Source: Candidatus Methanomethylicia archaeon (GTDB taxonomy: Archaea > Thermoproteota > Methanomethylicia > Culexarchaeales > Culexarchaeaceae). Taken from it: a stretch of 64,000 bases of DNA. Position numbers and translations under genes: made by a program. The notes beneath the pieces were generated by a model. That model did no database searches. It had not been told where the DNA came from and was given only the letters and a program-made list of their open reading frames with translations. Location of the stretch: positions 532,297 through 596,296 of the forward strand of contig JAVYVS010000001.1 of NCBI GenBank assembly GCA_038727515.1, written 5' to 3'. Positions 1-64,000 of the stretch are shown here, in pieces; positions within the stretch are counted from its first letter, which is position 1, and the number at the start of each line of letters is the position of its first letter.

Positions 1-470
1 ATGAAATTTATTAAACCACTTGTTGGATGAAACAACTTCCCTAAGACATAAGCATTAACAAATGGTGTAGCAAGCATAGGAACATACAATAAAATTCTAA
101 AAAGATTTTTACCAGGAAAATCATATCTAGCCAAAATAAATGCTGTAACCAATCCCAAAATCGAAGAAAATAACGTTGTCATTAATGCTACAATAATTGT
201 ATTCAATATTACACCATAATCTAAACCCCAAATATACATGGTATCTCCATAAACATTAAACATATACCCAGTTCTAGGCTGGAAATTAATGAAGAATGTA
301 TCAGTAAAAATCGAAGTAAACCAATACATAGAAATCTTACCACCATAAAAGAATGCTGCTAAAAATAGTGAAGATAAAGGGAGGATAAAGAGAAATGTGA
401 AGAAGACTAATGGTATTAAATATAAGCCTATAATAAATAAATCAATATGCCTACGCCATATCTTCCACAT
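1..470 (-). CDS. ABC transporter permease, Fe3+/thiamine (FbpB-like) family; N-terminal part only, runs off the window
   Basis: Hand translation from ATG at 470: MWKIWRRHIDLFIIGLYLIPLVFFTFLFILPL...ILNTIIVALMTTLFSSILGLVTAFILARYDFPGKNLFRILLYVPMLATPFV. This has the typical 'NT...ARYDFPGK...P..TPFV' permease signature and lies directly downstream of a solute-binding protein gene. Not in the ORF track. Confidence 0.85.
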   Translation of the reverse strand, partial: MWKIWRRHIDLFIIGLYLIPLVFFTFLFILPLSSLFLAAFFYGGKISMYWFTSIFTDTFFINFQPRTGYMFNVYGDTMYIWGLDYGVILNTIIVALMTTLFSSILGLVTAFILARYDFPGKNLFRILLYVPMLATPFVNAYVLGKLFHPTSGLINF

Positions 471-480
471 CCAAATCACA

Positions 481-517
481 CAAAATATTATAAAAAGAGG
501 AAGGATATAAGTTAATT
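481..517 (-). terminator. Possible U-rich archaeal terminator/attenuator between the SBP and permease genes
   Basis: The minus strand after the SBP stop reads ...atatccttcctctttttataatattttg. Pyrimidine/T-tracts are typical archaeal intrinsic terminators. Confidence 0.3.
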
Positions 518-1963
518 TCATCCACCAAGAGCTTTAATTATTTGTTGATATCTAGCTATCGCTGCACTTCTCCATATGCTGCAGATATTAGTTCTAAATT
601 CAAGTTCACTCATACGTGAATTAATCTTTTGAGCATATTCCATTGTAAATGTTGTGGGTTGATTTGTAATTGGATCTATAAATACAAGCTTAGTAGGATT
701 GGTTAGATTATCTAAAAGCTTTATGAATTGTTCTTTAGTTATCTTATTTTCACGTTTTGCTTGAATAAGTTTAATCCAAGCAGATCTCAATTCAGCTTGA
801 GGTTTAACAAGTGTTGAATCAAAGAACCACATTAAAGCTTGCTCATATGATGATGCAAGATCATCACTAAACTCTATTGTTGAAGCTTTTAATGTTAAAT
901 TATATTGTAGGTATAAATCTTGCCTCTGCTTACCTTCAGGGGTCTTGAAAACTTCAGCATTTATTGGCATACGATTAACATTTGGGTCTAACCATATCTT
1001 CTGACCTTCAGGAGATAAAACCCATTCAATAAACTTCTGAGCTGCTTCTACATTTTTACTAGTGTTAAGTAGAGCTATAGGATCAGCATTAACAATAGTA
1101 CCATCCTTTGGAAGAACGTAATATGCAATTCCAGGGGCTTGTATCTGAGCTGTATAACCATAAAAGTCTATGGTTAATCCAACGCCAATACGACCAGCAA
1201 TAACACTTTCTCTAACAGCTTCAGATTGATCATAAATTTCAGAATTAGCTGCAATTAATGTAAGTATCTTCCACCCTTCAATCCAACCATAACGTTGTAG
1301 AATGATTTCAAACATACGCGTATTAGAAGTTGATGTTATTGCATTAGCACATCCAACAGATGTCTTTGGTAGAGTAAAACCATAAGTTTCATTGGCAAGA
1401 TCAATCCATTTTTCAGGTTCTGGAAGATTGTAACTTTGAAGATAATTTCTATTGATGGTGAAACCAAATGAGGAGATGGCGGCACCAACCCAATATATTT
1501 TCCCACTAGAATCAATTCTTTTAACTGGAGATCCACTAATTGTATCTGGAAGTTTAGCTACGACATTCAAGACATCACCACTTAAAGGCTTAAGTAAACC
1601 TGCAGAATACAATGTATCAAATAATACGGGGCCGCCACCCCAAGCAACATCTATATCACCTCTAGCTTTAATAGTGCTAATCCATAAATGTGCTGCAGGA
1701 GTTAACCATTGAATTGCAGTAATATTATACTTTTTAGCTATACTTGAAGAGAGGAAAGCAGTTTCAACTTTACTTAAAATATCAAGACCATGCCTACTAA
1801 TGACCACCAATGTTATCTGTTTAGGTTGACTAGTGGGAGGGGGACTAGTAGGAGGAGTTGTAGGAGGTGTTTGAAGTGATTGCCATCCAAAGTATCCCCC
1901 AATTGCAATAATTATTGCAATTATTATTGGTATAAAATGTTTATATTTAATTGAGCTACTCAA
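518..1963 (-). CDS. ABC transporter solute-binding protein, AfuA/FbpA-like, membrane anchored
   Basis: N-terminal TM helix and Pro/Thr linker (QTPPTTPPTSPPPTSQP). Motifs DVAWGGG, SSFGFTIN, PEKWIDL, TIDFYG, NADPIALL and AQKFIEWVLSPEGQ are typical of this SBP family. Confidence 0.85.
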   Translation of the reverse strand: MSSSIKYKHFIPIIIAIIIAIGGYFGWQSLQTPPTTPPTSPPPTSQPKQITLVVISRHGLDILSKVETAFLSSSIAKKYNITAIQWLTPAAHLWISTIKARGDIDVAWGGGPVLFDTLYSAGLLKPLSGDVLNVVAKLPDTISGSPVKRIDSSGKIYWVGAAISSFGFTINRNYLQSYNLPEPEKWIDLANETYGFTLPKTSVGCANAITSTSNTRMFEIILQRYGWIEGWKILTLIAANSEIYDQSEAVRESVIAGRIGVGLTIDFYGYTAQIQAPGIAYYVLPKDGTIVNADPIALLNTSKNVEAAQKFIEWVLSPEGQKIWLDPNVNRMPINAEVFKTPEGKQRQDLYLQYNLTLKASTIEFSDDLASSYEQALMWFFDSTLVKPQAELRSAWIKLIQAKRENKITKEQFIKLLDNLTNPTKLVFIDPITNQPTTFTMEYAQKINSRMSELEFRTNICSIWRSAAIARYQQIIKALGG

Positions 1964-2044
1964 TTAATTTCACCATTATCATTTAACTCTCAATAAATAA
2001 CAAAATATAAATATTTTTCATAACAAAATTCTAATTGATAATAT

Positions 2045-3136
2045 ATGAATAAGAATATTGGAATTTTTCTATCAATACTACTTCTATCATTGTTCCTTTT
2101 AAGTTTAAGTTCTGTGGAAGCACAGGTGAAAAAGCCGAAGATTGTTGTATGGCTTAAAGGAGCTACTGGAACAGTGAGACAATATGAAGCTGTAAGAAAC
2201 GATTTAACCCAATATGAATGGGTAAATGAAACTGGAACATTAACTGCAAGTAAACTAGAGGAGGCATTTGCATTAATAGTTGTATTGGTAGATTCAATGC
2301 AGCCAATAACCACAGATGAAATCAATGTAATAAAGAATTGGCTTGCTACTGGTAAGAAGCTATTGTGGGTGGCAGGAGATTCAGATTATGGAGATGATAG
2401 GTTTAGGCAGGATACAGTAAATAACTTATTAAAGGGCGTGGGAAGCGTTTTAAGGGTAGATTTAGCTGAATGTATAGATGCAACCATGAATGCAGGAGCA
2501 GATTACAGGGTCCTTGGATTATCGGATAAATGTGATGAAGAAGTTAAATTCCTAGTTGCAGGAGTCACCAGAGCATTATTCCATGGACCAGCAGCAATAG
2601 TTGCTGAAGTTGGTGGTAGATATGTGGCATTAAATAAAGAGAAGGTTACAAATGTCTATAGGATTATGTGGACTTCAGTTAATGGATCAATAGCAGAATT
2701 TAATGAACCACCATCAAAAGTCTATCAACAAGGTGTAAAGGATAGATATGTTTTAATGGCTTTAGAAGTAGATCCAGCAAAGAAGAATGTTATAATATTA
2801 TCAGGAGATGCCCCCTTCGATCACTATGAGGGAATGTATAAACCAGAATTAGGAAATCCAACAAGATATGGAGTACAATATCCACAACAAGGAGCTACAC
2901 TACTGGCAAATATATTAAGTTGGACATGTGATATGGATAGATTCTTTGCATATCTAGCAATGCCAGGGCAGATAGCCAGTTTGAATCAACAAATATCTAA
3001 TTTAAATAAACAAATATCAGATTTACAAGGGCAAATAGCATATTTGAATTCAATGATGCCAATATATGCCATAGTGAGTTTAATAGTTGGATTAGCCATA
3101 GGATTTGCAATACCAAAATACATCCTTAAAAAGTAA
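2045..3136 (+). CDS. Secreted/surface protein: signal peptide, probable class I GATase-like (DUF4350-like) domain, heptad stalk and C-terminal membrane anchor
   Basis: Hydrophobic N-terminus ending SVEA-Q; ITTDEINVIKNWLATGKKLLWVAGDSD segment; QIxxLNx heptads; C-terminal TM followed by KK. Confidence 0.6.
   Translation: MNKNIGIFLSILLLSLFLLSLSSVEAQVKKPKIVVWLKGATGTVRQYEAVRNDLTQYEWVNETGTLTASKLEEAFALIVVLVDSMQPITTDEINVIKNWLATGKKLLWVAGDSDYGDDRFRQDTVNNLLKGVGSVLRVDLAECIDATMNAGADYRVLGLSDKCDEEVKFLVAGVTRALFHGPAAIVAEVGGRYVALNKEKVTNVYRIMWTSVNGSIAEFNEPPSKVYQQGVKDRYVLMALEVDPAKKNVIILSGDAPFDHYEGMYKPELGNPTRYGVQYPQQGATLLANILSWTCDMDRFFAYLAMPGQIASLNQQISNLNKQISDLQGQIAYLNSMMPIYAIVSLIVGLAIGFAIPKYILKK
2969..3052 (+). 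repeat. Four degenerate 21-bp tandem repeats encoding heptads QIASLNQ/QISNLNK/QISDLQG/QIAYLNS
   Basis: cagatagccagtttgaatcaa caaatatctaatttaaataaa caaatatcagatttacaaggg caaatagcatatttgaattca. Confidence 0.65.
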
Positions 3137-3174
3137 ATTAAAATTAAAATATCCTTTTTTCCATTATTTTTGTT

Positions 3175-4551
3175 ATGATGATAATTAATAGAGAAGAACT
3201 TGTTTCTGGAAATAGAAGTTATGAAAGGAATATAGTGTTGGATTTATTGGAAGAGGGGGTTAGAGCTTCAGACTCTTATAAAAATGTTAAGAGGATTTTA
3301 AAGATTGAGGAGGGGAATATAGTTGTAAATGGAGATTTTAAAGTGCCCCTTGGAGATATTGAAAGGATTATTGTTGTTGGAGCTGGTAAAGCATCTGCAA
3401 GAATGGCTTTGGGGATTGAAGAAATCTTAGAAGACAAAATTGAATATGATGGTATTATAATTGCTCCAAAGAATATAAAAACTAAATTGAAAAGGATAAA
3501 AATCCTTGAAGGGGATCATCCAACACCAAGTTTGAGAAATGTTGAGAATACTATGGAGATAATAAAACTACTTAAAAGTAGGGGTGACAAAGATCTAGTT
3601 ATAGTTTTAATTTCCGGTGGAGGATCATCACTATTAACAATACCAGAGGAAGGATTAAAAATAGAGGATATTATTGAAATAACGAATTTACTTTTGAAAT
3701 GTGGAGCAAATATATATGAAATAAACGCCGTAAGAAAGCATATTTGTGGCGTTAAAGGTGGAAAATTATTTGCCAGATACATATATCCATCAAAAGCAAT
3801 AACATTGATAATTTCCGATGTTATTGGAGATAATATTGAAGTAATAGCTTCAGGGCCAACAGCACTAAATACAACTACACCAAAACAAGCAAAAGAAGTT
3901 TTAAAGAAATATGGATTATGGGATACTGCACCAAATAGGATTAAGAAGTATTTAGATGATTTAATTGTTAAGGGTGGATGGAGGTTTAATGAAGAAATAT
4001 TCAATAAAGTGAAGAATATAGTAATAGCAAATAATTTACAATCACTAATTGCAATGAAGGAAATAGCGTTAAAAATTGGTTATAATACTATAATAATCTC
4101 ATCAAAAATACAGGGTGAAGCTAGAGAAGCAGGGAAAATTATTGGTGGAATATTACTTGAAGCTTTAACTTCAGGTCATCCAGTAAAGAGTCCAGCAGTA
4201 ATAATTGCAGGTGGAGAAACAACAGTTACTGTTAAAGGTAGTGGTAAAGGTGGTCGAAATCAAGAGTTAGCTTTGAGTACCGCTAAGATTATTGATGGTA
4301 ATAGTAGAATAGTTTTTGCATCTATGGGAAGTGATGGAATAGATGGTAATACTGATGTTGCTGGAGCAATAGTTGATGATGAAACAATGAGTGTAGCTAG
4401 AGGAATGGGATTAAATGAAGATGAATATTTAAACAATAATGATACATACAACTTTTTCCGTAAAATTGGAAATAGCCTTATAATAACTGGAGTAACTGAA
4501 ACAAATGTAAATGATTTTATGATTGGAGTTATTAGGGAAAGAAATCATTGA
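3175..4551 (+). CDS. Glycerate 2-kinase (MOFRL family)
   Basis: VGAGKAS, DHPTP, LISGGGSSL, NAVRKH, ISDVIG, ASGPT, GGETTV, GGRNQE, DGIDG, TNVND motifs. Confidence 0.92.
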   Translation: MMIINREELVSGNRSYERNIVLDLLEEGVRASDSYKNVKRILKIEEGNIVVNGDFKVPLGDIERIIVVGAGKASARMALGIEEILEDKIEYDGIIIAPKNIKTKLKRIKILEGDHPTPSLRNVENTMEIIKLLKSRGDKDLVIVLISGGGSSLLTIPEEGLKIEDIIEITNLLLKCGANIYEINAVRKHICGVKGGKLFARYIYPSKAITLIISDVIGDNIEVIASGPTALNTTTPKQAKEVLKKYGLWDTAPNRIKKYLDDLIVKGGWRFNEEIFNKVKNIVIANNLQSLIAMKEIALKIGYNTIIISSKIQGEAREAGKIIGGILLEALTSGHPVKSPAVIIAGGETTVTVKGSGKGGRNQELALSTAKIIDGNSRIVFASMGSDGIDGNTDVAGAIVDDETMSVARGMGLNEDEYLNNNDTYNFFRKIGNSLIITGVTETNVNDFMIGVIRERNH

Positions 4552-4553
4552 AT

Positions 4554-5774
4554 TTAATGTTGAGCTTTACCCTTTCTCTCTAAAAGTTCTTTTTTCGCTT
4601 CTTCAATCAATTGCTTATTTAAGATTAAATCTAAACCTGTTAAAGCAAGTAGTTTAATCCCTGTTATTAATCCCATATGTCCACTTTCAGATCCAGCTGC
4701 TTTAGCAAATTCTATTGAATGACCTGGAGTACCGCGGGGGACAATGGCAACATTAATTTCTAAGGATGGGACTACATGGCTTACATTACCAAAATCTGTT
4801 GAACCAACATCTTCAACACTCATAATCTCTTCAAGAGAGGGAGGTTTAATATTGATAAAATTGAAGTTTTCACATGCAACTTTAATTAAAGTTAGGTTTG
4901 GTATAAAATTGGCGTATGTATTAGCAGTTTTTGTAAATTTATATTTAGCTCCAGTTTGTAGTGCTGCTCCTTCAGCGCATTTCTTAATTTTCTCAACAAC
5001 CTCCATTAAGTAATTCATATCTTCAGCTCTAGCATAAAATCTACCACAACTATATTCTGGAATTATATTTGGAGATACACCTCCATGCTCAATTATACCA
5101 TGAATTAAAGTACCCTTCAATAAATGTTGCCTTAAAGAATTTATTGAAACAAAAGTTAATATTAAAGCTTCAAGAGCATTTATACCTTTATGTGGAGAAG
5201 AAGCTGCATGTGCAGCTTTACCATAGAATTCAATTTTAAAAGCTTCTCTTGCAAGTGATTTGTATCTAAGAGAATATCTATCAGAGGGATGTATCATTAA
5301 TGCTACATCAGATTTAGAAATTTCATTTAACATCAAAACTTTCCCACCAGCATTATCTACAGCACCTTCTTCAGCAGGTGTACCAAAAACAATTATTTCA
5401 CAATTCAAATTCTCTTCACAAGCAATTTTACTTAATGCTAAACCAGCGCCTAAAGCTGCAGTCCCAATAATATTATGCCCACATGCATGACCAAGACCGG
5501 GAAGTGCATCATATTCTGCTAGAAATGCAATTCTTGGACCATCAACACCACAAATACGCCTCGCTTTAAATGAAGTTTCCAGATTAGAAATACCACGTTC
5601 AACTTCAAATCCATACTCCTCCAATTTATCTGACAAAAGTTTTGATGCAAAAAATTCTTTATATCCAAGTTCTGGATTCCTATGAATTGCATCACTAATC
5701 TTAATCATCTCATCAGATATTTCATCAACAAAATTTACTAAACGTTTTTTAAGTGTATACATTTTAAACACCAT
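4554..5774 (-). CDS. M20 family amidohydrolase/dipeptidase (ACY1L2/PM20D2-like)
   Basis: HRNPELG, EYDALPGLGHACGHN, TPAEEG, GKAAHA, GSTDFGNVS. Confidence 0.9.
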   Translation of the reverse strand: MVFKMYTLKKRLVNFVDEISDEMIKISDAIHRNPELGYKEFFASKLLSDKLEEYGFEVERGISNLETSFKARRICGVDGPRIAFLAEYDALPGLGHACGHNIIGTAALGAGLALSKIACEENLNCEIIVFGTPAEEGAVDNAGGKVLMLNEISKSDVALMIHPSDRYSLRYKSLAREAFKIEFYGKAAHAASSPHKGINALEALILTFVSINSLRQHLLKGTLIHGIIEHGGVSPNIIPEYSCGRFYARAEDMNYLMEVVEKIKKCAEGAALQTGAKYKFTKTANTYANFIPNLTLIKVACENFNFINIKPPSLEEIMSVEDVGSTDFGNVSHVVPSLEINVAIVPRGTPGHSIEFAKAAGSESGHMGLITGIKLLALTGLDLILNKQLIEEAKKELLERKGKAQH

Positions 5775-5820
5775 TAAATGGGATTAAAAATATGATTTAA
5801 ACTATTTATAAAGTTTACAT

Positions 5821-6501
5821 TCATGATCTAATAAAGTTCATAAACCATTTTGGGAAATCCGCTACACTATTCAATATGACTTTTGCACCAGCAGATTTCA
5901 ATTCACTTTCCCCTCTAACACCGGTTTTAACAGCCACTGGAAAAGCATTTAAAGCCACTGCTGGAATTATATCTATAATACTATCTCCAATAACAATTAC
6001 TTCTTCAGGTTTTAAACCCATTAAGTTAATAGCTTTAGCTAAATGTTCTACATGTGGTTTAAAATTCTTAACTTCATCACGTGTAACAATAACATCAAAA
6101 AAGATCCTTAAATTAAATTTATCGAGGATAATTTCAGTAGATCTACGACTATTCAAAGTTATTAAACCACATTTCAAACCCATCTCTTTAACAAAATTTA
6201 AAGATTCATAAGCGCCATCAATGACACTTGTCTTTTCAGAAGCTTTAACTTCATAGAATTCTACAATCTTAAATAATGATGATGAAACTTCATTTATAAA
6301 CGATTTAGGGAGTTTCATACCTTCAAGTAATCTAATTGTTTTACGAACCATAGATATTGGGTAATCAGCCTCTGAATAAACATTAAATGTTATATTATAT
6401 TCTCTAAGATGCTTCAGAATATCTAAGGTAAGTCTAGCTCTATCTACGGAATACTTTATTAATGTACCATCAAGATCAAAGAGTACCCCACTAAACTTCA
6501 A
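5821..6501 (-). CDS. HAD-superfamily hydrolase (phosphoglycolate phosphatase-like)
   Basis: FDLDGTL, KPH, IGDSIID motifs. Confidence 0.88.
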   Translation of the reverse strand: MKFSGVLFDLDGTLIKYSVDRARLTLDILKHLREYNITFNVYSEADYPISMVRKTIRLLEGMKLPKSFINEVSSSLFKIVEFYEVKASEKTSVIDGAYESLNFVKEMGLKCGLITLNSRRSTEIILDKFNLRIFFDVIVTRDEVKNFKPHVEHLAKAINLMGLKPEEVIVIGDSIIDIIPAVALNAFPVAVKTGVRGESELKSAGAKVILNSVADFPKWFMNFIRS

Positions 6502-6572
6502 AACAACACCGTAATCAAATTAAAAATGGAAAAGATAAACTTTAATTCTAAATATAAGTTAACAATTTAATT

Positions 6573-7733
6573 ATGAGGTATGGAACTAAAGCAGTATATA
6601 ATGAACCTGATCAATTTGGTGCTGTAGTACCACCAATATACATGGTTTCAACATATAGACAAACAGATCCAGAGATAAAGGATAAATATGTATACACTAG
6701 ACTTGGAAATCCAACAATAGAGAGACTTGAAAAGAAGCTTGCAATATTAGAAGAGGGGAAATATGCAATAGCAACATCTTCAGGAATGGCTGCAATAGAT
6801 ACAGTATTCAAATTACTAAAACCTGGAGATGAAATTATAACCATAGAAACATTATATGCAACAACAATAAACCTATTAAAAACAGTTTACAATCAATATG
6901 GAGTAAAAGTAAAATTTGTAGATCTAACAAAAATTGAAGAATTAAAAAGAGAGGTAAATAGAAGTACTAAGATGATATACTTTGAAACTCCAACAAATCC
7001 ATTATTAAAAATAGTGGATATAAAGGAGGTATGTGATGTAAGTAAAGAAATAAATGAAAATGTAATAGTAGTTGTAGATAATACCTTTGCATCACCGTAT
7101 AATCAAAGACCATTAACACTTGGAGCGGATATAGTAGTCCATAGCACAACCAAATATATAGGTGGACATAGTGATTTAATAGGTGGAGCAATTATAACAA
7201 GCAATGAAGAAACCTACCAGAAGCTTCGTTCAAATATTATAAATAGTGGTGGAATACCAAGCCCCTTTGATGCATGGCTAATACTTAGAAGTTTAAGAAC
7301 ATTCCACATAAGAATGGAGAGACACAATTACAATGCTATGAAAATAGCAGAATACCTATCTAAAAATGAAAAGGTGGAAAGAGTATATTATCCAGGGTTA
7401 AAAGAACATGAAGGACATGAAATAGCAAAAAAACAAATGAGAACACCATATGGAAATGAAGGTTATGGTGGAATGATATCATTCCAATTAAAGATGGATA
7501 TGAATTCAATAAAGAAATTCCTAAAAAATCTAAAGATAATAAATTTAGCGGTAAGCCTTGGAGGAGTTGAATCATTAATAGTACATCCAGCAAGTATGCC
7601 ACCATACAAACCATTAACAAGAGAAGAAAGAGAGAGAATGGGAGTTTGGGATAATTTAATAAGATTTTCAGTGGGAATAGAAGATGTAGAAGATTTAATA
7701 GAGGATTTAGAAGAATCATTGAAAAACACATAA
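6573..7733 (+). CDS. PLP-dependent transsulfuration enzyme (cystathionine gamma-lyase/synthase or methionine gamma-lyase)
   Basis: YTRLGNPT, SSGMAAI, ETPTNP, DNTFASP, HSTTKYIGGHSD, VSLGGVESL, RFSVGIED. Confidence 0.92.
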   Translation: MRYGTKAVYNEPDQFGAVVPPIYMVSTYRQTDPEIKDKYVYTRLGNPTIERLEKKLAILEEGKYAIATSSGMAAIDTVFKLLKPGDEIITIETLYATTINLLKTVYNQYGVKVKFVDLTKIEELKREVNRSTKMIYFETPTNPLLKIVDIKEVCDVSKEINENVIVVVDNTFASPYNQRPLTLGADIVVHSTTKYIGGHSDLIGGAIITSNEETYQKLRSNIINSGGIPSPFDAWLILRSLRTFHIRMERHNYNAMKIAEYLSKNEKVERVYYPGLKEHEGHEIAKKQMRTPYGNEGYGGMISFQLKMDMNSIKKFLKNLKIINLAVSLGGVESLIVHPASMPPYKPLTREERERMGVWDNLIRFSVGIEDVEDLIEDLEESLKNT

Positions 7734-7795
7734 ACTCCTTAATAATAAATAATTTTTAATGAACCTTTTTATTTGAAAATATGTGATTTAAAATT

Positions 7796-9091
7796 TCATC
7801 GTTTAAATCTTCTAATAGATATTTTTGCAGTTAAAACTTTCTCACTTCTAAAGAATTTAGATGCTACATATAGTATGATTATTGAAAATACGGTCATGTA
7901 AATTATCCCTATAACTAGAAAGCCATAGTTTTCAAGCATTGCAGCTTTGGGAGAAGCTAATGTATAGGTATACGGAATGATATATAGGACTATCTGAAGA
8001 GGTAGAGGAAGCATACTTAAATCTGTGTATATAGAGACAAACATTGGAATGATCATAACAAAATATAGGTATCCAACGAGAGTTTGTGCACTTCTAACAT
8101 CTTCAGCGAATGTTGCTACGAGTAAGGCTAATACTAGAGATGAAACCATACTTAGAAATAGAGTTAAGACTATAAGTGCAAGTCCCAATGGAGTTATACT
8201 CAATCCAATATCGCTAAGAGATAAATTAATTGTAGGAATACTAAAGGAAGTAGTAATTGAATGGAAGTAATAGGTATATGCAATCATAAATGATGCTGAA
8301 CCCAAAATTGCAAGTATAACTGAGCATATAAGTTTAGCGAGCAATATAGTGAATCTACTAACGGGTAATGTAAGTAAAGTTTCAAGAGTCTTATATTCCT
8401 TTTCTAAAGCTATAGATGTAGATGCAAATTGCATGGCACTAATGAAAATTACCATTATAATTATGGGGATGAATATAGATTGAGACATAACAATGCTGGA
8501 TATTATTTGAGGTGGAACTTTAACAATATCACCTTTAACTATTGAATAATCAACCTTCTCAATAGGGTTTAAGAGTACATTTGGATCAACATTTGGGATT
8601 AAAGTCTTTATACGGTTATAGACTATTTCACTCTTCAAAAATTCAATTATACTTGAAGGTATACTAGAAGCACTACTTTCAGCTAAACTTAGAGTAGACA
8701 TTATAGTGTAGATTTCTATGGTTCCACGTATACCCATAGAAACATTATATCCAAACCCCTTTGGAATAACCATTATAATGGGGAAACCAAGCTCTAATGC
8801 TTTTTGAATAGCATTTTCAATACTTACATCATGTAAAAGCGTAATTCTACTACCAGGTTGAGAATTTAAGGAATCTATTATGACCTTAGACAATAGACTA
8901 TCATCATAATCTAAAATCAAAACTTTAGGATTCAAAGCATACTCTTTAACTGAAGACATTACAAAATTCATAATTCCACTCATTAAAACCATTACTAAGA
9001 ATGGAACGATAATCATCCCAATTAATATCTTTGGATCTCTAAGCATCTCTTTAACTTCCTTCTTCAATATATTAATCAAAACGTTATGCAT
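7796..9091 (-). CDS. ABC-2 type exporter permease (NatB-like)
   Basis: KEVKEMLRDPK, SIALEKEYKTLETLLTLPVSR and multiple TMs. Start moved to the ATG at 9091, which overlaps the end of the ATPase gene. Confidence 0.85.
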   Translation of the reverse strand: MHNVLINILKKEVKEMLRDPKILIGMIIVPFLVMVLMSGIMNFVMSSVKEYALNPKVLILDYDDSLLSKVIIDSLNSQPGSRITLLHDVSIENAIQKALELGFPIIMVIPKGFGYNVSMGIRGTIEIYTIMSTLSLAESSASSIPSSIIEFLKSEIVYNRIKTLIPNVDPNVLLNPIEKVDYSIVKGDIVKVPPQIISSIVMSQSIFIPIIIMVIFISAMQFASTSIALEKEYKTLETLLTLPVSRFTILLAKLICSVILAILGSASFMIAYTYYFHSITTSFSIPTINLSLSDIGLSITPLGLALIVLTLFLSMVSSLVLALLVATFAEDVRSAQTLVGYLYFVMIIPMFVSIYTDLSMLPLPLQIVLYIIPYTYTLASPKAAMLENYGFLVIGIIYMTVFSIIILYVASKFFRSEKVLTAKISIRRFKR

Positions 9092-9815
9092 ATTTAACCA
9101 CCCTAGAGAAAACTTCTTCAAGGTTATCTGCAGAAAACTTATTTTTTAAATCTATTGGAGAACCTTCTAATACAATTCTACCTTCATGAATTAGAGAAAC
9201 TCTATCACATAAATATTCAACTTCAAGCATATTATGACTAGACATGATTACAGTTATATTATGTTTCTTAACGTAATCCCTAATTATATTACGTATATAA
9301 TGTGAGTGAATAACATCTAATCCAGCTGTAGGTTCATCTAAGATAGCAAGTTTTGGATGAATCATAAGACTCCTAGCAACTAAAAGCCTTCTAAGCATAC
9401 CCTTACTATAAGTACCAATCCTATCCTTTAACCTTTCACCCAAACCACAAATAACTTCAGCTTCTTCAATCATTTCTTTAATCCTAGTTTTATCATTAGT
9501 ATATAATGAAGCCATAAAATGTAGATACTCATATCCAGTTAAATACTTGTATGCACCAGCTTCTTCAGGTAAATAACTTATAATACCCTTAATCTTCTCA
9601 GCATCATTAACAACATCCATACCAAAAACTTTTATGATACCAGAACTTGGAAGTAGAAGTGTAGATATTATTCGAAGAGTTGTAGTTTTACCAGCACCAT
9701 TAGGACCTATTAAACCATAAATTTCACCAACATAAACTTTAAAACTAACATCTTTCAATGCATGAAATTTACCATAAAACTTATTTAAACGATCCACTTC
9801 TACAGCAAAAATCAT
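9084..9815 (-). CDS. ABC transporter ATP-binding protein (NatA-like)
   Basis: GPNGAGKTT, YSKGM signature, ILDEPTAGLD, SSHNM. Confidence 0.93.
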   Translation of the reverse strand: MIFAVEVDRLNKFYGKFHALKDVSFKVYVGEIYGLIGPNGAGKTTTLRIISTLLLPSSGIIKVFGMDVVNDAEKIKGIISYLPEEAGAYKYLTGYEYLHFMASLYTNDKTRIKEMIEEAEVICGLGERLKDRIGTYSKGMLRRLLVARSLMIHPKLAILDEPTAGLDVIHSHYIRNIIRDYVKKHNITVIMSSHNMLEVEYLCDRVSLIHEGRIVLEGSPIDLKNKFSADNLEEVFSRVVKYA

Positions 9816-9899
9816 GAATTCACCAAAAGACTATCAAAATAATTAAATAAAAAAATTGTGTGTAAAATAATATATTCATCTGAAAATTAAATATGATAA

Positions 9900-10544
9900 A
9901 TGATGGAAGAAGAACTAATTGAAGAAGTTAAGAAAATTTTAATGGATGATTACGTCAATAGATTAGTTAATGAAAAAGTAGCAGAATTCATCAATAATAG
10001 GTTTAGTGATGAAAAGAAATGGTTTATTGAATTATCATATTGCATATTAACAGCCAATACTAGTGCAAAATCAAGTTTAAAATGTATTGAAGCTCTCACT
10101 AAAAGAGATATAATATTCTATGGATCTTTAAATGAAATTGAGAAGATATTACGTGATGTTGGATATAGATATCCTAGGAAGAGAGCAGAATACATAGTTA
10201 AAGCTAGAGAAAGAATGAAAGAAGTAAAGAAAGTTGTGGAAAGATATGATGATGACTTGAAAAGGAGAGATTGGCTTAGAAGGAATATAATTGGATTGGG
10301 AATGAAAGAATCAAGTCATTTCCTAAGGAATATAGGATTCTTTAATTATGCAATAATAGATAGACATATACTAAATATACTATTAAAGTATAGGATTACA
10401 AGCATTGATCAAAGGAAGATTAACGTAAGGAAATACCTAGAGTTGGAAGATATAATTAAAAGATTATCAATGAAGATAGGTTTAAAACCTGGAATATTAG
10501 ATTTATACATTTGGTATATGGATACTGGAGAAGTGTTGAAGTAA
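9900..10544 (+). CDS. ogg: 8-oxoguanine DNA glycosylase/AP lyase (Ogg2 type)
   Basis: ELSYCILTAN, GLGMKESSHFLRNIG, AIIDRHI and C-terminal DLYIWYMDTGEVLK. Confidence 0.9.
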   Translation: MMEEELIEEVKKILMDDYVNRLVNEKVAEFINNRFSDEKKWFIELSYCILTANTSAKSSLKCIEALTKRDIIFYGSLNEIEKILRDVGYRYPRKRAEYIVKARERMKEVKKVVERYDDDLKRRDWLRRNIIGLGMKESSHFLRNIGFFNYAIIDRHILNILLKYRITSIDQRKINVRKYLELEDIIKRLSMKIGLKPGILDLYIWYMDTGEVLK

Positions 10545-10635
10545 AATAAAAGATAAATTTTACGTAAACATTTTAAGTTAATACATTCGATATGTTTAGG
10601 TGAAGTGTTCTTCTGATATAGTTAAATAAGTTTTC

Positions 10636-11388
10636 ATGGTGAGTTATTTGAGTAGATATGAAGATTTAAAGACTAGGTTAATGGTTATTGAAAGACTTAA
10701 ACTATTAAAGGAGAAATACTCATATAAACAATTGTCAAAATTTACAGGATTGCCAGAAGCAGTATTATGTAGGTATGTTAGAGGTTCAGTACTTCCAGGG
10801 GAAGAGACAGCCATAGAATTGTGGAATAAACTAGAGAAAATAGAGAGTTTAAGTTCTGTATTGGAAGATAGGTTGGAATATACATCAGATGGATTGTTAA
10901 ATTTAACGAAGATAATATATAACCCATATATATTGCAATTAGCAGCACAACATGTATCTATGAAATTCGCTGGTAAGAAAATAAGGAAGATTATTACAGC
11001 AGCTATAAATGGTATACCGCTGGCTACAGCTATATCCGTAAAATTAGAGAAAGATTTGATAGTAGCTAAAGAAGCTAAGGAAATTGGAATTAAAGAATTT
11101 ATTGAAGCATCATATCATTTAGGAGGAACATCAGAATTAAAAACACTATACATACCTAAGGGAAGCATAAAACGTGGAGATGAAGTACTAATTGTAGATG
11201 ATTTAGTAAGAACAGGTAGAACACTAAATACAATAATAAAACTTGTGGAGAAAAGTAGGGGGAGAGTGGAAGGAATATTTACATTAATAGCTATTGGAGA
11301 TAAATGGATGGAAAATATAAGAGTGAATTGCCAAATAGAAATTGGATTAAAAATTGATGAAGAAAAATTGATGAGAAAAATAAAGTAA
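10636..11388 (+). CDS. HTH-phosphoribosyltransferase fusion (archaeal PurR-like regulator/PRTase)
   Basis: N-terminal HTH (YSYKQLSKFTGLPEAVLCRYVRGSVLP) plus PRPP-binding loop VLIVDDLVRTGRT. Confidence 0.82.
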   Translation: MVSYLSRYEDLKTRLMVIERLKLLKEKYSYKQLSKFTGLPEAVLCRYVRGSVLPGEETAIELWNKLEKIESLSSVLEDRLEYTSDGLLNLTKIIYNPYILQLAAQHVSMKFAGKKIRKIITAAINGIPLATAISVKLEKDLIVAKEAKEIGIKEFIEASYHLGGTSELKTLYIPKGSIKRGDEVLIVDDLVRTGRTLNTIIKLVEKSRGRVEGIFTLIAIGDKWMENIRVNCQIEIGLKIDEEKLMRKIK

Positions 11389-11390
11389 AA

Positions 11391-12797
11391 CTATATATCT
11401 GAAATAAAACCTTTAACACAATCTTTAATAGACTTCAGCAACGGATTTTTAATATTTTTACTTGATTCAATAGATCCAAGCCTTAAAACTCTAAAATATG
11501 TTGGTGGATGAGGATTCCACCTCAACCAACTCCTAATTCTATAAGCTTTATAACGTTCAATAAACACTGATGGAAAAGCTATTTTAAGAAGAGCATTTAT
11601 AAGCGGATCACCAGAATCGAAAATCATATGGGAATCTAAATCAGCTCTAGCTTCGAAAAATTTAGCAACAAAGAAAAGTATTGTCAAAGCAAAAAAGAAG
11701 TATAATATGTCTAGTGGAAATATAACTAGTGAAAGTAGTATGTAAATCCGTGATATATACTCTATGTTGCTTAGAATGAATAGTGCCAATGGATCTCTCC
11801 TTATACAATGACTTAATTCATGCCCTAAGACAGCTTTTAATTCATCATCATTCAATTTATAAAGTAAACCAGAAGTTACAATTAACAATGCACTTCTAAT
11901 AATAGGACCAGAAACTCCAGCATTGGAAATAATGGTATTTGCTAAAACAATCTTTGGAGTTTTAACATTAAATTTTCCACAAACTTCTGAAACAATTTTA
12001 TATAGGGATACACGTTTAATCCTAATTTTATCATATCTACAATCGATACCAAAACTATTTAAGATAGATGAAACAATTTCGGGAGTGGGTATAACACCTA
12101 AATTAAAGGTTTCATTATATAATTTCTCCTTAATACTTAGGATATCACCCCAACGTTTAGAAGTTAATTCATTAAATAGAGATAAGGGGAAACTACAACT
12201 TATAATATATACATCTCCATGCTCCTTACTTATACTCCAATCACCCATAAATGACAGTATTTTTGGAGATAATATGAATAATAACGCTTGAAATGATGCT
12301 ATACCAATAGGTGCATAAACCCCCATAAAGAGGAAAAAGAATACTCCAATAATTAGAGACAAAGCAAATAATGAAGCTAAACTACCAGTAAAAATCCCAT
12401 AAAGTATCTTCTTAGATAAACTAAGAGTTCTCGTTGGAATAACAGGTAAACCCGGAACAAAAACTAGAATTAAAGTACCATCTCTAGCAACGGAATAAAA
12501 TTCACTAGTAAAATAGTAAATGTTCAAAGCTATATTCAATATATACTCATAGGGAAGTGAAGAATCATAGGATATCTCCAACCTAGGATATACATCACCA
12601 AAAAGTTTTGCTTCAACAATAGATTCACCATATTTAACTCTAAAAGTTAATTTATTTTCATCAACCCCTACATAATCTAATGTATACTTATACCATTCCT
12701 TAACCTTGGATTCAATAAAAGATAAATAACTAGAAAATTTCTCCATGGGTATTTCAAAACCAAGCTCAAAATTCTTAATCAAATTAAATCCAAACAA
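11391..12797 (-). CDS. M48/HtpX-like membrane zinc metalloprotease with N-terminal extension
   Basis: AVLGHELSH, FEARADL and HPPTYFRV motifs; TM segments. Confidence 0.82.
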   Translation of the reverse strand: MFGFNLIKNFELGFEIPMEKFSSYLSFIESKVKEWYKYTLDYVGVDENKLTFRVKYGESIVEAKLFGDVYPRLEISYDSSLPYEYILNIALNIYYFTSEFYSVARDGTLILVFVPGLPVIPTRTLSLSKKILYGIFTGSLASLFALSLIIGVFFFLFMGVYAPIGIASFQALLFILSPKILSFMGDWSISKEHGDVYIISCSFPLSLFNELTSKRWGDILSIKEKLYNETFNLGVIPTPEIVSSILNSFGIDCRYDKIRIKRVSLYKIVSEVCGKFNVKTPKIVLANTIISNAGVSGPIIRSALLIVTSGLLYKLNDDELKAVLGHELSHCIRRDPLALFILSNIEYISRIYILLSLVIFPLDILYFFFALTILFFVAKFFEARADLDSHMIFDSGDPLINALLKIAFPSVFIERYKAYRIRSWLRWNPHPPTYFRVLRLGSIESSKNIKNPLLKSIKDCVKGFISDI

Positions 12798-12859
12798 ATA
12801 TCAAATACTATTTAGAAATAAATATTTATCTCATGAAAAACAATTTATTTGGGGTTTAA

Positions 12860-13633
12860 ATGAATTTAAAAGTAGATTTAAATTGTGATTTAGGTGAAAG
12901 CTTCGGTAGATATAAACTTGGATTTGATGAAGAAATAATGCCACATATAACTTCAGCAAATATAGCATGCGGATTTCATGCAGGAGATCCAAATATCATG
13001 AGAAAAACTGTAAAATCAGCTATTAAAAATAATGTTGAAATAGGATCACATCCAGGATTACCAGACCTATTAGGATTTGGAAGGAGATGGATTGAAGTAG
13101 AAAGAGAAGATATTGTAAACTACATGTTATATCAAATGGGTGCTTTAGATGCATTCATAAAAGCTGAGGGAGGGAAGATGCTACATGTAAAACCACATGG
13201 TGCATTATATAATAAAGCTGCTGTAAGTGAAGAAGTATCGGAAGCAATAGTAGAGGCTATAGAGAAATATAATCCAGAACTAATACTTGTAGGACTTGCA
13301 AAATCTAAAATGATCGAAGTATCAGAGAAACATAAAATAAAATATGCCATAGAAGCATTTGCTGATAGAGCATATATGAGTGATGGATCTTTAGCTCCAA
13401 GAAGTATGAAAGGTTCTGTAATAACAAATGTAAATGAAATTATTGAAAGAGCTATAAATATGCTGAAATATGGAAAAGTAAAAACAATAGATGGTAAAGA
13501 AATAGAAATTGGAAAAGTTACTACAATATGCATACATGGTGATACCCCTGGAGCTGTAGAGATAGCTTCAAATCTAAAGAAAAGGTTGATTGAAAGTGGA
13601 ATAGAAGTAACTAAAATGGTAAATATTGTTTAA
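12860..13633 (+). CDS. pxpA: 5-oxoprolinase subunit A (LamB/YcsF family)
   Basis: DLNCDLGESFG, SANIACGFHAGDP, HVKPHGALYN, EAFADRAY, ICIHGDTP. Confidence 0.93.
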   Translation: MNLKVDLNCDLGESFGRYKLGFDEEIMPHITSANIACGFHAGDPNIMRKTVKSAIKNNVEIGSHPGLPDLLGFGRRWIEVEREDIVNYMLYQMGALDAFIKAEGGKMLHVKPHGALYNKAAVSEEVSEAIVEAIEKYNPELILVGLAKSKMIEVSEKHKIKYAIEAFADRAYMSDGSLAPRSMKGSVITNVNEIIERAINMLKYGKVKTIDGKEIEIGKVTTICIHGDTPGAVEIASNLKKRLIESGIEVTKMVNIV

Positions 13634-13635
13634 AG

Positions 13636-14343
13636 ATGGAGATAATAGAAGTAGAAGAAGTAGATTCCACACAGAATTTAGCTAGGAGATTACTTGAAAT
13701 AATAAGTGGAGATTTTATTGTAATAGCTAAAAAACAAACATCGGGATATGGAAGGAAGAAGAGTAAATGGTTTTCACCAGATGGAGGATTATGGTTTACA
13801 CTAGTAATTAGAAGGGAAGAGTTAAACTTGAATATTCTACCAATAATTGTATCAGTATCAATAGCTAAAGTCTTAGAAAAAAGCATTAATGTAGATGTAC
13901 AATTAAAATGGCCTAACGACATATATATGAAAAACAAAAAGATTGGAGGAATAATATGTGAAGCAATAATCATTGGTGAAAGAATAAATGCAATATTAAT
14001 TGGAGTTGGATTAAACGTTAACATTGATGAAATTCCAGAAGAAATTAAAGATAAAGCAACATCAATAAAAATTGAAACAGGAAAAACCTATGACAATAAT
14101 AAACTACTAAGGGAAATCGTAAATGAAATATATGGGAGTTTAAAGGTAGATATCAAAGAAATAATCAATTATTGGAGAAATAAGGATATAACCATTAATA
14201 AAAGGATAAGATCCACGTATAAGGGTAAAATCATTGAAGGTATAGTTTTAGATATTAATGATGATGGTTCATTGAAAATGTTAACTGATAATTACCAGAA
14301 CATATATCATTGGGAAATAGATAAAATAGAGATATTAAATTAA
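13636..14343 (+). CDS. birA: Biotin--protein ligase (class I, no HTH)
   Basis: DSTQ, QTSGYGRKKSKWFSP, LKWPNDI, KKIGGI, IGVGLNV. Confidence 0.9.
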   Translation: MEIIEVEEVDSTQNLARRLLEIISGDFIVIAKKQTSGYGRKKSKWFSPDGGLWFTLVIRREELNLNILPIIVSVSIAKVLEKSINVDVQLKWPNDIYMKNKKIGGIICEAIIIGERINAILIGVGLNVNIDEIPEEIKDKATSIKIETGKTYDNNKLLREIVNEIYGSLKVDIKEIINYWRNKDITINKRIRSTYKGKIIEGIVLDINDDGSLKMLTDNYQNIYHWEIDKIEILN

Positions 14344-14374
14344 TCTAAGCATATAATTTAAATTGGTGTAAAAC

Positions 14375-15634
14375 TTGGCTTCAAGTGAAATTGGATTTAA
14401 GACTCTAATTAAAGTTAATGATGCAATTGAAATGATAAAAAGGAAACTAAAACATAGATTAGTAGAATATGAAGAAGTAAGAATTTTAGAAGCATTAAAT
14501 AGGATATGCTATGAAAATGTGACATCTCCAATGGATATACCACCATTTGATAGAGCGGCAATGGATGGATATGCAGTAAAAGCAGAAGATACAATTAATG
14601 CATCTATAAAAAACCCAATACTACTAGAGGTTACAAACTGCATAGAACCAGGAAATATTAAAGATCTAGAGGTTAAAAGTGGTTGTGCCATAGAGATATC
14701 AACAGGATCTCCAATACCAAAAAATGCAGATGCAGTAATACCATATGAAGATACAAAGAGAATTGGAAAGTATATAGAGGTATATTCTCCAGTTCATCCA
14801 GGAAAGAACATATCATTTAAAGGAGAAGATATAAAGAAGGGGGATATTATCCTAGAGAAGGGGACTATAATAAGACCATGGGATATAGCTGTATTAGCTT
14901 CAACAAATATTAGTAAAGTGAAAGTTCTCAGAAAACCGAAGATAGGAATTCTATCCATTGGATCAGAAATAATTGAACCTGGAAGTCGATGGGAAGAAGG
15001 GAAAATATTCAATAGTACAGGAGTGATGTTAAGGGCGTTTGTAATGGAAGATTTAGGGGAACCAATAGATTTAGGAATAGTAGAGGATGAAGAAGATAAA
15101 ATATGTGAAAGAATAATGAATTCAATAGACAAATGTGATATTATAATAACGACTGGAGGAACAGCTATAGGTAAAACTGATAAAACGATAAACGCTATAA
15201 AGAGTATTGGTGGAGAAGTAATATTTCATGGAGTATCCATGAGACCTGGAAAACCAACAGCTATGGCAATATTAAATGGAAAACCAATAGTAATGTTATC
15301 AGGATTTCCAGTGGCTGCATTAACTGGATATCAAAATTTCGTAAGGAAGATTATAGAACAAATATGTGAAATAAAATTTCTACCACAACCAAAAATTAAA
15401 GCTAAGATAGCTAGAAGAATCGCATCTCAATTAGGCTCTAGAGAACATTTAAGGGTAAAAGTTGTTAAGAGGGGAGATGAATATATAGCAATACCATTAA
15501 GGTTAACAGGTTCAGGATTACTCTCATCAATAACGCAAGCAACAGGAATTATTGTAATACCAGAAGAACTTGAAGGTTTAGAAGAGGGAGAGGAAGTAGA
15601 AGTAACGTTGATTAGAGGGGTGAATGAAAATTAG
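14375..15634 (+). CDS. moeA: Molybdopterin molybdo/tungstotransferase MoeA (short form)
   Basis: PPFDRAAMDGYAV, ISTGSPIP, TTGGT, MRPGKP, LSGFPVA. Confidence 0.93.
   Translation: MASSEIGFKTLIKVNDAIEMIKRKLKHRLVEYEEVRILEALNRICYENVTSPMDIPPFDRAAMDGYAVKAEDTINASIKNPILLEVTNCIEPGNIKDLEVKSGCAIEISTGSPIPKNADAVIPYEDTKRIGKYIEVYSPVHPGKNISFKGEDIKKGDIILEKGTIIRPWDIAVLASTNISKVKVLRKPKIGILSIGSEIIEPGSRWEEGKIFNSTGVMLRAFVMEDLGEPIDLGIVEDEEDKICERIMNSIDKCDIIITTGGTAIGKTDKTINAIKSIGGEVIFHGVSMRPGKPTAMAILNGKPIVMLSGFPVAALTGYQNFVRKIIEQICEIKFLPQPKIKAKIARRIASQLGSREHLRVKVVKRGDEYIAIPLRLTGSGLLSSITQATGIIVIPEELEGLEEGEEVEVTLIRGVNEN
14538..14592. repeat. 55-bp exact repeat, copy 1 (in moeA1)
   Basis: taccaccatttgatagagcggcaatggatggatatgcagtaaaagcagaagatac is identical to 15784-15838. 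Confidence 0.9.
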
Positions 15635-17609
15635 AAAGATATTCCATAAACTGTTTTCAATAGATGAAGCTCTTAAATCAATTGAAGAAAACATTGAAAT
15701 AAAACCTATAGGAATAGAGGAAGTGGATTTAAAAGATGCTGTAGGGAGAATTTTAGCTGAAGATATAATTGCAGATATAGATTTACCACCATTTGATAGA
15801 GCGGCAATGGATGGATATGCAGTAAAAGCAGAAGATACTTATAAAGCAAATGAAGAAGAACCTGTAAAACTTAGGGTTATTGGAAAGATTGAATCTGGTG
15901 AAGAACCAATATTGGAATTAGAATCGGGACAAGCAATTGAGATATCTACAGGTGCACCAATACCATTTGGAGCTAATGCAGTGGTAATGGTGGAATATAC
16001 ACATAGAGAAAATGATCATGTAATGATTTATAAACCTGTAACTATAGGGGAGAATATTGTACAATCTGGCTCAGATTTAATGATTGGAGAAACAATACTT
16101 AGATCTGGAGAAAAGCTTACTAGAAGAGAAATAGGTGTATTAGCAGCACTTGGAATATCTAGAGTTAAAGTTTATAAGAAACCAAGAGTAGCAGTAATAT
16201 CCACCGGAAATGAACTTATAAAACCTGGAGAGAGAGTTCAACCATATAAAGTGTATGATGTTAATACATATAGTATATCAAGTGCTATTATAGAGAGTGG
16301 TGGAGAACCAATAATTATTGGAGTTGTAAGAGATTGTGAAAGAGATATTAAAAGTAAGATTGTAGAAGCATTGGAGAAATCAGATATTGTATTAATTTCT
16401 GGGGGGACTTCAGCTGGAGTTGGAGATTTAGTTTATAGAGTTTTAAATGATATAGGTAAACCTGGAATAATAGTACATGGGTTAAAGATTAAACCTGGAA
16501 AACCAACGGTAATAGCAATTGCAAATGGTAAATTAATTGTAGGATTACCTGGATGGCCTGTTTCAGCATTAATGATATATGGTTTAATAATTGAACCTAT
16601 CTTATCTAAAATGATTGGTATAGGGAAGATTAACCATAAAGAGATAAACGTAAAGATTGCTAGAAGAGTTAAATGTGAAAGAGGAAGGGATAATCTAATA
16701 CCAGTGAGCATAATAATTGACGATGAAGGTAAATTCATTGGATACCCATTGATGGAACATAGTGGAGCAATAGCTACCTTAAAAAGAGCCGATGGATACT
16801 TTATAGCGAAAGAAAATAGAGAATTTATAGAAGAAGGAGAGGAGGTTAAAGTTAAACTCTTCTCAGAAATGATTGATATACCAGATGCAACAATAATTGG
16901 AAGTCACTGTCCAGCATTAGAAGAAATTACTAAAATATTAGGGAAAATGGGATATAAGATAAAAACAATATCATCAGGATCCATGGATGGTTTAATTTCA
17001 ATAATAAATGGTGAAGCAGACATAGCTGGAATACATATATTAGATGAAAAAACCATGAAATACAATATTCCAATACTTGAAGAAATGAAATTAAAAAATG
17101 CAGTATTAGTAAAGGGGTATAGTAGAATACAAGGGCTAATAATTTCAAAGGGAAATGAAAAGAATATAAAGGGTTTTGAAGATCTATTGAGGAGTGATAT
17201 AAGGTTTATAAATAGGAATAAGGGTTCTGGGACAAGAATATTCATAGATTATATGTTAAAGAAAGTAGCTAAAGAAAGAGGTTTAGAATTTGAAGAAATT
17301 AAGAAGAAGATTAAAGGATATTATATTGAAGCAAAAACGCATTCATCCATAGCTTCAGCAATAAAACTTTCAAAGGCAGATGTAGGTGTAGGAATAAAAA
17401 CTGTAGCAGTAAGATATGATCTAGGATTTATACCATTAACAATAGAAGAGTACGACTTTATAATTAAAGAGAAAAGCCTGAATAAGAATGTTATAAAAGA
17501 TTTCATAAAAGTTTTAAAAAGTGAAGACTTTAAAAGAATATTGAAATCACTTGGCATGGAACCCTCAAAGAATACTGGAGAGATAATTTGGGGTGTAAAA
17601 AGTGAATGA
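15624..17609 (+). CDS. moeA: MoeA fused to a C-terminal periplasmic-binding-protein-like (PBP) domain
   Basis: MoeA motifs (PPFDRAAMDGYAV, SGGTSAG, KPGKP, LPGWPVS), then GSHC, GSMDGL, DIAGIH, FINRNKGSGTR, EEYDF. Confidence 0.92.
   Translation: MKIRKIFHKLFSIDEALKSIEENIEIKPIGIEEVDLKDAVGRILAEDIIADIDLPPFDRAAMDGYAVKAEDTYKANEEEPVKLRVIGKIESGEEPILELESGQAIEISTGAPIPFGANAVVMVEYTHRENDHVMIYKPVTIGENIVQSGSDLMIGETILRSGEKLTRREIGVLAALGISRVKVYKKPRVAVISTGNELIKPGERVQPYKVYDVNTYSISSAIIESGGEPIIIGVVRDCERDIKSKIVEALEKSDIVLISGGTSAGVGDLVYRVLNDIGKPGIIVHGLKIKPGKPTVIAIANGKLIVGLPGWPVSALMIYGLIIEPILSKMIGIGKINHKEINVKIARRVKCERGRDNLIPVSIIIDDEGKFIGYPLMEHSGAIATLKRADGYFIAKENREFIEEGEEVKVKLFSEMIDIPDATIIGSHCPALEEITKILGKMGYKIKTISSGSMDGLISIINGEADIAGIHILDEKTMKYNIPILEEMKLKNAVLVKGYSRIQGLIISKGNEKNIKGFEDLLRSDIRFINRNKGSGTRIFIDYMLKKVAKERGLEFEEIKKKIKGYYIEAKTHSSIASAIKLSKADVGVGIKTVAVRYDLGFIPLTIEEYDFIIKEKSLNKNVIKDFIKVLKSEDFKRILKSLGMEPSKNTGEIIWGVKSE
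15784..15838. repeat. 55-bp exact repeat, copy 2 (in moeA2)
   Basis: Identical to 14538-14592. Confidence 0.9.
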
Positions 17610-18273
17610 AATAAAAATAATCGCTATAACCGATGTCCATGGAAGATTAAATCAAACTTTAAAGATAGCTGAAATATCAAAGCATAAAGATGTAGATGCA
17701 ATAATAGTTTCAGGGGATTTATCAAGATATAAGTCTATTGAAGAAGCTAAAGAAGTGCTTGAAATCCTAAGATCTAGTGGAAGAAGAATTTTCTATATAC
17801 CGGGAAATATGGATGACCCAAAAATATGTAGTGAAATACTTATAGAAAATGTAGAGTGTGTACATGAAAAGAAAATTGGATTTAAGGGTTATACCATAAT
17901 TGGAGTTGGTGGAGCTTTAATTGGGCCTTTTAATACCCCATTTGAATTAAGTGAAGAACAGTTTCTAGAAATATTTGGAAAGTTATTGAACGAAAACTTA
18001 AAGAATAATGTAATACTCGTAACACACAATCCACCATATAATACAAATGCTGATAAAACAAGTTTCAACGAACATATTGGAAGCAAAAGTATAAGATTAA
18101 TCATAGAAAAAATGGAACCAATATTAAATGTTTGTGGACATGTGCATGAAGCTAGAAGTATAGATAAAATTGATGGAACAATAATAGTTAACCCAGGACC
18201 ATTAATGTATGGTTACTATGCGGAAATAATAGTTGGAGAAAATGTTGAAGCTAAACTACTTAAACTTCCCTAG
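17602..18273 (+). CDS. Calcineurin-like metallophosphoesterase
   Basis: TDVHG, SGDL, PGNMD, THNPP, CGHVHE, VNPG. Confidence 0.9.
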   Translation: MNEIKIIAITDVHGRLNQTLKIAEISKHKDVDAIIVSGDLSRYKSIEEAKEVLEILRSSGRRIFYIPGNMDDPKICSEILIENVECVHEKKIGFKGYTIIGVGGALIGPFNTPFELSEEQFLEIFGKLLNENLKNNVILVTHNPPYNTNADKTSFNEHIGSKSIRLIIEKMEPILNVCGHVHEARSIDKIDGTIIVNPGPLMYGYYAEIIVGENVEAKLLKLP

Positions 18274-19550
18274 AAAATTTCATGGGAAAATAAATCCACA
18301 TATGTTTCTCTTCTTCTAGCTAAATAGGTTTTGCCCTCATGGAAAATAACTATGGCAGCTCTAGGTCTACTATTATAATTACTTGACATGGAAAAACCAT
18401 AAGCACCAGTATTCATTATTGCTAATATATCCCCTGGATTAACCTTATTAAGTTTAACATTAAAACCAAATACATCTGAACTTTCACATATAGGACCAGC
18501 AACATTATATTCATATAGTTCTTCATTGGAAGATAAATTGAGTATTGGGTGAGTTGCTCCATAAAGTGCAGGTCTAATTAAATCGTTCATTCCAGCATCC
18601 ACTAAAACCCATTTAAATCCATAATCCTCTTTAACATAGTTAACCCTAGTTAAAAGTATACCGGAATTACCAACAATAAATCTTCCAGGTTCAAATATTA
18701 TAAGAGGATTATCAATAAAGAATTCATGTGGTGGATCAATTAATTTACGAATTACTTCACAATATTCATTTAGTGGAAATATTCTTTCATCTTTTGAATA
18801 TGGTATTCCAAATCCTCCACCAAGATCAATGATTTCCAATTTAATACCAAACATTTCATATAATCTACTACAGAAATTTAGAATTTCATTTACAGCTATT
18901 CTATAAGGTTCAATATCGAAGATTTGTGATCCTAGATGTATATGAATACCGGAAACATGAATATTATCTAGTTTTAAGGCAGTTTCATAAGCTTTAAAGG
19001 CATTGTAAATACTTAAACCGAATTTATGTATTCTAGCTCCAGTACCTATATGAGCATGAGTTTTAACTGGAATATCAAAATTCACTCTAACACCAATAGA
19101 AGTTTTAACATTCAATTCACTGGAAAACTTATTTATCCAATATAGTTCATCGATGTTCTCAATGTTTATCAATAAAATGCGTGAAGAAACAGCATCAAAG
19201 ATTTCATTTGGAGATTTAGATACACCATCAAAAACGATTTTATTTGATGGTACATTGACGAGTTTAGCTGCATAAAGTTCACCGCTAGAAACAACTTCAG
19301 CTCCTGCACCCAATTCATTCAAAAGTTTAAGTAATGCTAGACATGTATTAGCCTTATAAGCATAGCATATCAAATTCCTCTCCCAAATCTTATCTAAAGA
19401 ATTCTTTAAAGTAATGTAATTGTGTTTAACCATGTCAAGATCAATGAGGTATAATGGAGTTCCATACTCTTCAACTAAAGCTTTAAAATTTAAACCTCTA
19501 TCCTTTAAATTTTCAATATATCTTTGAAAAACAAAAGGATCATTATACAT
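18270..19550 (-). CDS. lysA: Diaminopimelate decarboxylase
   Basis: YGTPLY, YAYKAN (PLP Lys), THAHIGTG..HKFG, HIHLGSQI, DLGGGFG, EPGRFIV, GPICESSD, GAYGFSMSSNYNSRPR. Confidence 0.88.
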   Translation of the reverse strand: MYNDPFVFQRYIENLKDRGLNFKALVEEYGTPLYLIDLDMVKHNYITLKNSLDKIWERNLICYAYKANTCLALLKLLNELGAGAEVVSSGELYAAKLVNVPSNKIVFDGVSKSPNEIFDAVSSRILLINIENIDELYWINKFSSELNVKTSIGVRVNFDIPVKTHAHIGTGARIHKFGLSIYNAFKAYETALKLDNIHVSGIHIHLGSQIFDIEPYRIAVNEILNFCSRLYEMFGIKLEIIDLGGGFGIPYSKDERIFPLNEYCEVIRKLIDPPHEFFIDNPLIIFEPGRFIVGNSGILLTRVNYVKEDYGFKWVLVDAGMNDLIRPALYGATHPILNLSSNEELYEYNVAGPICESSDVFGFNVKLNKVNPGDILAIMNTGAYGFSMSSNYNSRPRAAIVIFHEGKTYLARRRETYVDLFSHEIF

Positions 19551-19557
19551 TGATGAT

Positions 19558-20397
19558 TCATCTCAACAATGTTGAAGCTAGATATATCATAACCCGTAAA
19601 ACTTTAAAACATTTTAAGTAATCATCTGAAACATATTCAACAGTTGTTGCATCAATCCTCTTAACATCAGGTATCATTGTAGCTAAATCAGCCATACCAG
19701 AATTCATAAAGGTTAAATTCAATTTTATGGGAGGTTTAAATTTAAATGGTGAAAACTTTGATAAGTTTTCCAGAGCACTTTTAGCAGCAGATTTTATTAA
19801 TTCACGAGCTTCACTTGGATGAATACATAAAGCAGAATATCTACCAAAAGCTTCCTTAACCTTAACAGTCATAACATTTCCAAGAAGACTTTTAGCTTCC
19901 TCCACAACAGTTGAATCTCCAGTAACTAAAACTACTGGGACATTATAGTATCCAGCTATACCAGCATTAATACCAACTTCACCAACACTTAAACCATTTA
20001 TCGAAATATTGCGAACTACAGAACCTGAAATTGTATGATCAAGGATTGCATTAATACTACCAAATTTAGCATGATAACCAATGAAGAATGCAGCATCAAA
20101 AGTTTCATTTATACCAGCCATCATTGATAAAACCTTTGGAGAACCAGTTATCAATTTAGCCTTTGGATGTAAATCCTCAATAATTATGTTTCTCATAGAA
20201 CCATGAGAATCATTAACTATAATTTCATCAGCACCACCAATAATTGCACCTTCAATAGCAGCATTAACTTCAGAAGTCATAAGTTTACATGCACGTTCAT
20301 ACTCTCTACTACCAGGATTTGTTTGATCGCTATGAACTACACCACAAATACCTTCCATATCTGCAGAAATGAAAACCTTAAATCCCAAAAAATTCAC
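19558..20397 (-). CDS. dppA: D-aminopeptidase, peptidase family M55 (DppA)
   Basis: FISADMEG, NDSHG, IGYHA, LDHT, GEVGIN, VTGD. Confidence 0.92.
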   Translation of the reverse strand: MNFLGFKVFISADMEGICGVVHSDQTNPGSREYERACKLMTSEVNAAIEGAIIGGADEIIVNDSHGSMRNIIIEDLHPKAKLITGSPKVLSMMAGINETFDAAFFIGYHAKFGSINAILDHTISGSVVRNISINGLSVGEVGINAGIAGYYNVPVVLVTGDSTVVEEAKSLLGNVMTVKVKEAFGRYSALCIHPSEARELIKSAAKSALENLSKFSPFKFKPPIKLNLTFMNSGMADLATMIPDVKRIDATTVEYVSDDYLKCFKVLRVMIYLASTLLR

Positions 20398-20458
20398 CAG
20401 TAAATAATATTAAAAAACAAAATTTAAAGGTGAAGATAAAGTTTAATGATATTAAAAA

Positions 20459-21613
20459 TCACCATTCAAATAATTCTACGTTAGCTCTTGGAACTATAAC
20501 TCTCCTACCATCTTGTAATTCTATTTCAACAATTCTCACTGGAGATTCTGTTTCAACAGGTTGAAGCTCCACTGGGAGATTTACAACTTTTGCCAATTGT
20601 CCAAAGTATGGAGCTCTAATAACTCTAACCTTAGTTCCAGGCTTCATTCCTCCAACATATATTTCAGATTCCAATGGAAGAGATAATGGATCTACATCAC
20701 TACGTGGAATAACTATTTCAGGTCTTATAACACCAGCTCTAATTTGTGTTGCACCATCAAAGCAAGCTAATTTACCTTCATTAGCTTTAAACATATTGAA
20801 AGTTCTAGAAGCCATAGGTATTTCACCAAATCCCTCTGTTATAATTACCGTCATAGAAATATCTTCCCTACCAGTAATTGCAACTCCTATCTCATAACCT
20901 AAGAAATCCTTAATATCCTTAAAATCAATTCCACCAACGACAATTCCAGCAGTACCAACTTCCATAGCTTTCTTAAGAACTTCAGCTGAAGCATATGAAC
21001 CTCCAACAACTAGTTTACCCTTCCACTTAGGTGAAACCATATCAACAGTCAATTTATCCTTTGGAGAGTCAACAGCAACAAACACTTCTCCATGTCTTTC
21101 ACCGCCAATACCGAAAATACCCTCAATAAATGTGGATGCACATTCTATAACTACACCTTCCTTTGGAATGATTTCAGTGACAATACCAGGTATGTATGCA
21201 TCAAGTTCAACTGGTATCGGAGGTTCTCTAACAATTATCTGACCAGTAACTTCTGAGATATGTTCAATATAACCATCTGTTGGAGATTTAACTTCAGATT
21301 TCAATAATCCAAAGAAGGCTCTATAACTTGCAATAATGTCACCTTTACTAACTTTATCTCCAATTTTCTTCTTTACATATAATGGTAATTCCTCAGGTTC
21401 AATACCTAAAATGGCAGCTGCACTAACAATATGTATGTCTCCAGGAAGACTTGTTCTAGCTACAACATCACTATAATTAACTTTATCACCCTTATTCACA
21501 AGAACTTCGCCTGGAAGAGGCAGTCTCCTAACTTTTCTAAATCTAAATAACTCAGAAATTCTAAGACCAGGGGTGTATGCATGTGCAGATTGAGAAACTT
21601 TCTCAGAGGACAT
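20459..21613 (-). CDS. Uncharacterised protein of GlmL-associated clusters (sandwich-barrel hybrid motifs and C-terminal KOW-like domain)
   Basis: AHAYTPGL N-terminus, GEVLVNKGDKV and KKIGDKVSKGDIIA barrel-hybrid motifs, GIFGIGGE, ITEGFG, TQIRAGVIRPE, GTKVRVIRAPYFG, VPRANVE. GGGGTGA SD; 13 bp downstream of the glmL-like gene. Confidence 0.75.
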   Translation of the reverse strand: MSSEKVSQSAHAYTPGLRISELFRFRKVRRLPLPGEVLVNKGDKVNYSDVVARTSLPGDIHIVSAAAILGIEPEELPLYVKKKIGDKVSKGDIIASYRAFFGLLKSEVKSPTDGYIEHISEVTGQIIVREPPIPVELDAYIPGIVTEIIPKEGVVIECASTFIEGIFGIGGERHGEVFVAVDSPKDKLTVDMVSPKWKGKLVVGGSYASAEVLKKAMEVGTAGIVVGGIDFKDIKDFLGYEIGVAITGREDISMTVIITEGFGEIPMASRTFNMFKANEGKLACFDGATQIRAGVIRPEIVIPRSDVDPLSLPLESEIYVGGMKPGTKVRVIRAPYFGQLAKVVNLPVELQPVETESPVRIVEIELQDGRRVIVPRANVELFEW

Positions 21614-21626
21614 ATTATTTCACCCC

Positions 21627-23486
21627 CTAAATTTTCTCTTTTTCTAAAATACTCTCTGGATAAGCATTTAAAGCTTTAAACCATTTAATCAATGCATTCC
21701 TACGTTGATTGAAATCTTCTGGGAGTTTTAGAGGTCTCCCTCTAGCATCAATAACTATTCCAGCAGCTCCACCCCAAACAGTAGCCTCCCTCTTCTTGCC
21801 TGGACCCATACCCACATCAAAATCTCCAGTGGGTTCTATAACTACATTAGCAGTTTCATCATCCTTTAGTGGTATTCTATCTATATCACCATAATTGACC
21901 ACTTTTTCCACAGTTCTTCCATCAGGCATAGTTGCAGTAACTTTAACAGCTGGACCGGTGGATTTTGAGTGTCCATCAAGAGCTATAACCGTACCAAGTT
22001 TAACTATACAATCTCTTTCAAAGATTTCCATAGCAGCCTTTGGATGAACAGTTGAGAGAACTCCTAGATGTGGCATCATGAATATACTATCACACATAAG
22101 TCTAGTAACACCTTTAGGTTGGAAGGCATCTATCAATATTAATGCAGCTTGTTGTCTACGTGGAGTATGGGATAGAAGACCTCCAGTACCACCAATTAAT
22201 TGTATATTCATCATATTAATGTATGTTTCAGTCTCCATAGATTGTTCAAATATATCTGCAATTGTCCTCTTCCTTTGAATTCCTCTTAAACCTCTAGCTA
22301 GAAGTTTATGATGTTCAAATCCAAGTCTAATAGCTTCACGTGCTACAGCATGTTCAACCATTAAATCATCTAATGTTTGAGGTAATGTAGTTGGTCTAAT
22401 CATCTTATTAGCCAACCTATTTCTAACCTCTCTTTCATCAATTTCAAATGGAATCCACCTCATAATATTGGTTACACCAGCTTCCTTCAAAACATTCGTA
22501 ATACTGTAACTCATACCAAGATTTGCACTAACAGTCCTAACAAATTTACCATCATATACGGAGTAAACATTAGTTGTAGCACCACCTAAACCCACACCCA
22601 AAACATTTATCTTCCACATTCTTGCAATAGTCCTAAACATCATACCTTCACCAGCAGGAGTTGGCATAACTGGAACCATAACCCATTCAGTCAATTTATG
22701 ATAACCAGGGGCATGAGCCATAACATGCTCCATAAACAATCTATGAATAGCATCTCTAGCAGGTTCAACAACTTCAACTTCTAAAACAGGTCTTAAATTC
22801 TCTACAATAGTTAGATCAAAAGTTTCCCCTAAAGTCTTTTTAATATGCTCTCTAGCATCCTTATTACCAGCATAAACAATTGGAAGCTTATATCCCAATC
22901 CAAATCTAGGTTTAGGTTCAGCAGCCTTTATAAGCTCAGCCATTTCAACAACATGTTTAATGGTTCCACCATCAGTTCCACCAGCTAATAGAATCATATC
23001 AGGCCTCAAGAAACGCATACGCTCAATCTTCTTATGTGGAGGTCTACCATCATCAATAGCCATAACATCCATAACTATTGCTCCAGCTCCAAGAGCAGCT
23101 CTCTCAGCACTTTCCGCAGTCATAGTTTTAACTACGCCTGCAACCATCATTTGCAATCCACCGCCAGCACTACTTGTTGAAACATACAAATCTACACCAA
23201 CATTGTTTCCCTGATATGGTATTATGAGCCCAGAGCCATCAGGTTTCAGTAGTTTGTGACCAGTTAATTCTTCAACTTCAGTTATAGCATTGCGTAAACC
23301 CATGGTAACATCTTCAAAAGGTTTTTCCACAGTGGTTGGAGCTTCACCAGCAACTATAAATCTCCAAACACCATCAACCTTTTTAAAGAGCCTAGCCTTT
23401 GTAGTCGTACTACCCACATCAGTTGCTAAAGCAACTTGCATACGTTCAACATCAAATTGAATAACTTTTTCACTCATCACACACAC
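21627..23486 (-). CDS. Glutamate mutase L (GlmL/MutL)-like ASKHA-fold ATPase
   Basis: TDVGSTTTK, EAPTTVE, SSAGGGL, TAESAERAALGAGA, PDMILLAGGTDGG, YAGN, MPTP, GGATTNV, RTVSANLG, IDARGRP. Confidence 0.85.
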   Translation of the reverse strand: MCVMSEKVIQFDVERMQVALATDVGSTTTKARLFKKVDGVWRFIVAGEAPTTVEKPFEDVTMGLRNAITEVEELTGHKLLKPDGSGLIIPYQGNNVGVDLYVSTSSAGGGLQMMVAGVVKTMTAESAERAALGAGAIVMDVMAIDDGRPPHKKIERMRFLRPDMILLAGGTDGGTIKHVVEMAELIKAAEPKPRFGLGYKLPIVYAGNKDAREHIKKTLGETFDLTIVENLRPVLEVEVVEPARDAIHRLFMEHVMAHAPGYHKLTEWVMVPVMPTPAGEGMMFRTIARMWKINVLGVGLGGATTNVYSVYDGKFVRTVSANLGMSYSITNVLKEAGVTNIMRWIPFEIDEREVRNRLANKMIRPTTLPQTLDDLMVEHAVAREAIRLGFEHHKLLARGLRGIQRKRTIADIFEQSMETETYINMMNIQLIGGTGGLLSHTPRRQQAALILIDAFQPKGVTRLMCDSIFMMPHLGVLSTVHPKAAMEIFERDCIVKLGTVIALDGHSKSTGPAVKVTATMPDGRTVEKVVNYGDIDRIPLKDDETANVVIEPTGDFDVGMGPGKKREATVWGGAAGIVIDARGRPLKLPEDFNQRRNALIKWFKALNAYPESILEKEKI

Positions 23487-23558
23487 CTAATTAACTTAAA
23501 CAACATTATAGTTATCAGCAATTTAAACTTTACCATTTAATCAACGGAATTTAATAAA

Positions 23559-24005
23559 TTATTTGCTTTTAACTTCAGAAGTTGATTCTACAGTTTCACT
23601 CTTAGTACTTGAGGTGCTGGAAAAACTTAATCTTATATATGTATTTTGAGCACACTCATTAATATTAGATCTCAACAATAGTATTTTAATAGTCCAAACT
23701 ACAGCTATACCAGTACTAAGTATTATCAGATTAAACTCTAATAGTGGTAATATGACGATTAATGCAAATAATAATGCAGAAACACTTAATCTATAACCAA
23801 ATCTTAAAAAGTCAACTTCATCTATAACATATATTTTCGCTTCACCAAAAATATCGCTATATATTAAATCGCAACCCCTCTCCTTAGAGATTTTTGTGTT
23901 AAGCCCTCTACGCCTCATTTCTTCAGCAAAACTCTTAAGAAATTCACTTCTCATACCGCCAATTTCTGGAAAAAGTCTTTCATTAATAGATATGCTAACC
24001 GACAT
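23559..24005 (-). CDS. Hypothetical membrane protein (two TM helices)
   Basis: 148-aa ORF with a central hydrophobic hairpin and a Ser/Thr-rich tail; co-oriented with its neighbours. Confidence 0.6.
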   Translation of the reverse strand: MSVSISINERLFPEIGGMRSEFLKSFAEEMRRRGLNTKISKERGCDLIYSDIFGEAKIYVIDEVDFLRFGYRLSVSALLFALIVILPLLEFNLIILSTGIAVVWTIKILLLRSNINECAQNTYIRLSFSSTSSTKSETVESTSEVKSK

Positions 24006-24058
24006 TTAAATCCAAATAGTTTAAAGAATAAAGGATATAATAACGTTTGTGGTTTAAA

Positions 24059-25873
24059 TTACGTTCTAGAAACTTCAAAATTAATATTTAAACCAGAATC
24101 CAAAGCATTCTTTAAATATTTACCAACATCACTGGATAAATTAAAAACAAGTCTAGCTCTCTTATCACATCTATAAGACCCAAAATACTTTCCATCAATA
24201 TATAAATTCACGTTTAACTTAGCATATTCACGATCAAAATAGAATATTAAACTACGTTTAGTCTCCCTATAAGAATAATCAATCTTAGAAGATTCAGTAA
24301 ATTCATCCCTCGCTTGAATCTTAATCCTAACATTAAACTTTCTTTCAAGTTCACTTATAATATTACCATTTCTACCAATTATATGTGGAATAACATTCTT
24401 CTTAACTTTAACAATAACAAAATTATCAGATAAAACCTCCAATTCAGCATTAGAATCAAATCTTCTAATGAATTTCATTAAATCTTTAAAATCCCTTTCA
24501 GATCTTTTAACCTCAAGATCACGTTTAACTGGGAATATGACCGTCTCCTCACCAAAAGTATAGATTTCATATTCAACTTCATTAGTCTCAAAATCCCTAA
24601 CTTCAACAACAGGTCTAGCTAAATCTTCATCCATCATACCATGAGGAACTTTAACCACCAAATCTAATACGTAAACCTTCTTAATTAAACCATCTTTAAT
24701 AAATATGACAGTATCAATAACTTGAGGGATGACGCCAAGATCAATTCTACCAATAAATCTATGTATGGCATCTACGGGAGAAGAAGAATGTACAACACCA
24801 ATCATACCGACACCAGCAAGTCTCATATCAACAAAAACCTGGAAATCTTCAGTTTTCCTCAATTCATCAAAAACAGTGTAATCAGGTCGAACAAGCAATA
24901 GTATTTCAGCAGTTTTATAAAACTCTCCTTCCAAAGGAGCGTATTGCGTAATTTCATCTCTAACCTGAAGATCCCTTGGAGCCTCCATAGTCTTCACTAT
25001 AGCATTCTTACTAGTACGGTAAAATTCAGCTAGAGCAGAGGCAAATGTGGATTTACCAGCACCTGGAGGGCCACAGATAAGTATACCCTCAGCTCTTTCA
25101 GCAAGCCTCCTCTTCAATTTATCTGATAAAGCATAATCATCAATAGAAACTTTAACTATAGGTCTAACGGCAGTAATCTCTAAACCATCGGAAAATGGTG
25201 GTCTAGCTATAGCAATCCTATATTCACCTAGTTGAATAACCATGGCACCACGTCTAACAATCTCTATGAAGGCATTACCATCAGAGTGGCAACGCTTTAA
25301 AATATCTCTAATTATATATTCAAGTTCAGCTCTACTACAAGGTTCTTCTCTAATTTTAACAAGCTCCCATCTACCAGGTTTACCACGTTTAGCATAAGGT
25401 GGAACACCCTCCTTCAAATGGATACTCATAGTATCACTAGTAAAAAAGTTTTCAAGTTTAATATGAGCATAACTTTCCTCAGCACCAATAAATCTAACTT
25501 TAATCCCCTCAGCTTCAGAAACAAGAGATTGAACATAATCCATAGTATATAGGGTAGCATCATAATCTTTAGCTACATTTCTAATTAGAGCATCAATCCT
25601 ACCCATCTCAGCCATCTTAATATCATCAACAGAAGCAATTTCACCAACAAACTTTATAATAATATTTCTATCAGTACAAAGCTTCCTCAACCTAATTAGT
25701 TCATCTAAACCCTTAAAACCACGTTCACTACCACTAGAAGCTTGTGCTTGCAATTCATCTAAAACAACCCTTGGAACTATAATTTCCAAATCCCTTAAAT
25801 CTTCATCTAAAATAATTTTCGAAAGTTTACCTTCCACTAGAATACTAGTATCCGGAACTATCCTATTTACCAT
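24059..25873 (-). CDS. PINA ATPase (PIN domain + VirB11-like ATPase + KH domain)
   Basis: IVPDTSI (PIN), GPPGAGKST, LLVRPDYTVFDELR, DMRLAGVGMIGVVH, KH motif IIGRNG. Start moved to the ATG at 25873 after an AGGTG SD. Confidence 0.9.
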   Translation of the reverse strand: MVNRIVPDTSILVEGKLSKIILDEDLRDLEIIVPRVVLDELQAQASSGSERGFKGLDELIRLRKLCTDRNIIIKFVGEIASVDDIKMAEMGRIDALIRNVAKDYDATLYTMDYVQSLVSEAEGIKVRFIGAEESYAHIKLENFFTSDTMSIHLKEGVPPYAKRGKPGRWELVKIREEPCSRAELEYIIRDILKRCHSDGNAFIEIVRRGAMVIQLGEYRIAIARPPFSDGLEITAVRPIVKVSIDDYALSDKLKRRLAERAEGILICGPPGAGKSTFASALAEFYRTSKNAIVKTMEAPRDLQVRDEITQYAPLEGEFYKTAEILLLVRPDYTVFDELRKTEDFQVFVDMRLAGVGMIGVVHSSSPVDAIHRFIGRIDLGVIPQVIDTVIFIKDGLIKKVYVLDLVVKVPHGMMDEDLARPVVEVRDFETNEVEYEIYTFGEETVIFPVKRDLEVKRSERDFKDLMKFIRRFDSNAELEVLSDNFVIVKVKKNVIPHIIGRNGNIISELERKFNVRIKIQARDEFTESSKIDYSYRETKRSLIFYFDREYAKLNVNLYIDGKYFGSYRCDKRARLVFNLSSDVGKYLKNALDSGLNINFEVSRT

Positions 25874-25922
25874 AACATTCAAGCACCTTAAAGAAGAAGA
25901 TGATACTATCAAACTAATAAAT

Positions 25923-26615
25923 TTATACCCTTGAAATACTAATCATCCTTATAACATCAGCAGTATCTTCAGCTTTATCAGCAGCAGCCTCAATATTTTC
26001 AACAGCTTCTTTAATCATAAGCCATCTACTAATCTTAGGATAAGTTTCACCCCATTCTAATATCAACATTATCAATTCAACTCTACGCTCATCTATTTCC
26101 TCCTCTAACCTCTCAACTTCTTCAGCTACATCAATAGCTTTAATTGGATTTTCAATAAGAGTATTAAAGGCATCCCTAAGCTTCAATGTTATATTATACG
26201 ATAAATCAGCAAGCAGTTTTAAACCATCAACAATCCCTTTAGGAAGCAATACACCTTTAGCCATGGAAAGCTTTCTACCAGCAGATTTAGCATTTGAAGC
26301 AATGTCATCAGCAGTTAAAATTAAATTCATAATTTCCTCTTTATCAGAAGGATGAAATGGACCTTTAGAAAGTTCATTGAGAATCTTCTCTTTAACATCA
26401 TCAGCATCCCTCTCCCTTTGAAAAACAATCTTAAAGACATTGTCAACTTTATTAAAATCATTATCACAAAATGCATAAATAAGATCTCTTAAAGCTGAAA
26501 CAGTTGATAAAATACATTCTATATGAACTCTAACAATATTTAAAATTTCCAATTCACGCTTCCTACCAAACCATAGAGCAGGATATGTTGGTTTAAAGTC
26601 CAAATAATCCACCAC
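25923..26615 (-). CDS. DUF47/PhoU-like phosphate transport regulator
   Basis: ERDADDVK, LILTADDIA, ERLEEEID, ENIEAAADKAED; adjacent to a Pit transporter gene. Confidence 0.85.
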   Translation of the reverse strand: MVDYLDFKPTYPALWFGRKRELEILNIVRVHIECILSTVSALRDLIYAFCDNDFNKVDNVFKIVFQRERDADDVKEKILNELSKGPFHPSDKEEIMNLILTADDIASNAKSAGRKLSMAKGVLLPKGIVDGLKLLADLSYNITLKLRDAFNTLIENPIKAIDVAEEVERLEEEIDERRVELIMLILEWGETYPKISRWLMIKEAVENIEAAADKAEDTADVIRMISISRV

Positions 26616-26708
26616 TTAAATAAAATACAACTAAATCATAATATAAGGATTTTCATTAAAAACGAAAAATCTTTAAACAATACCTATCGAAATAAATGAG
26701 AAATATCA

Positions 26709-27761
26709 GTGATTAATGAGGCGGGTGTATTGATTGATACAGTAATGATACTATTGACCATTGGATTACTATTATCATTCCTCCTCTCATTAAGTCTCGG
26801 TGCAAATGATGCTGCAACACCAACAGATTGCGCTGTAGGAGCAGGAGTAATATCAATTAAAAGGGCTCTATTCTTATTTGCAATATTCACATTTATAGGA
26901 GCAGTGACTCAAGGATTCATGGTAATTAAAACTATAGGTAAAGGTATAGTTAATGAAATAGATATTGTAGGTGCAATATCAATATCAATTGCAACATCTA
27001 TATGGGTATTATACTGCTCATATAAGGGTTTAGATGTTTCAGTAACACATAGCAGTATTGGAAGTGTAACTGGATACGGCTTAATAGCCTATGGATTTTC
27101 AGGATTAAATTATGATGTTATCAAAAATGTAGTTATAAGTTGGGTAACATCACCAATATGCGCAATATCACTATCATATACTCTATATAAGTTAACCATG
27201 AAAATCCTAATGAATAAACCTTGGACATATAGATTGGAGAAAGTAATATCATACGGATTAATATTCTCATTATGCTTCTCAGCATACTCCTTTGGAGCAA
27301 ATGATGTTGGAAATGCTACAGGAGCATATGTAACAGTAGCTACGAAAATTGGTAAAATTCCAGATTATAATACAATGTTATTCTTGTCAATTTTAGGAGC
27401 TACAGGTATAGCTATTGGAGGATTATTCTGGGGGAGAAGAGTTATAGAGACTGTGGCATTTAAAATAACTAGAATTGATGCAATTATGGGTATGATAGCT
27501 GAATTAAGTAATGCATTGGTGGTATATTTATTCACAACAATACCATACATGATATTTGGATTTGGAATGCCAATATCCACATCAATAGCAAGCAATTCAT
27601 CAATAATAGGAGTAGGATTAGCAAAAGATTACAAAGCAGTAAATTACAGGACTATTTTAAAATTAGTAATAGGGTGGTTATCAACACTCCCAATGACAAT
27701 GCTAATAACTGCCATAGTATACATAACTTTAAAAACAATTATTATGGTGCCTCAAATATGA
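26709..27761 (+). CDS. Inorganic phosphate transporter (PiT family)
   Basis: Two GAND motifs (GANDAA, GANDVGN), VSVTHS, MPISTS. Confidence 0.92.
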   Translation: MINEAGVLIDTVMILLTIGLLLSFLLSLSLGANDAATPTDCAVGAGVISIKRALFLFAIFTFIGAVTQGFMVIKTIGKGIVNEIDIVGAISISIATSIWVLYCSYKGLDVSVTHSSIGSVTGYGLIAYGFSGLNYDVIKNVVISWVTSPICAISLSYTLYKLTMKILMNKPWTYRLEKVISYGLIFSLCFSAYSFGANDVGNATGAYVTVATKIGKIPDYNTMLFLSILGATGIAIGGLFWGRRVIETVAFKITRIDAIMGMIAELSNALVVYLFTTIPYMIFGFGMPISTSIASNSSIIGVGLAKDYKAVNYRTILKLVIGWLSTLPMTMLITAIVYITLKTIIMVPQI

Positions 27762-28399
27762 AGAGAATAGTAATTCTTGGACCCCCTGGTTCTGGTAAGG
27801 GGACGCAAGCAAAATTAATCTCTGAAAAATATGGAGTACCACATATATCAACTGGAGATGTATTAAGGGAAAACATATCTAAAAAAACAAAAATTGGGGA
27901 GATCGTTAGGGAATATATAGAGAGAGGAGAATTAGTTCCAGATGAAATAATAATTAAAATAACGATAGATAAGCTAATTGAAGCAGTAAACGTTAGTGGA
28001 GGATACATATTGGATGGATATCCAAGAACTATACCTCAAGCAGAAGCATTAGAGAAATCAATTATAAAACCAGAAATAGTAATAGATATAAAACTTAGTG
28101 AAGATGAATGCGTTAGAAGATTAACAAATAGAAGATACTGCCCCAATTGTGGAGAAGTATATAATATGTTACTTAAACCACCAAGAGAAAACGAGAAATG
28201 CGATAAATGTAATGTGAAACTTTTACAGAGGGAAGATGATAGAGAAGATGTTATAAGAAGGAGATTTAAAGAATATTACAATAAAACGAAGCCAGTAATG
28301 GATTATTATAGAAGTATTGGAAAATTAGTTGAAGTTGATGGTGGTGGAAGTATAGAAGAAATTCATAAAAGAATATTGGAGATATTAAAGTTTACTTAA
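27758..28399 (+). CDS. adk: Adenylate kinase, bacterial type with Zn-binding LID
   Basis: GPPGSGKGTQA, HISTGD, GELVPD, LDGYPRT, CPNC..CDKC LID, QREDD. The true start ATG at 27758 overlaps the pit stop (ATGA). Confidence 0.93.
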   Translation: MKRIVILGPPGSGKGTQAKLISEKYGVPHISTGDVLRENISKKTKIGEIVREYIERGELVPDEIIIKITIDKLIEAVNVSGGYILDGYPRTIPQAEALEKSIIKPEIVIDIKLSEDECVRRLTNRRYCPNCGEVYNMLLKPPRENEKCDKCNVKLLQREDDREDVIRRRFKEYYNKTKPVMDYYRSIGKLVEVDGGGSIEEIHKRILEILKFT

Positions 28400-29620
28400 T
28401 ACTTCATCAATATCAATTGAAACTTCAATTGGTTTTTCAACTACACTTAAAGTTGTTGAAACATCCTTTAAACCAAAACCAGATATTACACATACAATTA
28501 AGTCATTGGCATCAATAACATCAAATTCTCTAAGTTTCTTAACTAAAGCTAATGGAGCTGCAGCTGCAGGTTCAGCATATATACCCTCAAATTTAGCAAT
28601 AGCCTTATATGCCTCTATAATCTCATCATCAGATACAGCTTCAACAATACCATTACACTCCTTCAAAGCTCTATAAAGTAGAGGCCAACCAGCAGGATTT
28701 CCAACAGCAATAGCACTAGCAATAGTTTTAGGTTCTTTAACTACTTCAATAACTTCACTATTAGCTTTAAAAGCTTTAACCATAGGTGCACATCCTTCAG
28801 CTTGAACACATGCCATTCTAGGCATACCATTAATCCAATCAAAATCAACCATTTCTTTAAATCCCTTAAAAGCACCTATAGCAGCTGTCCCCATACCAAC
28901 AGATTGAATATACCAATCTGGAGCCTTCCATCCAAGTTGCTCACAAATTTCATATGCAAGAGTCTTTTTACCCTCCTGTCTAATGGGATTAATAACTCCA
29001 CCATTATATATCCAACCAAGCTTTTCAGCAACAATCCTAGCAATCCTACTAGCATCATCAAAAGTTCCATTCACAAGGAAAACTCTACTACCATAAATCA
29101 TTATTGAAGCAATCTTCTCCCTAGAAGCATATTTAGGTGCAAAAACTATACTTTCAATATTAGCCAAAGCACAATATGCAGCTTGAGCTACACCAGCATT
29201 CCCCGTTGAGAAACCAACCATACCAGGAGCTTTCAATTCAAGCGCTCTACTAACAGCTGCAGAAGAACCCCTATCCTTAAATGATCCAGTGGGATTAAGA
29301 TACTCAAGCTTTAAAAATAGATTCTTTAAACCAAGAATAGATCCTAAACGCCTACTCCTAATAAGTGGAGTCCAACCTTCACCCATACTAACAATACAAG
29401 AATAATTTTCAATAGGAATAAATTCCCTATAACGCCACATATTAAAATCTCTAATGGAAATTTTAGCTTTACTAACAATAGACTTAATATAATCATAATT
29501 TAATTGAAATTCAAGTATAGAACCACAATTTAAACAAAAATTAATGTTTAAATAGGGATCAAATTCAGAGCCGCATTTAACGCATTTCAATGATTTAATT
29601 TTGCTAACCATAACCACCAC
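28385..29620 (-). CDS. thrC: Threonine synthase (fold-type II PLP enzyme) with N-terminal Zn ribbon
   Basis: CVKC..CLNC, MWRY, GEGWTP, NPTGSFKDRG, STGN, EGKKT, EPAAA, SGFGLK. Confidence 0.8.
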   Translation of the reverse strand: MVVMVSKIKSLKCVKCGSEFDPYLNINFCLNCGSILEFQLNYDYIKSIVSKAKISIRDFNMWRYREFIPIENYSCIVSMGEGWTPLIRSRRLGSILGLKNLFLKLEYLNPTGSFKDRGSSAAVSRALELKAPGMVGFSTGNAGVAQAAYCALANIESIVFAPKYASREKIASIMIYGSRVFLVNGTFDDASRIARIVAEKLGWIYNGGVINPIRQEGKKTLAYEICEQLGWKAPDWYIQSVGMGTAAIGAFKGFKEMVDFDWINGMPRMACVQAEGCAPMVKAFKANSEVIEVVKEPKTIASAIAVGNPAGWPLLYRALKECNGIVEAVSDDEIIEAYKAIAKFEGIYAEPAAAAPLALVKKLREFDVIDANDLIVCVISGFGLKDVSTTLSVVEKPIEVSIDIDEVLSKL

Positions 29621-29733
29621 TAAAAAATATGCATAGAACTAAATAATAATAGTGGAAAATATATTTAAACAGTTATTTCAAGATCTCCAAAACGTTAAAA
29701 AAGTAGTTTTAGAATAATGGTTTATGGGTATAA

Positions 29734-31026
29734 ATGATTGGTGAAGGTTCACGTAAATTATATGAACGCGCAAAAAAGGTTACACCTGCAGGTGTAAGTT
29801 ACGCAATAAGATACTTTGAACCATACCCAATATATATAAGGGCTGCAAAGGGATGTAGAGTTTATGATGTAGATGGAAATGAATACATAGATTACTGGGT
29901 TGGTCATGGAGCACTACTACTTGGACATAACCCACAAATAATGTTAAAAGCGTTAAGGGGGGCCATAGAAATTGGAACGCACTTTGGATTATCACATGAA
30001 TATGAAGTTGAATATGCAGAACAAGTTGTTAAAATGATTCCAAGTGCAGAAATGGTTAGATTCACAAATAGTGGAACAGAGGCAAATATGTATGCCATAA
30101 GATTAGCTAGAGCATACACTAAAAGGGTAAAAATAGGAAAGATGGAAGGGGGATGGCATGGTGGATACGATGCATTACATGTGGCAGTAAATCCACCTTT
30201 TGAAAAACCTGAATCAGCAGGATTAACGGAGGAAGCAACAAAAGACACGATACCATTACCCTTCAATGATCTAGAAACCATAAGCAAAATTATGAGGAAA
30301 AATGAACTTGCATGTATAATAGTTGAACCAGTACTTGGCGCTGGAGGATGTATACCACCAGAAGAAGGATTCCTCCAAGGTTTAAGAGAACTATGTGACG
30401 ATTATGATACACTACTAATATTTGATGAAGTTATAACTGGATTTAGATTATCACCTGGAGGCGCACAGCAATATTATGGAGTATACCCAGATATAACAGT
30501 TCTAGGAAAAGCTGTGGGTGGTGGAGGATTAAGTATTGGAGCAATATGTGGAAAAAGTGAAATTATGGAGTTAATGGATCATACAAAATACAGGGATAAG
30601 AGTGAAAGGGTATTCCATGGAGGAACATACACAGCAAATCCACTCGTAAGTTATGTTGGAACAATAATGTTAAGGGAATATGAGAAAGGATACATATACC
30701 CACACATAAATAGCCTTGGAAAGAAGCTTAAAGAAGAATTAGAAGAAGTATTTCAGAGATACAATATAGATGCACATACAACTGGAGAAGGATCTATGGT
30801 TGGAATACACTTTACAAAGAAGAAACCAAAAAATGCTAGAGAAGCAAATGAAGGTAAAAATGAAGAAATGGCGAAAGAATATCATAAATTCCTATTGGAA
30901 AAGAAGATAATAGTAATAAAACCAACATTACCACATACATTCATAAGTTATGCACATGGAGAAGAAGAAATAAACAAATTAGTAGAAGCAACAGAAGAAT
31001 TTGCAAAGAAAATTAAAGGTAGATAA
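29734..31026 (+). CDS. Class III PLP aminotransferase, glutamate-1-semialdehyde aminomutase (HemL)-like
   Basis: DVDGNEYID, RFTNSGTEA, GGWHG, IVEPV, FDEVITGFR, LGKAVGGG, HGGTYTANP. Confidence 0.82.
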   Translation: MIGEGSRKLYERAKKVTPAGVSYAIRYFEPYPIYIRAAKGCRVYDVDGNEYIDYWVGHGALLLGHNPQIMLKALRGAIEIGTHFGLSHEYEVEYAEQVVKMIPSAEMVRFTNSGTEANMYAIRLARAYTKRVKIGKMEGGWHGGYDALHVAVNPPFEKPESAGLTEEATKDTIPLPFNDLETISKIMRKNELACIIVEPVLGAGGCIPPEEGFLQGLRELCDDYDTLLIFDEVITGFRLSPGGAQQYYGVYPDITVLGKAVGGGGLSIGAICGKSEIMELMDHTKYRDKSERVFHGGTYTANPLVSYVGTIMLREYEKGYIYPHINSLGKKLKEELEEVFQRYNIDAHTTGEGSMVGIHFTKKKPKNAREANEGKNEEMAKEYHKFLLEKKIIVIKPTLPHTFISYAHGEEEINKLVEATEEFAKKIKGR

Positions 31027-31032
31027 TTTAAT

Positions 31033-31200
31033 TCAACCCCCAAAAACATATTCACCTAAAATAGATGAACATATAGGACATTTCATGTGAAGCTTAGAAC
31101 TACAGATATTACAAAAAATATGTTTTTTATTACAAACATAGACATCATCATATACAAAAAGTTTTTTCCCACATCTAATACATCGACCTAGTAACACCAT
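31033..31200 (-). CDS. Small C3HC4 RING-finger protein (55 aa), not in ORF track
   Basis: Hand translation: MVLLGRCIRCGKKLFVYDDVYVCNKKHIFCNICSSKLHMKCPICSSILGEYVFGG*. Ligand spacing is C-x2-C-x12-C-x3-H-x2-C-x2-C-x7-C-x2-C. It fills an otherwise empty 295-bp gap and its stop lies 6 bp from the convergent hemL-like stop. There is a TTTAAAT box at 31231-31237. Confidence 0.8.
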   Translation of the reverse strand: MVLLGRCIRCGKKLFVYDDVYVCNKKHIFCNICSSKLHMKCPICSSILGEYVFGG

Positions 31201-31321
31201 AAAAATCCCTATAACAATATAGATAGTAAAATTTAAACATAACCTAAGAATTGATTACCAAATTATCCTTTAGAAATAAAAGAGCAAAAAAGATATAACA
31301 AGATTAAATTAAGCAATAAAT

Positions 31322-32656
31322 GTGAAGAAAGTAAATTTATGGGAAATAAAAAGTTACTCTGGAGTTAGAGGGATATATGGAGTTCAAGTAACACCAGAAG
31401 TAATCTATAGAATTGTGAATGCATATGCTTCAATAAAAAATCCTGAAAAAGTAATTATTGGGAGAGATACAAGACCTTCAGGGATCCCACTAAAATATGC
31501 AGCTATATCAAGTTTAACAACAGTTGGATGTAAAGTGATAGATGTAGATGTATCTCCAACACCAGCAATACTATACTTCACAAAGGAACTTAAACAAAAT
31601 GGTGGAATAGTGATATCAGCATCCCACAATCCACCAGAGTACAATGCAATAAAAATTGCAGATAAAAATGGAATTCTAATATGGGATGAAGATCTAGATG
31701 AAATAATTAGGAAAGCCGAGAAAGAAGAAATAAATATTTCAAAAAATCCAGGAAAAGTGGAACTGAGAGATATAAACAATGAGTATATAAATAGAATTAT
31801 AAAGGTCATAGATCTGAGGGAAAGGGTTAAGGAAGGATTGAAAGTTCTCGTAGATCCAGGTGGAGGAGCAGGATCTCTAACTACACCAAAATTACTATCA
31901 AAAATTGGATGTAGAGTTATATCAATAAATTCAATACCGGGGAAATTCAATAGACCAATAGAACCAACTGAAGAAGCTTTAAAGGAAACATCAAAAATCG
32001 TTAAATTAGTAAATGCAGATATAGGTTTTGCACATGATTGTGATGCAGATAGACTTGTATGTATAGACGAAAAGGGGAAAGTTATTGGTGAAGACTACAG
32101 CATGGCAATAGCACTAAAATTTATACTCAAAACCAAGAAAATCAGTAAAATTGTAATTAATATAGCATCATCAAAAGTCATACAAGATATAGCGGAAGAA
32201 TATGGCGTTAAAGTCTATTGGTCTAAGGTTGGAGAAGCAAATATGATTAAAAAGATCATTGAAACAGATAGCGATATAGGAGTAGAGGGTAGTAGTGGAG
32301 GATTAATATTAAAAGAACACCATTTAACGAGGGATGGAGCTATAGCTGCACTATCAATAATAGGCGAAGTATCTGAAACGGGAAAAACACTTTCACAAAT
32401 AATTGAAGAACTACCTAAATACTATATGTTAAAGAGGAACATACCAAGAAATAATATAAATGTAGAGGATAAGATAGAATCACTAAATGAACTTGGGGAA
32501 ATAAATACAATAGATGGAGTGAAAATATCATCAGAAGATTATTGGGCTTTAATTAGACCATCAAAAACAGAACCAAAAATAAGGATAATAGTAGAGGCAA
32601 AAACAGAGGAAAAAGCTGTAGAAGTAATGAAAAAAATTATACGTAAAATAAGTTGA
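31322..32656 (+). CDS. Phosphohexomutase (PMM/PGM/GlmM family)
   Basis: SGVRG, GRDTR, ISASHNPPEYN, HDCDADR, IRPSKTEPKIRI. Confidence 0.9.
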   Translation: MKKVNLWEIKSYSGVRGIYGVQVTPEVIYRIVNAYASIKNPEKVIIGRDTRPSGIPLKYAAISSLTTVGCKVIDVDVSPTPAILYFTKELKQNGGIVISASHNPPEYNAIKIADKNGILIWDEDLDEIIRKAEKEEINISKNPGKVELRDINNEYINRIIKVIDLRERVKEGLKVLVDPGGGAGSLTTPKLLSKIGCRVISINSIPGKFNRPIEPTEEALKETSKIVKLVNADIGFAHDCDADRLVCIDEKGKVIGEDYSMAIALKFILKTKKISKIVINIASSKVIQDIAEEYGVKVYWSKVGEANMIKKIIETDSDIGVEGSSGGLILKEHHLTRDGAIAALSIIGEVSETGKTLSQIIEELPKYYMLKRNIPRNNINVEDKIESLNELGEINTIDGVKISSEDYWALIRPSKTEPKIRIIVEAKTEEKAVEVMKKIIRKIS

Positions 32657-32673
32657 ATATTAAATTGAAGAAA

Positions 32674-33638
32674 ATGAGTGAAAAAAAATACTAGAAATAA
32701 AAAGTGGAGATAGAATAATTCAAGTAACAGATAAAAATCTTAGAGTTATTGAAGGACCATTTATAGATAGAACAAATAGGAGAGTTGGAATACCCAGAGA
32801 AAGATTCTTTGCAAGAGAAGAATATCAACTATTTTGGGAAATGGAGATACCAGTAAATAAAATTGTAAACATTGATTATGACCGTGGAAAACTTAAAATA
32901 ACATGGATGAAGAAAGAGAAGGAAAGATATGAAAAACCAGAGGAGAATACCATAAGATTATCAGAATATGAAGCAATACAAATAATAGATGCATTGAATA
33001 GACTGAGGAAAGGAGAAGACCCAATATTATTAGCAAAAGAATATTCCCAATCATTCATAGGATATAGAGAAGAAATATCAAATGGAGAATTAATTGTGAG
33101 CATAGAGGGGGAAAATATAAAAATTGAAAGTGGAGAGTTGAATAGAATAATAAGCTATAGATACATAATGCCATATGTATCATCATTATTTGGAAGAATA
33201 TCAGATATATACTCTGAAAGGATACCAATAAAAGATATTTCAAATGTAAAAATTGAAGAAAAAGATAGGGGTATTCGTGGAAAAGAGTATAATGTAAAAA
33301 TAACACTCAAAAATGGTAAAGTTAAAAACATAAATTTCAGTAATGAAAAGGAGAAAGCTGAAAGATTTACTAATGTATTAAATAAGATGATAGAAACAAT
33401 AACTAAGAAAAGAGAGAAAATAAAATATGAAATTGTATATAAAATACCAGAAGAAGATTTAACAAAAACAACCATTAAAATAAGCGATTTAAGATCAATA
33501 CTTGCACCAACATTAGTAATATTTCTAATACTTGCAACCCTAGCTAGAGAATACATAGGAAAAGATATAACAACAACAGTATTAATGCTCATATTATCAC
33601 TCATTTTAGGAGCAATCTGGAAGAAGATAAGAGAATGA
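32674..33638 (+). CDS. Hypothetical membrane protein with two similar beta-rich modules and a C-terminal TM hairpin; 5' end disrupted by a frameshift in an A8 run
   Basis: The frame of ORF 32841-33638 is open back to 32682 (KKILEIKSGDRIIQVTDKNLRVIEGPFIDRTNRRVGIPRERFFAREEYQLFWE-MEIP). The only starts there (ATG 32674, GTG 32678) are out of frame across A8 at 32681-32688. Confidence 0.6.
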
Positions 33639-33666
33639 AAAGGTTTTTACATAAATAAGCTAAACT

Positions 33667-34608
33667 ATGCTGTGGTATGCAAATATGAATTATGGTGCAC
33701 AAAGTGAATATAGTAGATTAAAAAGTGTTTTAATGCATATTCCGGGAGAAGAAATAAATATAATTGATGGAAGTAATAGGGAGGTATACTTATTTAGGGA
33801 AGTTCCACATTTAGAGAAATTTAGAGAAGAACACTTAAAATTCATGGAAGCATTAAAAGGGGAAGGAGTAAGAATATACCTAGTTGAAGAATATGTATGT
33901 GAAGAAACAAAAAACATAATTAAAATGTGTCCAAATATGCTGTTTACAAGGGATACGGGAACTATAACAATTAAGGGTGCAATAATAGGGAGAATGGCCC
34001 ATCAAGCTAGACATGTTGAACCAATAATAGTTATGGAAGCTCTGAAAAATATTGGAGTACCAATGTACATGGTTATGAAACCTCCAGAAATATTTGAAGG
34101 TGGAGATGCAGTATGGTTAAATGAAGAAACATTGATGGTAGGTTACGGAACGAGGACAAATGAAGAAGCTATATTAAGGATGGTGATGGAAAATATTGGA
34201 GTTATATGTGAAAATATAATAGCAGTACCACTACCTAAAAGAAGAGTTCATCTTGATGGAACACTAATGATACTTTCAGAAGATACTGCAGTAACGAGAA
34301 TAGAGGATATTTCCATGTATCCATCAAAGATATATTCGAAAAATAATGTGAAAATAGTTAATCTAGCTAATTGGCTTAAAGAAAACAAATATGAATTAAT
34401 AACAGTAACTGATAGAGAAGATAGAATGTTTGGAGCAAATCTCGTTTCAATAGGAAATAAGAAAGTGTTTTCATATATTTGGAATAGAAGGATTATGAAG
34501 GAACTTGAGAAAAGAGGTTTTGATGTTATTGGTATAGAGGGATATGAACTTGTTAAAGGTGGAGGAGGACTACACTGTATGATACTACCAATAGAAAGGA
34601 CACGCTAA
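33667..34608 (+). CDS. Arginine deiminase/amidinotransferase (pentein) family protein
   Basis: LKSVLMH, FTRD, FEGGD, VHLD, GGGGLHCM catalytic Cys motif. The start may be the ATG at 33685. Confidence 0.88.
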   Translation: MLWYANMNYGAQSEYSRLKSVLMHIPGEEINIIDGSNREVYLFREVPHLEKFREEHLKFMEALKGEGVRIYLVEEYVCEETKNIIKMCPNMLFTRDTGTITIKGAIIGRMAHQARHVEPIIVMEALKNIGVPMYMVMKPPEIFEGGDAVWLNEETLMVGYGTRTNEEAILRMVMENIGVICENIIAVPLPKRRVHLDGTLMILSEDTAVTRIEDISMYPSKIYSKNNVKIVNLANWLKENKYELITVTDREDRMFGANLVSIGNKKVFSYIWNRRIMKELEKRGFDVIGIEGYELVKGGGGLHCMILPIERTR

Positions 34609-35291
34609 AACGATATTTGAAACCAAGTTTTACACATAAATCTAACTGGGCAAATATTATGTTTTGGATTTCTAGCAGAACAAAATTCTCTACCTAAAGC
34701 TATAAGCAATAAATGTAAACGTAGATATTCAGATTCTGGATAATTCTTCATCCAAAAACTTTGTATATCCTCATATTTAGCTTTAACATCAACAACACCC
34801 AATCTCTTTGAAACTCTAGTTATATGAGTATCAACGGGAAAGATAGCGCATCTACCAGTAAAGAGAAGTAGTACATCCGCAGTCTTAAGTCCAATTCCAG
34901 GAAGAGATAAAAGTATTCTTCTAGCTACATCACAAGGAAGATTTAAAATATTGTTGAGATCACTATTATAATTTTCTAAGATAATTTTTGATAGAGCAAT
35001 GATCCTATTAGCTCTATTAAAGTGTAGACCAGCTGGTTTAATAAGTTCAGCCAATTCAACAGGAGAAATCTTACTTAAGGTTTTAGCATTTATATCATAT
35101 TTTGATGATAAATTACTATAAGCTTTAATGGCATTCTTATCATTAGTATTTTGAGATAGTATAGTCATTATTAAAAGTTTAAATGGATCTGAAGATCTAG
35201 AAGCAATTATAGCAGCATAATCATCATAATTCAATTTAACCCCATTAACAAGCATATTCAAAAAGGCTTGTGGATTAAAATGATAAGACAT
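34605..35291 (-). CDS. nth: Endonuclease III (HhH-GPD glycosylase)
   Basis: DPFKLLIMTILSQNT, LPGIGLKTADVLL, PVDTHITRV, C-terminal Fe-S motif (variant C-x6-H-x2-C-x5-C). Confidence 0.88.
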   Translation of the reverse strand: MSYHFNPQAFLNMLVNGVKLNYDDYAAIIASRSSDPFKLLIMTILSQNTNDKNAIKAYSNLSSKYDINAKTLSKISPVELAELIKPAGLHFNRANRIIALSKIILENYNSDLNNILNLPCDVARRILLSLPGIGLKTADVLLLFTGRCAIFPVDTHITRVSKRLGVVDVKAKYEDIQSFWMKNYPESEYLRLHLLLIALGREFCSARNPKHNICPVRFMCKTWFQISF

Positions 35292-35410
35292 AAATATAGG
35301 TAGTGAGGAGAGAGATATAATCTTTTTCAGAAAATAGAATTATAGAATTCGAGTTTTGAAAAGCTAAATTTTATGAATAGAATGAATACAATCTAATCTG
35401 GTGTTATAGT

Positions 35411-36610
35411 TTGAGGAAGAAGTTTTATGATGGATATAAATCCTTCCAATATTTAGAAGCAGGGAAAGATTATAGAGTTTTTAAATTGGCGAAGGAGATC
35501 GATAGAGTTCCATCTAAAGATATTGAATTAAGTAAAAGTGAAGAAGAAAGAGTTTATGAAATATTGGAGAAATACATAGTTATATCACTACATGATCACT
35601 CAACAATTTTCCCAGAGAATCCTGAAGAAATACCAGCATATATTAGATGTGGAAGAATGTGGACTGGATTTGAGGGTTTAGTTTTATCGGGTGTAGATGT
35701 GATTTTTGAAGGTTTATTCAATGGTATAGGTCCAATAACTTCTAAAGATCCATGGAATTGGGAGAATATAGTGTATCAGATTGGAATGTTTACTTCAGAT
35801 ATTGATCATCAAAATACATTATTCATAGTTAGAAGATTTTCAGATATTGAAAAAGCTTACAGAGAGGGTAAAATAGGTATTGTAATACATATAGAGGGAA
35901 CACCTAGAATAGGGGATGAAATAGATAGAATAGATGTTCTTTACGGTCTTGGAGTTAGATGTATGGGTATAACATATAGTAGAGGTAATGAATTTGGAAG
36001 TGGACTTGCAGATAAAGTAGATAGAGGACTTACAGATCTCGGATATAAATTGGTTGAAAGAATGAATAAAATTGGGATGGCAATAGATTTAGCACATGTA
36101 GGAGATAAAACCTCTCTTGATATTATTGAAGCAAGTAAAAAGCCAGTATTCATTACACATGCAGGTGCAAGAACTCTATGGCCAACTAAAAGAATGAAAC
36201 CTGATGAAGTTATACAAGCACTAGCTGAAAAGGGAGGCGTATTTGGAGTAGAAGCTTCCCCACATACAACATTAACATTGAATGATAGAAAACATACAAT
36301 AGAAACCGTGATGAGACATTTTCAATACATAGAAAAACTTGTGGGAATAGATTACGTAGCCTTTGGACCAGATACACTATTTGGTGATCATGTAGCATTA
36401 CATAAAGTATTTTCAAGGGAATTATCATTAACTGAAACTAGACCTAGAGAACTAGAATATACAGAAGTAGAATATGTTGATGGTTTGGAAAATCCATCAC
36501 AATTTAAGAATATCATTAGATGGCTTGTTAAAAATGGTTATAGTGATGAAGAAATAGGAAAAGTAATTGGTGGGAATGTAATTAGGGTTTTAAGGGAAGT
36601 ATGGTATTAA
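35411..36610 (+). CDS. Membrane/renal-type dipeptidase (peptidase M19)
   Basis: SLHDH, GVRCMGITYS, GLTDLG, IDLAHVG, ITHAG, FGPD, VIGGNVIRV. Confidence 0.88.
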   Translation: MRKKFYDGYKSFQYLEAGKDYRVFKLAKEIDRVPSKDIELSKSEEERVYEILEKYIVISLHDHSTIFPENPEEIPAYIRCGRMWTGFEGLVLSGVDVIFEGLFNGIGPITSKDPWNWENIVYQIGMFTSDIDHQNTLFIVRRFSDIEKAYREGKIGIVIHIEGTPRIGDEIDRIDVLYGLGVRCMGITYSRGNEFGSGLADKVDRGLTDLGYKLVERMNKIGMAIDLAHVGDKTSLDIIEASKKPVFITHAGARTLWPTKRMKPDEVIQALAEKGGVFGVEASPHTTLTLNDRKHTIETVMRHFQYIEKLVGIDYVAFGPDTLFGDHVALHKVFSRELSLTETRPRELEYTEVEYVDGLENPSQFKNIIRWLVKNGYSDEEIGKVIGGNVIRVLREVWY

Positions 36611-37233
36611 TTGAGATTTTCTTGAGTCTTCCTAAAACCCTTATACTTTGTTATTCTAGAACTGATAACAGTATTACATGGGAGATATATCAATTTTCCA
36701 TCATCAGTAGATATTACAACAAATAATGCTGTAATATCTTCAATATAACCATTAACACCAGCAATTTCAACTCTATCACCAATCATAAATGGTCTTGATA
36801 ATAATATGAATATTCCAGCCATAATTTGACCTAAAGTTTGCTGTGAAGCATATCCAACAATCATACCAATAAATCCACCTAAAGCAACACCAGCAGTTGG
36901 ATTGGAAATAGCTCCAGCCATAGTTGCAAGCATAGCTCCAATACCAAGAAGTCTAAATAAACTTCTAATAGCAGCTGATGTAGAATGATCATACTTAGAT
37001 CTAAAAGACCAATAAACTATTTCAGAAAAGTAATATACTATTAGATATCCAAAGAGTAAACCAGCAATTACATCAACATAAATCTTATAACTAGAAACAT
37101 CAATTTTAAAGGTTTCAACAATAAATGTATACATTACATATTGTATTAAAGCTGATGAGAAAACATATAATAAAATTACAGTTATAAATTTGTATAAAGC
37201 CGATTTAAAATTATTAACCACATCCACCACCAA
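36607..37233 (-). CDS. Small-conductance mechanosensitive channel (MscS family, short)
   Basis: VGYASQQTLGQIMAGIFILLSRPFMIGDRVEI, GYIEDIT, LPCN. Confidence 0.85.
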   Translation of the reverse strand: MVVDVVNNFKSALYKFITVILLYVFSSALIQYVMYTFIVETFKIDVSSYKIYVDVIAGLLFGYLIVYYFSEIVYWSFRSKYDHSTSAAIRSLFRLLGIGAMLATMAGAISNPTAGVALGGFIGMIVGYASQQTLGQIMAGIFILLSRPFMIGDRVEIAGVNGYIEDITALFVVISTDDGKLIYLPCNTVISSRITKYKGFRKTQENLN

Positions 37234-37236
37234 AAT

Positions 37237-37557
37237 CTACTTCTTAATCCATCTATCAAAATCTCTAACGGTATACTTGTTTAAAGTGTATTTTAAAGCA
37301 TCTTCAAGATTAATCCTATAATAATTTGATATGCATATCAATGCAAAGAATACATCCCCAATTTCTTCTAAAAGAGATTCAAAATTACATTCAGATTTAC
37401 CGATCTCCATAGAATTTAAAATCCTTGAGAGTTCTCCAACCTCTTCCATTAATGCTGCCAACATGGATAAAGGCTTCCAATATCCACCGCCAAAATTCTT
37501 TATCCACTCATCAACCATATTTTGAAGATCTAAAATTCCAACCATAAGAATCACCAA
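37237..37557 (-). CDS. MazG-like nucleotide pyrophosphohydrolase (YpjD-like)
   Basis: GYWKPLSMLAALMEEVGEL, EEIGD, KYTVRD. Confidence 0.88.
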   Translation of the reverse strand: MVILMVGILDLQNMVDEWIKNFGGGYWKPLSMLAALMEEVGELSRILNSMEIGKSECNFESLLEEIGDVFFALICISNYYRINLEDALKYTLNKYTVRDFDRWIKK

Positions 37558-37562
37558 AAGTA

Positions 37563-38675
37563 TTAGGGTAATTCAAGAAACTTTAAACCTCTATCATCAA
37601 TAAGCCGTTTAAATACTTCGAAATACTTTAAGTTTATCCCAATAAATTCCGGTGGCAATAATCCTTTATCAACTATTATATTGTCGATAACCATTTTAGC
37701 AATTGAAGATTGAGTGAAACCAGTAGTCTTTGCCATAGCAGTAATATTGAGATTAAAATCATAACATAAATCCATAATGAACTTCCTATGAATATTGCTA
37801 TTAGAAAATGCTTCAATATACATTACCACACGGTCTGGAACATTTCTAACCATAATTTTATTGAGAATTTTTGCAGTTAAAATATTCATTTTAATTTTAA
37901 CACCATCAATATTTAAAGAATCATAACTAAGTAAACCAATCTTTTTAAGCGATCTCATAATCTCCAAATGACCTTTATATCTTAATGTATACTCTATCAA
38001 TTCACTAGACCCATTAAAGGTTTTCAACATTGTTCTAATACCATCAGAAACAAAGTATTCAAATACCCCAACCCCTAGAATTTCTATTTCTCCAGTATTC
38101 GATAATGGATCTAAATTAACTTCAGACCCATTTAATATAGCTCTCGCAGGCCTAATATATTCATCAATTAAATCCTCAACAGACCATGTTAAAACTAAAC
38201 CTAATGGAACCGTTGAATCTAGAGATATCCCCCCAACATAAATCCTACCAATATTTAATCCACCATACATTGAATGGAAATACCCTAAAAGAATATTGGT
38301 TAAACCAGGTGCAAAACCAGCATCAATAATTAAAACAACATTTTTCTCACGAGCAATAGGATCCAATGACCACGGGGACTCTGGAAAATAAGAAACATCA
38401 ACAACATTAATGCCAAGATTAAGTAGATTATTTAAAACTCTATATGCTATAGCTCCAGGTAATGCTGTAATGGCAACATTAAATCCCTTCAATCTATCAA
38501 TTAATAGAGGATTTGAAACATCGAGATTTAAAGTTTCCAAACCAAATTCTCTGGAGGCAATCTTCAATTTCTCATTATCAACATCAACAACCAGAGGGTG
38601 AATATTAGACTTAACAAGATCGAAGGCTACAGCTCTACCAATATTACCAAACCCGATTAAAACTACATCACTCAT
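37563..38675 (-). CDS. Saccharopine dehydrogenase family, probable L-lysine 6-dehydrogenase
   Basis: IGFGNIG, VVDVS, DAGFAPGLTN, TWSVEDLIDEYIRPAR, SDGIRTM, YTLRYKGH, TAMAKTTG. Confidence 0.82.
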   Translation of the reverse strand: MSDVVLIGFGNIGRAVAFDLVKSNIHPLVVDVDNEKLKIASREFGLETLNLDVSNPLLIDRLKGFNVAITALPGAIAYRVLNNLLNLGINVVDVSYFPESPWSLDPIAREKNVVLIIDAGFAPGLTNILLGYFHSMYGGLNIGRIYVGGISLDSTVPLGLVLTWSVEDLIDEYIRPARAILNGSEVNLDPLSNTGEIEILGVGVFEYFVSDGIRTMLKTFNGSSELIEYTLRYKGHLEIMRSLKKIGLLSYDSLNIDGVKIKMNILTAKILNKIMVRNVPDRVVMYIEAFSNSNIHRKFIMDLCYDFNLNITAMAKTTGFTQSSIAKMVIDNIIVDKGLLPPEFIGINLKYFEVFKRLIDDRGLKFLELP

Positions 38676-38731
38676 ATAAATCTAGAGAATATATCTAAAG
38701 AGATAAAATTTATAGTTTCCTAACAATAAGA

Positions 38732-40024
38732 TCACTCATATCTAAAACGGGGTTCTTCAAAATACTTTAAAATTAATATAGCATTTATCCATCCAACAAT
38801 TGAAAGAAGAATGAAAACTAATTGTTTAGATATATTTCCATAAATATACCCTCCCACAATACCTCCAATCATAGAAGCTATGGTGTTAATTAAACTAAAG
38901 GACGCCATAATCCTACCACGATATCCACGAGGCATATACTCAGTAAATAATGCAGATGACGCTGGAGCAGAAACGGAAGATAAAAATGTTGCTAATGCAA
39001 GCCAAAAGTACACTTCCATCCAACTCCTACTAAATGTAAAGCCAATATTGGTTATTGGTGAAATAAAAGCTGTAGGTATAATAAATTTCAATCTTCCAAA
39101 TCTTTCAGCAGTATCGGATAATGCAGCGAATGTTGGACTTACAATTAAATTTTCAAATCTCCTAATACTATCAAGAGTACCCCAAGACATTTTACTTAAA
39201 CCAATCACGTTAACAGCATAATCAACCCAATATGGACTTGCAGCAGAACTAAATATGCCACCCGTGAAATTCATTATTAACCAAACCTTCAAAGGTCTAT
39301 TCATATGTTTAAATGGGGGAATAAAATTCTTAAGTAATGAAAGGGATAAATGAGATCCACGAGTATCCAATTTAACATTTAAATTTAAAGTTTCTTTAAG
39401 ATATTTAACTCTAATTGTTGAAGCAGTAAAACCACAAATAAACGTTATAAAATGAAATATTCTCATCATAGGTATTAAACCATAAAAATCAATTAAACCT
39501 CCAGCAATTATTGGTGAAATTAAACCAAACATTGGTGGGAGAATTTGCCATGCAGAATAAGCTAAAGCTCTCTTAACAACCGGAGTAGAATCAGCAATTA
39601 AAGCACTAAATGCAGGTTCTCTAAGACCTCCAATAAATCCATCATAAATTCTATGGGGTATTGCATATCTCCAATCTGGAATTAATGCTATATATAATTC
39701 TGCAGATGCTAAAGCAAAACTTAAATGAGCAACTAAACGTCTCCTACCAATCCTATCAGCAAGATAACCTCCAATAACCAATGAGAATATTCTAGAAAGA
39801 CTCCAAATAGCAGTTAAATAACCGATATCCGCATATGATGCTCCAAGACCCATATAATATAATGTATCAAATGGAGCTGCAAAAGATGCTCCAAAAGTCC
39901 AAATACCACTAGTGATAATCATTACAAGTAGGTTACCATGTAAAACTTCACTTAAAGATCCAAAAATTGCATGACGCTTAACATTTTTAACATCCATGTA
40001 TATCGCCATCCAAACCCAAACCAA
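38732..40024 (-). CDS. MFS transporter
   Basis: GYLADRIGRR motif A, second-half SDTAERFGR, about 12 TMs. Confidence 0.88.
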   Translation of the reverse strand: MVWVWMAIYMDVKNVKRHAIFGSLSEVLHGNLLVMIITSGIWTFGASFAAPFDTLYYMGLGASYADIGYLTAIWSLSRIFSLVIGGYLADRIGRRRLVAHLSFALASAELYIALIPDWRYAIPHRIYDGFIGGLREPAFSALIADSTPVVKRALAYSAWQILPPMFGLISPIIAGGLIDFYGLIPMMRIFHFITFICGFTASTIRVKYLKETLNLNVKLDTRGSHLSLSLLKNFIPPFKHMNRPLKVWLIMNFTGGIFSSAASPYWVDYAVNVIGLSKMSWGTLDSIRRFENLIVSPTFAALSDTAERFGRLKFIIPTAFISPITNIGFTFSRSWMEVYFWLALATFLSSVSAPASSALFTEYMPRGYRGRIMASFSLINTIASMIGGIVGGYIYGNISKQLVFILLSIVGWINAILILKYFEEPRFRYE

Positions 40025-40132
40025 TACAATTAGCTTTAAAATTTCTAAGAACTAAAAAGATAAAGTTTTAGTTTACACACTTAACGAAAAGGTAATAAGT
40101 AATAAAAATATAGTTTATAATTAAGGATAAAA

Positions 40133-40387
40133 ATGTCTGCAGAAGCATTTGTATTAATAAATACACAAATAGGAGCTGAGGAAGAAGTTCTTAAAATTTT
40201 AAGGGAAATTGGAGAAGTAGAAGAAGCATTTATAGTTTATGGTGTTTACGACATAATAGCAAAAGTAAAAGCTGAAAACCTAGATAAACTTAGAGAAATC
40301 ATAACTTGGAAGATTAGAAAGATAAAGAAGGTTATGTCTACAACAACCATGGTGGTAATGGAAAAAAGTGTTAAACCACACGACTAA
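40133..40387 (+). CDS. Stand-alone Lrp/AsnC ligand-binding (RAM) domain protein
   Basis: AFVLIN, VYGVYDIIAKV, KIRKI..V.STTT; no HTH. Confidence 0.88.
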   Translation: MSAEAFVLINTQIGAEEEVLKILREIGEVEEAFIVYGVYDIIAKVKAENLDKLREIITWKIRKIKKVMSTTTMVVMEKSVKPHD

Positions 40388-41555
40388 ACTCAAATTTAAT
40401 ATTTCTACACTTAACTATTAATCGATTAACACCATCCGAATTTCTCTTTATTTCACCCAATCTAAATGTTTCAACACCATAATTTTCACATAATTTTATA
40501 ATTTCATCTACAACTTCAACATCAACTATCATTACAAATCCAATCCCCATATTAAAAACAGAATACATTTCCCTTAAATCGATTTTACCAATCCTTTGAA
40601 TTAATTTGAATATTGGTGGAGGATCTGGAAGTGAATTAATGATGTAATCAATGTTAAATCCAACCTTTAAAATCTTAGATAATCCACCACCAGTAATATG
40701 AGCCATACCATGTATAAAACAACCATATTTATGTAAAGCTTCAGCAATTATTGGTGTATATATCCTTGTTGGAGAGGATAATGCATCCATAATTGTTGAA
40801 TCAAGCTCATCTACATACGAATCAAGTTTATAAGGTCCCAAATAACTAAATTTATTCTCATAATCAAAGGTTTCAGGATACTTAGAACCATAATAACTAT
40901 TGAGTAAAATATGTCTAGCCAATGTTAAACCATTACACATAATACCACTATTAACATTAGATTCATATTTAGCTCTCCCAAAACTACTTAAACCCAAAAT
41001 TACATCCCCATCAACAATATTTGAACCATCAATAATCATGTTACAATCACATTCACCATAAACAGCTCCAGCAACATCAATAGTCCTTAATTGATCAGGC
41101 ATATCTGCAGTTTCACCACCAATAAAAATTGGTGAAAAAGCATTAGAGAACATACTTACCTTTGAAAGAAGATCTAAGGTTTTATTAAAACCTAAACCTA
41201 TAGATTTAATAACGACATCTCTCTCCAATTTAAATGGATTTAATGCAATATAATCCACAAATAACAAAGGTCTAATCCCCACAGTAACAATATCATCTAA
41301 ATTCATAGCTAAAACATCTTGAGCTAAATCTTCGAAAAATCGAGAATCTCCAAATTCTTTATATGCTAAATATGCAATAATAGGTTTACTTCCAGCACCA
41401 TCAACATGTAAAGATATACATCTACCATCCTTAAGTTTTAAAACATTAGTAAATGCATATGGAAATGATTTAACAATTAATCCCTCAAAAAATTTAATAG
41501 AACTTTTAAAAGCATCAACACCCATAGACTTATAAACATTAGACATCAAAAACAA
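40371..41555 (-). CDS. purM: AIR synthetase (PurM), atypical long form
   Basis: YKSMGVD, HVDGAGSK, AMNLDD, GGETADMP, NGLTLARH, PTRIY, HITGGG, EMYSVFNMGIG. Confidence 0.88.
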   Translation of the reverse strand: MFLMSNVYKSMGVDAFKSSIKFFEGLIVKSFPYAFTNVLKLKDGRCISLHVDGAGSKPIIAYLAYKEFGDSRFFEDLAQDVLAMNLDDIVTVGIRPLLFVDYIALNPFKLERDVVIKSIGLGFNKTLDLLSKVSMFSNAFSPIFIGGETADMPDQLRTIDVAGAVYGECDCNMIIDGSNIVDGDVILGLSSFGRAKYESNVNSGIMCNGLTLARHILLNSYYGSKYPETFDYENKFSYLGPYKLDSYVDELDSTIMDALSSPTRIYTPIIAEALHKYGCFIHGMAHITGGGLSKILKVGFNIDYIINSLPDPPPIFKLIQRIGKIDLREMYSVFNMGIGFVMIVDVEVVDEIIKLCENYGVETFRLGEIKRNSDGVNRLIVKCRNIKFEFSRVV

Positions 41556-41641
41556 CCAAAAATAAATTTCTGAAACAATTATTAAAACCTATTTACAATG
41601 TATGAAGGAAAACATAAAATACTACTACAAACAATAACGAT

Positions 41642-42094
41642 TTGAGAAATATGCCGAAAGTATCCGTAATAATTGGAAGTGAAAGTGATAGAGAAATTGG
41701 AGATAAAGTTGTTCAAACTTTAAAGGAGTTTAATGTAGAAGTTGAATACAAAGTTTTATCAGCACATAGAAACCCAGATGAATTATCAAAGTATATTGAG
41801 GAAAGCGATTCAGAATTATTTATAGCAATAGCTGGATTATCGGCAGCACTACCTGGATTTATAGCTTCGAAAACAATTAAGCCAGTAATAGGATTACCTA
41901 GAGAAGTAAAACTACTTGGATTAGATGCACTACTATCCATAGTACAAATGCCACCTGGAATACCGGTAGCATGCGTTGGCATAGATAATCATAAGAATGC
42001 AGCATTACTAGCCATAGAAATACTAGCATTAAAATATGATGAATTAAAGGAAAGACTTAAAGAATATAGATTGAAAATGAGAAGTGTTAAGTAA
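41642..42094 (+). CDS. purE: PurE (AIR carboxylase/N5-CAIR mutase)
   Basis: [35 protein letters not shown]. Confidence 0.92.
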
Positions 42095-43463
42095 GTGGGT
42101 GATGGAAACGTCATCTGAAATATGTCCATTAGAATGGAGATATGGAAGTAAAGAAATGAGGAAACTCTTCAGTAGAGAAGAAATAATGAGGAGAAGATTA
42201 GAAGTAGAAGTTGCATTAACATATGGATTAGCAAAAGCTGGAATAATTGAAGAATGGATTCCAAAGAAGATTGAAGAATCAGCATCAAAAGTCACCATTG
42301 AAAGAATTGATGAATTGGAATTGAAACTTGGACATGATATAATGGCATTAGCAACAGCATTATCCGAAGTTTCAGGTGAAGCTGGAAAATATGTTCACTT
42401 AGGAGCTACAAGTTACGATATAGTGGATACTGCATGGAGCCTAATAATTAGAGATGCATTAAAAATAATTGAGAGAAAACTAGTAGAAATAATAAAGAAA
42501 TTAATAAAATATAGTCTTGAATATAAAGATACCCTAATGATTGGGAGAACTCATGGTCAACATGCACTACCAATAACATTAGGATTCAAATTTGCAAATT
42601 ACGTATATGAATTTTCTAGAAGTTTAGAGAGGATAATTGAAATGAAGAATAGATTAATTAAAGGTAAAATTTCAGGAGCTGTTGGAACAATGGCTTCTTG
42701 GAAGGATAAGGGAATAATAGTTGAAGAAGAAACTTTGAGAAGACTTAACCTCAAACCACATGAAATATCAACACAAATAGCTCCAAGAGATGGATTTGCA
42801 GAATTAACTTCCAATATGGCTATACTTGGAAGTCAACTTGATAGATTAGCTATTGAAATAAGAGAACTAATGAGACCGGAAATAAGTGAACTTGCTGAAG
42901 GGGTAGGTAGAAGAGTTGGAAGTAGTACTATGCCTCAAAAGGCAAATCCAGTAACTTCAGAAAAGATATGTGGATTAGCTAAAGTTCTCAGATCACAAGT
43001 AATAATTTCACTTGAAAACATCCCATTATGGCATGAGAGAGATTTAACAAATAGTAGTAGTGAAAGATTCCTAATATCACATACACTACTAACAATAGAT
43101 GAAATGCTTAATTCAATGATAGAAGTATTAGATAACTTGGTAATAAACAAAGAAAGGATGAGAAGTAATATTGGAATCACTAAAGGAACAGTAATGAGTG
43201 AAAATGTAATGATTAAATTAGTGGAAAAGGGATTAGCTAGAACAGAAGCCCATGAAATCTTAAGAGATTTAACTAGAATAACCCAACAAAGTAATTTAAG
43301 CTTTAAAGAAGTACTTATCAAAGATGAAAGAATAAGAAAGTATTTGAGTATTGAAGAAATCGAAGAACTTTTAAAACCAGAAAACTACCTTGGTGAAATA
43401 AATAAGTTAATTACTAGAACAATAGAATATGCTGAAAAAATTATTGAGAAAATAGTCGATTAA
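42084..43463 (+). CDS. purB: Adenylosuccinate lyase
   Basis: [39 protein letters not shown]. Confidence 0.95.
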
Positions 43464-44257
43464 AGAATTTCTTCAACAATATATTCATACATAGATTTAA
43501 ATATCCAAAAGCCATCACCATAAATATCATTAAATTTTTGTAATGTAAAATTGGGATATTGCCAGAAGTAAGTTGCACGCTCTGGATGAGGCATTAAACC
43601 CATAACATTACCATCAACATTAAATATTCCAGCAATATCCATGTAAGAACCATTGGGATTAAATGGATAGAGACCATTAGCTGGAGAACCATTAGGTGTA
43701 CAATATCTAAATGCTATAAGATTCCTTTCAACCAATAAATTCAATACATCATTAGATGCAATAAATTTACCTTCACTATGAGCCACAGGCATTCTAACAA
43801 TCATATCCTCACTATAATACCTCATAAAAACATTGTTCTTACCAGATGGCTTAAGGAAAATCCATCTACACTCAAATTTACCAGAATCATTGGGGGCTAA
43901 AGCTAATTTCGGCGTGAAACCACTATTAAAACCGGGTAAAAGACCAATTTCAACTAAAACTTGAAATCCATTGCATATACCAAGTATAGGCTTTCCAGAT
44001 TTACAAAATGAAAGTAAATCATCAATTAATTTTGATCGAATCTTAGAAGCCCATATAGCTCCAGCTCTAACATAATCACCATATGAGAAACCTCCAGGAA
44101 TTATTAACCCATGAAATGAAGATAAATCTACACATTTATCAATCAACTTCTTAGTGTGAATTATTGAAGCACTCATACCACATTCTTCTACGGCTCTAGC
44201 TGTTTCAACATCACAATTAGTTCCAGCAACTCTAATAATTACTATTCTAGGCTTCAT
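43460..44257 (-). CDS. purQ: FGAM synthase glutaminase subunit
   Basis: GTNCD, PGGFSYGDY, GICNGFQ, AHSEG, NPNGS, MPHPER. Start ATG at 44257 overlaps the purL stop. Confidence 0.95.
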   Translation of the reverse strand: MKPRIVIIRVAGTNCDVETARAVEECGMSASIIHTKKLIDKCVDLSSFHGLIIPGGFSYGDYVRAGAIWASKIRSKLIDDLLSFCKSGKPILGICNGFQVLVEIGLLPGFNSGFTPKLALAPNDSGKFECRWIFLKPSGKNNVFMRYYSEDMIVRMPVAHSEGKFIASNDVLNLLVERNLIAFRYCTPNGSPANGLYPFNPNGSYMDIAGIFNVDGNVMGLMPHPERATYFWQYPNFTLQKFNDIYGDGFWIFKSMYEYIVEEIL

Positions 44258-46632
44258 AACTTTAAACCACTCCTCCAACAATCCCTCAAAACATTCGTCT
44301 TTAAATCAAAAAGAAGATTACCCTTCAAACCATATACAATAACATTAGATGAACTAGTAACTCTACCAATAATATTCCCATCACAACCCCACTCTCTAAG
44401 CAATTTAATAAAGTCATCTTCAAAGGATTTATCAACTTCTAATATGAATCTACCATTACTCTCAGAAAAAAGCAGTATATCATCACGATAAACATTACTC
44501 CTTGGAACATTATTTAAATAAACTTCAACACCATAATCACTTGATAAAGCCATTTCAGCAATAGCTACACCCAATCCACCATCAGATATATCATGACAAG
44601 CTTTAACATAACCCATATCTATAGCATTAATTACAAAATCCATAATCCTCTTAGAATATTTCGCATTAACCTTTGGAACCGATGAACCTATGTAACCCAT
44701 TAAACGATAATATTGTGAAGCTCCAAGTTCTGGAAACGTTAAACCAACAATAAAAACTGGATCTCCAATACCCTTAAAATCTAATGTTACAGTTTTCCTA
44801 ATATCTGGAATTATCCCAATAGCAGTTATTAGAAGAGTTTCTAATACAGGTCCCATAGGGGACTCATTATATAAACTATCTTTACCAGATATAAATGGAG
44901 TATCAAATTCTACTGCAAAATCATAACAAGCTTTTGCAGCTCTAACTAAACTTCCAAGTCTATCAGGCTTTTCAGGATTTCCCCAAGTGAAATTATCGAG
45001 TATAGCAATTCTCCTACCACCAACACAAACATTATTTCTTAAAGCTTCCTCTAAACTTGATGCAGCCATCCAATAGGGGTCAATTCTACTATACCAAGGT
45101 TTAATTCCAACAGAAACAACTATACCCCTATAAGATTCAGATATGGGTTTAAGAACTGCGGCATCACTTGGACCACCATAAAATCCATGTAAAGGTTTAA
45201 TGACAGTTGCTCCTTGAACTTCATGATCGTAAGTTCTAATGACTTCTTCTCTACTACAAATATTTGGTGATGATAAAAGTTTACATAAAACTTCACCATA
45301 ATTCTCTGGTTCACTTAAAATAGGTTCTTCAAATTTTGGTGGTATCCATGAAGCTATACGTGTAATTTTTGGTGGATGTAATAGGAAGTTGGTTTCAACA
45401 TGACATAATAAATAACCTTTATAGTAAACATCGATCCAAGGTTCATCAATTAATTCCCCAATGACTGAAGCTTTCAATTCTTCTTCAGAAGCAATTTCAA
45501 GGACTTTATCAACAGAATTTTCAGGTACAATTAATAACATCCTTTCTTGAGATTCTGAAATCCAAATCTCCCAGGGTAGTAAATCTTCACGTAAATGTAC
45601 ACTATCCAAGAAAACTCTAGCCCCACCATTAATTCTACCAGCCATCTCAGTAACTGCAACAGCTAAACCTCCACCACCAAGATCGGTTATTCCAGAAGCT
45701 AGATTTTCATCTCTAATCCTAATTATAGCTCTTCTCAACTTTTCTTCTTCCACTGGATCTGGAATTTGTACAGCAGATCTAGCAATACGCTCAGAATCCT
45801 CCTTCAAATCACTACTAGCAAAAGAAGCGCCATGAATACCATCTCTACCAGTGGAATTACCCATTAAAACTATTTTATCTCTAGGTTTAGCTGAAAATCT
45901 ATATGTAGAAGTGGGTAGAATACCAATACAACCAGCATAAACAACAACATTACCAACATATCCCTCATCAAAACAGATAGCTCCAGCAACAGTTGGTATA
46001 CCCATATTATTACCATAAAAACCAATACCCTTAACAACACCTCTAAACAAATATTTAGGATGCTTCAAACCCTTAGGAATAGATTCATATGGATAATTTA
46101 AAGGTCCAAAGCATAGAACATCTATACAAGCTATTGGAGATGCCCATACCCCAAGGATATCTCTAATAACACCTCCAATACCAGTTGCAGCACCACCAAA
46201 GGGATCTATAGCTGAAGGATGATTATGAGTTTCAACTTTAACAGCTATAGAATATTTATCATCAAATTCAATTATACCAGCATTATCCTTCAAAAAGGAT
46301 ACAATCCACGGCTTATTACACTTCTCAGTAGCTTTAGCAATATAACTCTTCAAAATATCATCAACAATAACATTCCCATTATCATCAACAATAATTCCTC
46401 TAAAAACTTTATGTCTACAATGTTCAGACCAAAGTTGAGAAAAAGAGTATAATTCTAAATCAAAAACAGCTCTATTAAGCTTATTAACGAAATAATCTCT
46501 TATAGATTTAAGTTCATTAAAATTCAAATTTAATCTTAAATTATTTGATAGGGAATATAGATCATCATCAGTAAAATTGGATAAATAAAATCTATAGATA
46601 TCTGGTGGTATAGTAATAACATCATACTTCAT
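44254..46632 (-). CDS. purL: FGAM synthase synthetase subunit
   Basis: WSEHCRHK, KVETHNHPS, GAATGIGGVIRD, TGRDGIHGA, SESQERM, ISGKDSLYN, LFSES. Confidence 0.95.
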   Translation of the reverse strand: MKYDVITIPPDIYRFYLSNFTDDDLYSLSNNLRLNLNFNELKSIRDYFVNKLNRAVFDLELYSFSQLWSEHCRHKVFRGIIVDDNGNVIVDDILKSYIAKATEKCNKPWIVSFLKDNAGIIEFDDKYSIAVKVETHNHPSAIDPFGGAATGIGGVIRDILGVWASPIACIDVLCFGPLNYPYESIPKGLKHPKYLFRGVVKGIGFYGNNMGIPTVAGAICFDEGYVGNVVVYAGCIGILPTSTYRFSAKPRDKIVLMGNSTGRDGIHGASFASSDLKEDSERIARSAVQIPDPVEEEKLRRAIIRIRDENLASGITDLGGGGLAVAVTEMAGRINGGARVFLDSVHLREDLLPWEIWISESQERMLLIVPENSVDKVLEIASEEELKASVIGELIDEPWIDVYYKGYLLCHVETNFLLHPPKITRIASWIPPKFEEPILSEPENYGEVLCKLLSSPNICSREEVIRTYDHEVQGATVIKPLHGFYGGPSDAAVLKPISESYRGIVVSVGIKPWYSRIDPYWMAASSLEEALRNNVCVGGRRIAILDNFTWGNPEKPDRLGSLVRAAKACYDFAVEFDTPFISGKDSLYNESPMGPVLETLLITAIGIIPDIRKTVTLDFKGIGDPVFIVGLTFPELGASQYYRLMGYIGSSVPKVNAKYSKRIMDFVINAIDMGYVKACHDISDGGLGVAIAEMALSSDYGVEVYLNNVPRSNVYRDDILLFSESNGRFILEVDKSFEDDFIKLLREWGCDGNIIGRVTSSSNVIVYGLKGNLLFDLKTNVLRDCWRSGLKL

Positions 46633-46888
46633 GATTCAACACACTCACAAAAAACTTATCTTTAACTGGATTAGCTAAAAGTCTTTGACAAATCTCATTA
46701 ACAACACTTTTAGCTTCATCAATAGAATTAGCATAAACAGTAAAAGAATAAACTTTACCAACCCTAACCCCCATAACATTATAACCTAAATCCCTTAAAG
46801 CTTCTTCAACGGTTTTACCTTCAGCATCAACAAGTCCATCCTTCAACCAAACTTCAACTCTAAAATTGAATTTACCCATATAAAACAC
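46622..46888 (-). CDS. purS: FGAM synthase subunit PurS
   Basis: LKDGLVDAEG, VRVGK, LLANPV. Confidence 0.92.
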   Translation of the reverse strand: MFYMGKFNFRVEVWLKDGLVDAEGKTVEEALRDLGYNVMGVRVGKVYSFTVYANSIDEAKSVVNEICQRLLANPVKDKFFVSVLNHEV

Positions 46889-46893
46889 CCCAA

Positions 46894-48375
46894 TTAAACT
46901 TCTTCAGTTATTCTACCTTTAATCTTAACCCCCTTAAGAGCTAATTCTAATGCTAAACGTGAAAGCTCCATAGCATATTTAGTGGGGTAATTCAAAGTTA
47001 AACACCCTAAACATAAATTACTTGATGAAATAGCGGAAACAAAATCTTCTATAGTTTGATAATTAATTGTATCAGCACCAATAAACTTACATATCTCTTC
47101 ATCACTCCTACCAAAGGCAGCCAATTCTTGAAAGGTAGCCATATCAATACCATAGAAGCATGGACCAATAATCTTTGGAAAAGTTACGAAAATATGAATC
47201 TCAGAAACATCATGTTCACGTAATTCTGAAACCACAGTTTTAAGGGTGTCACCTCTAACAATACTATCATCAATCAATGCAATATTCTTACCCCTTAATT
47301 TATCAAAAAGAATATTATACTTACGATGCAAAATTATTGTTCTATCCTCTGGAGACAATATAAAGGCTCTATGTTTAACATATCTATCCCTAACAATCCA
47401 TTGCTGCATTGGTTTCCCAGAAACTTCATGAAAACCATAAGCAGCATCTACAGCTGTTTGAGGAATTGGAACAATAACATCCACCCTTCTAGCAATATCA
47501 TTATACCTAATTGCAAGTTTCCTACCCAACTCTTGCCTAACTTCACAAACATATTTACCATTAAACTTAGAATCAGGTCTAGCAAAATATGCAAATTCAA
47601 AGGAGCATAAATTTTCACGAGCACCTTCAAAGATCTTTTTAATAGATAATTTATTATTGGATAATGTGTAGAGAAATCCTGGTTCTACAACTTTAAAATC
47701 TCTTATATTATTGGAGTTTAAAGCAGAACTTTCAGATGCCACCATAAACATATTACCATTTTTACTAAAACCATATACCAATGGTCTAATACCACATGGA
47801 TCTCTAAAGAAGAATAATGTTCCATCACTAAGTAAACCAACAACTGAATAAGCTCCATCAACATCATTCATAATTCTTTTAACAGCATCTTCAATCTTAT
47901 AACCCTCAATTAAATTATGCAACAAAATTAAAGCTAAAACTTCAGTATCAGAAGTACACTTAAAACTATAACCATAAGATAGTAACTTCTCTCGAAGTAA
48001 TTTTACATTAGTAATATTCCCATTATAAGCAATACATACCTTTAAATCTTCACCAACAATCAATGGCTGAATATCAGTAGACAATTTGAGTTTAGAAAGT
48101 TCACCACTAGTTGCATATCTAACGTGTCCCAAACCAATATTACCAACGAGTTCTTTAAATAGAGAAGACAATTTATCAAGTGAAATATCAGAAATTAAAC
48201 CAAGATCTTTAAATACATGGAAAGAACCATCATATGTAACCATACCATAAGAGTGATGTCCCCTATGATTTAAAGATACAAGAGACCAATATAAGAAGTC
48301 TATAACGTCACCGCCATCAAACCTATAAATAGCAGAAACACCGCAATTATGTGTTAAATTCTCCATAATACCCAC
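46894..48375 (-). CDS. purF: Amidophosphoribosyltransferase
   Basis: NCGV after a short propeptide, HRG, GHVRYAT, NGNITN, RDPCGIRPL, CSFEFAYFARPDS, DDSIVRG, PCFYGID, CLGC. Confidence 0.95.
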   Translation of the reverse strand: MGIMENLTHNCGVSAIYRFDGGDVIDFLYWSLVSLNHRGHHSYGMVTYDGSFHVFKDLGLISDISLDKLSSLFKELVGNIGLGHVRYATSGELSKLKLSTDIQPLIVGEDLKVCIAYNGNITNVKLLREKLLSYGYSFKCTSDTEVLALILLHNLIEGYKIEDAVKRIMNDVDGAYSVVGLLSDGTLFFFRDPCGIRPLVYGFSKNGNMFMVASESSALNSNNIRDFKVVEPGFLYTLSNNKLSIKKIFEGARENLCSFEFAYFARPDSKFNGKYVCEVRQELGRKLAIRYNDIARRVDVIVPIPQTAVDAAYGFHEVSGKPMQQWIVRDRYVKHRAFILSPEDRTIILHRKYNILFDKLRGKNIALIDDSIVRGDTLKTVVSELREHDVSEIHIFVTFPKIIGPCFYGIDMATFQELAAFGRSDEEICKFIGADTINYQTIEDFVSAISSSNLCLGCLTLNYPTKYAMELSRLALELALKGVKIKGRITEEV

Positions 48376-49314
48376 TCACAAAAATTCATTTAAACTTTTT
48401 AATGGTAAATCATCAACATTACGTTTCAAAGCTAAAACTTCATATGCTCCTCTAACTCTCCATGCAATTTGCTTTATTAAATCCATAGGTAAATCTGGTG
48501 GAGTACCATCACCCATAAAACCTTTAGCCATTAAATAAGCTCTTAAAAACTCTTTATCTAAACAATGTCCTTCTTGAGCTACACCAACACGATAATATTT
48601 CTTAATCCAAATTCTAGCTGAATCATGTGTAGGAGCTTCATCAATTTGAATTAATTCACCCTTATATCTACCAAATTCAAATTTAACATCTGCAATTATC
48701 AATCCAACACTTTCAGCAACCTTACTATAATATGAGTAAAGCTTAAAAGATGCTTCTTCAAGTTCATTCCATTCTTCACGTGAAACCAAATCCATATCTA
48801 TAGCTTCACGTTTACTAATTTCAATATCATGACCAAAATCAGACTTTGTAGTTGTTGAAAGTATTGGTTGAGGAAGCTTTTCAGCATAACTTAAACCATT
48901 AGGTAGTTCAACACCTGAAATTATACGTTTACCACTGGAATAAGCTCTCCAAGCTGAACCATATAGATAACTTCTAACAATCCATTCAATATTAATTCTC
49001 TCAGCTCTCACAACTTTAATCGACCTATCATCGACAACTTCAACAAGATGATTTGGAAAAATATTCTTAGTATTCTCAAACCAAAAAGAGGTAAGCTTAT
49101 TCAAGTAAACACCTTTAAAGGGTATAAGCTCCTTCAAAACCACATCAAATGCAGAAATACGATCACTATGGAATAATATTAGATAATCCCCAAGTTCATA
49201 TACATCTCTAACTTTACCTCTCTTAAACAATGGGAAATTAAGATTTGAATATCTAATAGTTTCAACAAATCCATTTTTAGAAAATGGATCAGGATATCTT
49301 TCAACAATATACAA
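48376..49314 (-). CDS. purC: SAICAR synthetase
   Basis: GKVRDVY, SDRISAFD, IVRSYLYGS, ADVKFEFG, DSARIW, LDKEFLR. Confidence 0.93.
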   Translation of the reverse strand: MYIVERYPDPFSKNGFVETIRYSNLNFPLFKRGKVRDVYELGDYLILFHSDRISAFDVVLKELIPFKGVYLNKLTSFWFENTKNIFPNHLVEVVDDRSIKVVRAERINIEWIVRSYLYGSAWRAYSSGKRIISGVELPNGLSYAEKLPQPILSTTTKSDFGHDIEISKREAIDMDLVSREEWNELEEASFKLYSYYSKVAESVGLIIADVKFEFGRYKGELIQIDEAPTHDSARIWIKKYYRVGVAQEGHCLDKEFLRAYLMAKGFMGDGTPPDLPMDLIKQIAWRVRGAYEVLALKRNVDDLPLKSLNEFL

Positions 49315-49327
49315 TCACGACACCTCA

Positions 49328-50740
49328 TTAAGTAACCAACATATCTAAAGCCTTCAAATTGATTGCACGCTTAATCTCCAATCCAATACGTTCACCAAGA
49401 CTTATACGCCTGTTATACCTAACATTGGAATACTGTCCACCTAATCCCATATGAACATTAGTTCCACCACCATGCCTTAAAGCAACATCTTGAGTAACAG
49501 GTATATGCATTGGAGCATCCCTAGTAATACTATCATATAAACCAAAACCAACACTTGCAACTTCGACATCAGGTTTTAAAGAAGGTTTAAAATCATATTC
49601 ACTAGGTTTACCCCAAGTTATAATGGTTTGAAGACACCATGCACCTATAATTCCAGGTGGAACTTCATCCTTTAAACAAAGTAAAAATCTATTTGCACAT
49701 CTTAAAACATCCTTTATTAAAGATTCTCTTACACTAACCATGACGTGAAGGGTAACTTCAAAAGATGGAAGAATTTTATTGCTTAACTTTTGCTGAACAT
49801 CTATTGGAAGTCTCTTAAGACCATCTAAAATGGTTTCTCTACGTTCATCAATGGATAAGAATTCATTAGCTAAACAAATTCTAGCTTCATCTAAACTTAT
49901 ATTGTAAATCTTAGAATAATACTCTTCAACACTCCCCCAACACTTAATAGAATTAATTGGTGAAAAGAAGAAATTGAAATTCGCATGTGGACCCAAAATC
50001 AATTCTTCAACTCTAGCAGCTTTGATAGAATCCTCATTAACATAACCATCTTCAAAAGCTTTTTCAACTTTAAGTTCAAGATCACTTGAATCAGCAGCAA
50101 AAATAAATACCCTCTCAAAAATTCTATTTGGATGATAAGTTTTGAGAATTAAAGGTTTATCATAAGGCTCCTTAAACCTTATACCCCTACTATAAATTTC
50201 ATATAGAATAGGTTTTGGATGGGGAATACCAGCCTTCTCAAGATACCAATAATAATCTTTATCGATACCTCTATTTTCAATTTTAAGAAGCCTCCTAGAA
50301 CCAAGAATAGGTATTGAAAAATCATTTTCAATAACACTACAATAATCATCTCCACCAACATAAACGGAAAAAGCTCTATTTGGAATTTGAATAGCTTCTA
50401 ATTCAATTAGATCATCAACATGTTTCACAATATCAGAATACCTGTCTAAAATGAGGATAGCATACCTCCAATCACCCTTTAAATCGTGTAAATCTTCAAC
50501 AACTAAAACATCCCTAGAAATAACTTGAGGTAAATCTTCAATAAACTCGTCAACTCTACCTGCAATAGCATTATGCAAATATATAATAGCTCTATCTCTA
50601 GTTGTATATATTATGCTTCTTAAATTATTACTCCTAGCACCACTCCAAGCATCCAAAGCTGAATGTGAACCTATAATCAACATACAAGGATTCTTATATC
50701 TTCGAGCAATTTCACGCATATCATCAATATCAATCAACAA
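49328..50740 (-). CDS. purP: PurP-family ATP-grasp ligase (formate-dependent FAICAR synthetase-like), long form
   Basis: GSHSALD, IPNRAF, ERVFIFA, NFNFFFSP, SIDERRE, SVRESL, PPGIIGAWCLQ, GGGTNVHM, GERIGLEIK. The likely start is TTG at about 50740/50737, after an AAAGGTG SD. Confidence 0.8.
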   Translation of the reverse strand: MLIDIDDMREIARRYKNPCMLIIGSHSALDAWSGARSNNLRSIIYTTRDRAIIYLHNAIAGRVDEFIEDLPQVISRDVLVVEDLHDLKGDWRYAILILDRYSDIVKHVDDLIELEAIQIPNRAFSVYVGGDDYCSVIENDFSIPILGSRRLLKIENRGIDKDYYWYLEKAGIPHPKPILYEIYSRGIRFKEPYDKPLILKTYHPNRIFERVFIFAADSSDLELKVEKAFEDGYVNEDSIKAARVEELILGPHANFNFFFSPINSIKCWGSVEEYYSKIYNISLDEARICLANEFLSIDERRETILDGLKRLPIDVQQKLSNKILPSFEVTLHVMVSVRESLIKDVLRCANRFLLCLKDEVPPGIIGAWCLQTIITWGKPSEYDFKPSLKPDVEVASVGFGLYDSITRDAPMHIPVTQDVALRHGGGTNVHMGLGGQYSNVRYNRRISLGERIGLEIKRAINLKALDMLVT

Positions 50741-50881
50741 AAACACCTTTATGAAAAAGATATGTAAACATTTATTTATATTTTGCATTTCACAAAAATG
50801 TAAAATTTAAACAACTGATTAAATGAAACAAAAATAACAACTATTAAAAAATGAATCATGTAAAGTATATCTCAGATATTT

Positions 50882-52258
50882 ATGAAGGTAAAGATAATAG
50901 CTACACTTGGACCATCAACAAAAGACATTGAAACCATAAGGGAAATGGTAATTAAAGGAGCTTCAGCCTTTAGAATAAACTTTAGCCATGGAAGCGAAGA
51001 AGAATGGAGGAAATATGTAAAATATGTAAGAACTATTGAAAGGGAATTAAACGTAATAATAGGGATTGGGGGAGATTTAAAGGGTGGAAGCGTTAGGATA
51101 GGGGAATTACGTGAACCAATAAAGTTGAAAATGAACATGGAATTAATGATATTAAATAAACAAAAAGACTATGAAGGTAATATACCATTACCATACATAG
51201 AATTCTATGATATCATAGAGCCAGGAGATATAATCTTAATGGACGATGGGAAAATAATGTTGAAAGTAGAAGACGTAAAGGAGGATAAAGTAAAAGTAAG
51301 ATCATTAACACCTGGTGAAATAACTTCAAGGAAGGGAATAGTTGTAAGGGGGAAAGAATTTAATATACCAGCAATAACTGAAGAAGATTTAAAGAACATA
51401 AAATTTGCAGTGGAAAACTCATTGGATTACATAGGCTTAAGTTATGTTAAAAGTGGAGAGGATGTGAAGAAATTAAAGAAGATACTTTATGAAGCTGGAT
51501 GTGAAGAAACAGCAGTAATGTCAAAAATTGAATGCGTAAGTGCTGTTAAGAATTTGGAGGAAATAGTGAGAGAATCAGATATGATATTAGTGGCAAGAGG
51601 AGATTTAGGTATGCAATTTCCATTAGAAAGAATACCAGTATTACAAAGAGAAATAATTGAAAAAACAAGATTAAAGGGTAAACCAGTAATTGTAGCAACA
51701 CAAGTGTTAGCATCAATGATTGAAAATCCAACACCAACAAGAGCAGAAGTAACAGATGTAGCACATGCAATAATAGAGGGGGTGGATGCAATAATGTTAA
51801 CTGGAGAAACAGCCATTGGAATATATCCAGTGGAAGCAGTAGAATGGCTTAAAAGTATAATAGAAGCAAATGAAGAAAAGATAAACATAGAGTTAAAACC
51901 CATAGATGATGATTTACAAAAAAGATTTGCACATAGTATAGTTGTACTTGCAGAATCTATAAACTCAAAATTAGCAGTATATACACAAAAGGGGAGAATG
52001 GCTGCAAGAATTGCTGCATATAGACCTAGAGTGCCAGTATATGCAGCATCAAATAACATTAGAACACTTAGAAAATTATCTATGATTTGGGGTTTAAAAA
52101 CCATAAAAGTTGATGCAGAAGGGTATATGGAGGGATTAGAGGCCACATATCAAGCATTAATGAGGGAGGGATATGTAAAGGATAATGAGACATTGGTCTT
52201 AACATATGGGCTAATAGAAGAAGGAGAACATATAATAAAAATAAAGAGGAAGATTTAG
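50882..52258 (+). CDS. pyk: Pyruvate kinase
   Basis: KIIATLGPS, RINFSHG, DLKG, SKIE, VARGDLG, ATQVLASM, PTRAEVTDV, MLTGETA. Confidence 0.95.
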   Translation: MKVKIIATLGPSTKDIETIREMVIKGASAFRINFSHGSEEEWRKYVKYVRTIERELNVIIGIGGDLKGGSVRIGELREPIKLKMNMELMILNKQKDYEGNIPLPYIEFYDIIEPGDIILMDDGKIMLKVEDVKEDKVKVRSLTPGEITSRKGIVVRGKEFNIPAITEEDLKNIKFAVENSLDYIGLSYVKSGEDVKKLKKILYEAGCEETAVMSKIECVSAVKNLEEIVRESDMILVARGDLGMQFPLERIPVLQREIIEKTRLKGKPVIVATQVLASMIENPTPTRAEVTDVAHAIIEGVDAIMLTGETAIGIYPVEAVEWLKSIIEANEEKINIELKPIDDDLQKRFAHSIVVLAESINSKLAVYTQKGRMAARIAAYRPRVPVYAASNNIRTLRKLSMIWGLKTIKVDAEGYMEGLEATYQALMREGYVKDNETLVLTYGLIEEGEHIIKIKRKI

Positions 52259-53463
52259 AAACCCGAGGTTAAGTATCTGTATGCTAATGCTGCATAAGCT
52301 GCAGAACCATATTTCAATGCAGATTCATCTATATCAAATCTAGGATTATGGTGGGGAGCCACTATACCCTTCTCAACATTTCTAGTTCCAAGTTCTAGAA
52401 ATGCCCCTGGAATTCTCTCAAGATAATATGAGAAATCTTCACCACCCATACTAGGTTTAACTTCAACAACATTATTTGAACCAACAATTTCACATACAAC
52501 ACTCTTAGCCATCCTAGTAGCTAAAGGATGATTTATGGTTGGTGGAACACCATCAATTGTAGCAACAATACATTCAGCATTAAAAGCTTTAGCAGTATTC
52601 TCAGCAATCTCCTTAATACGCTTCTTCAATAAATCTCTAACTTCAAATGTTAAAGCCCTATATGTACCAATTATATTCGCTCTTTCAGGTATTATGTTAA
52701 ATGCTGTTCCAGCATGTACAGAACATGCACTAACAACCCCAGATTCCAATGGATCGAGATTTCGACTAATAATAGTCTGTAAATTCAATATTATACTTGA
52801 AGCAACTACAATTGGATCCACAGCTTTATGAGGGGAAGCACCATGACCACCAACACCTTTAACTTCAATTTCAAATCTACCAGTAGAAGCAAGTATAGGT
52901 CCCTCCTTCAATCCAATTTTACCAACATCTAAATCATTCCAAACATGAAAACCAAATATAGCTTCAACATCAGGATCTTTTAAAACACCTTCCTCCACCA
53001 TCTTCAAAGCTCCACTCTTACCACCACCCATCTCTTCAGCTGGTTGGAAAATTAATTTCACAGAACCATTAAGTTTATCCTTCATTTCAGATAAAATTCT
53101 AGCGGCTGTAAGAAGCATGGCGACATGAGCATCATGACCACAAGCATGCATAACCCCTGGAATCTTAGACTTATATGGAACATCATTCTCTTCTTGAATT
53201 GGGAGGGCATCCATATCAGCCCTTAAAGCTACAACTCTACCCTCACCACATTTTAAAATACCAACAACACCAGTTTCAGCAACACCGGTTTGAACACTAT
53301 AACCCCATTTACTAAGCATATCTGCAACAAGTTTTGCAGTTCTCTTCTCTTGAAAACCAAGTTCAGGATACATATGTATTTCACGTCTAAAACCTATGGT
53401 TTCATTCTCTAATTCAATAGCTCTACTCAATATCCATCCATACACATTCATATCAAATACCAA
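52255..53463 (-). CDS. M20 aminoacylase/carboxypeptidase (Acy1/YxeP/CpsA-like)
   Basis: HMYPELGF, LRADMDALP, MHACGHDAH, FQPAEE, GGHGASPH, GGEDFS, HHNPRF. Confidence 0.92.
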   Translation of the reverse strand: MVFDMNVYGWILSRAIELENETIGFRREIHMYPELGFQEKRTAKLVADMLSKWGYSVQTGVAETGVVGILKCGEGRVVALRADMDALPIQEENDVPYKSKIPGVMHACGHDAHVAMLLTAARILSEMKDKLNGSVKLIFQPAEEMGGGKSGALKMVEEGVLKDPDVEAIFGFHVWNDLDVGKIGLKEGPILASTGRFEIEVKGVGGHGASPHKAVDPIVVASSIILNLQTIISRNLDPLESGVVSACSVHAGTAFNIIPERANIIGTYRALTFEVRDLLKKRIKEIAENTAKAFNAECIVATIDGVPPTINHPLATRMAKSVVCEIVGSNNVVEVKPSMGGEDFSYYLERIPGAFLELGTRNVEKGIVAPHHNPRFDIDESALKYGSAAYAALAYRYLTSGF

Positions 53464-53512
53464 AATAAAATGAAGTACCTCAAATAATAAAATTATCGAA
53501 AAATATCATAAG

Positions 53513-54739
53513 TTATGTTTTTAATACTATAGCCCACGTTGGAAAATTGTAGTATGCATTAACAGTCCTTCTAACCTCAATATAGTAAACGTAAACTGTG
53601 TACCCTTCTTCGCCGAATATATGTACTGAAGCTCTCACAGCATATCCAGTTTTAATAACTAAAGCGACATCTATGGGGATTTTTAATGGTATTGGAAGAT
53701 ATTGTTGTGGTATGTTAATTACAAAGCCAAATACAGGTATAGCAAAGCTCATACTAACATCACCTTCAAGATTTACACCAGTTGCAGGAGTATTCCATCC
53801 TTTTCCAGCAGCACTCTTTAGATATATTTCTGTCCCTTCTATATCATCACCTTTCACAGCCATTAAGGTTTCTGGTAAATGGTATCTTATGTATACTCTA
53901 TGCTCTCTATAAACTTCTCCACCATTAGCAGGTTCTTCATACTCCCAACACTCATATGTACATGTAACTAAACAAGAAACATAACCAACACTATTTTGAC
54001 CAACACTAAAAGTAACTTCATTACTCTCAGAATTACTAATAACAGTTATTTCTTTACCTATTTTCCATGGGATTATAATATTATTTGTTGGGTATAGAGT
54101 TACGGAAAATGTACATTTAAAACCCACTATCCCATATTTTGTTACCTCATAATAAGCAGTTGCTCTAGTATGTTGATCAGTAACTACTTTAAATAGAGTT
54201 TCTCGTTTTGACTCTTCTTTACTATATATTAATCTCGCCCATGGAGGAGCTTGTTGCTCAGTAATTATTGTTCCAAGTTTTTCTTCAACTTTTGTAAGTT
54301 TATCAGTTAACTCCACAATTACATTAGCTTTTAATGGACCAATAGCTGTTAATGGCAACTCTGTTGATCCAACTCCAAAATACTTATACCCTTCATATTT
54401 ACCTATTGCTGTAATATAGAGTACTGGGTGTAGTTTTATACTTCTCTTTTCAGCTTCATTCCAATCAATTAATGGTTTAATCACATCTTTTATTGATAAT
54501 GTAATTGTGGCTATTCCATGTTCATTTGTTGACGTAGCTTTTATAAATCTAGTTCCATTGGGTGCAGTTGCAAAGATATATATGTTTGCATTTGGAATAG
54601 CTTTGTAATCTTTGGTTACGATTATAGCCAGATATACCTTATCCATTTCTTGAGCTACAATACAAACTCCTAGTATGAGAGATGATATGAATAATACTAA
54701 GATAAATATTGTTTTTAGATTAAACTTCTTAGAAAACAT
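53513..54739 (-). CDS. Secreted hypothetical protein (signal peptide, Ig/transthyretin-like N-domain, beta-rich C-domain)
   Basis: Basic then hydrophobic N-terminus; PNANIYI...TNEHGIATI motif typical of carboxypeptidase-regulatory-like domains. Confidence 0.6.
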   Translation of the reverse strand: MFSKKFNLKTIFILVLFISSLILGVCIVAQEMDKVYLAIIVTKDYKAIPNANIYIFATAPNGTRFIKATSTNEHGIATITLSIKDVIKPLIDWNEAEKRSIKLHPVLYITAIGKYEGYKYFGVGSTELPLTAIGPLKANVIVELTDKLTKVEEKLGTIITEQQAPPWARLIYSKEESKRETLFKVVTDQHTRATAYYEVTKYGIVGFKCTFSVTLYPTNNIIIPWKIGKEITVISNSESNEVTFSVGQNSVGYVSCLVTCTYECWEYEEPANGGEVYREHRVYIRYHLPETLMAVKGDDIEGTEIYLKSAAGKGWNTPATGVNLEGDVSMSFAIPVFGFVINIPQQYLPIPLKIPIDVALVIKTGYAVRASVHIFGEEGYTVYVYYIEVRRTVNAYYNFPTWAIVLKT

Positions 54740-54815
54740 ATAACATCAAATAAAATTTTGTAGAAACATATATATATCGTCAACAACTTTAATTTACAAT
54801 TTAAGTTTTAGAATG

Positions 54816-55874
54816 TTAAATTATATTTTTAATCCAGCTTCTTCCACCCCAGAATTTTCCACGTATATTTAAATTGTATTCACATTTAGGACATTTAGAT
54901 TCATCTTTAAGGTCATAAATGAAAATTTGAAACCCATATCTTTCAATTAGAAGTTTATTGCAGTTTGGGCAATAGGTATTTTCACCTTTAAGTTCTGGTG
55001 CATTCCCTAAATATACGTGTTTTAAACCAGTTTTACGAGCTATTTCAGCAGCTGTTTTAAGCATATATGATGGTGTTGAAGGACGATCATACATTTTATA
55101 GTCTGGATGAAATCTAAGTATATGGAATGGTATTTCAAAACCTAAATTATTAACGATCCAACTACATAGATTTTCAAGATCTTTCTCCCATCCTTCAAGT
55201 CCAGGTATTAGTAAATTTGTGATTTCAATGAATATATTATTTCTCTTCAATTCCAGTAGACATTCAAATATTGGATTAACATCGAAAACACTGGAAAACT
55301 TTCTATATGCCTCTGGATTTGCTGAACATTTAAAATCTACAGTTGCTGCATCTAGGTATGGAGCTATAGTTCTAACGGCTTCTGGAGTCATATACCCATT
55401 GGTTACAAAGGTATTGAATAAACCTTTACTTTTAGCTATTTTTGAAGTTTCATATGCATATTCGAAAAATATTGTTGGCTCAGTATACGTATAGCTTATA
55501 CCCTGACAATCATTTTCTAAAGCTAATTCAACTATTCTTTCAGGTGGAATCTCACGACCATAAATTTCCTCTTCTTGACTAATAACCCAATTATCACAGA
55601 ATAAACATCTAAAATTACAGCCAATGGTAGCTATACTTAGAACTGATGCCCCTGGATTAAAGTGAAATAAAGGTTTTTTCTCGATAGGGTCGCAAGCAAT
55701 AGAACATGCTTTAGAGTAAACTAATGAGTAAAGTTTTCCACCAATATTTTTACGAACACGGCAAAAACCTGTTTTACCTTCAGCAATTATACATCTACGA
55801 GCACATAAATTGCATTTAACATTACCATTACCAATAGATTCATATAACATTGCTTCCTTCAAAATACATCCCAA
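54816..55874 (-). CDS. amrS: AmmeMemoRadiSam-system radical SAM enzyme (PflA-like)
   Basis: CNLCARRC, DPIEKKPLFHF, GCNFRCLFCDNWVISQ, SYTYTEPTI, FHILRFHPDY, TYCPNC. Confidence 0.85.
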   Translation of the reverse strand: MGCILKEAMLYESIGNGNVKCNLCARRCIIAEGKTGFCRVRKNIGGKLYSLVYSKACSIACDPIEKKPLFHFNPGASVLSIATIGCNFRCLFCDNWVISQEEEIYGREIPPERIVELALENDCQGISYTYTEPTIFFEYAYETSKIAKSKGLFNTFVTNGYMTPEAVRTIAPYLDAATVDFKCSANPEAYRKFSSVFDVNPIFECLLELKRNNIFIEITNLLIPGLEGWEKDLENLCSWIVNNLGFEIPFHILRFHPDYKMYDRPSTPSYMLKTAAEIARKTGLKHVYLGNAPELKGENTYCPNCNKLLIERYGFQIFIYDLKDESKCPKCEYNLNIRGKFWGGRSWIKNII

Positions 55875-55932
55875 ATATTAATTTGATAACAAGTATAATA
55901 ACTTATTTCAAGAAAAATTATAGGGGACTAAT

Positions 55933-56958
55933 GTGTTTAGAACTCTAGGTAGAACGGGATTAAAGGTTTTTCCAATAGGATTCGGTGGGATACCAATACA
56001 AGTCGTTGAAGATAGAGAAGCAATAAAAGTGATCAGGAGAGCATATGAACTTGGAGTAAACTTTTATGATACTGCAAGAGTATATGGATCAAGTGAAAGA
56101 AAAATTGGGGAAGCATTAAATGATGTTAGAGAAGAAGTGATAATTGCAACTAAAACAACAGCTAAGAGTTATGAGAATGCCATTAAAGATTTGGAAACAA
56201 GTTTATCTGAATTGAAAACAGATTACATAGACATATGGCAATTACATAATGTAAGTACCCATGAAACTCTAGAGAAAGTATTGTCAAGTAATGGTGCTAT
56301 AGAAGCATTAAAGGAAGCAAAAAAGAGGGGTAAGGTTAGATGTATTGGGATAACAAGCCATAATTTAAATGTATTAATTAAAGCTATGGAAACAAATATA
56401 TTTGATACAATACAATTCCCATTCAACTACTTATCAGATGAAGCAAAAATAGATGTTATACCAAAAGCCATTGAAATGAACCTTGGAATTATAGCAATGA
56501 AGCCAATAGCTGGAGGAGAAATAAATTACCCAAAAATAGCTTTGAAATACGTATTAAAACATAATGTAACTGTAGCAATACCGGGAATGAAGAGCATAAT
56601 TGAAGTAGAAGAAAATGTTTCAAGCATAAAGGATGGAATTGAAATAACAAAAGAGGAAGAAGAAATAATTGAATATGAGAGGAGGAATATGGAGAAAATA
56701 TTTTGTAGAGGATGCATGTACTGTATGCCATGCCCTCAAGGGATACCAATAAGTCAACTACTAAGAATAAAACAATTTGTTAATAGAACTGGAATAAGTA
56801 GACAAGTAATAGAAATTTATGAAGAAGCAAAAAATACTGTTCCAAACTGTAAACTATGTCGACAATGTGAAGAAAAATGTCCATACAATCTACCAATAAC
56901 AACATTGATCCATGAGAAACTGGGATGGATTGAAAATGAATTAAAGAATAGGGGATAA
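55933..56958 (+). CDS. Aldo/keto reductase with C-terminal 4Fe-4S dicluster domain
   Basis: LGRTGL, DTARVYG, IATK, LKTDYID, GITSH, AMKP; CRGCMYCMPCP and CKLCRQCEEKCP. Confidence 0.9.
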   Translation: MFRTLGRTGLKVFPIGFGGIPIQVVEDREAIKVIRRAYELGVNFYDTARVYGSSERKIGEALNDVREEVIIATKTTAKSYENAIKDLETSLSELKTDYIDIWQLHNVSTHETLEKVLSSNGAIEALKEAKKRGKVRCIGITSHNLNVLIKAMETNIFDTIQFPFNYLSDEAKIDVIPKAIEMNLGIIAMKPIAGGEINYPKIALKYVLKHNVTVAIPGMKSIIEVEENVSSIKDGIEITKEEEEIIEYERRNMEKIFCRGCMYCMPCPQGIPISQLLRIKQFVNRTGISRQVIEIYEEAKNTVPNCKLCRQCEEKCPYNLPITTLIHEKLGWIENELKNRG

Positions 56959-56975
56959 TTTGATTAGGTGTTCAA

Positions 56976-57830
56976 ATGCTCATAGACTATATAATATTGA
57001 TGGTGGCAATATTCAGCGTATCTTGGGCATCAATACTAGTACTATTATCAAATGCTCCAGGAATAGTATGTGCATTCTGGAGGATGACATTATCTTCAAT
57101 AATAACCCTCTTTCTAACATCCATAAAAAATAAGGAGATAAAAGTTGTATTAAACATTCCAATAATATTCTCCGGTATAAGTTTAGCGATACACTTCTCA
57201 TTTTGGATGGAATCATTATATAAAATCCCAGTGGCATTAAGTACAACAATAGTAAATTTACATCCAATATTCTCAACCATAATTGGTTCATTAATTAGAG
57301 AAAAAATAAAAAGGATACATTTAATTGGAATAATTACAGCCATAATTGGAGCGGCAATAATGGTTAAAGTATGGGAGATAAGTACAGAAATAGAATATCT
57401 TGGAATAATATATGCACTTATAGGGGCATTATCATTTTCAACATATCTTTCAATAAATAAAATTTCAAGGAAAAACATGGACACATTAACATTAACAACG
57501 GGAGTTTATGGTATTGGAGGATTAACAACTCTAATCTACATAATGATAAATAAAATAAACTTCATAATATACCCGCAATCAACGTGGATCTACATAATAT
57601 TGATAACAATGATACCAATGTTAATGGGGCATACTCTACTAAACTATCTACTTAGAAATTTGGGATTAGTAATAGTTGCAGTTTCAACTTTGGGAGAACC
57701 TATTGGATCAACAGTTTTAGCATATACAATCTTAAAACAAAAAATTGATTTAACACAAATATTTGGAATGATGACAACCTTAGCTGGAATCTTTATCACA
57801 ACGCTAAGTGAAAGAAAAATTAACCAATAA
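56976..57830 (+). CDS. DMT/EamA family transporter
   Basis: About 10 TMs; AFWR, LAIHF..W..SL, GHTLLNY, LGEPIGS. Confidence 0.88.
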   Translation: MLIDYIILMVAIFSVSWASILVLLSNAPGIVCAFWRMTLSSIITLFLTSIKNKEIKVVLNIPIIFSGISLAIHFSFWMESLYKIPVALSTTIVNLHPIFSTIIGSLIREKIKRIHLIGIITAIIGAAIMVKVWEISTEIEYLGIIYALIGALSFSTYLSINKISRKNMDTLTLTTGVYGIGGLTTLIYIMINKINFIIYPQSTWIYIILITMIPMLMGHTLLNYLLRNLGLVIVAVSTLGEPIGSTVLAYTILKQKIDLTQIFGMMTTLAGIFITTLSERKINQ

Positions 57831-58827
57831 AATCCAATAAATAATTTGAAAGTTCAGAAATTTTAAAGGGGTTGAAACCAGTGTCATCTATTGTTTCAAT
57901 ACCCCTTAAACTCAACCTATATTTAACCCCCCTAGGAACTTTAACTTTAGATACTACAAACATCTTTTTAGGCTTGTATAACGAAAGGTAAACATCAATA
58001 ACATCTAATGCTTTAACATTCTCTAAATTACCATTAGTTAAAGTCATTATCCCCTTAGAAAATCTAAATTTCTTCCACCAACCATCAACCTCCTTACATT
58101 CGATTATCATAAATGGACGTTTAACCAACATATTTCTTGAATTACTTGAACTTTTACTTGGAAGAATGTTTCTAACCCATCTATGATAAATCATTATATC
58201 TGGTCTTGGAGCTGCATTCAATGATAACTTTGAACTACGCCTAACTTTCTTTATACGTTCAATAGGGCGTGGAGCTTCCACAAAGAAACTAAATCTCTCA
58301 CCATCAATTTCTAAAACATAATTTGGAGATAAGGAATTATTACCTTGAAAACCTTTACGAGACAAAATAATCCACTTATTACGTGGGTATATAATCTTTA
58401 TTTCATGGGAATGTAAATTATAGGGAATAGATAAAACAACGAAATTCTGAAACATAAGTTTCAAATTGGACTCCAAACACTTCTTGATCGTCAAATTAAT
58501 TATTGAATTAAAATTCTCTAAATCAAGATCCTTTAATATAAGTTCATATGATTTAGAGACAAATAAATTTATGATATGATTTAGGGGATCTTCTAGAAAT
58601 GATGAAAGCTGTTTTGAATGTATTATATATGGGGAATTCAATATTGTTTTAATATCTTCACAAAAATCATTGTACACATAAACATGTTTACGAATAATCT
58701 CAATTTCATCTCCAAAAACCTCTTTAATATAAGATTTAGCAAATTCCATATATTTATCTTCATCAAAGATTTTAGATGCCCGTAAATCCTCATATATAGA
58801 TTCCCACATTAAATTCACCTTATCCAC
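57820..58827 (-). CDS. Hypothetical protein with putative PD-(D/E)XK nuclease motif
   Basis: PRPDIMIY ... PFMIIECKE, followed by Y..LYKPKKMFVVS. Confidence 0.55.
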   Translation of the reverse strand: MDKVNLMWESIYEDLRASKIFDEDKYMEFAKSYIKEVFGDEIEIIRKHVYVYNDFCEDIKTILNSPYIIHSKQLSSFLEDPLNHIINLFVSKSYELILKDLDLENFNSIINLTIKKCLESNLKLMFQNFVVLSIPYNLHSHEIKIIYPRNKWIILSRKGFQGNNSLSPNYVLEIDGERFSFFVEAPRPIERIKKVRRSSKLSLNAAPRPDIMIYHRWVRNILPSKSSSNSRNMLVKRPFMIIECKEVDGWWKKFRFSKGIMTLTNGNLENVKALDVIDVYLSLYKPKKMFVVSKVKVPRGVKYRLSLRGIETIDDTGFNPFKISELSNYLLDFIG

Positions 58828-58933
58828 ACTAAAACATAATCAATACACACCACTAAACTTAAACGATAAATTACGGAATGAATAAGAAGAATAAAGTAAA
58901 TAAATGTAATTAACCGTAAAATATAAATAATCA

Positions 58934-59614
58934 TTAAGCTTCCAGTAACCTTATATAACCAATACCATATGGAAGCTCATTCAAAAAGGAATTAAACTTA
59001 AATATTGAAACTACAGGTAAACCATTATAAATCCCAGAACTTTCATCTAAAAGTGTAACTATCACAGGAATGAAATAGATTTTACCATTAAAATCTAAAT
59101 TAAATAAACTTCTAAAAACCTTTGAGAAAAGTAATGTTTTATCATTATGAAGTTTAATTGCTCTTTCAATAATTGATGGACGATTGATAGACCAATGCTT
59201 ACAATCTAAACAAATAACATATGGAATTTTAAAACCAATTAAATCCAATTCAAATCTTTTTGAATCAATTTTAAACCTAACATTTTTATAAACACTATAA
59301 TCAAAAGCTTTTAAAACTTCAAAACATAGGTTTTCAAATTCCCTCCAATTCAAAAATTTTGAAACCCTCTTAACATCAATACCTAAACCAATAGCGTAAT
59401 ATGCAAGTTTCAATCTATCTTTAACCTTAATGGACAATATACCATCAAAATCAATAAAATCAATAAACCCAAGCTCCATTAAACGCTTTAGACAATCCAT
59501 TACATGATCAAATGATAAAAATGTGTATTCAATTATTTCATCAATATTGCAAATAGGTTTATTTTCAGTAAGCATAAGAACAGTTAATATAACTTTATCG
59601 AGAAAAATTTGCAA
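58934..59614 (-). CDS. wHTH + restriction endonuclease-like (Mrr/NERD-type PD-(D/E)XK) protein
   Basis: N-terminal wHTH-like segment; LNWREFE, FELDLIG, CLDCKHW, PVIVT. Confidence 0.7.
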   Translation of the reverse strand: MQIFLDKVILTVLMLTENKPICNIDEIIEYTFLSFDHVMDCLKRLMELGFIDFIDFDGILSIKVKDRLKLAYYAIGLGIDVKRVSKFLNWREFENLCFEVLKAFDYSVYKNVRFKIDSKRFELDLIGFKIPYVICLDCKHWSINRPSIIERAIKLHNDKTLLFSKVFRSLFNLDFNGKIYFIPVIVTLLDESSGIYNGLPVVSIFKFNSFLNELPYGIGYIRLLEA

Positions 59615-59847
59615 AATACTCCCTAAATAAATTCTAGACCTCGAAAATATAATCTTTAAAGTTTACATATATGAAGATATATGCATCAAGACTAAGTAAA
59701 TACAAGTTGTATTAATCAATTAAATGCAAAAGAAAATACATTTAAAGCATGGAGAAAAGAGAGCATAAACAATCAATTGTAGATTTCAATGTATGTATAA
59801 ACTACAGCTTATAAAAGAGTTGAAACATAAAGTATTGTGAAACAACG

Positions 59848-60102
59848 ATGTCTAGGGGAAAAGTAAGTGTGAAAGAGAGATGTCACATTTGTGGAAGAAA
59901 ACTTTCAAGGAATAGCTTAACCATTAGCAGAGGTAATCTAAAACCAATGTATGAATATATCCTTAAAAACGGTGAAAAGAAATTTTTGTGCTCCACATGC
60001 TTTAATAAAATCGTGGGATTAGAATTACTAGAGTTCCTTGAGAAAATAAATGAGGAAAGCAGTAGTAAAAAGGTTAAAGTATATAGTGCAACCAATTACT
60101 AG
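59848..60102 (+). CDS. Small C2C2 zinc-finger protein
   Basis: CHICG...LCSTC; its stop abuts the nnr start. Confidence 0.6.
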   Translation: MSRGKVSVKERCHICGRKLSRNSLTISRGNLKPMYEYILKNGEKKFLCSTCFNKIVGLELLEFLEKINEESSSKKVKVYSATNY

Positions 60103-61662
60103 ATGATGCAAAAAATAGAAAAGGGATTAAGTGTAGAGGAAATTCAAGCAATAGACGTAAATTGTGAATATCTAGGTATAAAAAGATTAATGTTAATGGA
60201 AAATGCGGGTGCAGAAGTTTCAAGGATAATTCTTGAAATGATAAAACCGAAAAAATGTATAACTATAGTGGCTGGAAGTGGAAATAAGGGTGGAGATGGA
60301 TTTGTTGCAGCAAGACATTTGTCTAGATTGGGGATAGAGATTATAGTTATACTTATTGGGAGACCAGAAAGCATAAGAAGTGAAGAAGCAAAAATAAACT
60401 GGAAGATAATAAATGAATTAAAATCATCAATAAAAACAATAGTAATTGAAGATACAAGTCAAATAGATTCAATAAAGGAGTTATTGACTAAATCAGAGGT
60501 TATAGTTGATGCACTACTTGGAACTGGTATAAGAGGTTTAGTAAAACCACCAGCATCAGAAATAATAAAGATTATTAATCACGCAAGAGAATGTGGAGCA
60601 AAGATAGTATCAATAGATGTACCATCAGGTATAGATCCAAATAACGGAACCCCATTGGGAGTAGCTGTAAAAGCTGATTTAACCATTACACATCACAAAC
60701 CAAAAATTGGGTTAATGACAAAGGATGGAACTGGATATGCTGGTGAAATAATAGTATCAAACATTGGAATCCCACCAGAAGTAGAATTATTCGCAGGACC
60801 TGGAGACGTCATAATAAACATTAAAAGGAGAAGGGAAACTTCACATAAAGGTGATTTCGGTAGAATAATCGTTATTGGTGGTAGCATAGAATACACAGGT
60901 GCGCCAGCTCTAACAGCTTTAGCCGCTTTAAGAACTGGAGCCGATATATCTATAATCATAACTCCAAGTAAAATTGCAAATGCCATAAGAAGTTTCTCAC
61001 CAAATTTAATAGTTAAAGAATATGAAGGAGAATACTTAAATACAAAGGGATTAAAGATTATTGAAAAAGAAATTGAAAAAGCAGATGTTGTAGCTATTGG
61101 ACCTGGATTATCTTCTACACAAGAAGTTTTAGACAATGCAATGGAAGTATTTAAGATGGCAGCTGAAAAAGGTAAAAACCTAGTTATAGATGCAGATGCA
61201 CTAAAAGCTTATGCTAAAAACCCATCAATAGTTAAAGGAACAAGAACAATAGTAACACCACACACAGGAGAATTCAAAATAGTAACGGGAATAACTCTGC
61301 CAAATGAAGAAGGAGAAGGATGGAAAGATAGGATACCAATAGTCATGAATGAAGCAAGAAAACTCGAAGTAACAATACTATTGAAATCACATTATGATAT
61401 AATTTCAGATGGCATAAAGGTTAAGGTTAATAGAACTGGAAATCCAGGTATGACTGTGGGTGGAACTGGAGATGTACTTACAGGGGTAACATCAACATTC
61501 CTAGCTTGGACTAATAATACATTTAGATCTGCAGTAGCAGCAGCATTTATAAATGGTTTAGCAGGAGATATAGCTGTTTCTGAAAAAGGGTATCATATAA
61601 CTGCAACTGATGTGGTGGAGAAAATTCCCGAAGCATTTAAAATCGTGGAGAAATACGTTTAA
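60103..61662 (+). CDS. nnr: Bifunctional NAD(P)HX epimerase/dehydratase
   Basis: LMENAG, GNKGGDG, DALLGTG, DVPSG; HKGDFG, GPGL, DADAL, TPHTGE, GGTGDVL. Confidence 0.93.
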   Translation: MMQKIEKGLSVEEIQAIDVNCEYLGIKRLMLMENAGAEVSRIILEMIKPKKCITIVAGSGNKGGDGFVAARHLSRLGIEIIVILIGRPESIRSEEAKINWKIINELKSSIKTIVIEDTSQIDSIKELLTKSEVIVDALLGTGIRGLVKPPASEIIKIINHARECGAKIVSIDVPSGIDPNNGTPLGVAVKADLTITHHKPKIGLMTKDGTGYAGEIIVSNIGIPPEVELFAGPGDVIINIKRRRETSHKGDFGRIIVIGGSIEYTGAPALTALAALRTGADISIIITPSKIANAIRSFSPNLIVKEYEGEYLNTKGLKIIEKEIEKADVVAIGPGLSSTQEVLDNAMEVFKMAAEKGKNLVIDADALKAYAKNPSIVKGTRTIVTPHTGEFKIVTGITLPNEEGEGWKDRIPIVMNEARKLEVTILLKSHYDIISDGIKVKVNRTGNPGMTVGGTGDVLTGVTSTFLAWTNNTFRSAVAAAFINGLAGDIAVSEKGYHITATDVVEKIPEAFKIVEKYV

Positions 61663-62305
61663 CAAAAAATTTCAATAGATGGGGTGAATCAAGTATCTTC
61701 CTTAAATAATAAGATTTACGTATAATTGGAATAGCTTTACCTTTAACAATACATTCTATAATGTCATCAATATTAGATTTAGCTTCATGGATAAAGGTAC
61801 ATGCAAATCCAATAGTCCAAGGTGTATGAGCATCAGAACCTGCAATCAATGGTATTTTCAATGGGAAAATATCTAAAGATGTTTTAAATGGATATATTTC
61901 TAAAGCATCAAAATAATTTTTAAGATTATATATTCTCTCACCAATACCAGAAGAACGAAATATATGTGCAGCAATAATAATACCACCAAGATCTTTAACG
62001 AAATCGTAAAATTGATGGAAATCTAATATGCACCTATCTGGAAAATCACATTTAAAACTTGGGAAAATTACAGTTACATGACCAAAATCAAAGGAAAATT
62101 CAGCTCCAGGTAAAACTATTAAATCATTAACTTTAGCATCTAAATAAACTTTAAACCGTTTATTAAGTAAACTTAATGAATCAACATTATAGATGTGATC
62201 AACAAAAGCTAATCCATCAACTCTCCCAACACTATATTTAACAATTTTACTTGGATTATAAAGTCCATCTGATAATGAAGAATGTACATGAACATCAATA
62301 TACAT
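61637..62305 (-). CDS. PHP-domain metallophosphoesterase
   Basis: DVHVHSSLSDG, DH, GAE, AH, GSDAH. The likely start is the ATG at 62305. Confidence 0.85.
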   Translation of the reverse strand: MYIDVHVHSSLSDGLYNPSKIVKYSVGRVDGLAFVDHIYNVDSLSLLNKRFKVYLDAKVNDLIVLPGAEFSFDFGHVTVIFPSFKCDFPDRCILDFHQFYDFVKDLGGIIIAAHIFRSSGIGERIYNLKNYFDALEIYPFKTSLDIFPLKIPLIAGSDAHTPWTIGFACTFIHEAKSNIDDIIECIVKGKAIPIIRKSYYLRKILDSPHLLKFFVKRISPRF

Positions 62306-62449
62306 AACTAAAATAAATAGTAACAAGTCAATATAAATAACTATTATGTAAAACTAGTAACTATCTACATGATAAATTCACTCTAGTGAAAACATATCCA
62401 CTAGAAACAACTTTATTAAAATAAAGATACATATAAGAATTGAATAAGA

Positions 62450-64000
62450 GTGTTAAGTAATAGAGGGTTAAATTATCCATTTACAGCAATAGTAGGTCAA
62501 GAGAAAGTGAAGAAGGCATTACTCACAATACTAGTGGACCCAACAATAAGTGGAGTACTAATAATAGGACCAAAAGGTTCTGGAAAAACTATTATCGCAC
62601 GCTCCATAGTAGACTTATTACCAGAAATAGAAATTGTTGAAGGATGTACTTTCCATTGCAACCCATATAAAGTGGAAGAAATGTGTAATCAATGTAAAGA
62701 GAAGATTACCAATGGAGAAAAGATTGAAATTGCAAAAATGAAAATGCCATTTGTAGAATTACCAATAAGTGCTACAGAAGATAGAGTAGTAGGATCAATA
62801 GATTGGGAAAAAGCTATAAGAGAAGGTGTGAAAGCTTTTCAACTAGGATTATTAGCGCAAGCAAATAGAGGAATACTATATATTGATCAAGTAAATATAC
62901 TCCCAGATTCTTTAATAGATGTAATACTTGATGCTTCAGCATCTGGATGGAATGTAGTGGAGAGAGAAGGAATAAAATTGGTGCATCCAGCTAGATTTAC
63001 ATTGATTGGTACAATAAACCCTGAAGAAGGAACTTTAAGACCACAAATACTGGATAGATTTGCATTATGTGTAAAAATGGAAGATATAACAGATGTAGAA
63101 CGTAGAAATACCATAGCCATTAGAAACATGTTATTTGAAGAGGATCCATTAAAATTCATTGAAGAATGGAAAGAAAAACAGATTGAAGTAAAAAAGAAAA
63201 TAGAAGAAGCAAGGAAAATTCTCCCAATGGTAAAAGTTCCGAGGGAAGTTGAAGAAAAAACAGTGGAATTATGTATAAAGATGAATGTAGATGGTCATAG
63301 GCCAGACATTATTATAACTAAAGTATCAAGAGTATTAGCAGCTTTAGATGGAAGATTAGAAGTATGTATTGATGACATACTTAGTGCAGCTGAATTAGCA
63401 TTACCACATAGAATTAAAGGTGAAGAATTTAAGCAGATAACTAGTGAAGAATTGAAGCAGACACTAGCATTAGCAACCACAGTTTCAAAAGCAGAAGATA
63501 AAGCTGAAGAAACTGAAGAAGAAATAAAACAAGTGAAAGTTGAAATTGGAGAAGGAATGGCTTTACCACAAATATCAAAACCTCCTGAAATTAAGAAGAA
63601 GACATGGAATATACCTATGCCAATAGCATTAGTGATAATGATGGTTATGTATTATTTTGTCTTCTATTTTGCATTTGCAGCAGTAACATTAATGTTTGCT
63701 GGAACTATGGGTAAGGGATGGGAAGAGGTTAGTGAATTAATGAGTGGAGAATTATATAAATGGGCTGCAATAGCACTTGGAGGATACATGCTTCTTCAAA
63801 CAATTCTTAATGCATTATCGAGGAGGAGAAAGATAGCTTATGTTAAAGCCGTTAGAGTACAGGAGGAGGAGGCAAAGAGGATAATTACACATAGAATTTT
63901 AGTAAAAGAACAGATAGTGGAGGCTCCTCCACCAATACAGAAATTTGGTGCAAGAGCATTTCAATACATATCATTATTAGGTACAAAGATTCTTTCAAGT
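62450..64000 (+). CDS. ChlI/ChlD-like (Mg/Co-chelatase clade) AAA+ protein fused to two TM helices; partial, runs off the window
   Basis: Hand translation from GTG 62450, open for 517 codons: YPFTAIVGQE, GPKGSGKT, CTFHCNP..CNQC, VELPISATEDRVVGSID, GILYIDQVN, VVEREG, GTINPEEGTLRPQILDRF, DGHR, LALPHR; then an acidic linker and two hydrophobic helices. Not in the ORF track. Confidence 0.88.
   Translation, partial: MLSNRGLNYPFTAIVGQEKVKKALLTILVDPTISGVLIIGPKGSGKTIIARSIVDLLPEIEIVEGCTFHCNPYKVEEMCNQCKEKITNGEKIEIAKMKMPFVELPISATEDRVVGSIDWEKAIREGVKAFQLGLLAQANRGILYIDQVNILPDSLIDVILDASASGWNVVEREGIKLVHPARFTLIGTINPEEGTLRPQILDRFALCVKMEDITDVERRNTIAIRNMLFEEDPLKFIEEWKEKQIEVKKKIEEARKILPMVKVPREVEEKTVELCIKMNVDGHRPDIIITKVSRVLAALDGRLEVCIDDILSAAELALPHRIKGEEFKQITSEELKQTLALATTVSKAEDKAEETEEEIKQVKVEIGEGMALPQISKPPEIKKKTWNIPMPIALVIMMVMYYFVFYFAFAAVTLMFAGTMGKGWEEVSELMSGELYKWAAIALGGYMLLQTILNALSRRRKIAYVKAVRVQEEEAKRIITHRILVKEQIVEAPPPIQKFGARAFQYISLLGTKILSS

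Follow-up and report, generated by a model that had tools for sequence, protein, structure and literature searches.

A dppA-lysA gene pair of Culexarchaeales and its possible role in lysine salvage from bacterial cell walls

The window (the whole 64,000-nucleotide stretch of DNA that was analyzed) comes from an archaeon of the order Culexarchaeales and contains the gene pair dppA-lysA, which is listed in Table 1 together with other features discussed below. A preliminary description of this DNA had placed an M55-family dppA gene 7 bp upstream of lysA on the same strand, and both open reading frames (ORFs) were found precisely there. The dppA start codon is the GTG at position 20397, and a TTG at position 20388 is an alternative start. 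The spacing of the TATA-box-like element, TTTAAATT, appears consistent with an archaeal promoter and a short or absent leader. Since the spacer between the two genes is too short to house a separate lysA promoter, dppA and lysA are probably cotranscribed as one transcript. The 3′ end of lysA shares 4 nt with a convergent metallophosphoesterase gene, and the unit would therefore consist of these two genes. In one metatranscriptome library, contigs located within lysA (175 nt) and within dppA (440 nt), neither of which spans both genes, provide a hint of expression, with the qualification that the RNA preparation may include DNA. No Rfam families were found between positions 16000 and 25000 at E ≤ 0.1. 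As the preliminary description had claimed for genes of DAP (diaminopimelate) biosynthesis, a Pfam scan of 55 window ORFs revealed no DHDPS, DapB or DAP-epimerase domain. The genome that contains the window (G000) is 93.6% complete; for comparison, a set of 12 genomes represents the order, and another of 62 represents the class.

Table 1. Features of the window and genes of contig C4 of the same genome.
Feature	Location	Strand	Evidence and remarks
lysA, diaminopimelate decarboxylase (predicted), 426 aa	18270..19550	-	second gene of the pair; TIGR01048 match
spacer, 7 nt, dppA stop TGA to lysA start ATG	19551..19557	-	from sequence
dppA, M55 D-aminopeptidase (predicted), "type 1" paralogue, 279 aa	19558..20397	-	PF04951 match
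TTTAAATT, TATA-box-like element	20421..20428	-	from sequence; ~28 nt upstream of dppA start codon
M19 dipeptidase	35411..36610	+	PF01244 243.1 bits
M20-family protein	4554-5774		Pfam: M20 dimerisation domain only; TIGR01891 amidohydrolases 191.4 bits, cut-off 153.75
M20-family protein	52255-53463		PF01546 Peptidase_M20
saccharopine-dehydrogenase-family protein	37563-38675		family-level match
AnmK	contig C4		459.7 bits, cut-off 387
NagZ	contig C4		216.3 bits, cut-off 207
NamZ	contig C4		PF07075 253.5 bits; PF20732 182.3 bits
MurQ	contig C4		330.1 bits, cut-off 302
MurK-like, BadF-type kinase	contig C4
Pab87-type S12 peptidase with octamerisation domain	contig C4		PF00144 206.3 bits; PF13969 64.5 bits

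The product of lysA, which is present in a single copy in the genome, scores 457.6 bits against the NCBIfam equivalog model TIGR01048 (cut-off 297.9), and the ORF also matches PF02784 and PF00278. Its best relative of solved structure is the M. jannaschii diaminopimelate decarboxylase (DAPDC; 1TUF/1TWI, 339.6 bits). The alignment with 1TUF covers AYKAN, HxHxGSQ, GGGxG, EPGR, CESSD and NYNxRxR, which we take to be the PLP-lysine and substrate-binding motifs of DAPDC. LysA is predicted to be a DAPDC that converts meso-DAP to L-lysine.

One can also imagine that lysA is a decaying relic or encodes a non-DAP enzyme whose substrate is, e.g., a D-amino acid or polyamine precursor, and that it has no link to murein. 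The clade of fold-type III decarboxylases includes D-ornithine/D-lysine decarboxylase (LysA matches the DokD model at 205.1 bits), the structures 6N2H and 8D2Y match LysA at ca. 168 bits, and a gene of the saccharopine-dehydrogenase family, to which carboxyspermidine dehydrogenase belongs, is located 18 kb away. The product of the latter gene had been described as lysine-6-dehydrogenase-like; the family assignment stands, but we found no support for lysine 6-dehydrogenase identity. The lysA model is, however, the sole model that LysA passes, with DokD requiring 700 bits and the matches to nspC (27.4 vs. 409) and speA (78.5 vs. 624) also falling below their cut-offs. The DAPDC motifs are whole in all 11 orthologues of Culexarchaeales in spite of a divergence down to 51-69% identity, which argues that LysA is under selection. 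Since DapF is kept alongside LysA, and since the surroundings of lysA in three further genomes (G203, G074 and G151, see below) point to murein, we regard a relic or another substrate as the least probable of the readings considered here.

The sequence of DppA matches PF04951 (Peptidase_M55) with 361.8 bits (gathering score 25) over model positions 2-263 of 264. It aligns over its full length with DppA of B. subtilis (1HI9, 196.9 bits), a member of the same family, and the aligned stretches include SxDMEG, NDSH, GYHA and VGExG (SVDMEG and VGELG in 1HI9). Residues D13, E15, H65, H109 and E140, presumably the zinc ligands, are invariant in a 14-sequence alignment. The match to the equivalog model of Bacillus DppA, NF058634, is under the cut-off (269.5 vs. 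430 bits); DppA is predicted to be a member of the M55 family, and functional equivalence to the Bacillus enzyme would go beyond the family match. A second M55 paralogue, 36% identical to DppA from the window, is encoded at C1:445121-445915.

Salvage would be refuted if the rest of the genome encoded the whole route of DAP biosynthesis; asd, aspartate kinase and dapB were sought and not found in this genome, which is not fully complete. The asd model, which matches 14/14 control genomes, has no match in this genome; the only matches to aspartate kinase are domain fragments of at most 45.3 bits (cut-off 208.7), and the best match to dapB (46.1 bits, cut-off 122) comes from a 2,4-diaminopentanoate-dehydrogenase-like protein. 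Within the order, the three genes were found only on stray contigs of G011, a genome with 8% contamination: asd in 1/12 genomes (contig C10 only) and aspartate kinase above cut-off in 1/12 (contigs C10 and C12), with dapB above cut-off in 1/62 genomes of the class (C10). The operon on G011:C10 has the order asd-dapA-dapB-lysC-lysA-dapF-aminotransferase, and its LysA is 35% identical to that of the window; a tblastn search of our genome with Asd, DapB and LysC from this operon returned no matches. The last two genes of the DAP route are retained in the order, with lysA above cut-off in 11/12 genomes and dapF in 9/12. DapF of the window's genome scores 239.2 bits (cut-off 114.65) and has both Cys motifs intact.

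The preliminary description had noted that many TACK archaea make lysine by the LysW/aminoadipate route; for this lineage, the assumption of such a route did not hold. LysW was found neither in the genome (15 candidates were scored) nor in the window's family (0/6); the sister family has partial 27-residue matches inside long ORFs only, and full-length matches occur in other families of the class. The best match to LysX_arch in the genome, 150.9 bits, is below the cut-off of 275.6. The absence of the LysW route from the lineage strengthens the salvage reading. Since aspartate kinase, asd, DapB and LysW are all absent, LysA would not be the end of a de novo pathway, and DAP would have to be imported.

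A cryptic de novo pathway could in principle supply DAP to DapF and LysA if its upstream enzymes were non-orthologous, the candidates being DHDPS-family paralogues, an Ord-like protein whose N-terminal domain is of the DapB type, and aminotransferases of class I. Two DHDPS-family proteins are encoded in the genome at the DapA cut-off of 206 (207.8 and 204.2 bits), and their best solved relatives include the M. jannaschii DHDPS; both, however, have Phe or Thr at the position of Arg in ...PGRTG of DapA from G011:C10, an Arg that presumably binds aspartate semialdehyde. The 349-aa protein with the DapB-like N-terminus is found in 9/12 genomes of the order, but it matches 2,4-diaminopentanoate dehydrogenase at 318.9 bits and is also present in LysW-using families. 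Aminotransferases match TIGR03540, a DapL model, with 248-299 bits (best match in the genome 248 vs. 593; for TIGR03542, 105 vs. 364.7), with TIGR03540 and TIGR03542 being passed by only 1/14 and 2/14 control genomes, respectively. DapF is more typical of the LL-DAP route, and a threonine synthase gene is present in the window, so part of aspartate-family chemistry persists. Against this stand the lack, in 11 of the 12 genomes, of both asd and an aspartate kinase above cut-off, and the location of all candidate genes away from lysA and dapF. We consider a cryptic pathway very unlikely.

Genes for the catabolism of murein sugars are clustered on another contig (C4:57175-69582), in a stretch whose GC content, 32.9%, equals that of the genome (Table 1). 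We know of no source of the substrates of AnmK, NamZ and MurQ except bacterial murein. The proposal of the preliminary description that LysA may be a salvage enzyme for murein-derived DAP is supported, as judged from genome content, by the presence of these genes and by the absence of upstream DAP genes and LysW. As for the peptide side, an amino-acid racemase (TIGR00035, 278.9 bits) is encoded away from the C4 stretch; alanine racemase and NlpC/P60 were not found in the genome, LD-carboxypeptidase S66 was found in 0/12 genomes of the order, and none of five M14-domain matches was assigned to MpaA. Two kinds of genes that other lineages carry beside lysA (see below), epimerase-like and papain-like, were used as tblastn queries and gave no match in the genome. 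Among the families searched, enzymes that would be required to release DAP from a stem peptide were not recovered, which speaks against the salvage system. The M19 dipeptidase and the two M20 amidohydrolases that had been reported in the window were both recovered by domain matches. M19 enzymes cleave L-D dipeptides, and the one in the window might assist with L-Xaa-D-Xaa dipeptides, which makes it a candidate member of the system only. In G108, another asd-lacking genome, an M19 gene is located two genes away from an M55 gene.

In a sample of 41 lysA-bearing genomes of the phylum, lysA directly adjoins asd in 13, and an asd match is absent in 8. In one of the asd-lacking genomes, G203, lysA overlaps nagZ by 11 nt, and the genes flanking the two encode an OPT peptide transporter and a papain-like peptidase and include murK-murQ-namZ; the order murK-murQ-namZ is identical in two distant archaeal families. 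In two others, G074 and G151, the gene convergent with lysA matches, among NCBIfam models, L-Ala-D/L-Glu epimerase best. Judging by gene neighborhoods, these two lineages provide independent support for the tie between LysA and murein. In a LysA tree of 47 rows (unrooted, obtained by a quick search and containing long branches), all 12 asd-adjacent LysAs and both dap-operon LysAs are on one side of a split with an SH-aLRT of 95, and all 11 Culexarchaeales LysAs are on the other side together with those of G203, G074 and G151.

How firmly dppA belongs with lysA is a separate matter. The two genes are adjacent in 7/12 genomes of the order, which represent two families; in the six other pairs tblastn matches to dppA and lysA are separated by ca. 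26-60 nt, and identities across the two families are 58-85% for DppA and 53-69% for LysA. The adjacency of the pair is kept within Culexarchaeales, but it is lost at 4/11 lysA loci and was not seen outside the order. In G003, G009, G011 and G012, lysA is at the same position, dppA is absent there, and type-1 M55 is missing from the genomes, which makes LysA independent of DppA. Among outside M55 loci, lysA adjoins M55 at 1/80 and 4/37, all of them Culexarchaeales-like, so that it is found beside M55 at 0/79 other genome loci and at 0/33 metagenome loci with at most 58% identity. At three Aminicenantes loci a lysA-like gene is located 3 kb from an M55 gene, the two being separated by an opposite-strand seryl-tRNA synthetase gene and a DUF72 gene. 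The region around the pair (Ogg ... MoeA ... metallophosphoesterase, lysA-dppA, unknown, GlmL-like, PINA, PhoU) is a block of functionally unrelated genes whose synteny extends across the entire order. Because the adjacency is confined to the order, lost at four loci and embedded in this block, it speaks only weakly for a coupling of the two genes, and the conserved gene order may reflect inheritance only. Outside Culexarchaeales, M55 genes are surrounded by generic peptide-catabolism genes: M3, S9, M20, C26, S51, M28 and M19 peptidases, Dpp/Opp ABC parts, MFS proteins and amino-acid permeases.

The block of unrelated genes, the losses of dppA and the surroundings of M55 outside the order favor a reading in which LysA and DapF salvage imported DAP and dppA is a mere neighbor, its adjacency being an inherited accident. 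DppA would then be a general cytoplasmic aminopeptidase that acts on short D-Ala- or Gly-peptides during ordinary peptide fermentation. However, the short gaps in all seven pairs fit a single transcript, the pair is kept across two families at the divergence given above, and both DppA and LysA would act on D-centers typical of murein peptides. Furthermore, M55 is present in 4/5 further asd-lacking, lysA-bearing genomes vs. 11/62 genomes of the class, the former being a small sample with related members. On balance, we consider this reading a serious but somewhat unlikely alternative.

The explanation toward which we lean, with modest confidence, is that lysine-auxotrophic Culexarchaeales feed on peptidoglycan by means of a scattered system whose peptide and amino-acid part is dppA-lysA. 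Most likely, LysA and DapF would allow a murein-free hot-spring archaeon to obtain lysine from what remains of dead bacterial walls. The host would be a peptide-fermenting archaeon that uses dppA-lysA as a two-gene operon. Wall fragments or free DAP would be imported, and the sugars would be processed by NagZ, NamZ, AnmK, the MurK-like kinase and MurQ encoded on the other contig. DppA, a predicted self-compartmentalising D-aminopeptidase, would trim short D-Ala-containing remnants of stem peptides in the cytoplasm, a task that the Pab87-type peptidase probably shares. DapF would interconvert LL-DAP and meso-DAP, and LysA would decarboxylate the D-center of the latter to yield L-lysine. What DppA acts on, how DAP is taken up and released, and lysine supply as the physiological direction are, like cotranscription, parts of this scheme that we infer. 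A peptide fermenter obtains lysine from peptides anyway, and the selective value of a salvage route is not obvious.

A bolder version, which we put forward as a speculation and think improbable, holds that Culexarchaeales and at least two other wall-less Thermoproteota lineages are "murein feeders" that have lost both lysine pathways and draw lysine and amino sugars from bacterial peptidoglycan, with dppA-lysA as a dedicated two-step device. In such a device DppA would strip the D-Ala that blocks the D-center amino group in D-Ala-(D)-meso-DAP cross-link remnants, freeing the D-center exactly where LysA would bind PLP and decarboxylate, and DapF would rescue LL-DAP of biological origin or from heat racemisation.

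To our knowledge, bacteria are the sole makers of diaminopimelate and MurNAc. An archaeon that has enzymes for both, and no route to either compound or to lysine, would offer, directly from its genome, a read-out of cross-domain feeding on necromass in hot springs. DAP salvage would account for the persistence of the "biosynthetic" lysA and dapF in broadly auxotrophic archaea, and lysA alone should be no basis for assuming lysine prototrophy in metabolic reconstructions of uncultured archaea. Culexarchaeales have no cultured member, and peptidoglycan or DAP can be suggested as a cultivation supplement or isotope tracer. The main text and two supplementary files of the paper that describes the class make no mention of lysine, diaminopimelate, peptidoglycan, muramic acid, MurQ, AnmK or NagZ.

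Among the closest known counterparts are the bacterial systems for recycling of peptidoglycan. In E. coli, AnmK, MurQ and NagZ operate together with MpaA, LdcA and YcjG, and MurNAc catabolism in B. subtilis reportedly relies on a murQ...nagZ-namZ gene set. The genome described here shares AnmK, MurQ, NagZ, NamZ and a sugar kinase, and, apart from the kinase, each of them exceeds its curated cut-off, but the peptide-side enzymes LdcA (S66, 0/12 genomes) and NlpC/P60 (this genome) were not found; the products would be useless for a wall of its own, which makes the pathway purely catabolic or a salvage one. Other Thermoproteota, as well as G011:C10, have operons for DAP biosynthesis that encode LysA and DapF of the same families as the proteins studied here, but their lysA is located beside asd, dapA or dapB (in the 13 genomes mentioned above, G093 and G011:C10), none of which was recognized in our genome (for dapA, the two borderline DHDPS-family paralogues are the nearest matches).

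DppA of B. subtilis is described as a D-stereospecific self-compartmentalising aminopeptidase (PMC2651629). The B. subtilis gene is the first of the dpp dipeptide-permease operon, whereas dppA of the window is followed by lysA, with no Dpp transporter. The same source proposes that Pyrococcus abyssi Pab87, a CubicO S12 enzyme, processes D-amino-acid peptides of bacterial muropeptides (PMC2651629). The idea of archaeal D-stereospecific peptidases acting on bacterial wall peptides is thus shared, and a Pab87-type protein is encoded in the genome; Pab87, however, belongs to a different protease family, and the passages on it draw no tie to DAP, LysA or murein-sugar genes.

In marine Pseudomonadota, gene deletion and enzyme assay identified LysA as the key and specific enzyme for the use of exogenous DAP as a source of lysine (PMC9602339). 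Those bacteria have murein of their own, whereas Culexarchaeales are murein-free archaea that lack the upstream genes and have lysA paired with an M55 gene. A further counterpart is found in anaerobic ciliates, which have laterally acquired lysA, anmK, murQ, NamZ and pbp4b (PMC13198582). These are eukaryotes, their genes are listed as separate transfers with no operon, and that source classes lysA with amino-acid degradation; yet these ciliates, as that text presents them, are wall-less consumers of bacteria with the same murein-degrading set, lysA included (PMC13198582).

The preliminary description had placed dppA, the gene of an M55 D-aminopeptidase, 7 nt ahead of lysA, the diaminopimelate (DAP) decarboxylase gene, on the same strand, and ORF positions, Pfam and TIGR01048 bear this out: the dppA stop codon is followed after 7 nt by the lysA ATG (see the Table). 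The dppA product is a full-length M55 peptidase (PF04951, 361.8 bits); B. subtilis DppA (1HI9) aligns to it over its full length (196.9 bits), and the Bacillus DppA equivalog is not reached (269.5 versus a cut-off of 430). LysA carries both Orn/DAP/Arg decarboxylase domains (Pfam), exceeds the curated lysA equivalog cut-off (TIGR01048, 457.6 bits versus 297.9) and stays below those of the DokD, arginine decarboxylase and carboxynorspermidine decarboxylase models. Its closest solved protein is the M. jannaschii DAP decarboxylase (1TUF/1TWI, 339.6 bits), with which the characteristic stretches align.

Features of the dppA-lysA locus and of related loci. G000 is the genome containing the window; scores are in bits.
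Feature	Position	Strand	Match or remark
lysA	window 18270-19550	minus	426 aa; head to tail with dppA
dppA (type-1 M55 paralogue)	window 19558-20397	minus	279 aa; head to tail with lysA
TATA-box-like element TTTAAATT	window 20421-20428	minus	
384-aa protein and 619-aa GlmL/MutL-family protein	window 20459-23486	minus	upstream of dppA; PF13941 (619-aa protein)
GlmL/'Or-4'-like protein (within the preceding stretch)	window 21627-23486	minus	PF13941
Threonine synthase	window 28385-29620	minus	NF006050, 348.7 vs cut-off 303
Second M55 paralogue	G000:C1:445121-445915 (L019:8065-8928)		
AnmK	G000:C4:57175-58371	minus	459.7 vs cut-off 387
NagZ-type GH3	G000:C4:60108-61688	plus	216.3 vs cut-off 207
NamZ	G000:C4:61685-62836	minus	PF07075 253.5, PF20732 182.3
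MurQ	G000:C4:62829-63770	minus	330.1 vs cut-off 302
BadF-type kinase	G000:C4:63763-64719	minus	116.7 vs cut-off 370
Amidohydrolase	G000:C4:65515-66918	plus	only partial matches
S12 peptidase with Pab87 octamerisation domain	G000:C4:68194-69582	minus	PF00144 206.3, PF13969 64.5
2,4-Diaminopentanoate-dehydrogenase-like protein (Ord)	G000:C5:9309-10358 (L020:6310-7359)		318.9 vs 400
asd, dapA, dapB, lysC, lysA, dapF, aminotransferase	G011:C10 (L114, 7314 bp)		complete operon

The TTTAAATT box lies ~28 nt upstream of the dppA start, and the lysA 3' end overlaps a convergent metallophosphoesterase gene by 4 nt; from this layout we infer that dppA and lysA make up an operon of just two genes, transcribed from a promoter of its own. 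One metatranscriptome library contained a 175-nt contig within lysA and a 440-nt contig within dppA, each at least 95% identical, a hint of transcription and nothing beyond; no contig of that library spans the junction, and uncovered parts carry no weight. Rfam families gave no match in window 16000-25000. A 13-nt word (AATGTTGAAGCTA, plus strand) occurs at 18241-18253, just beyond the lysA 3' end, and again at 19568-19580, just within the dppA 3' end, with a looser third copy at 20555-20573; in AT-rich DNA this may be due to chance. The short repeats of 16000-25000 look fortuitous.

Among 55 scanned window ORFs no DapA, DapB or DapF domain was found, where the preliminary description had noted no such genes near the pair, and the M19 protein and two M20-family proteins it listed are present (Pfam). 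Its lysine-6-dehydrogenase-like enzyme is matched by a saccharopine-dehydrogenase-family protein, an identity that holds at family level.

The G000 assembly comprises 1.586 Mb in 12 contigs at 32.9% GC (completeness 93.6%, contamination 2.9%); the window corresponds to G000:C1:532297-596296 and is contained in hot-spring metagenomes from several studies. Among organisms with a name, those with the nearest DppA and LysA are 'archaeon YNP-WB-062', 'archaeon GBS-70-058' (Ca. Culexarchaeum nevadense; 84% identity for DppA, 68% for LysA) and Ca. Methanomethylicia MAGs.

A complete DAP biosynthetic route elsewhere in the genome was sought through asd, aspartate kinase and dapB, and none of the three was found in G000. 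The best dapB match (46 bits) is no real one, the same protein scoring 318.9 bits as 2,4-diaminopentanoate dehydrogenase. LysW had zero matches in G000 and LysX nothing above cut-off. DapF is present (239.2 bits versus 114.65) with both Cys motifs kept, and lysA is single-copy. Across the 62 genomes of the class, lysA is above cut-off in 11, all inside the order Culexarchaeales (11/12; the one genome missing it is 45% complete), and dapF in nine, every one from the order. The LysW/aminoadipate route, by which many TACK archaea make lysine, does not extend to the window's family (LysW in 0/6): full-length LysW matches in small ORFs occur in other families of the class, the sister family has only partial 27-residue matches in long ORFs, and G003, another genome of the order, has one weak match.

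Within the order, dapB and asd were matched solely on G011:C10, a short contig of another MAG that carries a complete operon; this is also the only dapB above cut-off in the class. The asd model was positive in 14/14 control genomes. Aspartate kinase exceeds its cut-off in the order only on contigs C10 and C12 of G011. Contamination of this MAG is 8%, and the LysA of C10 is 35% identical to that of the window; we treat the operon as foreign (a binning contaminant) or as a separate acquisition. Its Asd fragment, DapB and LysC found no match in G000 by tblastn. The window carries a gene for threonine synthase, which uses O-phosphohomoserine, in an order where asd and aspartate kinase are confined to G011 contigs. 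Since asd, aspartate kinase, dapB and LysW are missing, the order is without either lysine route, yet has DapF and LysA.

Candidate enzymes for a cryptic de novo route ending in LysA include two DHDPS-family proteins of G000. They score at the DapA cut-off, and searches of solved structures do not separate these paralogues between DapA and KDG-type aldolase. The DapA of G011:C10 has an Arg in ...PGRTG, which we take to bind aspartate semialdehyde; the two G000 paralogues read ...PKFTG and ...PSTTG. We regard such a route as improbable. That lysA is a relic, or acts on a different substrate, appears marginally less probable still; the DAPDC motifs are intact in 11/11 LysA orthologues of the order.

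Genes for murein (bacterial peptidoglycan) sugars were found outside the window by tblastn with proteins of another archaeal genome of the phylum sample described below, and named by NCBIfam and Pfam. The cluster spans G000:C4:57175-69582 (L175:5176-17583), its GC equals that of the genome, and 8-nt overlaps join the kinase, murQ and namZ genes, an order (murK-murQ-namZ) common to G000 and the distant genome G203. Archaeal MAGs predominate among the closest relatives of MurQ (Methanomethylicia, Bathyarchaeota, Thermoprotei, Thermofilum and 'archaeon GB-1867-005'). Of the amino-acid racemases that the preliminary description proposed to look for, G000 has one of the TIGR00035 type (278.9 bits) and a further protein of the Asp/Glu-racemase family; M14 was matched five times. 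NlpC/P60 and alanine racemase were searched for in G000 and gave none, and S66 LD-carboxypeptidase is found in 0/12 genomes of the order. G000 demonstrably has murein-sugar catabolic genes, and no way to make DAP or lysine. In the best-supported explanation LysA and DapF would be the end-point of salvage, converting imported meso- or LL-DAP to lysine; taken alone, we consider this LysA part probable.

Type-1 dppA adjoins lysA in 7/12 genomes of the order, five from the window's family (G000, G004, G005, G006 and G007) and two from the sister family (G010 and G013). In G003, G009, G011 and G012, lysA occupies the same position without dppA; an AP-endonuclease-2-type TIM-barrel gene found in dppA's place in part of the sister family was rejected as a counterpart, being unrelated and on the opposite strand. 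The 19 kb around the pair is syntenic throughout the order and consists of functionally unrelated genes (Ogg, M48, LamB/YcsF, two MoeA, metallophosphoesterase, lysA-dppA, unknown, GlmL-like, PINA, PhoU). Beyond the order's genomes the adjacency occurs only in Culexarchaeales-like loci: lysA is adjacent in 1/80 M55 loci from species genomes, that of Ca. Culexarchaeum nevadense, and in 4/37 metagenome M55 loci, exclusively those with DppA at least 85% identical. A lysA-like gene lies ~3 kb from M55 in four further loci (three Aminicenantes, one Nannocystaceae); an Aminicenantes operon was rejected in one annotated locus because a seryl-tRNA synthetase gene on the opposite strand and a DUF72 gene intervene. 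Clustering of M55 neighbours yielded no conserved partner; these neighbours include varied peptidases, peptide or amino-acid transporters and, in three loci, alanine racemase.

The link is probably ancestral to the order. Since the synteny is order-wide, dppA is lost at four lysA loci and adjacency is absent outside, the link is dispensable and only weak evidence of coupling; that dppA stands beside lysA by accident of neighbourhood is a serious, if unlikely, alternative. We favour DppA most likely trimming D-Ala-containing stem-peptide remnants within the same salvage process, and hold the whole statement, LysA salvage with a functional DppA link, with moderate confidence.

No evident tie connects the pair to its two upstream genes, which are 90% and 95% identical across genera where LysA is only 68% identical. 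The 384-aa protein has weak RnfC_N/biotin-lipoyl-like and KOW matches and is assigned by Atlas to a widespread family without known function. The GlmL/'Or-4'-like and Ord-like proteins hint at a possible ornithine-fermentation-type pathway. The second M55 paralogue, 36% identical to the first, adjoins an OCD/mu-crystallin gene, which best matches the ornithine cyclodeaminase family and archaeal alanine dehydrogenase. Genes for a LysO-type exporter, for a gamma-glutamyl hydrolase of family C26 and for an MFS transporter also lie beside this paralogue. G108 (G108:C1, L177), a distant genome, has an OCD/mu-crystallin gene two genes away from M55, at ~2.7 kb; a further M55 copy of that genome is grouped with M19, amino-acid permease, Ord-like and ADI/OTC genes.

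In 201 Thermoproteota genomes, each at least 85% complete, lysA was found in 41 (E <= 1e-60) and asd in 173 (E <= 1e-40). Asd immediately adjoins lysA in 13 of the 41, and eight have no asd match (G000, G005, G006, G074, G151, G093, G108 and G203). G093 was excluded as an orphan because it has a dapA-dapB-lysA-dapF operon. This leaves 7/41, three of them Culexarchaeales, that carry lysA in the absence of any asd match and show no dap operon around it; lysA orphans therefore recur in the phylum. In G203 (99% complete; lysA contig of 647 kb, bearing an archaeal-type SerRS) the locus comprises an OPT oligopeptide transporter, a papain-like peptidase and lysA overlapping nagZ by 11 nt on the same strand; next on the opposite strand come a murK-like gene, murQ (336.5 bits versus 302) and namZ, with an AmpH/PBP4B-like gene 2 kb beyond. 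In G074 and G151, which represent two genera of a single family, an enolase-superfamily gene is convergent with lysA, its best NCBIfam match being L-Ala-D/L-Glu epimerase (204.5 and 247.8 bits, below the cut-off of 500). The lysA neighbours in G108 are uninformative. M55 occurs in 4/5 of these non-Culexarchaeales genomes, never adjoining lysA.

In a quick, unrooted maximum-likelihood tree of 47 LysA sequences, whose rows are related to one another (G107 omitted, its gene being truncated at a contig end; long branches for G203, G074, G063b and G201), the 11 Culexarchaeales cluster together (SH-aLRT 96). They share one side of a split (SH-aLRT 95) with G203, G074, G151 and four rows whose genomes have asd, 18 rows in total; the remaining 29 include all 12 asd-adjacent and both dap-operon LysAs.

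The paper describing Culexarchaeia (main text and two supplementary files) is silent on lysine, DAP, peptidoglycan, muramic acid, MurQ, AnmK and NagZ. A literature search that covered a minority of subscription journals, on archaea acting on murein with DppA, LysA, MurQ or AnmK, returned only the Pab87 proposal and a ciliate study. Marine Pseudomonadota use environmental DAP via LysA (PMC9602339), archaeal D-peptidases, in the case of Pab87, are proposed to process bacterial muropeptides (PMC2651629), and anaerobic ciliates acquired lysA, anmK, murQ, NamZ and pbp4b (PMC13198582). All parts are known families; what is new is that wall-less archaea auxotrophic for lysine would put them to use, together with the pairing of M55 and LysA.

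Follow-up and report, generated by a model that had tools for sequence, protein, structure and literature searches.

What does a GlmL/MutL-type ATPase do where no cobalamin-dependent mutase is encoded near it? The question is posed by two adjacent genes in a stretch of 64,000 nucleotides (henceforth the window) from a Candidatus Methanomethylicia archaeon of the order Culexarchaeales, which encode a MutL/GlmL-family ASKHA protein (P0001) and a partner protein (P0002). A first-pass annotation, made from the letters alone, had placed ORFs of 619 and 384 aa on the minus strand and had read them as a two-protein machine with no tie to a B12 mutase. Both ORFs lie where it put them:

20459..21613, minus strand: partner protein P0002, ORF of 384 aa
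21614..21626, minus strand: intergenic spacer GGGGTGAAATAAT, 13 nt, carrying the partner's Shine-Dalgarno sequence (sequence read)
21627..23486, minus strand: MutL/GlmL-family ASKHA protein P0001, 619 aa counted from the GTG at 23486
23520..23526, minus strand: TTTAAAT, TATA-box-like, some 40 nt ahead of the 23477 ATG (sequence read)
23559..24005, minus strand: small membrane protein P0005, 148 aa, no family

The ATG at 23477, three codons inside the longer ORF and preceded by AGGTG, is a likelier start for P0001 than the GTG at 23486, and the TTTAAAT upstream of it is a possible promoter of the pair. The junction between the two genes reads TAG-GGGGTGAAATAAT-ATG, and its 13 nt do contain the strong Shine-Dalgarno sequence (GGGGTGA) that had been noticed before the partner gene. 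Contigs from a metatranscriptome library, which cannot rank genes, cover 20514-23471 without a break, and a single one (21522-23471) spans the spacer. None lies over 23625-24134, 18270-18524, 19290-19544 or 24645-24899, and depth is lower over dppA and lysA; because such contigs cannot mark transcript ends, these gaps say nothing about operon borders.

P0001 is a member of Pfam family PF13941 (MutL): residues 20-493 score 404.2 bits (cut-off 27) along profile positions 2-450 of 450, that is, above the gathering score across the whole domain and with the phosphate-1 motif D-x-G-S-T in place. Beyond the ASKHA core (residues ~20-493), some 125 C-terminal aa form a conserved extension with an invariant D-x-RGRP. 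In an alignment of 41 long MutL sequences, mean column identity is 61%, and D23, G25, S26, T27 and T28 of the phosphate-1 loop (DVGSTTTK, residues 23-30) are invariant. This intact loop and the altered phosphate-2 loop (VGLGGATTNV, residues 298-307) had both been recognized earlier. IDARGRP, which had been taken for the end of the protein, is present at residues 578-585, but P0001 does not end there because 34 further residues come after it.

The acidic residues of the phosphate-2 loop have a catalytic role in ASKHA proteins, and P0001 does not carry the two-acidic motif D-x-G-G-x-T-x-D. P0001 has the form GVGLGGATTN[VI], as do 28 further ORFs, and GVDIGGATTD[VI] is found in 22 ORFs of the same family, among them bacterial members of P0001's own long family; the first-pass annotation had given D-x-GGATTDV as the form in GlmL. 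Sequences of the G/N form are monophyletic in a FastTree phylogeny of the 41 sequences, and P0001's clade has lost both phosphate-2 aspartates. This loss counts against a plain ATP-hydrolysing motor in this organism.

GlmL/MutL and Or-4 share with P0001 the ASKHA core of PF13941 and the phosphate-1 motif. Its scores fall short of all three dedicated models, with 209.5 bits for GlmL (NF040745, equivalog cut-off 475), 207.8 bits for Or-4 of ornithine degradation (NF040744, cut-off 600) and 143 bits for TIGR01319 (glmL_fam, cut-off 204), the last of which gives a fused relative, P0149, 166 bits. Unlike GlmL and Or-4, the long family has the extra conserved C-terminal region and is accompanied by the 384-aa partner, its carriers yielded neither glmS/glmE nor an aminomutase or MCM, and the clade of P0001 is without the phosphate-2 Asp.

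The absence of a mutase extends beyond the window, in which no AdoCbl mutase is encoded. The organism's own genome (93.6% complete) has no match to PF06368, PF01642, PF09043, PF02286 or PF06751, and across this genome and five other carriers an AdoCbl mutase was found in 0/6. GlmS/GlmE (PF06368) has no match in any of the six, although the control itself gave nothing better than a sub-threshold response, in Haloferax; the negatives for ornithine/lysine aminomutase (PF09043, six genomes) and dehydratase (PF02286, own genome) are weak because their controls were silent everywhere. The sole B12-binding protein of the genome is a corrinoid protein encoded between two MttB genes, and the main text of the Culexarchaeia genome paper, by a term search confined to it, has no occurrence of 'mutase', 'MutL' or 'GlmL'. 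Given that an AdoCbl mutase was found neither in the own genome nor in the five carriers, a role as glutamate-mutase reactivase is not supported; the pair is independent of B12 mutases, as the first reading had proposed for the ATPase.

The partner belongs to no curated family. Its Pfam matches are all sub-threshold (RnfC_N 23 bits, cut-off 25.6; KOW 17.9; Biotin_lipoyl 16.3, cut-off 22.1), and weak RnfC_N and NQRA_N profile matches occur. An AlphaFold2 model (pLDDT 84.8) and fold matches (VIA, Foldseek) delimit three domains, preceded by an invariant peptide:

Partner residues 13-17: invariant peptide YTPGL
Partner residues ~19-135: barrel-sandwich hybrid domain (AF2 model and fold matches)
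Partner residues ~139-305: Gly-rich swivelling beta/beta/alpha domain (AF2 model and fold matches)
Partner residues ~322-384: KOW/SH3-like barrel (AF2 model and fold matches)

The Gly-rich alpha/beta core and C-terminal KOW-like element predicted from the letters are thus visible in the model; of the two hybrid motifs predicted with them, one corresponds to a clear hybrid domain and the second does not appear. The hybrid domain (residues 58-132) superposes on RnfC (Z 8.0; 64 residues at an rmsd of 2.2 A) and NqrA (Z 7.8). The swivelling fold resembles RraA (Z 7.9, 124 residues), Enzyme I (Z 7.6, 110 residues), rifampin phosphotransferase (Z 7.4) and the small subunit of aconitase X (Z 6.9), values in the range that the fold-search tool classes as common, and the C-terminal barrel resembles NusG/Spt5 (Z ~8). 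None of the sequence matches to these proteins is significant (RraA E 0.069).

The two proteins show conserved pairing and fusion. We assembled 85 non-redundant loci, 73 of which are informative in that 300 nt or more precede the partner gene. MutL lies directly upstream in 54 of the 73 and one ORF away in three more (57/73), the partner has no adjacent MutL in 16/73, and among the loci of at least 12 kb, 8/33 have no MutL at all. All but one of the partner's 74 longer relatives (73) contain PF13941, i.e. MutL and partner in one chain, and fused relatives of this kind are named 'glutamate mutase L' by NCBI. The partner had been called dedicated on the strength of this one locus, and adjacency and fusion bear that out. 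Clustering divides the partner family into no fewer than 7994 groups at 90% identity and 2650 at 50%, and its members come from Culexarchaeia, Bathyarchaeia, Nitrososphaeria, WOR-3, Planctomycetota, Marinimicrobia, Zixibacteria, Chloroflexota and others. Between the window archaeon and bacterial or other archaeal loci, MutL is 57-66% and the partner 52-59% identical. A plasmid collection gave no match, and a scan of genome contigs with one protein recovered close relatives only.

Around the pair, the neighbourhoods hold membrane proteins. A four-gene cassette, DUF6754-c5-c6-c3 with DUF6754 at its head, is represented by at least two of its families in 20 of the 85 loci, 18 of them with MutL, and c2, a small acidic protein, is present in 24 of the 85. 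The others are c9, a DUF483-like protein of about 310 aa with a Cys motif, and c21, a small membrane protein. Gene orders and orientations vary among these loci, and in L059 three cassettes stand in tandem. Two other lineages have compact clusters, which read c21, cassette, MutL, partner, cassette, c9 (G360) and partner, MutL, c2, DUF6754, c5, c6 (G126). The place immediately upstream of MutL, taken by c2 in other lineages, is here occupied by P0005, whose family (cluster c15) is restricted to the organism's own order; whether P0005 belongs to the system is uncertain. The own genome has eight DUF6754 copies in cassettes far from the pair, and c21, c9 and c2 together at C2:96.6-98.4k.

The same families travel together across genomes. 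In a phyletic profile over 401 genomes of the phylum, the partner occurs in 12, and DUF6754 in the same set and, as a 59-aa fragment, once more; MutL is full-length in 10 of these carriers and truncated in an eleventh, and c9 is full-length in 11. Bar weak partial matches, partner, DUF6754, MutL and c9 are absent from the remaining genomes. The 12 carriers represent three independent lineages, with 10 in one order. Given this common phyletic pattern and the operons shared, in other lineages, with DUF6754 cassettes, c9, c2 and c21, the two proteins do not make up a machine on their own, and the earlier description of the pair as self-contained has to be given up.

In long forms of DUF6754, the first transmembrane segment is preceded by a signal peptide and an ectodomain (FN3-like or a PQQ propeller) and followed by a Lys/Arg-rich stretch, which places the conserved DUF6754 domain in the cytoplasm. 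The proteins c5 and c3 are polytopic and c6 exposes a domain outside the cell. One ORF (P0284) looked like a partner-DUF6754 fusion and was rejected, since the signal peptide and FN3-like region that intervene indicate a read-through of two adjacent genes. Neither homology between c5 and c3 (hhalign probability 0.7%) nor between DUF6754 and c6 (27%) was accepted, and TMD0_ABC matches in 5 of 41 c5/c3 members (best E 6e-4) were judged hydrophobic chance matches. No component has a P-loop ATPase or ABC signature. PDB profile searches with the partner, long MutL, DUF6754, c6, c9 and c2 gave nothing significant, no relatives by sequence of the system's components were found in Pfam (DUF families aside), NCBIfam or PDB, and full-text literature searches turned up no paper naming DUF6754, PF20539, PF13941 or TIGR01319.

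A parallel can be drawn with RnfC and NqrA, which share the hybrid domain and are likewise soluble subunits placed with small polytopic membrane subunits. They differ in that the partner has no flavin/NADH, SLBB or Fe-S domain (no Complex1_51K, SLBB or Fer4 match), its RnfC_N score is under the cut-off, and no Rnf/Nqr-like membrane subunit was found among the c5/c3 members (0/41 at E up to 1).

The reading that we tentatively prefer, at slightly less than even chances, is that the pair forms the core, soluble, single-copy and dependent on nucleotide, of a membrane-associated system that has yet to be described, and not a B12-mutase reactivase. ASKHA subunit and partner would form a tight cytoplasmic complex, to which the DUF6754-c5-c6-c3 cassette, c9, c2 and c21 would be added as the other parts. 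The ASKHA subunit would bind nucleotide, with hydrolysis in the clade that retains the catalytic aspartates. A structural precedent is the alpha subunit of diol and glycerol dehydratase reactivases (DdrA/GdrA), in which an Hsp70-like ATPase domain works with a swivelling one and ATP-driven movement frees a bound subunit (PMC7674605). By the same principle, the nucleotide step may shift the partner's swivelling domain, and this motion may be handed on to the cytoplasmic domain of DUF6754, where the coupling would drive or gate a process in the cassette. We infer contact between pair and DUF6754, the direction of coupling and any role in transport. The distance between pair and cassettes in the own genome speaks against this reading, as do the loci in which the partner has no MutL beside it or none at all, the lost phosphate-2 aspartates, and the small number of independent carrier lineages in the phylum sample.

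As to the process itself, one soluble module serving many diverged cassettes recalls a shared energising module, so that import or translocation is, by analogy, the most likely candidate. ECF-type transporters, in which the energising module is shared, are similar in genome organisation only (one soluble module per genome and many diverged membrane units, scattered here as eight DUF6754 copies and adjacent in L059 and G360). They differ in that the system has no P-loop ATPase or ABC signature and four distinct membrane proteins per unit, and its transport role is putative. Taken further, ASKHA switch and swivelling domain might be the shared engine of interchangeable four-subunit DUF6754 cassettes, a new family of primary transporters or translocases in uncultivated anaerobic archaea and bacteria, unrelated to the ABC, P-type, V/F-type and ECF families. 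Both the engine and the separate family are long shots, to which we would give perhaps one chance in several; we know of no ASKHA-powered transporter.

A rather unlikely alternative, to be taken seriously all the same, is that the pair acts in its own right as a soluble enzyme that uses ATP (a kinase, a ligase, or one that opens lactams or amides), akin to hydantoinase, oxoprolinase or acetone carboxylase, with hybrid and swivelling domains as carrier or lid and with cassettes that merely import its substrate, e.g. peptides or modified amino acids. The very high conservation of both proteins, with many invariant Gly-rich loops and charged residues, would suit an enzyme, as would the weak Hydantoinase_A matches of fused forms and a swivelling fold that Enzyme I and rifampin phosphotransferase have in their phosphotransfer domains. 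Yet the partner has no invariant His or Cys to act as phospho- or acyl-carrier, its invariant and 90%-conserved columns include no His at all (38-sequence alignment), and in this it differs from PEP-utilising enzymes, whose mobile domain has a phospho-accepting His. Biotinyl and lipoyl carriers are modified on a lysine at the hairpin tip in an M-K-M or D-K-A context; the corresponding K105 varies and lies in neither context. An enzyme is further at odds with the missing phosphate-2 aspartates of the GN clade, and eight diverged cassettes served by a single one would be hard to account for. Peptidase or amidohydrolase genes (M20, M24, S58, creatininase, M55, AstE, M28) do recur near the pair or the cassettes in several lineages; 23 of 85 loci have a recurrent cluster of this kind, which may reflect chance. 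The genes that follow the pair on its own strand are dppA (M55, 361.8 bits), preceded by a TTTAAAT box, and lysA (TIGR01048, 457.6 bits). Their position had been described correctly, but the role in peptide or D-amino-acid processing read into it is not supported: no order but the organism's own has lysA after the pair (10 loci forming cluster 7, each of them Culexarchaeia-like), and dppA is there in only 4 of these 10, being replaced or absent in the rest.

More doubtful is a regulator or sensor: its ASKHA subunit would bind a nucleotide or metabolite in the manner of ROK-type repressors, and the complex would control how the cassettes act or assemble while doing no work on them. A clade-wide loss of catalytic aspartates would suit such a binding switch, and a distant subfamily of MutL fusions with the hybrid domain carries an N-terminal HTH_3 (64.7 bits) or zinc ribbon. 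The window's own family, however, has no DNA-binding domain, the KOW-like barrel is a generic fold, and extreme conservation of a single copy beside many cassettes would be unusual for a regulator. FN3 and beta-propeller ectodomains are common in sensors; they count against the preferred reading in that they would fit a sensor or a surface-assembly machine too.

Very improbable is a reactivase or chaperone of another cobalamin or radical enzyme, e.g. of the corrinoid protein of an MttB-family methyltransferase system. Such a protein is encoded in the genome, between its two MttB genes, and ASKHA plus swivelling domain, here on two chains or in 73 fusions on one, is the make-up of reactivase alpha (PMC7674605). 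But sequence similarity between DdrA/GdrA and the pair was not detected, neither protein is among the 50 partner fold matches listed (though a resemblance may still exist), and the dehydratase or cognate AdoCbl enzyme that goes with DdrA/GdrA and EutA is missing from the genome (PF02286, PF06751, PF01642; PF02286 control silent). Further against it are the six carriers in which no mutase was found, NCBIfam scores far under the GlmL and Or-4 cut-offs, membrane proteins as the genomic context, a phyletic pattern that tracks DUF6754, and annotated recurrent neighbour clusters without any mutase, corrinoid or radical-enzyme family. Last and scarcely credible is an actin-like filament that positions or organises the membrane cassettes: PF13941 falls within the actin-like ATPase fold class and membrane proteins are associated, but Pfam reports no similarity to MreB, FtsA, ParM or PilM, and stoichiometric fusion to a 384-aa partner is atypical of filament formers.

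The pair probably belongs to a cell machine not yet described. A partner about 55% identical across domains of life is under a constraint usual for core machinery, and at least seven protein families are involved, none with a known function or solved relative. At present the system is annotated as 'glutamate mutase L' and hypothetical proteins, a label that would make metabolic reconstructions infer B12-dependent glutamate fermentation in uncultivated lineages whose genomes cannot perform it. If the nucleotide-driven transporter or translocase were real, it would be a new coupling of nucleotide energy to a membrane process. Either way, pair and cassette give a large share of microbial dark matter a well-delimited group of genes that can be put to the test.

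P0001, a 619-aa MutL-long protein of the ASKHA fold, and its 384-aa partner P0002 form a conserved and often fused pair that is independent of AdoCbl mutases. They are encoded in a genome of 1.586 Mb (12 contigs, 93.6% complete), on a contig whose closest named relatives are Candidatus Culexarchaeum and Culexmicrobium. The pair and its surroundings in the window are as follows.

24059-25912, minus strand, upstream of the pair: 617-aa protein with PIN, T2SSE/AAA-type ATPase and KH domains
Upstream of P0001: 148-aa membrane protein, no family
21627-23486, minus strand: P0001, 619 aa, MutL/GlmL-family ASKHA protein
20459-21613, minus strand: P0002, the 384-aa partner
19558-20397, minus strand, downstream of P0002: M55 D-aminopeptidase (dppA), 361.8 bits
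18270-19550, minus strand, downstream of the pair: lysA (TIGR01048, 457.6 bits)

The two genes of the pair are 13 nt apart, with a strong Shine-Dalgarno sequence in the gap, as the first-pass annotation described; the junction reads TAG-GGGGTGAAATAAT-ATG. P0001 is annotated from a GTG; three codons further on there is an ATG at 23477, preceded by AGGTG and, about 40 nt 5', by a TTTAAAT box. A T-rich tract and a TTTAAAT box also lie between the stop codon of the partner and the start of dppA. The PIN-ATPase-KH gene, two genes upstream of MutL, is kept in Culexarchaeia-like loci (cluster 14, six loci). Elsewhere in the window there are two successive MoeA genes (14375-17609, plus strand), the second fused to a PBP-like domain (periplasmic-binding-protein fold) of about 190 aa, and divergently oriented genes for a DUF47/PhoU-like protein and a PHO4 phosphate transporter (25923-27761). 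The adenylate kinase ORF, called at 27674-28399, overlaps the 3' end of the PHO4 gene by 88 nt, so that its true start is probably further downstream.

The partner family is large, with at least 7994 clusters of homologues at 90% identity and 2650 representatives at 50% identity (E ≤ 0.001). We analyzed its gene context in 85 loci, namely the best 80 of 576 confirmed metagenome loci plus eight genome loci, minus three duplicates (L011, L013 and L024). Among the 73 informative loci (at least 300 nt available 5' of the partner), a MutL homologue was found directly upstream on the same strand in 54, and one ORF separated the two genes in three more. The remaining 16 lacked an adjacent MutL; ten of these had at least 1900 nt of upstream sequence, yet no MutL anywhere in the locus. 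Such partner-only loci have a different context in common, in which AccA and Era come after a PorV-like protein, and retain the N-terminal motif of the family. Furthermore, 73 of the 74 partner-containing proteins longer than 672 aa carry PF13941, making them natural fusions of MutL and partner, about 1000 aa long, which NCBI names 'glutamate mutase L'; they come from Planctomycetota, Neomarinimicrobiota, Cloacimonetes and others. The 74th (P0284) was rejected as a read-through into the next gene. With this adjacency and these fusions, P0002 is indeed a dedicated partner. Some bacteria have two paralogous pairs in tandem (L037, L051, L069, L073), in which the first partner is about 450 aa long, with an additional N-terminal hybrid domain and without the AHAYTPGL start. 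More distant fusions of MutL with a hybrid domain (P0328, P0331 and relatives, largely named Cloacimonetes) have an HTH_3 or zinc ribbon at the N-terminus, which suggests a branch of the family with a DNA-binding or regulatory role.

The absence of a B12 mutase, claimed at first for the window, extends to the whole genome. We found no match there to GlmE (PF06368), methylmalonyl-CoA mutase (PF01642) or EutB (PF06751), nor to lysine aminomutase alpha (PF09043) or diol dehydratase (PF02286), the last two being weak negatives, as their profiles were silent in every control genome. Five other carriers of the pair, from five families and 92-99% complete, have no PF06368, PF09043 or PF01642, and no mutase appeared among the annotated recurrent neighbour clusters of the loci. 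The sole B12-binding domain of the genome belongs to a corrinoid protein between two MttB-family methyltransferase genes (contig C1, 139952-143293; L002). A glutamate-mutase reactivase role is thus not supported, since the carriers examined show no such mutase.

P0001 matches the Pfam MutL family (PF13941) end to end (404 bits) and falls far below the NCBIfam cut-offs for GlmL (209.5 against 475 bits), Or-4 (207.8 against 600) and the glmL_fam subfamily (143 against 204). Beyond the Pfam domain the protein continues for about 125 residues, among them invariant ones that include D580-x-R582-G-R-P585 in an alignment of 41 long-form sequences from archaeal and bacterial contigs. The mean column identity of this alignment is 61%, and P0001 shares 51-66% identity with the members that belong to other classes. 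Although the phosphate-1 motif is invariant, phosphate-2 comes in two forms, GVGLGGATTN[VI] in P0001 and 28 other ORFs and GVDIGGATTD[VI] in 22 ORFs, both found alongside the partner, c2 (a small family described below) and membrane cassettes. The former makes up a single clade of 22 sequences in the FastTree phylogeny of the 41, so the altered loop noticed at first is real, with two acidic residues lost across the whole clade of P0001. In Hsp70 and actin the corresponding residues have an important part in catalysis. A profile search of the PDB gave no sequence-related structure for MutL-long.

No Pfam or NCBIfam profile matches P0002 above its threshold. We modelled it with AlphaFold2 from a 38-sequence alignment (pLDDT 84.8, pTM 0.74) and compared the model with 48,161 chains by VIA-align, obtaining three separate domain-level matches. 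Residues 58-132 resemble a barrel-sandwich hybrid, as in the N-terminal domains of RnfC (Z 8.0, rmsd 2.2 Å, 64 residues) and NqrA (Z 7.8); residues 139-305 or so resemble a swivelling beta/beta/alpha fold (RraA, Z 7.9 over 124 residues; Enzyme I, 7.6; rifampin phosphotransferase, 7.4; aconitase X small subunit, 6.9); and residues 322-384 a KOW/SH3-like barrel (NusG and Spt5, Z about 8). VIA-align classes such Z values as common, so the matches name folds and not relatives. With Foldseek, the sole match at E ≤ 0.001 was a multi-domain Thermotoga NusG (TM 0.11). The invariant residues of the 38-sequence alignment are chiefly Gly, Arg and Glu in loops of the central domain, with no invariant His or Cys. 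Also invariant is the peptide Y13-T-P-G-L17, within the low-confidence N-terminal stretch of the model (residues 1-15, pLDDT < 50); many homologues begin exactly with MAHAYTPGLKV.

Clustering of the 892 ORFs from the 85 loci revealed further families that recur around the pair.

Recurrent families besides MutL and the partner: size, features and number of loci.
c2: about 130 aa; N-terminal 90 residues conserved, tail rich in Lys/Glu, with GWRRFLPF at the C-terminus of many members; 24 loci
DUF6754 (PF20539): first gene of the four-gene cassette; 18 loci
c5: about 215 aa; about four hydrophobic segments; 18 loci
c6: about 288 aa; hydrophobic segment at both ends; 17 loci
c3: about 219 aa; polytopic; 19 loci
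c9: about 316 aa; DUF483 (E 1.4e-10), invariant C198, C199 and C248; 9 loci
c21: about 140 aa; membrane protein, weak TIGR04086/DUF3792 match; 5 loci

Four of them form a membrane cassette in the order DUF6754-c5-c6-c3. At least two cassette families were present in 20 of the 85 loci, 18 of which also contained MutL. When only the 33 loci of 12 kb or more are counted, 11 of the 25 with MutL had a cassette, against one of the eight without. Its position relative to the pair varies (upstream, downstream or divergent), and it may be repeated in tandem, with three copies after the pair in L059 and two in L085. In L025 a single strand reads DUF6754-c5-c6-c3-c21-c2-MutL-partner. DUF6754 clusters are on record from Bacillota, Chloroflexota and Planctomycetota. 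In long bacterial versions of DUF6754 the chain opens with a signal peptide, followed by some 130 aa of FN3-like sequence. Among the other long forms are some with PQQ-type beta-propellers and some annotated as FN3 proteins. In P0351-P0361 and in loci L059, L075, L085 and L088 these extracytoplasmic regions stand before the first TM. The long forms continue with this TM, a Lys/Arg-rich stretch, the conserved domain and a final TM. Given the Lys/Arg-rich stretch right after the first TM, the positive-inside rule would place the conserved domain in the cytoplasm, within reach of the pair. The charge pattern of c6 is the opposite, and its central domain therefore probably faces outward. Profile searches found no PDB relative for the components and, setting MutL aside, only DUF6754 and c9 belong to a Pfam or NCBIfam family.

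The same association is seen in phyletic distribution. We sampled the phylum evenly, with this genome among the 401 searched, and the partner was present in 12 of them. DUF6754 is found in the same 12 (at most six copies scored in each), plus a 59-aa contig-end fragment in a 13th, and in none of 14 well-known control genomes. MutL scores at least 395 bits in ten carriers and is a truncated contig-end copy (77.5 bits) in the 11th; it was not found in the 12th, a genome 57% complete. The other 42 MutL matches in the sample are below 28 bits, most covering only the first 50-60 profile positions and a few short internal stretches, in ORFs mostly of about 525 or 715 aa. Full-length c9 (at least 325 bits) occurs in 11 carriers; elsewhere the Cys-motif region alone is matched, with 35 bits or less. 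The carriers represent three lineages, the order of this organism (ten genomes) and two genomes of two other families (G126 and G360), so the pattern is clean but few independent events lie behind it. G360 has c21, a cassette, MutL, the partner, a cassette and c9 all within 13 kb, while G126 has the partner, MutL, c2, DUF6754, c5 and c6, up to the contig end. The genome described here has eight DUF6754 genes, with all cassettes outside the window; four loci are full four-gene cassettes and c5, c6 or c3 homologues adjoin others. C21, c9 and c2 lie together on contig C2 (96.6-98.4k). Neighbours of the cassettes are varied (S49, M28 and M20 peptidases, an amidohydrolase, DUF885 and a carboxylase set). 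One cassette (C2, 283981-288968; L106, 5012-9999) is directly downstream, on the same strand, of genes for a biotin carrier and an OadA-like carboxyltransferase (PYC_OADA + HMGL-like). One DUF6754 gene (C1, 633999-634730; L095) is split by an in-frame TAA into pieces of 101 and 149 aa, possibly a decaying cassette.

Adjacency to dppA and lysA had been taken as a hint of a peptide or D-amino-acid role. The hint is not supported, as lysA follows the pair only in ten loci of this order and dppA is present in four of them, being replaced or absent in the others; the arrangement is local synteny and not conserved functional coupling. In several lineages, genes for peptidases and amidohydrolases are repeatedly found close to the system (M20 in four and three loci, M24 in three, S58 in four, creatininase in five, AstE-like in two), which may be chance, given 10-20 genes per locus. 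As for expression, one metatranscriptome library (X18) has contigs of a strain about 98-99% identical, in overlapping pieces spanning 20514-23471, among them a 1951-nt piece that bridges the junction, with one end inside the partner gene and the other at the start of MutL. This weakly supports expression and co-transcription of the pair, since RNA libraries may contain DNA and two genes on one contig need not come from one transcript. DNA sequencing runs from 11 studies also contain the stretch of the pair; almost all of them carry the label of a hot-spring metagenome.

The two-protein machine first proposed thus stands as a conserved pair and not as a stand-alone one: pair, four-protein cassette, c9 and c2 share a phyletic pattern and repeatedly cluster. 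We infer a larger membrane-associated system in which the pair, present in a single copy, provides the soluble core. The ASKHA subunit would be a nucleotide switch acting upon the swivelling domain of the partner, whose movement would then act on the cytoplasmic domain of DUF6754. The many diverged cassettes per genome, with domains that probably face outward, suggest uptake or translocation with interchangeable units. The loss of both phosphate-2 aspartates in the clade of P0001 argues against a simple motor, as does the fact that we know of no precedent for an ASKHA-driven transporter. The proposed switch would resemble glycerol dehydratase reactivase, in which the alpha subunit combines an Hsp70-like ATPase with a swivelling domain and ATP hydrolysis leads to release of the bound subunit (PMC7674605).

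That the pair is a soluble enzyme is unlikely. A regulator, for which the HTH fusions of distant relatives speak, is distinctly improbable. A chaperone of a cobalamin enzyme is very unlikely, and so is filament formation by the ASKHA subunit. Full-text searches of the literature outside paywalls turned up no paper on this system under its family names, and the main text of the Culexarchaeia genome paper contains neither 'mutase' nor 'MutL' nor 'GlmL'. Although the ATPase can be assigned to an existing Pfam family, the membrane-associated system as a whole matches no described kind.

Follow-up and report, generated by a model that had tools for sequence, protein, structure and literature searches.

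The end of a 64,000-nucleotide stretch of the genome of a Candidatus Methanomethylicia archaeon (this whole stretch is referred to as the window) carries a gene for a chelatase-type AAA+ protein, in which the Walker B motif reads DQ in place of DE and the AAA+ module is followed by a predicted membrane hairpin. What might such a protein do in an organism that, as an earlier note on this DNA had said, is a non-photosynthetic archaeon? The note had proposed a membrane-tethered, ChlD-like scaffold that partners an active ChlI. Our analysis confirms its observation and partly supports its interpretation.

A ChlD-type protein with a predicted membrane hairpin in its linker

The reading frame runs open from its start at 62450 to the window end, as seen earlier, and extension on the genome contig gives a full gene of 855 aa, with the stop at window-equivalent position 65017, outside the window. 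Conservation was assessed in a family set of 162 members, comprising 73 transmembrane (TM) forms, 65 soluble fusions and 24 stand-alone ChlI proteins. The features within the window are as follows:

62450..64000, + strand: 5′ part of the gene (517 codons of 855), GTG start, ORF open at the window end
62450..63481, + strand: ChlI-type AAA+ module with lid, aa 1-344 (Pfam, TIGR02030, AF2, Foldseek)
62567..62590, + strand: Walker A, GPKGSGKT, aa 40-47, Lys invariant in 162/162 family members
62645..62695, + strand: four-Cys insert, C66, C70, C79 and C82 (alignment conservation)
62876..62896, + strand: Walker B, LYIDQVN, aa 143-149, with D146-Q147 encoded by GAT CAA at 62885-62890
63050..63061, + strand: Arg-finger motif LDRF (R203), aa 201-204, invariant in 162/162
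63290..63301, + strand: sensor-2 motif DGHR (R284), aa 281-284, invariant in 162/162
63488..63556, + strand: acidic linker, aa 347-369, counterpart of the ChlD acidic linker
63593..63832, + strand: predicted TM hairpin with basic flanks (hydropathy, homologue comparison, AF2)
63833..64000, + strand: first part of a juxtamembrane segment of ~130 aa (aa 462-589), beyond which come the AAPxQ motif and the VWA domain

The ChlI-like module described in the earlier note was recovered with Walker A, LDRF and DGHR all in place. Pfam assigns Mg_chelatase to aa 11-192 and AAA_lid_2 to aa 270-333; the AAA_5 match is marginal, and MoxR/AAA_3 is absent among the Pfam matches. The AF2 model is confident for this module, and its top Foldseek match is ChlI (8osg_B, target-normalised TM-score 0.93, rmsd 2.3, 42% identity), while by sequence the module matches ChlI 8osf_A with E 1.2e-95. 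Against TIGR02030 the first 517 residues score 384.8 bits, strong yet under the cut-off. In the same scan of these residues, the best NCBIfam match was TIGR02442, ‘putative cobaltochelatase’ (448.7 bits, cut-off 779.45), and BchD-ChlD TIGR02031 scored 241.1 bits (cut-off 499.55). The four-Cys insert, with Cys in at least 161 of the 162 members at C66, C70 and C79 and in 159 at C82, is probably a metal-binding knuckle and may bind zinc.

The remaining domains lie past the window end. The AAPxQ motif (PTIRSAAPKQ) occupies aa 590-599, and a C-terminal VWA domain (VWA_2, E 2.8e-12) bears the MIDAS sequence DISES at aa 635-639, where a DxSxS motif had been predicted; D635, S637 and S639 are invariant in the homologue alignment. 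The AAPxQ domain corresponds to PF26791, which every one of the 120 homologues listed (the best of 1208 matches) carries as a precomputed annotation; this entry had also been considered as a family of the TM region, and was rejected as such on its identification. The only solved structure other than ChlI matched by sequence was the BchD VWA domain (2x31_A, E 4.8e-10). With the AAA+ module, acidic linker, AAPxQ motif and VWA/MIDAS all present, the assignment as ChlD-like stands. AF2 pLDDT falls below 50 over aa 345-388 and confidence is low across aa 460-624; the linkers being of low confidence, the domain arrangement is unreadable from the model.

The hairpin previously noted was located between its basic flanks, in the order KKKTW (aa 382-386), TM1 (aa 388-418, 63611-63703), a 19-aa loop (aa 419-437), TM2 (aa 438-456, 63761-63817) and SRRRK (aa 457-461), and it is kept across 73 homologue clusters. 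The 19-aa Kyte-Doolittle peak is 2.31 for TM1 and only 1.39 for TM2, against a usual TM threshold of 1.6; both peaks reach at least 1.6 at the homologous position in 65 of the 73 TM-bearing homologues, and exactly two hydrophobic segments occur in every one of them. AF2 places helices at 390-420 and 424-460 (block pLDDT roughly 62-85). The density of K+R per residue is 0.27-0.28 in both flanks vs 0.075 in the loop, and the flanks are more basic than the loop in 73/73 homologues. The 855-aa protein is accordingly predicted to insert into the membrane, and its AAA+ and VWA modules should both be on the cytoplasmic side, in agreement with the topology suggested earlier. Medium subunits are typically soluble, with an acidic, Pro-rich linker between AAA+ and VWA; in the window protein an acidic stretch at aa 347-369 is followed by the hairpin (aa 388-456). 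A search of 1.84 billion representatives with the TM and juxtamembrane segment (aa 380-585) returned nothing beyond its own cluster and a repetitive protein of 2014 aa, and the anchor is therefore untraceable by sequence.

The membrane form constitutes a conserved archaeal family

The earlier note knew of no described system of this architecture. The architecture is not rare: 73 TM-bearing homologue clusters are present among the best 120 of 1208 matches, a large family whose hosts are Methanomethylicia (Culexarchaeales-like) and Bathyarchaeia. At least six other genomes encode full-length orthologues (844-858 aa), and the 850-aa form or its fragments were found in 11 of the 12 genomes of the order and in 0 of 29 other genomes of the class.

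In a FastTree tree of the C-terminal half, a branch with support 97 divides the TM forms from the other sequences. A concatenated IQ-TREE tree of 44 rows (26 of the 73 TM and 18 of the 65 soluble forms) recovers one TM clade (SH-aLRT 99), separate from the CobN-linked fusions, and sets the two archaeal classes apart, in keeping with vertical conservation of the gene. Unlike the C-terminal and concatenated trees, the AAA+-only tree draws the Culexarchaeal TM clade towards ChlI and the short fusions, a discrepancy that may arise from the similarity of the ChlI and ChlD AAA+ modules; with two changes of the TM label, it is compatible with a single origin. TM-ChlD is a conserved, unstudied family that has so far carried only automatic names.

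Comparison with known chelatases and the missing large subunit

The protein shares with ChlD/BchD the N-terminal ChlI-like AAA+ module, which in ChlD is described as binding ATP with hydrolysis dispensable (PMC3789969), the acidic linker, AAPxQ motif and C-terminal VWA/integrin-I domain with MIDAS set out in PMC6604950, and a separately encoded ChlI ATPase partner. It differs in the TM hairpin and ~130-aa juxtamembrane segment inside its linker, in its TIGR02031 score (241.1 bits for the first 517 residues vs the cut-off of 499.55), and in a host genome without detected ChlH/CobN, HemB, HemC or HemD; the VWA/MIDAS of ChlD is reported to engage ChlH as its client (PMC6604950). The archaeal ChlI-ChlD fusions of the TIGR02442 type (600-720 aa, beside CobN), which occur in relatives of the same class, have the same domain order and four-Cys insert. 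However, these fusions are soluble proteins whose linkers are acidic and rich in Pro and His; Walker B reads DE in 65/65 soluble forms, and the fusions adjoin CobN and form a separate clade.

More distant parallels are found among other AAA+/VWA pairs. CobS-CobT likewise combines an AAA+ hexamer with a VWA adaptor, and in the account of bioRxiv 10.64898/2026.10.09.757910 a finger of the CobT VWA enters the ATPase pore, leaving the MIDAS face free for the client; CobT as described there has neither a ChlI-type AAA+ module nor a TM segment, and its client, CobN, was not found in the genome of the window protein. NorQ-NorD and RavA-ViaA also pair AAA+ and VWA proteins that act on membrane enzymes: NorQD, an ATPase ring with a VWA/MIDAS adaptor, is reported to remodel its target so that metal is inserted into membrane-bound NOR (PMC13036017), and RavA-ViaA to work at the inner membrane (PMC9489729). 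This resemblance is functional only, as the window protein belongs to the ChlI-type AAA+ sub-clade, with no AAA_3/MoxR Pfam match, and, unlike MoxR-type adaptors, it has its own AAA+ ring and is a predicted integral membrane protein.

A genome search for CobN/ChlH (PF02514), already suggested in the earlier note, gave no match in the host genome, which is 93.6% complete, nor in five genomes of family f1, one of f2 and five operon-bearing genomes of Bathyarchaeia, whereas 5 of 14 control genomes gave matches. HemB, HemC and HemD were likewise not detected in the host genome, and HemB was found in 0/12 genomes of the order and 0/5 Bathyarchaeia genomes (controls: matches in 11 or 12 of 14); all of these absences rest on MAGs, with completeness stated for the host genome and one of the five Bathyarchaeia. 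Given the lack of both CobN/ChlH and core tetrapyrrole synthesis, the ChlI/TM-ChlD motor is probably something other than a porphyrin or corrin chelatase.

The protein could nevertheless be the medium subunit of a class I tetrapyrrole chelatase, in the role of ChlD or CobT, which works at the membrane with a large subunit too divergent for detection and metallates, with Co, Ni or Mg, a macrocycle that is either imported or has escaped recognition. Its best NCBIfam matches are to chelatase subunits, although both scores, obtained with the first 517 residues, lie far under the cut-offs; the AAPxQ and MIDAS of medium subunits are intact, and the bathyarchaeotal chlI/chlD genes have been annotated as chelatase genes (PMC7110647). 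In family f3 CobN is present though HemB was not found, so that a missing HemB is by itself compatible with work on imported tetrapyrroles, and salvage may exist in the order. But where relatives do carry CobN, a separate soluble fusion of 625-720 aa adjoins it, and the TM forms are a clade apart from these fusions. Together with the absence of CobN/ChlH from the host genome, the six f1/f2 relatives and the five Bathyarchaeia genomes, and with the Hem results above, this makes such a chelatase unlikely.

These findings bear on an older question. For orphan chlI/chlD genes without a large subunit, Antonov 2022 (PMC9227772) stated that the function ‘remained unexplored’, and their presence in Bathyarchaeota has been taken to hint at chlorophyll synthesis (PMC7110647). 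Many of them now emerge as a defined sub-family, an apparently integral-membrane ChlD paired with a canonical ChlI. The lack of detectable CobN/ChlH or ALA dehydratase in TM-ChlD genomes argues against the pigment reading, and if a tetrapyrrole-independent role is true, the bathyarchaeotal ‘Mg-chelatase’ genes would be uninformative on chlorophyll or cobalamin synthesis.

A canonical ChlI as the candidate ATPase partner

An active ChlI had been expected next to the gene. An intact, canonical ChlI (357 aa, Walker B DE) is indeed encoded in the host genome, scoring 460.4 bits against TIGR02030 (cut-off 466.95), but on another contig (C2); the two genes are unlinked here and across the order, and adjacent in Bathyarchaeia only. 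There, 14 of 17 TM loci have an intact ChlI immediately upstream in the same orientation; one further locus lacks an upstream ChlI, and another retains only a remnant. None of the 16 ChlI partners compared departs from the Walker A Lys, Walker B DE, Arg finger or sensor 2. Within the order, a ~360-aa ChlI is present in 10 of 12 genomes, and in none of 29 other genomes of the class. From this co-occurrence, and from the operons of another class, we infer that ChlI and the TM protein also pair in the host genome, where they would form a physical I-D complex.

If the two were not partners, the TM protein would act alone, as an AAA+/VWA machine or regulator that forms homo-oligomers in the membrane, with the stand-alone ChlI serving a different process. 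The unlinked genes in the order would fit, as would the two Bathyarchaeia loci with no upstream ChlI or a remnant; moreover, 51 of the 73 TM forms have the full catalytic set and are possibly self-sufficient ATPases. We consider this improbable, since the Gln in Walker B of the window protein means that its motor needs another ATPase, and since adjacency at 14 of 17 Bathyarchaeia loci and co-occurrence (11/12 and 10/12 genomes of the order vs 0/29 elsewhere in the class) tie the two genes together. In addition, ChlI genes and long ChlD-type genes number three each on one single-contig Bathyarchaeia chromosome.

We therefore favour, as rather probable, a CobN-independent, membrane-tethered ChlI/ChlD-type motor that acts on a membrane-associated client. 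The window protein would be its ChlD-type, medium-subunit-like member, anchored by the two-helix hairpin in the ChlD linker with the AAA+ and VWA/MIDAS modules in the cytoplasm, and the separately encoded ChlI of contig C2 would supply the ATPase activity, the two forming a two-tier motor on the inner side of the membrane. Judging from the action of ChlID on ChlH and from AAA+/VWA pairs such as NorQD, the MIDAS face may capture the membrane-associated client and remodel it, for example for metal or cofactor insertion; remodelling or metallation of membrane complexes, as put forward earlier, would be an activity of this kind. The occurrence of the family in organisms without the rest of the chelatase suggests that it probably has some other job at the membrane. 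A more tentative proposal is that the pair works independently of tetrapyrroles, docked at the membrane, as an AAA+/VWA metallochaperone or remodeller of one or more membrane complexes in anaerobic TACK archaea, so that the chelatase motor might be a general engine for remodelling clients, and coupled to CobN/ChlH in some lineages only. The hypothesis of a membrane-tethered motor makes the orphan chlI/chlD question testable.

Gene neighbourhood

Within the order, the neighbouring genes encode a PHP phosphoesterase, NAD(P)HX repair and FeoAB with a DtxR-type repressor, to which the f2/f3 loci add PmbA/TldD and Sua5; in Bathyarchaeia they encode PolD DP2, PcrB, MFS, ADH, amidohydrolase and POR. 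None is conserved across both classes, synteny being kept within the order only, and the adjacency of FeoAB is therefore attributed to synteny by descent and not to a functional link. No client was found from gene context, the neighbours being housekeeping or metal-homeostasis genes. A 1146-aa neighbour at two loci (L070 and L083) was considered as a hidden CobN and rejected, as it is DNA polymerase II DP2. A promoter/terminator scan found 12 elements vs 13.4 expected, no more than chance would give, with a bacterial consensus that is uninformative for an archaeon.

The small protein family fam1 is encoded upstream of ChlI at eight Bathyarchaeia loci; it has no Pfam, atlas or PADLOC match and no homologue in the host genome. 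Such companion genes, and the expansion of paralogues to three pairs in one Bathyarchaeia genome, might be expected of a vWA-AAA+ conflict, defence or signalling system, with a membrane-tethered sensor that triggers an effector; vWA-MoxR modules are described as common in conflict systems, with the chelatase sub-clade in the same AAA+ clade (PMC7159879). However, PADLOC gave weak, generic AAA+ matches only (E 4e-4 and 3e-6), no effector-like domain was found in the protein or its conserved neighbours, the locus is stably syntenic amid housekeeping genes across the order, and vertical conservation is evident from a tree that splits the two archaeal classes. A conflict system thus appears very unlikely, and the membrane-tethered motor remains the preferred reading.

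Recurrent replacement of the Walker B glutamate

The E-to-Q change is genuine: the CAA codon is unchanged at 62885-62890 in contigs from three independent DNA studies (>99% identity), each of which covers this gene region in full within one contig (5.7-48.5 kb), and is retained in a metatranscriptome contig (62702-62906, n = 1). In the Walker B alignment DQ occurs in 12 of 121 proteins, seven of which are independent close-relative clusters (P0002-P0008, 73-99% identical). Among the 73 TM forms, the motif reads DE in 51, DQ in 10, DN in 6, DD in 3 and ED in 3, so that the Glu is replaced in 22, by at least seven events; DE is kept in 65/65 soluble fusions and 24/24 stand-alone ChlI proteins. 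Of the two features that the earlier note had proposed to check in orthologues, the hairpin is shared whereas most TM forms keep DE, and DQ fails as a hallmark of the architecture, the DE-keeping majority including a sister clade at 56% identity. As these forms may hydrolyse ATP, a ‘dead scaffold’ would be lineage-specific.

Sensor-1 Asn is present in 66/73 TM forms vs 89/89 other members, and AAA+ identity is 76% within the DQ clade and 74% within its DE sister clade; being equally conserved, the module is not decaying. The change itself, real as it is, is less striking than first thought: PMC3789969 presents ChlD as never seen to hydrolyse ATP and reports that ChlD engineered to E152Q can still assemble and is active at a reduced level, which makes E-to-Q in a ChlD-type subunit little surprise. 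In the membrane-tethered motor, the AAA+ module would bind nucleotide and contact neighbouring subunits through the Walker A Lys, Arg finger and sensor-2 Arg. With the Walker B Glu lost, it is predicted to have lost ATP hydrolysis, and most likely serves as a nucleotide-binding, non-hydrolysing docking ring like that of cyanobacterial ChlD. The family amounts to a natural experiment, in which the catalytic Glu of a D-type ring was replaced at least seven times with the binding and Arg-finger residues invariant, a sequence pattern in favour of the allosteric, non-hydrolytic role that mutagenesis had suggested for ChlD.

Single-base peculiarities do exist in this assembly (codon 132 is Leu in the window copy and Pro in four other assemblies, Pro being near-invariant in the family), yet an artefact, be it a sequencing error at CAA or a chimeric assembly of ChlI, membrane and VWA genes, is effectively refuted by the independent assemblies and by the full-length orthologues.

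Three parts of the gene are matched by metatranscriptome contigs, a hint of possible expression.

Domain architecture and predicted membrane topology

The window corresponds to G000:C1:532297-596296. The reading frame that begins with GTG at 62450 (+) stays open through the window end (517 aa) and runs in the genome to a stop at window-equivalent position 65017, giving a ChlD-like AAA+/VWA protein of 855 aa. All motifs named in an earlier note on this DNA were found where it had placed them, and the vWA/MIDAS domain that it had predicted downstream is present and intact:

aa 40-47, Walker A, GPKGSGKT
aa 143-149, Walker B, LYIDQVN (GAT CAA at 62885-62890)
aa 201-204, Arg finger, LDRF
aa 281-284, sensor 2, DGHR
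aa 347-369, acidic stretch
Membrane hairpin: KKKTW, TM1 (aa 388-418), 19-aa loop, TM2 (aa 438-456), SRRRK
aa 635-639, MIDAS, DISES (beyond the window)

Pfam assigned Mg_chelatase and AAA_lid_2 to the protein, with VWA_2 (E = 2.8e-12) beyond the window. The best NCBIfam match was TIGR02442 'putative cobaltochelatase' (448.7 bits, below the cut-off of 779.45), and the scores for TIGR02030 BchI-ChlI (384.8 bits) and TIGR02031 BchD-ChlD (241.1 bits, cut-off 499.55) were likewise below their cut-offs. We file the protein as the predicted integral-membrane D subunit of a ChlI/ChlD-type AAA+/VWA motor.

An AlphaFold2 model based on a 19-sequence alignment (mean pLDDT 68.6) was confident over aa 1-344 (AAA+ module) and about aa 625-825 (VWA domain), and placed two long helices at aa 390-420 and 424-460 (block pLDDT roughly 62-85). 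The inter-domain arrangement is unreadable from this model because segments 345-388 and 460-624 fall below pLDDT 50. In Foldseek, the AAA+ module matched cyanobacterial ChlI (8osg_B; target-normalised TM-score 0.93, rmsd 2.3, 42% identity) and also BchI; among solved structures, sequence similarity extended only to ChlI/BchI and to the VWA domain of BchD.

The hairpin is conserved among homologues that carry it between the AAA+ and VWA modules (TM forms). A Kyte-Doolittle scan of 73 TM forms gave two hydrophobic peaks in each, both at least 1.6 in 65 of them, and a third-best peak never above 1.38; TM2 of the query itself scores just 1.39. The loop measures 10-32 aa (median 21), and K+R per residue is 0.27 in the N flank and 0.28 in the C flank vs 0.075 in the loop, the flanks being the more basic in 73/73. 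Under the positive-inside rule, basic flanks mark the cytoplasmic side. The hairpin is thus predicted to be N-in/C-in with both soluble modules cytoplasmic, which supports the topology proposed in the earlier note.

Extent and phylogeny of the family

Searching 5.8 billion clustered proteins (8000 scored candidates) yielded 1208 matches. Among the best 120 of these, clusters P0002-P0075 (743-867 aa) have the hairpin and clusters P0076-P0121 (725-840 aa) do not. Their automatic source names are 'VWA domain-containing protein' or 'Mg-chelatase subunit ChlI/ChlD', from Bathyarchaeota, Methanomethylicota and Thermoproteota. Judging from the named genome loci, this DNA belongs to a lineage of Candidatus Methanomethylicia, with orthologues at 55-57% identity in Candidatus Culexmicrobium species and remoter TM forms at 36-40% in Bathyarchaeia. 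The earlier note was largely right about the architecture but overstated its uniqueness, since it belongs to a conserved family.

When aa 380-585 (the TM and juxtamembrane region) were searched against 1.84 billion representatives, only the protein's own cluster and one repetitive protein were recovered. The anchor appears conserved in position and hydrophobicity, not in sequence, as is expected of a simple tether. PF26791, precomputed on all listed homologues (best 120 of 1208), is not a family of the TM region; it is the 'AAPxQ' domain of Pfam 38.1, a pre-VWA motif.

For phylogeny and column counts, 162 rows were assembled: 73 TM forms, 65 ChlI-ChlD fusions lacking the hairpin (soluble fusions) and 24 stand-alone ChlI. 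P0002, at 99% identity to the query, and P0008, which is truncated, were excluded. A FastTree built from the last 330 residues puts the TM forms on one side of a branch with support 97. A short IQ-TREE search (LG+G4; 44 rows, with 26/73 TM forms and 18/65 soluble fusions; AAA+ and C-terminal parts concatenated, TM region excluded) likewise recovered them as one group (SH-aLRT 99), sister to TM-less ~800-aa Bathyarchaeia forms, with the short CobN-linked fusions apart from both. The AAA+-only FastTree is at odds with these trees in needing two changes of TM label, although the hairpin may still have arisen once.

In the Bathyarchaeia sister group (P0076-P0121), Walker B reads DE in 46/46. In place of the hairpin these proteins have a basic-rich middle region, in which a short stretch, both hydrophobic and amphipathic, may form a helix that binds the membrane peripherally. 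A four-Cys motif (CxxxC...CxxC) in the AAA+ insert of the query (aa 66-82, window 62645-62695) is kept in nearly all of the 162 rows, across the three groups, and is probably a zinc knuckle.

The literature searched, which excluded most subscription journals, contained no mention of a membrane-anchored or TM-containing ChlD and no paper matching 'AAPxQ'. The main text of the Culexarchaeia description mentions no chelatase, ChlI or von Willebrand, though its supplementary tables may list these genes (PMC9723716). For chlI and chlD lacking a large subunit, Antonov (2022) wrote that their role 'remained unexplored' (PMC9227772), and Pan et al. (2020) treated bathyarchaeotal chlI/chlD as possible chlorophyll genes, with cobalamin genes missing from most such MAGs (PMC7110647). 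The large, conserved and unstudied sub-family defined here bears directly on the role of orphan ChlI/ChlD pairs, and also on how the 'chelatase' genes of Bathyarchaeia are read.

The Walker B substitution

Single contigs from three independent hot-spring DNA studies span 62450-64000 at >99% identity. Of their 8 differences, 7 are itemised at distinct positions (4/7 synonymous) and none falls at 62885-62890; a metatranscriptome contig over 62702-62906 likewise retains CAA, so that the codon is real. At codon 132 (62843-62845), where the family has a near-invariant Pro ('xPGLL'), the window reads CTA (Leu) but one RNA contig and three independent DNA assemblies read CCA (Pro); the Leu reflects strain variation or else a wrong base in this assembly.

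Walker B and sensor-1 residues in alignment-derived columns (162 rows)
TM forms (73): DE 51, DQ 10, DN 6, DD 3, ED 3; sensor-1 Asn 66/73
Soluble fusions: DE 65/65; sensor-1 Asn 65/65
Stand-alone ChlI: DE 24/24; sensor-1 Asn 24/24

The Walker A Lys, Arg finger and sensor-2 Arg are invariant in all three groups. At least seven Walker B changes are needed on either tree, and DQ has three separate origins (the window's clade; P0016 with P0019; P0063 with P0056). The sister clade of the window's clade (56% identity) reads DE, and AAA+ conservation is 76% identity in the DQ clade vs 74% in this DE sister clade. These columns therefore point to selection that retains nucleotide binding and inter-subunit contacts and repeatedly tolerates loss of the hydrolytic residues.

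This pattern agrees with mutagenesis of cyanobacterial ChlD, for which ATP hydrolysis was never observed; there, Walker A K49A is dead, whereas Walker B E152Q still assembles normally, with activity reduced but not lost (PMC3789969). In a D-type subunit the natural E-to-Q change is thus no great surprise in itself, although it is genuine and informative. The earlier note overstated its uniqueness; the Walker B Glu is replaced in 22/73 TM forms.

The putative ChlI partner

One other ChlI-type gene is present in the same genome (G000:C2:38219-39226 (-), 357 aa). It encodes a canonical ATPase (GAKGTGKS, LYVDEINLL; 460.4 bits against TIGR02030, cut-off 466.95) with 52% identity to the AAA+ module of the TM protein. 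Sixteen such partners have a mean column identity of 67%, with K44, D144-E145, R201 and R282 invariant. For both the TM protein and ChlI, the PADLOC matches were no more than weak, generic AAA+ ones. The 3' end of the partner gene overlaps that of a convergent ABC-type ATPase gene by about 40 bases (L042:7232-7972 (+) and 7932-9005 (-), G000:C2 around 38.2 kb), an arrangement kept in 6/6 loci of the order examined.

Relatives were sampled in 41 genomes, 12 of the order and 29 others of the class. Within the order, 11/12 genomes have the ~850-aa form, complete or in pieces at contig ends (missing from G002, 45% complete), and 10/12 have the ~360-aa ChlI (missing from G001, 74% complete, and G010, 57%). 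Neither was seen in the 29 other genomes of the class, 8 of which carry 625-721-aa fusions instead.

The two genes are unlinked in the window's order. At 14/17 TM loci of Bathyarchaeia, by contrast, the gene just upstream of the TM form, in the same orientation, is an intact ChlI of 347-393 aa with DE in Walker B; in the remaining three the ChlI is cut by a contig end, reduced to a remnant, or lacking. The single-contig Bathyarchaeia chromosome G041 encodes three long ChlD-type proteins, of 847, 829 and 899 aa, alongside three stand-alone ChlI (C1:301633-303722, 1248060-1250227, 1479600-1480992, 1659621-1660550). In one pair the upstream ChlI has decayed to a remnant, and one ChlI lies elsewhere on its own; the chromosome has no CobN or HemB matches. 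Linkage in this independent lineage thus speaks for the putative pairing of ChlI with the TM protein. The active ChlI proposed in the earlier note has a counterpart in the window's genome, but on another contig; it adjoins the TM gene in Bathyarchaeia only.

An unlikely chelatase role and a proposed mechanism

The TM protein occurs independently of CobN and HemB. The genomes searched for CobN and Hem proteins are MAGs, absence meaning not found in those searched. The CobN/ChlH search (PF02514) suggested in the earlier note gave no match in the window's genome (93.6% complete), in families f1 (0/5) and f2 (0/1) of the order, or in five Bathyarchaeia genomes carrying the operon; it gave matches in 4/5 genomes of family f3. 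The window's genome gave no match to HemB, HemC or HemD, and HemB had none in 12 genomes of the order or in five of Bathyarchaeia; the control genomes gave matches in 11, 11 and 12 of 14. Because these absences are consistent over 17 genomes, one of them a single-contig chromosome, the TM protein is unlikely to serve as a porphyrin or corrin chelatase.

The CobN of relatives adjoins a separate soluble ChlI-D fusion (e.g. G009, G022, G026, G030, G007, G008, G023). In f3 this arrangement is seen in G007, G008, G009 and G010 (e.g. G009:C2:277118-282690), which suggests an apparent cobaltochelatase without de novo tetrapyrrole synthesis, serving corrinoid-precursor salvage or another use of CobN. 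Since CobN occurs there without a HemB match, some handling of imported tetrapyrroles is possible in the order.

We hypothesize that ChlI hexamers would hydrolyse ATP. A D-type ring of the TM protein, whose nucleotide-binding and Arg-finger residues are intact and whose catalytic Glu is missing, would bind nucleotide and dock onto ChlI, as modelled on the two-tier ChlID and CobST assemblies (preprint 10.64898/2026.10.09.757910). The hairpins would keep the assembly at the cytoplasmic membrane face, where the VWA/MIDAS domain could catch a client, as in the precedents of ChlD acting on ChlH (PMC6604950) and NorD acting for NOR (PMC13036017) and in the general AAA+/VWA scheme (PMC7159879). The most economical guess for the client is a membrane complex needing remodelling or metal insertion.

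Gene neighbourhood

Two genes lie upstream in the window:

61637-62326 (-), divergent PHP-family phosphoesterase
60103-61662 (+), bifunctional NAD(P)H-hydrate repair gene (YjeF_N + Carb_kinase)

Both are syntenic across the order, and no functional link of either to the TM protein is apparent. The order's neighbours also include FeoAB with a DtxR-type repressor (convergent), with a PmbA/TldD pair and Sua5 in addition in f2/f3. Those in Bathyarchaeia are unrelated housekeeping genes, and none is common to the two classes.

Directly upstream of ChlI at eight Bathyarchaeia loci is a small soluble family, fam1 (231-263 aa), with an invariant C-terminal RRxFGGLTF (L091:7096-7887, L105:7229-7930, L104:1374-2069, L095:1873-2643, L094:5791-6492, L097:4978-5745; fragments in L063 and L067). 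It had no match in Pfam, the atlas or PADLOC, and no homologue in the window's genome. In these ChlI/TM-ChlD operons, fam1 may be an accessory factor or a client.
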